Part shown: positions 1 to 22,475 of the stretch, piece by piece
How positions within the stretch are numbered: the first letter of the stretch is position 1
How the letters are laid out: each line of letters opens with the position of its first letter
Origin: Promethearchaeota archaeon
GTDB lineage: Archaea > Asgardarchaeota > Lokiarchaeia > Sigyniarchaeales > SOKP01
Reading direction: 5' to 3'
Assembly (NCBI GenBank): GCA_048938005.1
Contig: JBHLMQ010000031.1
Coordinates: 1-22,475 of the forward strand
Length of the DNA stretch: 22,475 nt
Program-made: the position numbers and the translations under genes
The notes under the pieces: model-generated
Database searches by the model: none
Told to the model about the DNA's origin: nothing
Seen by the model: only the letters and a program-made list of their open reading frames with translations

Positions 1-223
1 ATATTAATATCATTTACTTTTATTTTAGGCAAGTAAAAATCACTTCAATTTGTAATTATTGTTTAGCTAATTTTGGAATAACAGTATATTTTTAAGATTA
101 TTTAATATTTAATTTTTCGGGATTTGTTATTTCATTTTAGAATAGGGAACCAATAATAATAATTAACCTTTTTTTAGATTTTTAATATCTTTATTTAACT
201 CTTGAAAGTTTGATTGTGAAACT

Positions 224-1012
224 ATGAAATTTATAGTGTGTGTAAAACAGGTACCAGATACAACTGAGGTTAAAATCGATCCTGAAACGAACACATTGAT
301 AAGAGAGGGTGTCCCCAGCATTCTGAATCCATTTGACCAGTTTGCTCTTGAGGAAGCTATTAAAATTAGACAAGAAGGTGATGAGATTATTGTAATCTCT
401 ATGGGTCCACCTCAAGCTAAAAAGGCGTTGTTGAAGTGTCTGGCATTAGGAGCAGATAAAGCAATCTTGCTAAGTGATAAAGTTTTTGCTGGTGCGGATA
501 CCTGGGCGACATCTTATACTCTTGTTCAGTGTATCAAGAAAATTGGTGATTTTAATATCATTTTTTGCGGTTTACAAGCTATTGATGGAGATACCGCACA
601 AGTAGGACCTGAAATTGCTGCTCAACTGGGTATACCTCAGATAACTTATGTGGAAAGTGTTGAAAAAGTAGAAGGAAAAAAACTGACAGCAAAGGTTCAA
701 ACAGATGATGGGTATAAAATCGTAGAAACAAGACTTCCGGTACTTATAACTGGAATGACTCCCTCTTCATTTGAACCAACTAATCCTCCCATGATGAGTA
801 TAATGAAAGCAAATAAGAAACCATTTTCTACCTGGAATGCAGATGAACTTGGGGGTAGTAAGGATAATTATGGATTGAATGGGTCATTAACTGAAGTTAT
901 TAAAGTTTATTCCCCACCAGCCAGACAGCAAGGTATTATTATTAAAGGGGAAACACCTGAAGCTTCGGTTCAAAAACTAATGGATTTATTATCTAAAGAT
1001 AAGGTGATTTAA
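224..1012 (+). CDS. etfB: Electron transfer flavoprotein beta subunit (FixA/EtfB family)
   Basis: VCVKQVPDT N-terminus; NPFDQFALEEA, SMGPPQA, FAGADTWATSY and GLQAIDGDTAQVGP motifs; 262 aa; directly followed by etfA. Confidence 0.97.
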   Translation: MKFIVCVKQVPDTTEVKIDPETNTLIREGVPSILNPFDQFALEEAIKIRQEGDEIIVISMGPPQAKKALLKCLALGADKAILLSDKVFAGADTWATSYTLVQCIKKIGDFNIIFCGLQAIDGDTAQVGPEIAAQLGIPQITYVESVEKVEGKKLTAKVQTDDGYKIVETRLPVLITGMTPSSFEPTNPPMMSIMKANKKPFSTWNADELGGSKDNYGLNGSLTEVIKVYSPPARQQGIIIKGETPEASVQKLMDLLSKDKVI

Positions 1013-1013
1013 T

Positions 1014-2207
1014 TTGATAATTGTAGATGAAGAAAAGTGTACAGGATGCGGGCTATGTGAAAAAGGATGCCCTTTTGGAGCGATTACAATTGTAGATAAA
1101 ATCGCAGTTATAGGAGATGAGTGTACTCTTTGTGGTGCCTGTGTCGATCAATGCAATGTAGGGGCAATTACAATTCAGCGGAAAAAAATTGAAGATGTTG
1201 ACTTGACACAATATCAAGATGTATGGATAGTTGCTGAAATTAAAGATGATAAAGTAAGAAATGTATCTTTTGAATTGCTAGGTAAGGCAATTGAGCTCGC
1301 TGATGAATTAAAACAAAAAACATGTGTCTTACTTTTAGGAGACAATGTAAAGAAATTCGCTCAAGATTTTTCAAACCGCGGTGCTAATAAAATATATGTT
1401 GCTGAACATGAAGCTCTCAAAAATTATTATACTGAAACATATTCTTCTGTGATCACCGGGATAATCTCAAAATACAAACCAAATATTGTTTTATACCCCG
1501 CAACTATAAATGGAAGGGATCTAGCACCAAGAGTTGCTGCTACTCTTGAATTAGGACTTACTGCCGATTGTACCGGGTTATCAATAAGAGATGGATTATT
1601 GTTACAAACAAGACCAGCTTTTGGTGGAAATATTATGGCTGATATTATTTGTCCTGTTACACGTCCCCAAATGGCGACAGTTAGACCCAATGTTATGGAA
1701 ATGGCACCAATTCAAGATGATAATAATGCAGAAATCATTGAAGTACCTGTAAAAGTAGATCTTCAAAGTTTAAAAGTAAAAACTAAAGAAGTAATCAGTG
1801 GAACTGCTTTTGAATGTGGTATTCCCGTTTGTGAAGCAGATACTATTGTATCTGGAGGAAGAGGTGTTGGTAGTAAAGAGAATTTTAAATTAATCGAGGG
1901 GCTAGCTAACATTTTAAATGCCGCTGTGGGAGCAAGTAGAGCTGCAGTCGACTTGGGTTGGATTCCTAAATCACAACAAGTCGGACAAAGTGGAAGTACT
2001 GTTTCTCCGAAGATTTATATCGCATGTGGAATATCTGGGACGATCCAACATTTAGTTGGAATGAAAAGCAGTGATATAATAATTGCAATAAATAAGGATC
2101 CTGAAGCTCCAATTTTCCAATTTTCCAATTATGGTATTGTTGGAGATCTTTGTGAAATTGTACCTCTATTAACTAAAGCATTAGAAAAAAAATTAAGAGA
2201 AAATTAA
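1014..2207 (+). CDS. etfA: Electron transfer flavoprotein alpha subunit with N-terminal 2x[4Fe-4S] ferredoxin domain (CarE-like architecture)
   Basis: N-terminal CTGCGLCEKGCP and CTLCGACVDQC; ETF-alpha motifs GLTADCT, TRPAFGGN, PQMATVRP, VSGGRG, GASRAAVD, QVGQSG, GISGTIQH. TTG start at 1014 with GGTGA at 1003-1007. Confidence 0.96.
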   Translation: MIIVDEEKCTGCGLCEKGCPFGAITIVDKIAVIGDECTLCGACVDQCNVGAITIQRKKIEDVDLTQYQDVWIVAEIKDDKVRNVSFELLGKAIELADELKQKTCVLLLGDNVKKFAQDFSNRGANKIYVAEHEALKNYYTETYSSVITGIISKYKPNIVLYPATINGRDLAPRVAATLELGLTADCTGLSIRDGLLLQTRPAFGGNIMADIICPVTRPQMATVRPNVMEMAPIQDDNNAEIIEVPVKVDLQSLKVKTKEVISGTAFECGIPVCEADTIVSGGRGVGSKENFKLIEGLANILNAAVGASRAAVDLGWIPKSQQVGQSGSTVSPKIYIACGISGTIQHLVGMKSSDIIIAINKDPEAPIFQFSNYGIVGDLCEIVPLLTKALEKKLREN

Positions 2208-2209
2208 AT

Positions 2210-4741
2210 TTAAAAAAGATCATCATCAAGATCCTCATTGCCTTCTGGGAATCTTCCGAATTCTTGCATGAATTGTTGCAGTAATTCACTTTCTCTTTTT
2301 GTATACATCGGATCTTCATCATAATTAAAATAACATGCTTTTGAATTTGTAGATAATTGTTCTTCTAATGCTAAACGTAAATTAGAAGTTCCTTGAATCA
2401 AGATAATCTCTTGATTCTCATTTAAGATCTGAATCACACCTTCAGTATCTGGTACATTTTGGATATTCTCGCTATTTAAATCTAACCATTTTTGAGGTGG
2501 TAATACAACTGGTGAGATCTCAAAACGTAAATCGCATCTAAGACATCGATTTGCTTCCTCTAAAGCTAATTTCTCATCAAAACCCACTTCAATTTCATTA
2601 AAGTTGTTTTTACGTTGATCTAATGATAATAATGGCATTTGTACTCGTTGTTTATCATAAAAGTTTTCATCACGTCCTAAATTTGTGTCTGGGGTGTCTG
2701 GTTCAACAAGCGCATCTTCAATTTCACCATCTCCTCCTAAATATTTATCAATTGAAGAAGCTGCCTTTCGGCCCATTTCAATAGCATCAACTATAGAGCT
2801 AGGACTATTAATAACTTCACCACCTGCAAAAATCCCTGCGATGTTTGTTTCTAATGTTCCCTCTTTTGCCTGTATTAGGCCTGAAGCTGAGATATTAATT
2901 TTACTTTCACTTCCTAAAAGAGATAAATCTGGAATTTGCCCAATTGCTAATATTACCATTTCAGTTTTAATCGATTTTGTATTAGTATTGTCAAACACAG
3001 GATTAAATAAATTTTCATCATCAAATACAGAATCACAATGTATTAACTCAACTTCAGATATCTCGCCATCCTTATCAATAACTTGTTTCGGACCCCAAGA
3101 ACAGTCAAGTGTTATCCCTTCATCTATTGCTTTCTGAATTTCCCATTCGTGAGCAGGCATTTCTTCTCGGCATTCTAAACAAGTTAATTGTATATCTTTA
3201 GCACCTAACCGTTTAGCTGTTAAAGCTACATCTATAGCTACATTACCTCCACCAATTACAATAACACTATCTGGAACTTTTACTTCTTCACCTAGATTAA
3301 CTTTTTTAAGAAAATCAAGACCCCATAGAATATTTGGTAAATTTAAGCCTTGAATATTAAGTTTTTTGGTATTTTGAGCTCCAAGTGCTAAGAAAATTGC
3401 ATTAAAACCTTGTTCATTCAAATTATCAAGTGATAAGTGCTCCCCTACAACTTTATCAGTTTGAACATCAATCCCTATGCTTAATATGTGTTCAAGATCT
3501 TTCTGAAGGACTGCTCGTGGTAGTCGATATTCAGGAATTCCTAGCCTTAACATACCTCCTATATAAGAATTTGCTTCAAAGACCGTAACTGAATGACCTA
3601 ATCTTCGTAAGTAATACGCTGTTGTTAATCCGGATGGACCTGAACCTACAATTGCTACTTTTTTCCCTGTTGAAGGCTTAATACTTATTTTAGACTTCCA
3701 TAATTCGCTATCATGATCCATAGCAAAACGTTTTAAGGCACAAATAGCAATAGGATCGTTAATTTGACTCCTACGACATTCTAGTTCACAATCATGAAAA
3801 CAAACTCTTCCAAGAACAGAGGGAAATGGTGTTTTTTCTCGAATCACTGCTGCTGCTTCAGCATATTTTTGCTCTGAAATTAAACGAATATATCGTGGTA
3901 CATCAATTTTTAATGGACAAGCATCTCTACAAGGCACAAGTAATCTTTCACGCTCAGCCCAGAAGATATCTTTATCTGTAAGTGCTCCTGTTGGACAAAC
4001 CTCAATACAAGCTCCACAGAATTTACATCCTGATTCTTTAAGAGAAGGCGCAAGACTTCCAACTATTGTTTCTCCGTTAGAATATACGAACCCTAAAGCC
4101 TCAATTCCACGAACATCTCGACATATTCTTACGCACCTAGTACAACCAATACATAATTCATAATTTCGAATAAAAAGTGGCTCGTCTTCAATAATCGCAC
4201 GCCCTTGAGGTCTATAACGTGGAATATCTTCTCGAATTCCGATATACTCTGCAACTCTTTGTAATTCACACCTTCCTAAGATTGGACAACAACGCTCTTC
4301 AACTGGAACATTAGGTGAGCATGGTTCTCGACTACAACCTTCACGTTGAGCACACATTAAGCATGCATGAGGATGGTTTGAAAGTATATTCATCAACTTT
4401 TCACGCCGTAAGGTTTGAATTTCTGATGTTTCCGTTGAAATCACCATCCCTTCTTTTATAATAGTACTACAAGATGTTTGTAATCCTTTGACCCCTTCTA
4501 TTTTAACAATACATAATTGACATCCCTGGTGTTCTTGAAAATTCATATTTTTAAACTTAGAATTACCTTGGAAAACTTCTTCATTTGGCTTTAAACCTAC
4601 CAATGGTGGTAAATCAGGGTGTGCACAAAGACTAGGGATATATATTCCAGCATTTTGAGAGGCTTTCAAAATAGTAGTTCCCTTCTTACCCTCAATTGTG
4701 ATCCCATTGATAGTTATTGGTATCATTTCCATTTTATACAC
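2210..4741 (-). CDS. bzdV: BzdV-like NAD(P)H:ferredoxin oxidoreductase ([2Fe-2S], His-ligated [4Fe-4S], 2x[4Fe-4S], GltD-like FAD/NAD(P)H module and C-terminal extra domain)
   Basis: IPSLC...GCQLC...TSC; HPHACLMC; CIGCTRCVRIC and CKFCGACIEVCP; GltD-type PCRDACP, LGRVCFHDCELECRR, GSGPSG, GGGNVAID, EEANRCLRCD; lies after bzdNOPQM. The real start may be ATG at 4732 or 4726 rather than GTG at 4741. Confidence 0.85.
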   Translation of the reverse strand: MYKMEMIPITINGITIEGKKGTTILKASQNAGIYIPSLCAHPDLPPLVGLKPNEEVFQGNSKFKNMNFQEHQGCQLCIVKIEGVKGLQTSCSTIIKEGMVISTETSEIQTLRREKLMNILSNHPHACLMCAQREGCSREPCSPNVPVEERCCPILGRCELQRVAEYIGIREDIPRYRPQGRAIIEDEPLFIRNYELCIGCTRCVRICRDVRGIEALGFVYSNGETIVGSLAPSLKESGCKFCGACIEVCPTGALTDKDIFWAERERLLVPCRDACPLKIDVPRYIRLISEQKYAEAAAVIREKTPFPSVLGRVCFHDCELECRRSQINDPIAICALKRFAMDHDSELWKSKISIKPSTGKKVAIVGSGPSGLTTAYYLRRLGHSVTVFEANSYIGGMLRLGIPEYRLPRAVLQKDLEHILSIGIDVQTDKVVGEHLSLDNLNEQGFNAIFLALGAQNTKKLNIQGLNLPNILWGLDFLKKVNLGEEVKVPDSVIVIGGGNVAIDVALTAKRLGAKDIQLTCLECREEMPAHEWEIQKAIDEGITLDCSWGPKQVIDKDGEISEVELIHCDSVFDDENLFNPVFDNTNTKSIKTEMVILAIGQIPDLSLLGSESKINISASGLIQAKEGTLETNIAGIFAGGEVINSPSSIVDAIEMGRKAASSIDKYLGGDGEIEDALVEPDTPDTNLGRDENFYDKQRVQMPLLSLDQRKNNFNEIEVGFDEKLALEEANRCLRCDLRFEISPVVLPPQKWLDLNSENIQNVPDTEGVIQILNENQEIILIQGTSNLRLALEEQLSTNSKACYFNYDEDPMYTKRESELLQQFMQEFGRFPEGNEDLDDDLF

Positions 4742-4839
4742 TCTCTAAAGTTAATTAACACTAGAAATAATCAAAAAAAAAATTATCCTATAATTCGATA
4801 ATTATGATTATAATTAATAAATAATAATGTGTTTATGGA

Positions 4840-5127
4840 TTACCAAGAATGAGTTATTGCTCTAGGTTCACAGGCTTTTACACAAGGCAACTCTTTTGTT
4901 TTACCACCAGGTTTACAAGGAGCACACGAGTATTTAATCTTCTTGCGGTGTTCTTCAGAAACACATGCTATAATTTCATCACTTAAAGGATCTAACTCAT
5001 TTTCTGCCATTTCAAGAACACCAGCAGGACATGCTTCTACGCATTTTCCACATGAATTGCATAAATCTGTATCTATGGTGATAAAATATTCTCCTGATCC
5101 ATTTTTGTATCCATAATTAGCTCGCAA
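4840..5127 (-). CDS. bzdM: Benzoyl-CoA reductase-associated ferredoxin (BzdM-like)
   Basis: ANYGYKNGSGEYFITIDTDLCNSCGKCVEACP N-terminus recalled as typical of BzdM-type ferredoxins; second Cys set CAPC...CVKAC. TTG start with AGGTGA upstream (5134-5139 on minus strand). Confidence 0.88.
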   Translation of the reverse strand: MRANYGYKNGSGEYFITIDTDLCNSCGKCVEACPAGVLEMAENELDPLSDEIIACVSEEHRKKIKYSCAPCKPGGKTKELPCVKACEPRAITHSW

Positions 5128-5143
5128 CGCAAATCACCTAAAT

Positions 5144-6031
5144 TTAAGCTTTTTTCTGTTCTTTTTCGACAAGAGCTTTGGCAAATAAAGCAGCACCAAT
5201 AGCTCCTGCAATTTGTGGATCGATATTTGGCTCAGGCGCTTTGATTTTCAATTCATCTTCGAGTCTTTTAACAACTCCAATATTTTTAGCTATACCACCT
5301 GTTATAGCAAACTTTTCTTCTATTCCAAGTCGTAATAATAGAGTTACTACACGATGTGCCATAGCTGAACAATAGGCTGCTAAAACTTTTTCTTTTGGCC
5401 ATCCTTTTCTAAGTAATCCTACTGCTTCTGATTTTGCGAATACTACACAGGTACTACTAACTGGCTCTGGTTCTTCATCTACTTGTAAAGACATTTTTCC
5501 CACATCATTAATATGTACTTGTAATAAATCTGCAAAAACTTCCATACCTCTTCCTGTTCCTGCCGCACATTTATCGTTCATAAGGAACGCAGTAACTTTC
5601 CCACGACTATCACATCGTATTGCTTTACAATCTTGACCACCCATATCTAATACAGTTCTTATTTCAGGACCATAGATAAAGTTTGCACCTCGTGCGTGGC
5701 ATGCAATTTCAGTAATAGCTCTCTTTGCAAATGGAACATTTACTCGTCCATACCCAGTTCCAACAACATATTGAATTTTATCTAGAGTTAAACCTGTATC
5801 TTCTAGTGCCCAATTCATTGCATTATTGGCACTATCTGGACTGTCACTTCCAGTACGCATACTACTATAACAGTAAATCTCTCCATTAACCATTACTACA
5901 GCTTGCGTACTGACTGATCCAACATCCACTCCAGCTGAAATGATATCACCATCTTCCCACTTTATATCGGGATTGGTATAACGAGATTCAGTCCATCTCC
6001 AATACTCTTCTTCTGATTCTGTTTTTGACAT
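5144..6031 (-). CDS. bzdQ: Benzoyl-CoA reductase bzd-type subunit Q (BcrA/BadF-equivalent ASKHA ATPase)
   Basis: EYWRW N-terminal extension; GVDVGSVS, GTGYGR, TEIACHARGA, LDMGGQDCK, MNDKCAAGTGRG, SSTCVVFAKSE, TGGIAKN. Confidence 0.92.
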   Translation of the reverse strand: MSKTESEEEYWRWTESRYTNPDIKWEDGDIISAGVDVGSVSTQAVVMVNGEIYCYSSMRTGSDSPDSANNAMNWALEDTGLTLDKIQYVVGTGYGRVNVPFAKRAITEIACHARGANFIYGPEIRTVLDMGGQDCKAIRCDSRGKVTAFLMNDKCAAGTGRGMEVFADLLQVHINDVGKMSLQVDEEPEPVSSTCVVFAKSEAVGLLRKGWPKEKVLAAYCSAMAHRVVTLLLRLGIEEKFAITGGIAKNIGVVKRLEDELKIKAPEPNIDPQIAGAIGAALFAKALVEKEQKKA

Positions 6032-6036
6032 TTTTT

Positions 6037-6822
6037 TTAACCTCCAACTTTATCTTGTGCTATAAGAGCAGCACCTAATGCACTTACAAATTCAGGGGAG
6101 ATTCTGTCTTTAGGTACCAAGAGTTCAAACCCTAGATTTCTATTCATTGCATCTATAAAACCTATATTTTTAGCCATTCCTCCTATCAATGCTACATCTT
6201 TCTCGATACCTATTTGACGAACCATACTTGTATTTCTATCAGCGATTGCGTCATGAACTGCTCGAATTATATCTTCCTTAGGAGTTTTTTGGTGAATTAA
6301 TGATACAACTTCGGATTCTGCAAAGATCGTACATTGAGCGTTCATAGGTATTTTTTTTGTTGATTTTAATGAAAGTTCTCCCATTACTTCAATATCAACT
6401 TCTAAAGCTCTCGACATGGCTTCAATAAATGCCCCTGCTCCTGCAGCACATTTTTCATTTATTCCAAAATCTTTAACCTTCCCATTTTCATCTAACTTTA
6501 CAACTAATCCCTCTTCTGCACCAATATCAATGATAGTACGAGTTGAAGGGAAAAGAAAAAATGTTCCTCGTCCATCACACGTTATAGTTGTGACATTATC
6601 GTCTGCAAAAGAAATAGCATCCATTCCTGCTCCAGTAACAGTAATATGCTTTATATCTTCACGTTTAATCTCCGCATTCTCAATAGCATTATTTAAAGTC
6701 TTATTTGCTGATTCTTCTTGATCAAATCCACTTAGTACCAAAGCTGTTGATAGTATTTTTTCATCTTTTAGAATAACAACTTTAGTATTTTTTGAACCAG
6801 CATCTATACCTACAGTTATCAT
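6037..6822 (-). CDS. bzdP: Benzoyl-CoA reductase bzd-type subunit P (BcrD/BadG-equivalent ASKHA ATPase)
   Basis: GIDAGSKNTK, TGAG, IDIGAEEG, NEKCAAGAGAFIEAM, MNAQCTIFAESEVVSLIH; 261 aa, between bzdO and bzdQ. Confidence 0.92.
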   Translation of the reverse strand: MITVGIDAGSKNTKVVILKDEKILSTALVLSGFDQEESANKTLNNAIENAEIKREDIKHITVTGAGMDAISFADDNVTTITCDGRGTFFLFPSTRTIIDIGAEEGLVVKLDENGKVKDFGINEKCAAGAGAFIEAMSRALEVDIEVMGELSLKSTKKIPMNAQCTIFAESEVVSLIHQKTPKEDIIRAVHDAIADRNTSMVRQIGIEKDVALIGGMAKNIGFIDAMNRNLGFELLVPKDRISPEFVSALGAALIAQDKVGG

Positions 6823-6845
6823 TTTAAACCATTTTTCATTTTTTT

Positions 6846-8168
6846 TTACTTTGAAATTTTTTGAATATTTAACGATTCCATAAAAGCATCTACACGCTTC
6901 ATAGTCCGCTCAAGGTCGAATTCTCTCTCATCACCCATATTACCTTCAAATGGCATTGTTGGAATCCCTGCTTTTTGGATAGCTAAACGATTCTCTGCAA
7001 TACCAAGGCTTAATCCTTCACAGCCTCGATTAAAATGTAAAAATACTCCATCTAATTTCCATTCTTTTGCGATTCTAATCATCATATCAGATTTAAGTTT
7101 TGGATGGTAAAAATGTTGCCATTCTGGCTTACTTAAATTCCATTCAGCAAGAGCGCGTAAAGCCTCATCTCGATTAGTTATTTCAATATCAGGAATAGAT
7201 CGTGGTCCCCATGTTCCATCCTCTTTCACTTCCCACAATCCAATAAGACCAAAAGTGTAAAGACTTCCAATAGAAACACAACCATATTGCTCCAAATACC
7301 GAAATATTCTTAAAAATGCCCAAGGTGGTTGAGTATCTGTCATAATTCGACATTGTTCATTTCCAACAGCAGCTATCCCTCTCTCTACACGATCTTTTAC
7401 TTCAGGATATAATTCTTTCTCATAAAAATCTGCTGTCCATTGAGATGATTTTCTTAAAGTCCCTAAGACATATAAAGAATACATCGTTTTTTCATCTAAA
7501 GGTGCAGGGATTGCTTTATTTAGTTCACATATTGCTGACCAATAATGACATGAACGAAATTCATTTTTAACTGCCTTAATTAATAATTCATCATCGTAAT
7601 CTCTTCCTGTAATTTTCTCCAGCCACTTAATGCCATCATGCATCTGTCCTACAATATAATTGATTTTGTGTTCAGTAAGTTCTTCATAGGGACCTACTGA
7701 TACGTCAATGCTAAACATAGGAATATCTCCTTCAAGATTGCTTGCTACTTGATACCACTTAGAATGTGAACAACAGATATGATCTTGCCAAATGAAGTCC
7801 GCTTTAGGGAATTCTTCCGAAAATTGTGGCCAAGCATATTTATTTATAAGTATAGATCCCCAATAATTACGCATATAAGAACATAGATCTCTGGCAAATC
7901 CCCTCGCTTCAGTTGCTTCTTGGCATTCCAAAGCGAATTTGTCATTATAAGCTACAGTTGCACCATATGGCTCTCCTGTTAAGGAATAAACATCATCCCC
8001 TAATCCAGCAGGAATAGCATCAAAAGACCATGCTCCTCCTGCCCATCGGAGCCCACCTTTTTCATGGGCTTCAGCAAAATCTCTATAATAATTCTCTCTT
8101 AAAGTTTTAGCTTTATTCCAACATTTCAATGGTTCTGTTGGATATTTTGTTTCCATCATTTTAATCAC
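6846..8168 (-). CDS. bzdO: Benzoyl-CoA reductase bzd-type subunit O (BcrB-equivalent, substrate-reducing subunit)
   Basis: [83 protein letters not shown]. The likely true start is ATG at 8159 or 8156, with GAGTGA upstream. Confidence 0.93.
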
Positions 8169-8174
8169 TCTTTT

Positions 8175-9299
8175 TTAAAAAAGATCCTCCTCTCTAATAA
8201 TTTCTAGAAATGCTTCCACTCGAGTCTTGAATTGGCCAAGTGGTACGGTTACATCAAATTCAAGAAATAATGTTTGAATACCAAGCTCATTTTCTAAAGT
8301 TTCCTTTATTATAACTGTATCAAGTTCATGTGGATCACAGAACTTCATCTGCATGATGATAGCTCCTTGTACATCATATTCTTTAGCTAATTGGGTAATA
8401 TAATCAAGCCTTGTTCGCTGTGGCCAATCTTTACTTGGGCAGGGTATACGGTTTATATATCTTTCTGCTATCGAAGTAAGAACATCTCCATTTGTATTTA
8501 CTAGTGTATTGAAATATCTAGTACCAGTACAGTGATCATCAATAACAAATCGTGCTCCTAAATCTTCGACCATTCCTATAAATTCAGTATCATCGTCTTC
8601 AGATCCTAATATCATTAATCGCTCACCTGAGTTATCTAATTCTCTTGATGGAAGTTTTTGTAAAAGTTCTTCCAAAGCTTTATTATGTTCTCTTTTATCG
8701 ACCATTTGCGAAGAGACGACCATATACATTGCTTCTAGACCTGTTAACGGAGGGTTAGGATTTTTTCTCAATTCATAGACTTGTTGTAAAAGTTGTCTAT
8801 TTTTATTCATTATCTCAATCCCTCGCTTGATATCCTCATCTGTAATCTGTTTTCCTGTCCATTCTTCAATTGCTTTCTTGAATGATTTTAATTCTTCTGT
8901 TAAATATGGGATGGCGTGAGGACTTTGAACATTCATAGGGTGTGGTAAATAATATTTAAAATCCACTGGAATATGGAGATCCCAACTTGTAAAAGCTTGT
9001 CTGATGTGAAGACAACTTTGAGCAATAGTGATTCCGTCAAGGTAATCAAACCTTCCCTTTAAGCCTTGTGCTAAACAATCACGACAGAAAGGGCAAAACA
9101 TAGCAAAAATATGGGGTTCTGAAACATCTTGTGGCTCATGGCTGCCTAATATTCTTACTGGTAAAATATCTGCAGCATAGAGAATCTCTTCAGGAACATA
9201 AGTACAGAAAGTTCCTATTACTTTTTCCCCAGTGCGTTCTTTCCATTTTTTTGCATAATCATGACGGTTTTCATACCATTCTTTAAATTGTTCAAACAA
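8175..9299 (-). CDS. bzdN: Benzoyl-CoA reductase bzd-type subunit N (BcrC-equivalent)
   Basis: WYENRHDYAKKWKERTG, FCTYVPEE, PVRILGSHEPQDV, MFCPFCRDCLAQGL, DDHCTGTRYF, KFCDPHE, GQFKTRVEAF; TTG start. Confidence 0.93.
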   Translation of the reverse strand: MFEQFKEWYENRHDYAKKWKERTGEKVIGTFCTYVPEEILYAADILPVRILGSHEPQDVSEPHIFAMFCPFCRDCLAQGLKGRFDYLDGITIAQSCLHIRQAFTSWDLHIPVDFKYYLPHPMNVQSPHAIPYLTEELKSFKKAIEEWTGKQITDEDIKRGIEIMNKNRQLLQQVYELRKNPNPPLTGLEAMYMVVSSQMVDKREHNKALEELLQKLPSRELDNSGERLMILGSEDDDTEFIGMVEDLGARFVIDDHCTGTRYFNTLVNTNGDVLTSIAERYINRIPCPSKDWPQRTRLDYITQLAKEYDVQGAIIMQMKFCDPHELDTVIIKETLENELGIQTLFLEFDVTVPLGQFKTRVEAFLEIIREEDLF

Positions 9300-9366
9300 T
9301 CTTTATATCCCCTTGATTCAATCTATTTTGGAAAGTTAAAAATAAATTAAAAATTTTATTAAACCT

Positions 9367-10413
9367 CTATTTTTGACATAATATTAGTATCCTAATTCCC
9401 TCACCGCGACGCATAACGTCAAAAGCTTCATTAATTTCTGAAAGTGGAAATTTGTGGGTAATTAATGGTTTGACTTGAAGTGATCCATTCTTAACTAAGT
9501 TAATAATATGGGGATAATCGACAGGACGACAACCAAGACTCCCCATTATTTCCATTTCTCGAAACATTACACGACCAATATCAAATCCATCCCAACGCTT
9601 GGGTGAATATCCCACAGCAACTAAACGGCCTCCAGTTCGTAAACTATTAAATGCTTGTTTCATAGTTGCGGGATGCCCTATAGCTTCAAAGGCTATGTCT
9701 GCACCTCCTCCTGTTATCTTTCTAATTGCACCAACAATTTCCCGCTCATCCCTATCTTTTGCTAAAATAGTTTCTACAGCACCAATTTGCTTAGCAACTT
9801 CTAATTTTTTTGGAAGAATATCAACAGCTATAGGTAAACCTCCAGCTGCTTTTATATTTTGAACAACATTTAAACCAATTCCCCCACAACCTATAACCAC
9901 CGCCCAATCACCAGGTCTTACTTGACCTCGATTTTTAACAGCATGGTAAGGTGTCGAAATAGCGTCCGAAATTATACAACTTTCTTCTAAGGACATTTCG
10001 GTCGGCAGGTGAACTACATCTTTTATAGGAACCTTAATTTGCTGAGCAAATCCTCCATCAATATGATTCCCTAGCATTATCTGATTAAGGCAAATATTTT
10101 CTCTACCTGTTCTACAATTAACACAATAACCACAGGAGAGCACAGCGGGAATAATGACGTGATCTCCAACTTTGAAATTTTTAACATCTTCATTAACCTC
10201 TTTAATGCGTCCTGATATCTCATGACCTAATATAAGAGGTGGCTGTTTAACTGTAGGTACACCATGTTCCAAATAACCAAAATCAGTATGACAAACTCCA
10301 CATGCTTCTATCTCTATTATGGCATGGCCCATTTCTCCGGAAATACTTGGGTCAGGATAATTACCATCTAATTTTAAAGGTTCCTTAACCTTTTCAAAAA
10401 CGGCTGCTTTCAT
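9367..10413 (-). CDS. had: 6-hydroxycyclohex-1-ene-1-carbonyl-CoA dehydrogenase (Zn-dependent MDR; Had/BzdX)
   Basis: CGVCHTDFGY, LGHEISG, VIIPAVLSCGYCVNC...C, GNHIDGGFA, DAISTPYHAV, GCGGIG; position between dch and bzdN. Confidence 0.85.
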   Translation of the reverse strand: MKAAVFEKVKEPLKLDGNYPDPSISGEMGHAIIEIEACGVCHTDFGYLEHGVPTVKQPPLILGHEISGRIKEVNEDVKNFKVGDHVIIPAVLSCGYCVNCRTGRENICLNQIMLGNHIDGGFAQQIKVPIKDVVHLPTEMSLEESCIISDAISTPYHAVKNRGQVRPGDWAVVIGCGGIGLNVVQNIKAAGGLPIAVDILPKKLEVAKQIGAVETILAKDRDEREIVGAIRKITGGGADIAFEAIGHPATMKQAFNSLRTGGRLVAVGYSPKRWDGFDIGRVMFREMEIMGSLGCRPVDYPHIINLVKNGSLQVKPLITHKFPLSEINEAFDVMRRGEGIRILILCQK

Positions 10414-10481
10414 CTCAATTTCCTACAATTTGTTTTATTATTATTTTAATTTAAACCTAATTCTTATTAAATTTAAGAAAA

Positions 10482-11264
10482 TTAACGATTCTGCCAATTG
10501 GGTGATCGCTTCTCTAAGAATGCTTTTAAACCTTCATTCGCATCATGAGTAGACATTAATTCCTTAAGATAAAACTCTTCGATTTCATCCAATTTTGTTT
10601 CAAAATCGAATCCTAAAGCTTTATTAAATGCCTTTTTTGTGTATTGCATAATAATTGTGCTTAAATCGTTAAAAGCTTCAATAAATTTAGTAAACTCTTG
10701 CTCATATGATTCTGTCGGGAAAACATAATTGGAAATTCCGAGCCTATGAGCTTCTTTAGCATCAATTATTTCACCTAACATGATAAGCTCAAATGCCTTT
10801 TTATTTCCTATAATTTGTGGAAAAGCTAAAACTGCAATTGGTGGCAATACTCCTACTTTTATTTCCGGTTGCCCAAATTTTGCTATATCTGATGTAAGAA
10901 CAATATCACAAAATATAGCGATTTCACAGCCTCCACCAAGAGCTGCCCCTTTAATGCTCGCTATTGTTGGACAATTTAACTTATTAAGCTTCCTGAAAAT
11001 GTCATGAAATTCTTTAATCATTTTAGGAGCTCTATCACCCATATGATCACCAATATCAACTCCAGCCGAAAAAGCTTTTCCATTATGATCAAAAATAACA
11101 GCTTTTAATGATTCATCTTCAATAAAACCTTCAAGAGCTTCATTAATTTGTTCCATCATCTCGATTGTTAAGATATTTAATGCTCCATTGTTGAATATTA
11201 TTTTCCCTATATTGTTTGCTTTTTCAACTATAATTAAATCATTTGACAAATACTTTTCACTCAA
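10482..11264 (-). CDS. dch: Cyclohexa-1,5-diene-1-carbonyl-CoA hydratase (crotonase family; Dch/BzdW)
   Basis: Crotonase motifs AFSAGVDIGDH, ALGGGCE, FGQPEIKVGVLPP (both catalytic Glu positions present), EGLKAFLEKR. The specific function is assigned from gene context. Confidence 0.8.
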   Translation of the reverse strand: MSEKYLSNDLIIVEKANNIGKIIFNNGALNILTIEMMEQINEALEGFIEDESLKAVIFDHNGKAFSAGVDIGDHMGDRAPKMIKEFHDIFRKLNKLNCPTIASIKGAALGGGCEIAIFCDIVLTSDIAKFGQPEIKVGVLPPIAVLAFPQIIGNKKAFELIMLGEIIDAKEAHRLGISNYVFPTESYEQEFTKFIEAFNDLSTIIMQYTKKAFNKALGFDFETKLDEIEEFYLKELMSTHDANEGLKAFLEKRSPNWQNR

Positions 11265-11326
11265 TTTGGCTATTTATTTCTTTTAATCTTTTTTATCCTG
11301 ATTTATAATAAAAAAATATTTTATAT

Positions 11327-12295
11327 TTATTTTAGTTTTGCTCCACATTTACCACAAAACTCAAAATCGGAGGGTAAACTTTTTGCTTGACAAGAAGGAC
11401 ACGTAACTGAAGGAGGTCCCCATAAAAATTCAGGATGAGGACTATCTCTTACACCTCTATAATTTGGAGGACGTTTTTCTACAAATGCAGACATTCCTTC
11501 AAGAGGTTCCCATGAAGCATAATGAATCGATAACCAATCTTTTGCATGTCCAATTGTTTGATGCCAAACGAGATCTTTCCAGAAATTAACTTGTTGTTTT
11601 GTATATCTCATACACTCTGGGAATTTGTCAATAAGTTTTTGGCAATATCTATCAACTTCTTCATCTATATCCTTATAAGGTACAACTGAATTTACTAAAC
11701 CCCATTCTAGTGCTTTTTCTGCTGAAATAGGTTCACATAGGAATAAGATTTCTCTGGCTCGGCGATCACCAACAATTATTGGGAGCCATTGAGTTGCTCC
11801 TCCACATGCTACAGACCCTACTCTTGTTCCTACTTGTCGAATAGTTGCATGATCTGCGCATACCGCTAGATCACATGCCATTTGCCATTCATTACCTCCA
11901 CCTGCAACAATACCATTGATTCTTGCTATAGTTGGTTTCCCAATATTGCGAAATACATCATGTGCTTCTTGAAAAATACTCATCCATTTCCAATACTCAG
12001 CAGGTTGGATAGTAAATCTATCTCTATATTCTTTAACGTCTCCCCCGGTACAAAAAGCTTTATTACCCGCTCCTGTTAATATGATGACTGCTACTTTATT
12101 ATCCCAGGCGGCATCATGAAAAGCTTCTATCATTTCCATTAAAGTAAGGGTTGAATAAGCGTTATAAACCTCTGGGCGATTAATTGTAACTTTCGCTTTC
12201 CAATCTTTTTTTTCATAAATTATTTCTTTAAAATCAAATTCTTTTGGATCTTTTGGTGTAAAGTTGGGTTCTTTTGTATAAGTCATTATACTCAC
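11327..12295 (-). CDS. oah: Ring-opening hydrolase, probable divergent 6-oxocyclohex-1-ene-1-carbonyl-CoA hydrolase (Oah/BzdY) with C-terminal zinc ribbon
   Basis: Crotonase fold: YNAY, AFCTGGDVKEY, GGGNEWQMACD, GSVACGGATQWLP, LCEPISA, KFPEC; C-terminal CPSC...CGKC; first gene of the cluster. The start may be ATG at 12286. Confidence 0.72.
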   Translation of the reverse strand: MSIMTYTKEPNFTPKDPKEFDFKEIIYEKKDWKAKVTINRPEVYNAYSTLTLMEMIEAFHDAAWDNKVAVIILTGAGNKAFCTGGDVKEYRDRFTIQPAEYWKWMSIFQEAHDVFRNIGKPTIARINGIVAGGGNEWQMACDLAVCADHATIRQVGTRVGSVACGGATQWLPIIVGDRRAREILFLCEPISAEKALEWGLVNSVVPYKDIDEEVDRYCQKLIDKFPECMRYTKQQVNFWKDLVWHQTIGHAKDWLSIHYASWEPLEGMSAFVEKRPPNYRGVRDSPHPEFLWGPPSVTCPSCQAKSLPSDFEFCGKCGAKLK

Positions 12296-12387
12296 ATCAA
12301 TACATACTTTCTTTGATTTCTTTTATTTTTATTATTATTCTTAGATAATTTTACAAATTAATTTAAAATTTGTTAATAGAAAACGTC

Positions 12388-12409
12388 TAGTGGGAATAAA
12401 ATTCCACTA
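12388..12409. promoter_or_regulatory. Inverted repeat TAGTGG-N10-CCACTA, candidate transcription factor site in the divergent promoter region
   Basis: TAGTGGGAATAAAATTCCACTA: perfect 6-bp arms (9 bp with one bulge), a GC-richer island in an AT-rich intergenic region between oah and the 93-aa ORF. Confidence 0.45.
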
Positions 12410-12517
12410 AAAACACAATTCAGATGTAATATAAAAAAGAGTAATATTTAAACTGAACATTATAATTATATCAAATGTAGATTTGAAAAAGAAAATAGTG
12501 AATGGTAGAGAATAACT

Positions 12518-12799
12518 TTGGTATCAGATAAAGAAAAAAATAAAGATGAAAAAAATCTAGATAATCCACTCAGAGGGAAGGACTGGGAAAAAGGATTTAC
12601 AGTTGAACAAGATAGGGTAAATGAATATGTAGAATTGTATCAATCAATTGGATATGAAGTACGTGTTGAACCTGCTACTCCTGATGAACAAGAGGAATGT
12701 CAAACATGTTTTAAAGCTGAATTTGATAATTTACGAACAATTTATATCAAGAGAACAAAAAATAAAGATAATGAAATTGATCTAGAAGAATTAGTCTAA
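12518..12799 (+). CDS. Small acidic hypothetical protein with CxxC motif
   Basis: 93-aa ORF filling the gap, TTG start, protein-like composition (WEKGF, EYVELYQSIGYEVRVEP, ECQTC, TIYIKR); divergent from the bzd cluster. Confidence 0.8.
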   Translation: MVSDKEKNKDEKNLDNPLRGKDWEKGFTVEQDRVNEYVELYQSIGYEVRVEPATPDEQEECQTCFKAEFDNLRTIYIKRTKNKDNEIDLEELV

Positions 12800-12810
12800 T
12801 TTAAATCAAA

Positions 12811-14073
12811 TTATACCTCAAAAGCCCATTCTCCCTTTCGCATAATTGCTTCAGCTGTTCCATCTTCTGTAATTCCATCAATATCCATTTCTCCCGAACC
12901 AATCATAAAGTCAATATGAATCAAACTGATATTTCCTCCAGCATTCTTAAATTCCTCATCTGACATTTTTTCACCATCTTTGAAACAATTTCTATAAGCA
13001 TTTCCAAGTGCTAAATGACAAGCAGCATTTTCATCAATTAAACTATTATAGAAGAGCAAACCAGACTGTGAAATGGGTGAATTGTGTGGAACTAGTGCTA
13101 CTTCACCCAATCGCCTTGCTCCCTCATCAATTTTTATAATATTATCTAAGAATTCCTTACCTTTACCTCCAATTACTTCTACAACCTCCCCTTTTGAAAA
13201 TTTTAATTTAAAGTCTTCAATTAGAGTTCCACTAATATAAAGAGGTTTAGTTACGGATACAATTCCTTCTGTTTTATCCCTATGGGGTGTCGTCGCAATT
13301 TCTTCTGTAGGCAGATTCAGAGTAAAATCAATCCCATTTTGACTTTTCACACGCCCACTAATCCAATTATGTTCCTCAGGCAAACCAATTTTTAATTCTG
13401 TTCGTGTAGCTTTTAATTTTAAAGTTGCATATTGTTTTTTATTTAAATAGTTGATCCTCCTATTTAGTTGCTTGATATGATCATTCCAAGATGAAACGGG
13501 ATCATCCTGGTTCACGCGGCAGATATCAAAAATTGTATCCCAAAATTTGGTTTTTCCTTTATCAGGTGGTAAATTAGGGAAAACTTTTTCAGTCCAACCA
13601 TCAACGGGAGCGGAAATACCTGACCAATTTGTTGCCATTTTAATTATTAATTCACTTACTTTTTTATAGTACTTTACAAGAGTACTTTGTACAACTGCCA
13701 AAAGTTCTGGATCTTGTTCTATAAATAAATCTGGATTAATAGCATAAATTCCTAGAATTGCATCACCTTTTTTTAAAAACTCAAGAGTTGCATCACGCCC
13801 CCATGTTGAGATTTCATCAAAAGAATCTCTAGGGGCATATTTGAATCTAATTAAATGTATCTGAGGATCATCCCACATTACCTCGACAAATCTAGCACCC
13901 ATTATATATGCTTTCCTTACAATCTTTTCGACAAAAGGTGCTAATTCAAGAGGAAGTGAACCAAATCCAACTGCTGGTGCAATTAATAAACGCTGTCCTT
14001 TTTGTAGATTTACACCTACTTTTAATATTACGTCTACATACTTTTCTAAATTTTGCTCAAATTCTGATGACAT
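12811..14073 (-). CDS. Aminopeptidase, peptidase family M29 (AmpT/AmpS/PepS-like)
   Basis: GVNLQKGQ, NLPTEEIATTP, LGEVALVP, LIDENAACHLALGNAY, NISLIHIDFMIG; 420 aa. Confidence 0.95.
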   Translation of the reverse strand: MSSEFEQNLEKYVDVILKVGVNLQKGQRLLIAPAVGFGSLPLELAPFVEKIVRKAYIMGARFVEVMWDDPQIHLIRFKYAPRDSFDEISTWGRDATLEFLKKGDAILGIYAINPDLFIEQDPELLAVVQSTLVKYYKKVSELIIKMATNWSGISAPVDGWTEKVFPNLPPDKGKTKFWDTIFDICRVNQDDPVSSWNDHIKQLNRRINYLNKKQYATLKLKATRTELKIGLPEEHNWISGRVKSQNGIDFTLNLPTEEIATTPHRDKTEGIVSVTKPLYISGTLIEDFKLKFSKGEVVEVIGGKGKEFLDNIIKIDEGARRLGEVALVPHNSPISQSGLLFYNSLIDENAACHLALGNAYRNCFKDGEKMSDEEFKNAGGNISLIHIDFMIGSGEMDIDGITEDGTAEAIMRKGEWAFEV

Positions 14074-14176
14074 TGGATTTTCACTAAAATAATTTGATTT
14101 AGCTAATATTATTAGATTATACTGGTTATATTAAGGTTTTATTTTTTTGAATTCACTGAATTCTGTTTTATAGTTG

Positions 14177-14225
14177 GTATTTTTAGTTAATATTTTTATC
14201 TATCTTTTCATTAACTTAATTTATG
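14177..14225 (+). repeat. Duplicated upstream/promoter block, copy 1 (TATA-like TTTTTATC about 23-30 nt before the ATG)
   Basis: Ungapped 45/49 match to 14732-14780, counted by hand, ending at the ATG of each maoC paralog. Confidence 0.85.
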
Positions 14226-14663
14226 TCAAAATTAGAAACCGTTAAATTTGAAGATTATAAAGTAGGAGATTCTGCTTCACATTCAAAAACCATAACTGAG
14301 GAAGATATCCAGTTATTTGCTAAAGTATCGGGAGATTATAATCCCATACATATGGATGAGGAATTTGCTAAAACTCAAATGTATGGTAAAAGAATCGTTC
14401 ATGGAGCTTTCAGTTCAGCATTAATTTCAGCAGTGCTAGGGGTAAAGTTATTTGGTCCAGGAGCAATTTATGCGTCTCAAGAAGTCAGGTTTAAAGGACC
14501 TGCGTTTATTGGTGACACACTAACTGCAGTAGCTACGGTAAAAAACAAGTATACCAAACTAGGAAAAAAAGGAGTATTAAAATTTCTTGATGTAGAAACT
14601 AGGGTCTATAATCAAAATAATGAATTGCTTACTGATGGTATGGCAAAAGTATTAATAATGTAA
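14223..14663 (+). CDS. MaoC/PhaJ-like (R)-specific enoyl-CoA hydratase, paralog 1
   Basis: Hydratase-2 motif FAKVSGDYNPIHMD...HGAF, plus GPGAIY and FKGPAFIGDTL. Confidence 0.93.
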   Translation: MSKLETVKFEDYKVGDSASHSKTITEEDIQLFAKVSGDYNPIHMDEEFAKTQMYGKRIVHGAFSSALISAVLGVKLFGPGAIYASQEVRFKGPAFIGDTLTAVATVKNKYTKLGKKGVLKFLDVETRVYNQNNELLTDGMAKVLIM

Positions 14664-14731
14664 AATTTAATTCATTCTGGGACCAAATTCTAAAAATATA
14701 TATTGTTTATCTCTTTAGAACAATCTAAAAA

Positions 14732-14780
14732 GTATTTTTAGATAATATTTTTATCTATTTTTTCATTAATTTATTTTATG
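14732..14780 (+). repeat. Duplicated upstream/promoter block, copy 2
   Basis: GTATTTTTAGATAATATTTTTATCTATTTTTTCATTAATTTATTTTATG, 4 mismatches versus copy 1. Confidence 0.85.
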
Positions 14781-15215
14781 TCAGAATTAGAACCTGTCAA
14801 ATGGGAAGATTACGAAATTGGACAGTCTGCATCATTTACTAAGACGATAACAGAAGAAGATGTGATGAAATTTGCTGAAGTGACCGGAGATTACAACCCA
14901 ATCCATGTGAATGCCGAATATGCAGCAACTCAAATGTTTGGGAAACAAGTAGCACATGGAGCTTTGAGTTCTGGTTTAATATCGGCAGTATTAGGCACAA
15001 AATTATTTGGACCAGGTATTTTATATGGGGCTCAGACTGTTAGGTTTGAAAAACCTGTGTTTTTTGGTGATAAATTGACTGCCATCGCTACTGTAAAAGA
15101 AAAATATACCAAAAAAGAAGGTAAATTAAAATTCATTAAATGCGATACTATTGTAAAAAACCAAAACAACGAAGTGGTCACTTCTGGTGAAGGTACTATA
15201 CTAGTTTTAAAATAA
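14778..15215 (+). CDS. MaoC/PhaJ-like (R)-specific enoyl-CoA hydratase, paralog 2
   Basis: FAEVTGDYNPIHVN...HGAL; 65 of the first 100 residues identical to paralog 1 by manual alignment. Confidence 0.93.
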   Translation: MSELEPVKWEDYEIGQSASFTKTITEEDVMKFAEVTGDYNPIHVNAEYAATQMFGKQVAHGALSSGLISAVLGTKLFGPGILYGAQTVRFEKPVFFGDKLTAIATVKEKYTKKEGKLKFIKCDTIVKNQNNEVVTSGEGTILVLK

Positions 15216-15240
15216 CTTTTTTCTTCTTTTTTATTTCTTC
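15216..15240 (+). terminator. Pyrimidine/oligo-T tract, possible archaeal-type intrinsic terminator
   Basis: CTTTTTTCTTCTTTTTTATTTCTTC immediately after the maoC-2 stop codon, facing a convergent gene; no hairpin. Confidence 0.45.
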
Positions 15241-15339
15241 TAATTTCTGAGAAAGATAATTAGTTTGTTGTTAAAGTAGATTATTAGGGCGCAAAATAAT
15301 AATTTATTAAAAAAATTTGCTTAATTTATAAGATTTTTC

Positions 15340-15999
15340 TTATTTTTTAACCGAAACAAACAATTCTTTTCGGAAACTATCGAATATCAGCAGCGTGCCT
15401 ATTATTAATTTTAGTGGTGCTATAATATTCATCAGATTTACCAGAAAGATTTCTGGTTGAAATATAATTCCCATTCCAACAAATGTGATACCTAAGATTA
15501 TTTCTAAAGATTTACTTTTTGGCATTCCTGTATTTCTTAAAAGTATAAGAAATAACACATAAGGAATAAAGGAACTGCTGAAGAAAATATATAATAGTAG
15601 TAGATTGGGTAAACCAGATATGCTTAGAATAATTACTATAATAAATGGAATTAATCCTGCTAGATAATGTTTCTCATATGTTATTTTATCCATTACTTTC
15701 TCTAAATGAATAATTTTATTCCAAAAAGGAAAAAATAATATTGATATCCTGATTCTAAGTAAAATATCGTTAGATATAATATTTAGTGGTAAAAAAACAG
15801 AGATAATTTTTAAAAGATTTTCAGCTGTCATAAAAAAAAAGAATATTTCCCAAGAAAATAAGTCATTATAGAAGTGAAAGTCTTTTTCTTTAGAAAATTT
15901 CTTAGAAATATAGAGCTTTTCAATTATAGTTATTGCTAAAATTAGTGATAAAAATGTATTAACAAAATATATTACTGCACCTATCACTCTAAGATCCAA
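15340..15999 (-). CDS. Hypothetical multi-pass membrane protein (about 6-7 hydrophobic segments)
   Basis: 219 aa, very I/L/F-rich; TTG start with GGAGG upstream (16007-16011 on minus strand); 43 nt downstream of the 429-aa gene. Confidence 0.8.
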   Translation of the reverse strand: MDLRVIGAVIYFVNTFLSLILAITIIEKLYISKKFSKEKDFHFYNDLFSWEIFFFFMTAENLLKIISVFLPLNIISNDILLRIRISILFFPFWNKIIHLEKVMDKITYEKHYLAGLIPFIIVIILSISGLPNLLLLYIFFSSSFIPYVLFLILLRNTGMPKSKSLEIILGITFVGMGIIFQPEIFLVNLMNIIAPLKLIIGTLLIFDSFRKELFVSVKK

Positions 16000-16042
16000 A
16001 CTAATTCCTCCGGCAAATAGATATTAAGTATAAAATAAAAGG

Positions 16043-17332
16043 TTATTTTCGTAGGAAAAACAAAACTGTTGGTATTAAATTTCCTTTTAGTGATAATCTC
16101 TCATTTCTTGCAAGATTTACAAGTTGTGATGCCATAGAATTGATTAACTGTTCAGCTGAATCTAAATTAAATAGTTTTCTATATGTAGGATCATCTGGAT
16201 TTGATATAATTGTTTTTTGCCATTGAAGTCCTAAAGCATTAGCTTGAAGTTGCAATCCTGCTAGTGCCATACCTGCCTCAACCTCCGCCCAATATCGGGT
16301 ATTCATAAAAGCTTTTCCAATTTTGCTATGCATAAACCCTGAGCATGGTTTTTTTCTATCAATACATAATAGAATTGCATAATTTGAAAAATCAAAACCT
16401 AATTCTTTTTCAATTTCAGATTTATTATTATTAGAGGTATATTTTTGTATAAAATGGTCATAATTTTTCTTATCATTAACCTCAATCCACCTATTTAATG
16501 CAGAAAATCCAACTGGATTATAAATGTATTTACCTTTTGGTACACCAGTGAGATCATCTATAATAACTATTGGATATACTGAATAACCCGCACATCCCGA
16601 TGCATGAACACGACCATAACCATTTTTCTCTAGAATATCTCGATTACCGTGAGTTGCATGATCATTTTCCCCTTGGCATGCCCATAGTAATTGCGAGATT
16701 TCATTTAATGTATATCTAGGTGTCTTCTTCTCAATTTTATTAAAGATTGCATCATCTAAAGGGACACCTTCATATTTATTTTCATAAATTGCACGATCTT
16801 TATAACATTCTGGAGTTTCAAGGAGATAAGTCCCTTTTTCTAGATCTTTTTGAAGAGGTTCCAATGTATCCTCAATTAATGCCCCCCGATCTCGTTCTCG
16901 GACTGCGATGGAATACAAAAGAACATAATTCTTATTTGTAACATTATTAAGTAATTTATTCAATTTTTTCGGAGGTCTTGCACGTTGTGATACTCCAAGC
17001 CCTATGCTCCCCACTTTTAATGAGAGATACTGCCAAATAAGTCCTACATGAATTAATTCAGTTAACTTAATTGTTTCTCTCCAGATCAGTTCTGGATAGA
17101 GTTCCAGTGAATATTGCGTTTTTTCTTTATCTGTAATTAACATTAGCTCATTTGCTTTATACAAATATATTCCACCCGAATAGTCTTTACTATCAGGCAA
17201 GACAACAAATAAAGATTTTGAAGGGGCTGCTTGGTTGGTCGATTTACAAATATTCAGGATCTCAGTTAGCGATAGAATTCGACTCTTCCCTGAGCAGTCT
17301 TTACGACTTGCTAAACATACTTGTAAACTCAA
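16043..17332 (-). CDS. Nitroreductase-superfamily (SagB/ThcOx-like) protein, apparently two tandem domains
   Basis: The C-terminal half has LNEISQLLWACQG, RVHASGCAGYSVYP, GKYIYNP and EAGMALAGLQLQANALGL, matching the SagB-type pattern. The N-terminal half shows a degenerate copy (AAPS, GIYLY, VGLIWQYLSLKVGSIGLG). Confidence 0.7.
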   Translation of the reverse strand: MSLQVCLASRKDCSGKSRILSLTEILNICKSTNQAAPSKSLFVVLPDSKDYSGGIYLYKANELMLITDKEKTQYSLELYPELIWRETIKLTELIHVGLIWQYLSLKVGSIGLGVSQRARPPKKLNKLLNNVTNKNYVLLYSIAVRERDRGALIEDTLEPLQKDLEKGTYLLETPECYKDRAIYENKYEGVPLDDAIFNKIEKKTPRYTLNEISQLLWACQGENDHATHGNRDILEKNGYGRVHASGCAGYSVYPIVIIDDLTGVPKGKYIYNPVGFSALNRWIEVNDKKNYDHFIQKYTSNNNKSEIEKELGFDFSNYAILLCIDRKKPCSGFMHSKIGKAFMNTRYWAEVEAGMALAGLQLQANALGLQWQKTIISNPDDPTYRKLFNLDSAEQLINSMASQLVNLARNERLSLKGNLIPTVLFFLRK

Positions 17333-17412
17333 TTCTATCCCTTTTTTTATTATTCATTTAACTGTAGAAATTTATTTCAAATTAAGTTTATGATAAGTGA
17401 TTTTTAGAGAAA

Positions 17413-17432
17413 TTTCCCATAAATATGGGAAA
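17413..17432. promoter_or_regulatory. Perfect inverted repeat TTTCCCATA-AA-TATGGGAAA, candidate regulator binding site
   Basis: Perfect 9-bp arms with a 2-nt spacer in the divergent intergenic region, immediately upstream of a purine-rich BRE-like stretch and TATA-like TTTTTTATAT (17441-17450). Confidence 0.6.
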
Positions 17433-17559
17433 AGGTAAAATTTTTTATATAACTTAGATGTTTAAAATAAGATTAAAATATTTTTAAAATCGTTCTGAGT
17501 TATTTAAACAGAGAAATTATTTAATTAAATGAATAGATTTATGAAAAGAGGAAAATTAT

Positions 17560-19140
17560 ATGACTTGGCTTAATATTGGTGAAATAATTAATGTTAATGC
17601 TAATAAATATCCAAATAAACTTGCTCTGAAGGATGGAAGACGCCAATTAACATTTAAAGAATTGAATAAAAGAACTAACAAACTTGCTAATGGAATTCTT
17701 AAAAGTGGAATAAAAAAAGGTGATAAAATAGCAATTTTATCTAACAATTCAATTGAATTTATGGAAATCTATGTAGCAGCAGCTAAAGGAGGTTTTATTA
17801 TCGTTCCATTAAATTTTCGTCTACATCCAGATGATATTTCATTTATAATTAATAATTCAGATGCAAAATGGTTATTTGTAGAATCTCGATTCTATGAAGC
17901 TACTGAAAAAATATGGCAAAGAGCGAAAGAATTAGGATTTGAGAATATTGAACGCGTATTAATATCAGATAACCCAGCAGAAGGTTGGAAATATTATGAA
18001 GATCTTGTAGAAATGGGTGAAAACAGTTATCCCTCAAATGAAGTTAATACAGAAGATACATGGGTAATTCTCTATACTTCTGGTACAACAGGAAAACCAA
18101 AAGGTGTTATTCGTTCACATCGTTCTTATATAGCCTTTTTCTTAATTAATGAAGCAGAATTCTCTTTTACTCCTCAAGATTATGGTATGATTTTAATGCC
18201 ATTATCGCATGTAAATTCCACATTCTATTCATTTGTTTTTACTTATTTAGGAGCTCCTGTTTATATTCATATTGAATATAAATTTGATCCAGAGGAAGTT
18301 TTAAAAATAATAGATCGTGAGAAAATAACTTTTACATCGATGATCCCTACCCATTATAATCTAATATTAAGTCTTCCAGAAGAAGTAAAGCAAAAATATG
18401 ATCTTAGCTGTGTTAAAACATTATTAACTTCTTCGGCTCCTGCGACTAAACAAATGAAGCTAGATGTAATGAAACTTTTTAATAAGACGAAACTTTTTGA
18501 AGCTTACGGGTCAACAGAAGCAGGACTTGTTACACTCCTTAGACCCGAAGATCAGATGAGTAAATTAGGATCAATTGGAAAAGAATGCATTGGAACTGAT
18601 TGTATTAAATTATTGGGTGAAGATGGCAAACCTGTACCTATAGGTGAGATTGGTGAATTATATTCTCGCGGACCGCAAATGTTTGATAAGTACTATAAAT
18701 TACCAGAAAAAACAAAACAAGCTTTTATTGGAGAATATTTTAGTGCTGGCGATATGGGAAAAATAGATGAAGATGGTTTTTATTATCTTGTGGATAGGAA
18801 AGCTAATATGATTATAACTGGTGGAGAGCATGTTTATCCATCCGAAGTTGAAAAAGTTTTGGTTTCAAATCCATCGGTTATTGAATGTGCTGTGATTGGC
18901 TTACAAGATTATAAATGGGGAGAAAGAGTTACGGCCGTTTGTATTTTAAATAAAGACGTTATACCTTCAGATGAACTAACTAATGAGCTCCATCAATATT
19001 GCGAGGATAAGTTGGCCAGATTTAAAATCCCAAAACAGGTATTATACATTAATTCAGAAGAGATGCCTAGAACTGGCTCTGGAAAAGTTATACACAGAAT
19101 TTTACGTGAACGATTTAATAAACAACTTAATAATAAATAA
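17560..19140 (+). CDS. AMP-forming acyl/aryl-CoA ligase (ANL superfamily)
   Basis: YTSGTTGKPKG, YGSTEAG, SAGDMG, DRKANMIITGGEHVYPSEVE, PRTGSGKV; GAGG upstream. The substrate cannot be determined from motifs. Confidence 0.93.
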   Translation: MTWLNIGEIINVNANKYPNKLALKDGRRQLTFKELNKRTNKLANGILKSGIKKGDKIAILSNNSIEFMEIYVAAAKGGFIIVPLNFRLHPDDISFIINNSDAKWLFVESRFYEATEKIWQRAKELGFENIERVLISDNPAEGWKYYEDLVEMGENSYPSNEVNTEDTWVILYTSGTTGKPKGVIRSHRSYIAFFLINEAEFSFTPQDYGMILMPLSHVNSTFYSFVFTYLGAPVYIHIEYKFDPEEVLKIIDREKITFTSMIPTHYNLILSLPEEVKQKYDLSCVKTLLTSSAPATKQMKLDVMKLFNKTKLFEAYGSTEAGLVTLLRPEDQMSKLGSIGKECIGTDCIKLLGEDGKPVPIGEIGELYSRGPQMFDKYYKLPEKTKQAFIGEYFSAGDMGKIDEDGFYYLVDRKANMIITGGEHVYPSEVEKVLVSNPSVIECAVIGLQDYKWGERVTAVCILNKDVIPSDELTNELHQYCEDKLARFKIPKQVLYINSEEMPRTGSGKVIHRILRERFNKQLNNK

Positions 19141-19185
19141 GAAATTTACAAAATAACAATTATGTATTAAATTGGGTTAAAAAAA

Positions 19186-20394
19186 ATGTCTTTTAAAAAT
19201 GCGTACATACCTTATGGGCAGTATTGGAGTACTCCTTTTAGTAGGTGGCAAATGAGTTTTCAAAATCTTCATGCTATAAAATTTGCGGCAGATATAACGA
19301 CTAGATTTCTAAATAGTAGAGAAATCTCGCCTAATGAATTTGATGAAGTTATATTAGGTATTACTATTCCCCAGTTATATTGCTTTTATGGAGGTCCTTG
19401 GTTAGCAAGTATGATTGGAGCTAAGCACGTGACCGGACCTATGATTAGCCAAGCATGTGCTACAGGAACTAATTGCATTTCGATTGCTGCGCAGAATATA
19501 GAAACCGGAATAAATAAAAATATTCTCGTAATAACCGCAGATAGATGTTCCAATGGACCTCATCTTGTGTATCCAAATCCTCAAGCCCCTGGAAGCACAT
19601 TAGATGCAGAAAATTGGGTATGGGATAATTTTGGTCGAGATCCTTTCGCTAAAAATGCAATGGTAGAAACAGCAGAGAATGTAGCCAAAGAAATAGGAAT
19701 TAATAAAGAAGAACAAGACAAACTCACCATGATGCGTTATAATCAGTATCAAGATGCTTTGAAGAACAATAGAGCGTTCCAAAAAAATTATATGATAGAG
19801 CCAATTGAGGTTAAAGATCGTTCTGGTCGAAAAGTATTGGCAACTGTAGAAGGTGATGAAGGTATATATCCAACAACTATGGAAGGCCTGTCAAAACTTA
19901 AACCAGTACTTCCAGAAGGCACAGTTTCTTATGGAACTCAAACACACCCAGCAGATGCAAATTGTGGTATTATCGTCGCAACAAAAGAAAAAGCACAACA
20001 ATTAAGAAAAAGAAATGATGTTGAGATTAAAATAATATCTTATGGAGAATATAAAACAAAGAAAGGATATATGGCTATGGCTATTATCCCTGCTGCTAAT
20101 AAAGCTTTGAACAATGCAGGGATTTCTATAAAGGATGTTTCAGTAATTAAAACACATAATCCTTTTGCCGTTAATGATATATATTTCTGTAAGGAGATGG
20201 ATATTAATTGGAAGGATATGAATAATTATGGAAGTTCACTTATATATGGTCATCCCCAAGCACCAACAATGATGAGAATAATAATCGAATTAATAGAAGA
20301 ATTGGTAGAGCAGGGCGGAGGATATGGACTTGCAGACGGTTGCGCTGCGGGTGATACTGCAGCAGCTCTAGTCTTGGAAATAATTGTAGATTGA
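19186..20394 (+). CDS. Thiolase-family protein (atypical HNPF motif)
   Basis: QACATG nucleophile Cys, DEGI, LKPV, THPADANCG, KTHNPFAVND, YGSSLIYGHPQAPT, GCAAGD. Confidence 0.88.
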   Translation: MSFKNAYIPYGQYWSTPFSRWQMSFQNLHAIKFAADITTRFLNSREISPNEFDEVILGITIPQLYCFYGGPWLASMIGAKHVTGPMISQACATGTNCISIAAQNIETGINKNILVITADRCSNGPHLVYPNPQAPGSTLDAENWVWDNFGRDPFAKNAMVETAENVAKEIGINKEEQDKLTMMRYNQYQDALKNNRAFQKNYMIEPIEVKDRSGRKVLATVEGDEGIYPTTMEGLSKLKPVLPEGTVSYGTQTHPADANCGIIVATKEKAQQLRKRNDVEIKIISYGEYKTKKGYMAMAIIPAANKALNNAGISIKDVSVIKTHNPFAVNDIYFCKEMDINWKDMNNYGSSLIYGHPQAPTMMRIIIELIEELVEQGGGYGLADGCAAGDTAAALVLEIIVD

Positions 20395-20455
20395 ATTAAA
20401 ATTTCATTATTTACTTTTTTAAAATTACCAGTAAACAGGTGGTGAGGCATCTTTA

Positions 20456-21682
20456 ATGCTTAGAAAGAAAATAAGAGTAGTAAAAGAATTAAACGAACTA
20501 ATGTCTGACTATTATCATGAATTAGACCATGCCTCTAAAAGTGATGAGAGGAAAATCGCTTGGTGTTCGAGTGTTGGTCCAGCCGAAATCTTAAGAAGTC
20601 TGGATTTTGAAGTATATTTTCCAGAAAATCATAGTGCTATGTTAGGCTCTACTCGAATGGCTACAGATTTAATTCCATACGCTAACGCAATAGGATATTC
20701 ACCTGAAATTTGTTCTTACCTAACTGCTGATATAGGTGCATATTTAAAACAAGTAACTCCATTATCAAAAGCCTATCCTGATATCAAAAGTATTCCAAAA
20801 CCTGATGTGCTTGTCTTTAACACAAATCAATGTCGAGAGGTTCAGGATTGGTTTGATTGGTTTGCAAATGAATATCACGTCCCATTAGTCGGTATTTCTA
20901 CTCCTAGAACTGTTGGAGAAATTACGGATGCACATATTGAATTTATAACAAAACAGATGGAAGAGCTTGTTCATCAGTTAGAGAAAATTTCAAATATCAA
21001 ATTTGAAATTAATAAACTTAAAGAGATTGTATCACTCTCGCGTGAATGTTCTGAACTCTGGAAAAAAGTTTTAGATACAGCTGCTAACAGGCCTTCACCT
21101 TTCACTTTCTTTGATGGAACCATCCACATGGCACCTGCTGTAGTTATGAGAGGAACCCAACAAGCTGTAGATTACTATAAAATTCTATTAGCAGAACTAC
21201 AAGAGAGAGTAGAAAATCAAATCGGAGCTGTTGATAATGAACTTTTTAGGCTTTATTGGGAAGGAATGCCAATATGGGGAAGACTAAGGCACTATTCTGA
21301 ATTATTTGCTAGTCTTAAAGCATGTGTTGTTGCTTCAACTTATTGTAATAGCTGGATTTTTTCAGCCTTTGATGAAAAAGATCCTTTTAAGAGTATGGCA
21401 AAAGCTTATACTGAACTGTTTATTGTACGCTCGGATGAATATAAAGAAAATTATCTCAAAAAAATGGTAGAGTTCTTTAAAATTGATGGAATTGTCTTTC
21501 ATGATGCAAAAACATGTCCACATAATACTAACTCTAGATATGGAATGCCCCAAAGACTCGAGTTAGAAACAGGGGTACCAAATTTGATCATAAACGGAGA
21601 TTTAAATGACCTTAGATGTCTTTCTGATGAACAATCGAGAACAAGCATAGAGGCTTTTATTGAGCAACTAGAAGAAAGTTAA
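20456..21682 (+). CDS. 2-hydroxyacyl-CoA dehydratase / benzoyl-CoA reductase family subunit (BcrB/BadE/HgdA/FldB-type)
   Basis: FPENH, GYSPEICSYLTADIG, IPKPDVLV...NQC...WF, RLYWEGMPIW, DAKTC, GDLND, IEAFIEQL; GGTGGTGAGG ribosome-binding site upstream. Confidence 0.88.
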   Translation: MLRKKIRVVKELNELMSDYYHELDHASKSDERKIAWCSSVGPAEILRSLDFEVYFPENHSAMLGSTRMATDLIPYANAIGYSPEICSYLTADIGAYLKQVTPLSKAYPDIKSIPKPDVLVFNTNQCREVQDWFDWFANEYHVPLVGISTPRTVGEITDAHIEFITKQMEELVHQLEKISNIKFEINKLKEIVSLSRECSELWKKVLDTAANRPSPFTFFDGTIHMAPAVVMRGTQQAVDYYKILLAELQERVENQIGAVDNELFRLYWEGMPIWGRLRHYSELFASLKACVVASTYCNSWIFSAFDEKDPFKSMAKAYTELFIVRSDEYKENYLKKMVEFFKIDGIVFHDAKTCPHNTNSRYGMPQRLELETGVPNLIINGDLNDLRCLSDEQSRTSIEAFIEQLEES

Positions 21683-21763
21683 AAAACTCAGTTTAAGAAA
21701 AATAATAAAAAATTTTTAAGTAATTATAAATAAAAAAATTTGAAAGAAAGAGCGATATAAAAA

Positions 21764-22234
21764 ATGGTTAATAAAATAAAAGCTATTGAAATAAAGAATT
21801 ATATTGGGAAAGAATTTCGCACAAAATGGTATCGTGTTACCCAAGTGGCTATAAATAAATTTGCAGATCTAACTAAAGACCACCAGTATATTCATATCAA
21901 CCCAGAAAGAGCAAAAAAATCAATTTATGGAGAAACAGTTGCTCATGGGTTCTTCGTTTTATCTATGCTAGGTTTCTTTACCTTACAAGATGGTGAAAGA
22001 GATTCAATGCAATTTTATGTAATTGATGCAAAAGCAATCCTTAATTATGGTTTTGATAAAATTAGATTTATATCTGCTGTTCCTGTTGGTTCATATATTC
22101 GAGATGTTTCTTTTATTTCAAAAGTTGAATTAGTAAAACGTGGTATGAAATTTACTTCACATCACACTATTGAAATCAAAGGACAAGATAAACCTGCGCT
22201 TATATGCGATTGGATAAATTTACTTATTCTATAA
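21764..22234 (+). CDS. MaoC-family dehydratase, NodN-like subgroup
   Basis: FADLTKDHQYIHINPERA, TVAHGFFVLS, LNYGFDKIRFISAVPVGS, KPALI. Confidence 0.92.
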   Translation: MVNKIKAIEIKNYIGKEFRTKWYRVTQVAINKFADLTKDHQYIHINPERAKKSIYGETVAHGFFVLSMLGFFTLQDGERDSMQFYVIDAKAILNYGFDKIRFISAVPVGSYIRDVSFISKVELVKRGMKFTSHHTIEIKGQDKPALICDWINLLIL

Positions 22235-22415
22235 ACAAAAATTACCAAGATTTATTTACGATAGAGAATTAGTAAATGCTTCACCTTGAAATTATAACTT
22301 GTAATAAATTTTCAATTTTATATATTTCTCCTGAGTTTGGACTTAAAATTAATGAATTCTCTCTGTTCTTTTTTATGGAAAATAGTCTTAATAAAAAAAG
22401 AATTCGATTTAAAGA

Positions 22416-22475
22416 TTATTTTTCTCTTGATTTCGCAAGCAATTTCTTTCTCGTAAGATAAATTCCAACTATAGT
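22416..22475 (-). CDS. Probable 3' end of a gene entering from the right; C-terminal membrane anchor followed by a basic tail (partial)
   Basis: Minus-strand frame from 22475 reads TIVGIYLTRKKLLAKSREK-stop (TAA at 22418-22416): a hydrophobic end followed by Lys/Arg. Only 19 codons are visible. Confidence 0.45.
   Translation of the reverse strand, partial: TIVGIYLTRKKLLAKSREK

Follow-up and report, generated by a model that had tools for sequence, protein, structure and literature searches.

A predicted oxygen-independent, ring-reducing benzoyl-CoA gene cluster, intact in a Lokiarchaeia-type Asgard archaeon

The window analyzed here (the whole stretch of 22,475 nt, bases 1-22475 of a 36325-base contig) contains, according to its ORF listing, nine co-oriented ORFs on the minus strand, which span positions 12295-2210 and carry no internal stops (0/9). 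With the longest-ORF starts taken, the intergenic gaps are, 5'->3' along the cluster, 62, 68, 67, 6, 23, 5, 16 and 98 nt; thus, the first-pass annotation, which had described nine co-oriented genes with gaps below 100 nt, gave the span exactly, the gaps being 5-98 nt. In the same direction, Pfam and NCBIfam recognized two crotonases, a Zn-ADH, two HGD-D proteins (BzdN and BzdO), two BcrAD_BadFG ATPases (the latter being BzdQ), a 2x[4Fe-4S] ferredoxin and a fusion of a NuoG N-terminus with a GltD-like part. The features of the window, named by predicted function, are as follows.

224..2207, plus strand: EtfB and EtfA, EtfA with an N-terminal 2x[4Fe-4S] domain; convergent with bzdV
2210..4741, minus strand: BzdV-like oxidoreductase, 843 aa; 2Fe-2S and NuoG-type 4Fe-4S domains fused to a GltD-like FAD/NAD(P) module and DUF7508
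4840..5127, minus strand: BzdM-like ferredoxin, 95 aa, two Cys motifs; Fer4 families (Pfam)
5144..6031, minus strand: BzdQ, ATPase subunit, 295 aa; TIGR03192 425.7 bits (cut-off 380.2), PDB MbdQ 213.3 bits
6037..6822, minus strand: BzdP, ATPase subunit, 261 aa; BcrAD_BadFG 167.1 bits, TIGR00241 activase domain 233.8 bits (cut-off 125.4)
6846..8168, minus strand: BzdO, catalytic aqua-[4Fe-4S] subunit, 440 aa by longest ORF; TIGR03191 699.5 bits (cut-off 448.6), PDB 8s02_A 670.7 bits
8175..9299, minus strand: BzdN, double-cubane [8Fe-9S] subunit, 374 aa; TIGR03190 487.8 bits (cut-off 453.8), PDB 8s02_B 478.9 bits
9367..10413, minus strand: Had-like Zn-dependent alcohol dehydrogenase family protein, 348 aa; ADH_N and ADH_zinc_N, TIGR03201 237 bits (cut-off 338.65)
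10482..11264, minus strand: Dch-like enoyl-CoA hydratase, 260 aa; ECH_1 180.5 bits, TIGR03189 170.8 bits (cut-off 292.5)
11327..12295, minus strand: candidate ring-opening hydrolase ('oah'), MenB/BadI/Oah-like crotonase, 322 aa; Pfam ECH_1 188.6 bits, DZR at residues 299-318
12296..12517, no strand: divergent control region, 222 nt, conserved, between orf93 and the hydrolase gene
12518..12799, plus strand: orf93, small conserved protein of unknown function, accompanying bzd clusters
14223..15215, plus strand: two MaoC-type (R)-specific enoyl-CoA hydratases; maoC1 syntenic at 69-88% identity, maoC2 at 57-62%
17560..22234, plus strand: acyl-CoA synthetase, thiolase, lone HGD-D protein (408 aa) and MaoC dehydratase; conserved neighbouring string

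The identical nine-gene order recurs in Asgard-labelled loci with 72-96% amino acid identity, so the arrangement is not due to chance. A fixed six-gene core, bzdNOPQ-fdx-bzdV, is present in Asgard, Thermoplasmata and bacterial loci, the position of bzdV holding for most of the bacterial loci compared.

Family calls relied on the NCBI equivalog cut-offs of the NCBIfam profiles, which BzdN, BzdO and BzdQ exceed. The best PDB match by far for both BzdO and BzdN is 8s02, the solved BzdNO of Aromatoleum sp. CIB: compared with 670.7 (BzdO) and 478.9 bits (BzdN), the PDB scores of HadB, HadC, MbdO and MbdN were 107.5, 187.8, 47.2 and 107.9 bits, respectively. BzdO shares about 70% identity with its Aromatoleum counterpart (71 identities in the first 102 alignment columns, by manual count). 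At the residue sites taken from Fuchs 2025 (PMC11971306), BzdN and BzdO keep 9/9 cluster-binding cysteines and 2/2 catalytic residues of the Aromatoleum enzyme. BzdO retains Cys95/128/380, Glu65, His131, Trp46, Tyr97, Tyr298, Gln274, Leu302 and Leu383, the entire set being kept in 78/78 relatives, and BzdN retains 6/6 cluster cysteines (invariant in 72/72 relatives) along with Arg53/267/290, His330 and Ser239. Ser44 of the Aromatoleum BzdO, which forms a hydrogen bond with the catalytic Glu65, is replaced by Gly here and in 78/78 relatives, and Gln324 of the Aromatoleum BzdN by Met here. The substrate range of the BzdO clade with Gly at the Ser44 site could differ from that of Aromatoleum.

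Two invariant cysteines are common to BzdP, BzdQ and a third activase. The ferredoxin gene always follows bzdQ in the archaeal and bacterial loci compared, and the gene of the BzdV-like protein (Pfam domains Fer2_4, NADH-G_4Fe-4S_3, Fer4_Nqo3, Fer4_20, Pyr_redox_2 and DUF7508) is located 3' of it in the Asgard and Thermoplasmata loci and in most of the bacterial ones, with 43-88% identity. In the Hermodarchaeota cluster, the homologue is listed as 'BzdV protein'. The electron donor module claimed in the first-pass annotation was recovered, with the ferredoxin and the BzdV-like oxidoreductase lying 3' of bzdQ as in bacterial clusters.

The dch and had assignments rest on gene context. The Dch-like gene is syntenic in Asgard loci at 72-89% identity and the Had-like gene at 80-95%. 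Both proteins score below the equivalog cut-offs: the TIGR03189 score of the Dch-like protein is level with those of generic crotonase models, and TIGR03201 is the top-scoring family for the Had-like protein, though below cut-off. As for the gene named 'oah', its product falls outside the Oah family. This protein, the C-terminus of which is a four-cysteine zinc ribbon, scored 206.8 bits with MenB, 203.3 with BadI and 181.9 with Oah (TIGR03200, cut-off 464.45), each below its own cut-off and with MenB and BadI slightly higher, and its identification as a canonical Oah was rejected. Its loop motif reads GSVACGG, where canonical Oah has GSAPDGG and MenB has GSFDGG; Ala occupies the MenB Asp163 site and the Asp of the canonical Oah loop is missing, so the chemistry may differ. 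The hydrolase and canonical Oah agree at many N-terminal positions, and in both the GS-x3-GG loop is longer by one residue; L064, a bacterial member of the zinc-ribbon type, retains part of the Oah-specific insertion. The nearest Oah-like protein encoded in the genome is the hydrolase itself (best of 23 matches), and its orthologue is found immediately upstream of bzdN in two Peptococcaceae loci. Among the 46 BzdO-positive genomes of the 301 sampled Asgard ones, 33 possess the zinc-ribbon type only, 12 canonical Oah only, none both and one neither; due to this complementary spread, the zinc-ribbon crotonase is probably a functional replacement of canonical Oah. The family is not strictly tied to Bzd, since 13 of the 46 sampled genomes having the zinc-ribbon protein contain no detected BzdO; two of these 13 genomes consist of a single contig, and their copies reach only 56% identity. 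Public names for the family are generic or read naphthoate synthase.

On the other side of bzdV, Etf genes adjoin it in 8 loci with 86-93% identity, both subunits in L001, L016, L020, L021, L022 and L042 and EtfA only in L006 and L010. The string at 17560..22234, conserved beside the operon, likely accounts for substrate activation and beta-oxidation. Its acyl-CoA synthetase is syntenic in 13 Asgard (79-91% identity) and 3 bacterial loci (52-53%), and no informative relative of it was found; the highest score of any protein of the genome with the benzoate-CoA ligase model, 260.9 bits, lies below the cut-off of 375.25. In the relative G006 and in the rest of this contig, the string continues with genes for an HdrD-like protein, an AOR-type tungsten enzyme (365.3 bits with 1aor), a ferredoxin-like protein, a PanE-like reductase and an activase, and farther along this contig the gene for an AcrC-like dehydrogenase (481.7 bits) accompanies a second EtfAB pair.

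The genome has a low G+C content (29.8%) and belongs to a Lokiarchaeia-type Asgard archaeon, in line with the probable low-GC archaeon of the first-pass annotation: an actin match of 442 bits and three further actin-family genes were detected, and the 55 EF-2 relatives comprise 43 with an Asgard label, 12 'uncultured archaeon' and no bacterial ones. Its bzdO is under strong purifying selection, with dN of 0.03-0.10 and dS from 0.74 to saturated against 43 Asgard loci, and omega of 0.029-0.065 in 41 of the 43 (dS is saturated in L036 and L037).

We consider it quite probable that the stretch represents a functional operon of the central anaerobic benzoyl-CoA pathway in this archaeon. What is read from the sequence comprises the intact genes, the family membership of N, O and Q, the ligands and catalytic residues, purifying selection, the host lineage and the complementary hydrolase types; we infer the substrate, every enzymatic activity and what the dch-like, had-like, hydrolase and BzdV-like genes do. 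The BzdM-like ferredoxin would pass electrons to the BzdP/BzdQ ATPase pair, each member of which has the cysteine pair that a bridging [4Fe-4S] cluster would call for. Driven by ATP hydrolysis, the electrons would cross the BzdN double cubane ([8Fe-9S]) and reach the [4Fe-4S] cluster of BzdO, which bears water. There, benzoyl-CoA or a very close analogue would be converted to cyclohexa-1,5-diene-1-carbonyl-CoA by hydrogen-atom transfer, as in the Aromatoleum enzyme, with NAD(P)H-linked re-reduction of the ferredoxin likely performed by the BzdV-like flavo-iron-sulfur protein. The Dch-like crotonase would hydrate the dienoyl-CoA, the Had-like Zn-ADH would then oxidize the alcohol, and the zinc-ribbon MenB/BadI/Oah-like crotonase would open the ring in place of canonical Oah. 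The presumed product, 3-hydroxypimelyl-CoA (or pimelyl-CoA), could enter beta-oxidation through the MaoC hydratases, the thiolase and the Etf-linked dehydrogenase encoded nearby.

It is highly improbable that the products of the four HGD-D and ATPase genes are, in place of an aromatic-ring reductase, a 2-hydroxyacyl-CoA dehydratase of the Hgd/Had/Fld type and its activator. The superfamily is the same, Pfam gives HGD-D and BcrAD_BadFG only, and the genome contains further HGD-D paralogues; however, the HadB and HadC models yielded 134.7 (cut-off 750) and 208.6 bits (cut-off 700), whereas the Bzd models pass, there are two distinct ATPase subunits and not one activator, His131, which is Ala in HadB (Fuchs 2025, PMC11971306), is His here and in 78/78 relatives, and the six double-cubane cysteines of BzdN are all present. 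Since N, O and Q pass their cut-offs and the Aromatoleum BzdNO tops the PDB matches by a wide margin over HadBC and MbdON, N and O do not group with the Hgd/Fld/Had dehydratases, the Bzd matches being far stronger, and the Bzd-type class I reductase of the first-pass annotation stands. Hardly credible, too, is the origin of the contig from a bacterial contaminant of the bin, the host being an ordinary bacterial benzoate degrader. Although the bin contamination estimate is 7.2%, the G+C content of the cluster (33-38%) exceeds the genome mean, and L002, a 7.9-kb contig of 94% identity, is labelled Halanaerobiales, the 44-row clade holding the window sequence (SH-aLRT 100) otherwise consists of Asgard or 'uncultured archaeon' records. 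Furthermore, the cluster resides on the closed Asgard chromosomes CP070695.1 and CP070831.1 and on 250-388 kb contigs, the less conserved neighbours (M29 peptidase, 62-70%; SagB-like, 72-76%) match Asgard loci only, and BzdO occurs in 12/22 other genomes of the same genus.

A possible, though rather doubtful, alternative assigns the same machinery to the disposal of benzoyl-CoA, or of an alicyclic or substituted analogue, that the cell itself makes from aromatic amino acids or phenylpropanoids, and not to hydrocarbon or benzoate scavenging. On this view, the 36-kb contig as a whole would form a single island for aryl-acid fermentation, with CoA ligase, HGD-D protein and activase, 2-oxoacid-reductase-like PanE, aldehyde:ferredoxin oxidoreductase, MaoC hydratases, thiolase, two Etf pairs and acyl-CoA dehydrogenase. 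The adjoining acs-thl-HGD-D-MaoC string, its extension from the HdrD-like to the activase gene, the second EtfAB pair with the AcrC-like dehydrogenase and the lack of a canonical benzoate-CoA ligase in the genome all favour such a role, but no substrate is fixed by sequence evidence, the CoA synthetase is without an informative relative, and the HGD-D protein has no beta partner nearby. Moreover, it departs from the main reading only in the origin of benzoyl-CoA, the roles of the nine genes being the same. We also regard it as unlikely that the zinc-ribbon crotonase is a MenB-type condensing enzyme or an ordinary hydratase instead of a ring hydrolase, in which case the locus alone would fall short of the open-chain product and the pathway would stop or be completed elsewhere. 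Its scores below the Oah, BadI and MenB cut-offs alike, the absent loop aspartate, the public names and the 13 genomes with no detected BzdO are in line with this. Against it speak the absence of canonical Oah from all 33 BzdO-positive genomes with the zinc-ribbon gene, as opposed to its presence in 12 of the 13 others, the rank of the crotonase as the closest protein to Oah in the genome, its place as the first operon gene and next to bzdN in Peptococcaceae, and the loop, N-terminal and L064 likenesses to Oah.

The first-pass annotation held that the locus would be unusually complete if the host were an Asgard-type archaeon; the benzoyl-CoA operon is not unusual for Asgard archaea, because BzdO was detected in 46 of the 301 sampled genomes and clusters have been published: the literature of 2019-2021 includes both Bzd-type reductases of Lokiarchaeota and a Hermodarchaeota cluster with BzdV, ferredoxin, Dch and Had. 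The cluster is thus already known for these archaea, except for the ring-opening enzyme, an unnamed relative of the usual one. Against the main reading, the literature consulted gave no activity, transcript or protein for any Asgard BCR, and an ATP-consuming reductase is energetically awkward for a fermenter, a point made before by Farag et al.

Within the divergent control region lie A/T-rich TATA-like blocks and, at 12390-12407, the palindrome GTGGAATTTTATTCCCAC. Ten Asgard loci match the region at 74-90% nucleotide identity, and 107 alignment columns are invariant, while about half of the bzdO synonymous sites differ in the same loci (pS 0.47-0.58); neither an Rfam match nor excess RNA folding (z 0.28) was found for the region. 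The adjacent orf93 has no Pfam family, and its AF2 model (mean pLDDT 72.8) gave no Foldseek PDB match at E <= 0.001. It is present in 33/80 loci (29 Asgard-clade, 4 bacterial); in the second of the Asgard groups and in L045, L069 and L071, three of the four bacterial cases, it is located directly after bzdV. Its invariant residues are W23, R33, E36, L40, Y41, C61 and C64.

The nine minus-strand open reading frames delineated by the first-pass annotation were borne out, filling positions 12295-2210 exactly, with intergenic gaps of 62, 68, 67, 6, 23, 5, 16 and 98 nt (counted from the longest-ORF starts). Pfam analysis of the products, taken in the order of transcription, revealed two crotonases, a zinc-type alcohol dehydrogenase, two proteins of the HGD-D superfamily (that of both reductase core subunits), two BcrAD_BadFG ATPases, a two-cluster ferredoxin and an 843-aa fusion protein, in which NuoG-type iron-sulfur domains are combined with a GltD-like flavoprotein module. 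The gene order is N-O-P-Q, as in Bzd-type clusters: the two HGD-D subunits come first, and two dissimilar ATPases of the BcrAD_BadFG family come next. The G+C content is 33-38% in the cluster and 29.8% in the genome (3.72 Mb, 101 contigs); the contig comprises 36325 bases in full, of which the window covers the first 22475. The features referred to below are as follows.

Features of the contig
2210-12295, minus strand: nine-gene operon, transcribed in the order hydrolase gene (named 'oah' in the first pass), dch-like, had-like, bzdN, bzdO, bzdP, bzdQ, BzdM-like ferredoxin gene, BzdV-like gene
11327-12295, minus strand: candidate hydrolase gene, 322-aa product
12296-12517: control region, the 222-nt spacer between the hydrolase gene and orf93
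12390-12407: palindrome within the control region
12518-12799, plus strand: orf93, small protein gene
15340-17332, minus strand: genes of a 429-aa SagB/nitroreductase-like protein and a 219-aa family-less protein
20456-21682, plus strand: gene of a lone HGD-D protein, 408 aa
22476-36325: rest of the contig, 13.8 kb

The assignment of the reductase to the Bzd-type of class I, made in the first pass, held upon comparison with related dehydratases, as the N and O subunits do not group with the latter by HMM scores, PDB matches or residues. The NCBIfam equivalog cut-offs were passed by BzdN (487.8 bits at a cut-off of 453.8), BzdO (699.5 at 448.6) and BzdQ (425.7 at 380.2). The HadB/HadC, Thauera-type BcrB/BcrC and double-cubane-protein models of NCBIfam remained far below their cut-offs on the reductase subunits, the scores of TIGR02260 and TIGR02263 being 41.5 and 134.5 bits. 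BzdP passed the general activase domain model TIGR00241 (233.8 bits at a cut-off of 125.4), no BzdP-specific model being among its matches, and was 50-87% identical to the products of the same-position genes in other loci. In the PDB, the best matches by a wide margin were BzdO (670.7 bits) and BzdN (478.9 bits) of entry 8s02, the BzdNO of Aromatoleum sp. CIB (Fuchs et al., 2025, PMC11971306). The Thauera-type BcrCBAD, MbdONQP (PDB 9g87/9gai) and HadBC/HadI (3o3m/4eht) belong to the same superfamily and likewise employ ATP-driven electron injection, but their similarity to the proteins of the window is far lower (3-methylbenzoyl-CoA reductase subunits MbdO and MbdN, 47.2 and 107.9 bits; 2-hydroxyisocaproyl-CoA dehydratase subunits HadB and HadC, 107.5 and 187.8 bits).

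The catalytic and ligand sites reported in the available part of the structural study (Fuchs et al., 2025, PMC11971306) were placed by hand on pairwise alignments to the 8s02 chains. BzdO retains the three cysteines that bind the aqua-[4Fe-4S] cluster (Cys95, Cys128 and Cys380), both catalytic residues (Glu65 and His131) and, in the pocket, Trp46, Tyr97, Tyr298, Gln274, Leu302 and Leu383, while BzdN retains all six cysteines of the [8Fe-9S] double-cubane cluster together with Arg53, Arg267, Arg290, His330 and Ser239. Relative to the CIB enzyme, none of the nine cysteine ligands has changed, nor have Glu65, His131 or the residues of the benzoyl pocket, and only two checked residues differ from the 2025 crystal structure: Ser44 of BzdO, replaced by Gly, and Gln324 of BzdN, replaced by Met. 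The BzdO sites checked, including Gly at the Ser44 position, are invariant in all 78 relatives aligned, as are the six BzdN cysteines in 72 of 72. The Gln324 position is occupied by Met in 21 of the 38 Asgard-clade sequences; the remaining 17 have Gln, as do all 34 sequences from outside this clade. Two invariant cysteines are common to BzdP, BzdQ and a third activase encoded on the contig; this pair fits what we take to be the bridging cluster of this ATPase family.

When bzdO was compared with its counterparts in 43 Asgard loci, dN ranged from 0.03 to 0.10 and dS from 0.74 to saturation (the latter in loci L036 and L037), with omega of 0.029-0.065 in the 41 loci where it was computable; the gene is old, strongly constrained and not recently exchanged. 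In each of the ten genomes possessing both proteins, the identity of BzdO to that of the window (87-94%) exceeded that of elongation factor EF-2 (79-89%). BzdO, which is more conserved than EF-2 and shares about 70% of its residues with the Aromatoleum enzyme across the archaeal-bacterial divide, is an unusually slow-evolving catabolic enzyme. Since nearly all the checked residues are retained and the evolution is slower than that of EF-2, a genuine ring reductase is likelier than a loosely "BCR-like" enzyme. The activity predicted from these sequences for BzdNOPQ of the window is, likely, the ATP-dependent two-electron reduction of benzoyl-CoA to 1,5-dienoyl-CoA.

The available descriptions of the cluster of Aromatoleum (Azoarcus) sp. 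CIB, bzdNOPQMSTUVWXYZA (structures of BzdNO, 8s02/8s1t/8s2r, PMC11971306; cluster legend, PMC5658619), allow a comparison of gene content. In both organisms a ferredoxin and a BzdV-type oxidoreductase come after N-O-P-Q, and a hydratase, a dehydrogenase and a hydrolase are encoded in the same cluster. In contrast to CIB, where the ring-opening genes lie downstream of bzdN, here they are situated upstream of it, no bzdA-type ligase exceeded the cut-off, no BzdR-like regulator was seen, and the hydrolase does not belong to the Oah/BzdY family. The ninth gene of the operon encodes a putative BzdV homologue, judging from its domain make-up, its position after the ferredoxin and the label used by Zhang et al. 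(2021); BzdV is described in the CIB cluster legend as a putative NADPH:ferredoxin oxidoreductase (PMC5658619).

The Asgard-type nature of the host, on which the first-pass annotation had made its interpretation dependent, was corroborated by a full-length actin of the eukaryotic type (442.1 bits on Pfam Actin), found along with three further actin-family proteins, and by the EF-2 relatives. The genome encodes two EF-2 paralogues, and their relatives in 55 loci (best identity 93%) bear an Asgard phylum label in 43 cases and the label 'uncultured archaeon' in 12, none being bacterial. As the labels Hod-, Hermod-, Thor- and Odin- sit, within one MAG series, on genomes with 75-93% identical EF-2, the submitters' phylum labels are read here merely as 'Asgard'.

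That the contig is a contaminant in the bin is unlikely in view of both the phylogeny and the genomic setting of the cluster. In a quick IQ-TREE reconstruction of 80 rows, the window fell within a single group of 44 rows (SH-aLRT 100), all labelled as Asgard or 'uncultured archaeon' with the sole exception of a 7.9-kb contig labelled Halanaerobiales. Its sister was a 12-row clade of Aminicenantes and 'Eubacteriales' (SH-aLRT 90), the root of the tree lying on one very long paralogue branch and being unsure. Moreover, two closed Asgard chromosomes carry the cluster, as do contigs of 250-388 kb. The exceptional contig (L002, DAOVRZ010000160.1) carries bzd genes 79-94% identical to those of the window, nests in the Asgard clade and is probably a mis-binned Asgard contig itself.

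The nine-gene order, together with orf93, the MaoC genes, the acyl-CoA synthetase and the thiolase, recurs in Asgard loci. A second Asgard group (BzdO identity 84-87%) has another gene layout, and the fixed core bzdNOPQ-fdx-bzdV is also present in Thermoplasmata and many bacteria. Among 301 genomes drawn evenly from the phylum, 90 of them of high quality, BzdO exceeded the cut-off in 46, of which 17 belong to the high-quality subset; the window's genus is represented by 22 further genomes, and 12 of these are BzdO-positive. Twelve runs from five sediment and mangrove metagenome studies contain a near-identical counterpart of the bzdQ-bzdN stretch of the window (at least half of the sampled words); for the stretch 5144-9299, no RNA run was among those listed. 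Six BzdO matches from one Asgard family (genomes G086, G129, G103, G074, G080 and G067) were flagged for an in-frame TAG or TAA; stop-codon recoding was rejected for them, the stop being each gene's own terminator at codon 428.

The novelty that the first pass had made dependent on the lineage did not stand. According to the available parts of the respective reports, the Hermodarchaeota contig h02s_80 is listed with four Bzd subunits, BzdV, ferredoxin, Dch, Had and oah, and Bcr was found in 10 of 118 Asgard genomes (Zhang et al., 2021, PMC8163825); in the Lokiarchaeota bin CR_06 the BCR was assigned to class Bzd with four subunits in one operon, an ATP-dependent enzyme being considered unexpected in a fermenter (Farag et al., 2019, bioRxiv 10.1101/763623); and the same pathway was discussed by Firrincieli et al. 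(2021, PMC8072921). As the locus is ordinary for the lineage, occurring in the above proportion of the phylum's genomes, and is already in print, ATP-dependent Bzd-type benzoyl-CoA reductase clusters of Asgard archaea, Lokiarchaeia included, are already known, and the present genome is one more. Their bearing on carbon turnover in anoxic sediments and the energetic puzzle which they pose for fermenters have also been pointed out in print. As far as the published gene list of h02s_80 goes, the four Bzd subunits share one contig with the BzdV protein, ferredoxin, Dch and Had, just as in the window; unlike the nine contiguous genes of the latter, the listed oah is gene 9 of that contig, and BzdV to had are genes 20-29, a layout similar to that of the second Asgard group (loci L033, L034 and L041). 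The new part of the locus, if any, may be the hydrolase, together with orf93 and the control region.

The genes named oah, dch and had in the first pass are indeed in place, but all three products score below the NCBIfam equivalog cut-offs. The dch-like product reached 170.8 bits on the Dch model TIGR03189 (cut-off 292.5), generic crotonase models scoring equal or higher, and its assignment as Dch rests on gene position. The had-like product gained 237 bits on the Had model TIGR03201 (cut-off 338.65), which is still its best-scoring family, by about 40 bits. The 'oah' product yielded 181.9 bits on the Oah model TIGR03200 (cut-off 464.45), with the best stretch confined to profile positions 38-212 of 360, and no protein of the whole genome passed this model. 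The best named families of this hydrolase are MenB (NF005637, 206.8 bits at a cut-off of 380; TIGR01929, 195.3 at 342.7) and BadI (TIGR03210, 203.3 at 467.6), all below the cut-offs, and in the PDB it matches 2iex at 192.7 bits.

The hydrolase combines a crotonase core with a Cys4 zinc ribbon, which Pfam places at residues 299-318. In the alignment to E. coli MenB, the positions of Gly86, Gly133, Gly156, Ser161 and Tyr258, which presumably have functional roles in that enzyme, are kept, but Asp163, which we take to be catalytic in MenB (E. coli numbering), is replaced by Ala, Tyr97 aligns to Ile, and the zinc-ribbon tail is extra to both MenB and BadI. Two bacterial proteins, from loci L046 and L052 (557.2 and 555 bits), served as references for canonical Oah. 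With these the hydrolase shares the crotonase fold, many invariant N-terminal positions, the genomic company and a GS-x3-GG loop which is one residue longer; it differs in the overall identity of 31-33% (eight-sequence alignment), in the loop sequence (GSVACGG instead of GSAPDGG of Oah), in the Cys4 zinc ribbon and in missing both the approximately 50-residue insertion and the C-terminal region of canonical Oah. Part of that insertion is retained by one Acidobacteriota member of the hydrolase family.

The family is large, at least 7365 proteins being recovered at E <= 1e-30 among 8000 candidates scored. In the best 120, the source names are exclusively 'enoyl-CoA hydratase/isomerase family' or naphthoate synthase, and the named members come from Asgard, Thermoplasmata, Chloroflexi, Armatimonadota, Acidobacteriia, Tectomicrobia and a Heliophilum; at 62-80% identity, annotated relatives extend to Thermoplasmata, Chloroflexi, Armatimonadota and other groups. 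Orthologues with 63-66% identity immediately precede bzdN in two loci of Peptococcaceae; in the locus of the above Acidobacteriota member, such an orthologue is situated close to the cluster. A BadI or MenB protein above the cut-off was sought in five bacterial genomes and found in none of them.

The same 301 genomes were searched with the hydrolase of the window (E <= 1e-90) and with the Oah model, and the outcome for the BzdO-positive ones was as follows.

Canonical Oah and the candidate zinc-ribbon hydrolase in the 46 BzdO-positive genomes
Zinc-ribbon type only: 33
Canonical Oah only: 12 (11 pass the cut-off; the twelfth is truncated at a contig end)
Both types: 0
Neither type: 1 (a bin 83% complete)

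In these genomes the two types are mutually exclusive, a pattern which is expected from, and suggests, functional replacement; no statistic was attached to it, since related genomes are not independent. The zinc-ribbon protein also occurs in 13 genomes having no BzdO match, three of them in the window's genus (92-95% complete) and two being single-contig genomes, whose copies are 56% identical, and canonical Oah occurs without BzdO in four genomes. Based on HMM scores, motifs and distribution, we lean slightly towards considering this zinc-ribbon MenB-like crotonase a second, overlooked type of ring-opening hydrolase, which would take the place of Oah/BamA in Lokiarchaeia as well as in two or more further Asgard families. 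In the literature searched, partly as listings, no published account of an alternative zinc-ribbon or naphthoyl-CoA-synthase-like hydrolase in the benzoyl-CoA pathway was found, and the available parts of the two earlier reports on Asgard clusters make no mention of a non-canonical hydrolase in the Loki-type operon (Farag et al., 2019, bioRxiv 10.1101/763623; Zhang et al., 2021, PMC8163825).

The identity of the hydrolase affects how completeness of the pathway is scored in metagenomes. If the proposed replacement is true, pipelines and marker surveys relying on canonical oah/bamA would score these organisms as pathway-incomplete, bamA being a marker gene used in surveys, and the aromatic-ring-opening capacity of sediment archaea would be underestimated; orf93 and the 222-nt control region would then represent further unnamed parts of the same module.

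The orf93 protein, about 60-93 aa long within its family, matched no Pfam family even at E <= 5. It is encoded in 33 of the 80 loci retained from 375 relatives, a set with no Aromatoleum locus; 29 of the 33 belong to the Asgard clade and four are bacterial.

Bacterial copies of orf93
L045: 16961-17140
L069: 15902-16090
L071: 15933-16103
L080: 667-873

The gene directly follows bzdV in the second Asgard group, as it does in L045, L069 and L071 of the four bacterial loci, and could be the counterpart of one of the unnamed Aromatoleum genes bzdS/T/U. The invariant residues are W23, R33, E36, L40, Y41, C61 and C64, the last two forming an invariant CxxC motif. A small beta-alpha-beta fold was predicted (mean pLDDT 72.8), for which a Foldseek search against the PDB returned no matches at E <= 0.001.

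The control region is 74-90% identical to that of ten loci, with 107 invariant columns, and hence is as conserved as coding DNA; in the same loci about half of the bzdO synonymous sites differ. It contains the palindrome and TATA-like blocks. A structured RNA was ruled out, as no Rfam match was obtained at E <= 1 and the folding showed no excess (z-score 0.28); the same two results make a function at the DNA level the likely reading, that is, a divergent promoter with an operator. In a regulon search allowing one mismatch, one further copy of the palindrome was detected, inside a 390-aa ORF on contig C85, and at three mismatches there were four matches in the genome against four in the control, i.e., no enrichment.

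Genes for EtfB and EtfA, the latter with a ferredoxin domain, are convergent on bzdV and recur in eight loci (both in six, EtfA only in two). Upstream of the operon, the opposite strand carries genes of an acyl-CoA synthetase, a thiolase, the lone HGD-D protein and a MaoC dehydratase. The benzoate-CoA ligase cut-off was reached by no protein in the genome, and among solved structures those closest to the window's synthetase are FadD5/FadD13, a feruloyl-CoA synthetase and malonyl-CoA synthetases. With such neighbouring genes, aryl acids or aromatic amino acids may serve as intracellular sources of benzoyl-CoA. The rest of the contig (L172) encodes an unknown 543-aa ORF, a ThiS/MoaD-like protein, an HdrD/TfrB-like protein, an AOR-type tungsten oxidoreductase, a ferredoxin-like protein, a PanE-like reductase, the third activase-type ATPase and a second EtfAB with an AcrC-like acyl-CoA dehydrogenase, the gene order of its first part being the same in the relative L171. 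A class II reductase (BamDBC) composed of the HdrD-like, AFOR and ferredoxin trio was considered and rejected, the AFOR being nearest to Pyrococcus AOR (365.3 bits; BamB, 245.8 bits).

The lone HGD-D protein (HadB-like, 227.3 bits; BcrB-like, 166.1 bits) is paired with the MaoC dehydratase; no second HGD-D subunit adjoins it, and 8.6 kb separate it from the nearest activase. Five Asgard loci share the pair, at 77-82% identity. The SagB/nitroreductase-like and family-less proteins, encoded between the MaoC genes and the CoA synthetase, recur in Asgard loci with 72-76% and 55% identity, respectively. Insertions interrupt the cluster in some relatives: L006 and L016 have about 520 nt inserted between bzdO and bzdP, while in L004, L006 and L016 the ferredoxin gene is separated from bzdV by 0.8-2.9 kb. 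In L004 (4564-5879), an insert of approximately 1.1 kb is also situated inside the control region, flanked by a duplication of about 130 nt of the latter.
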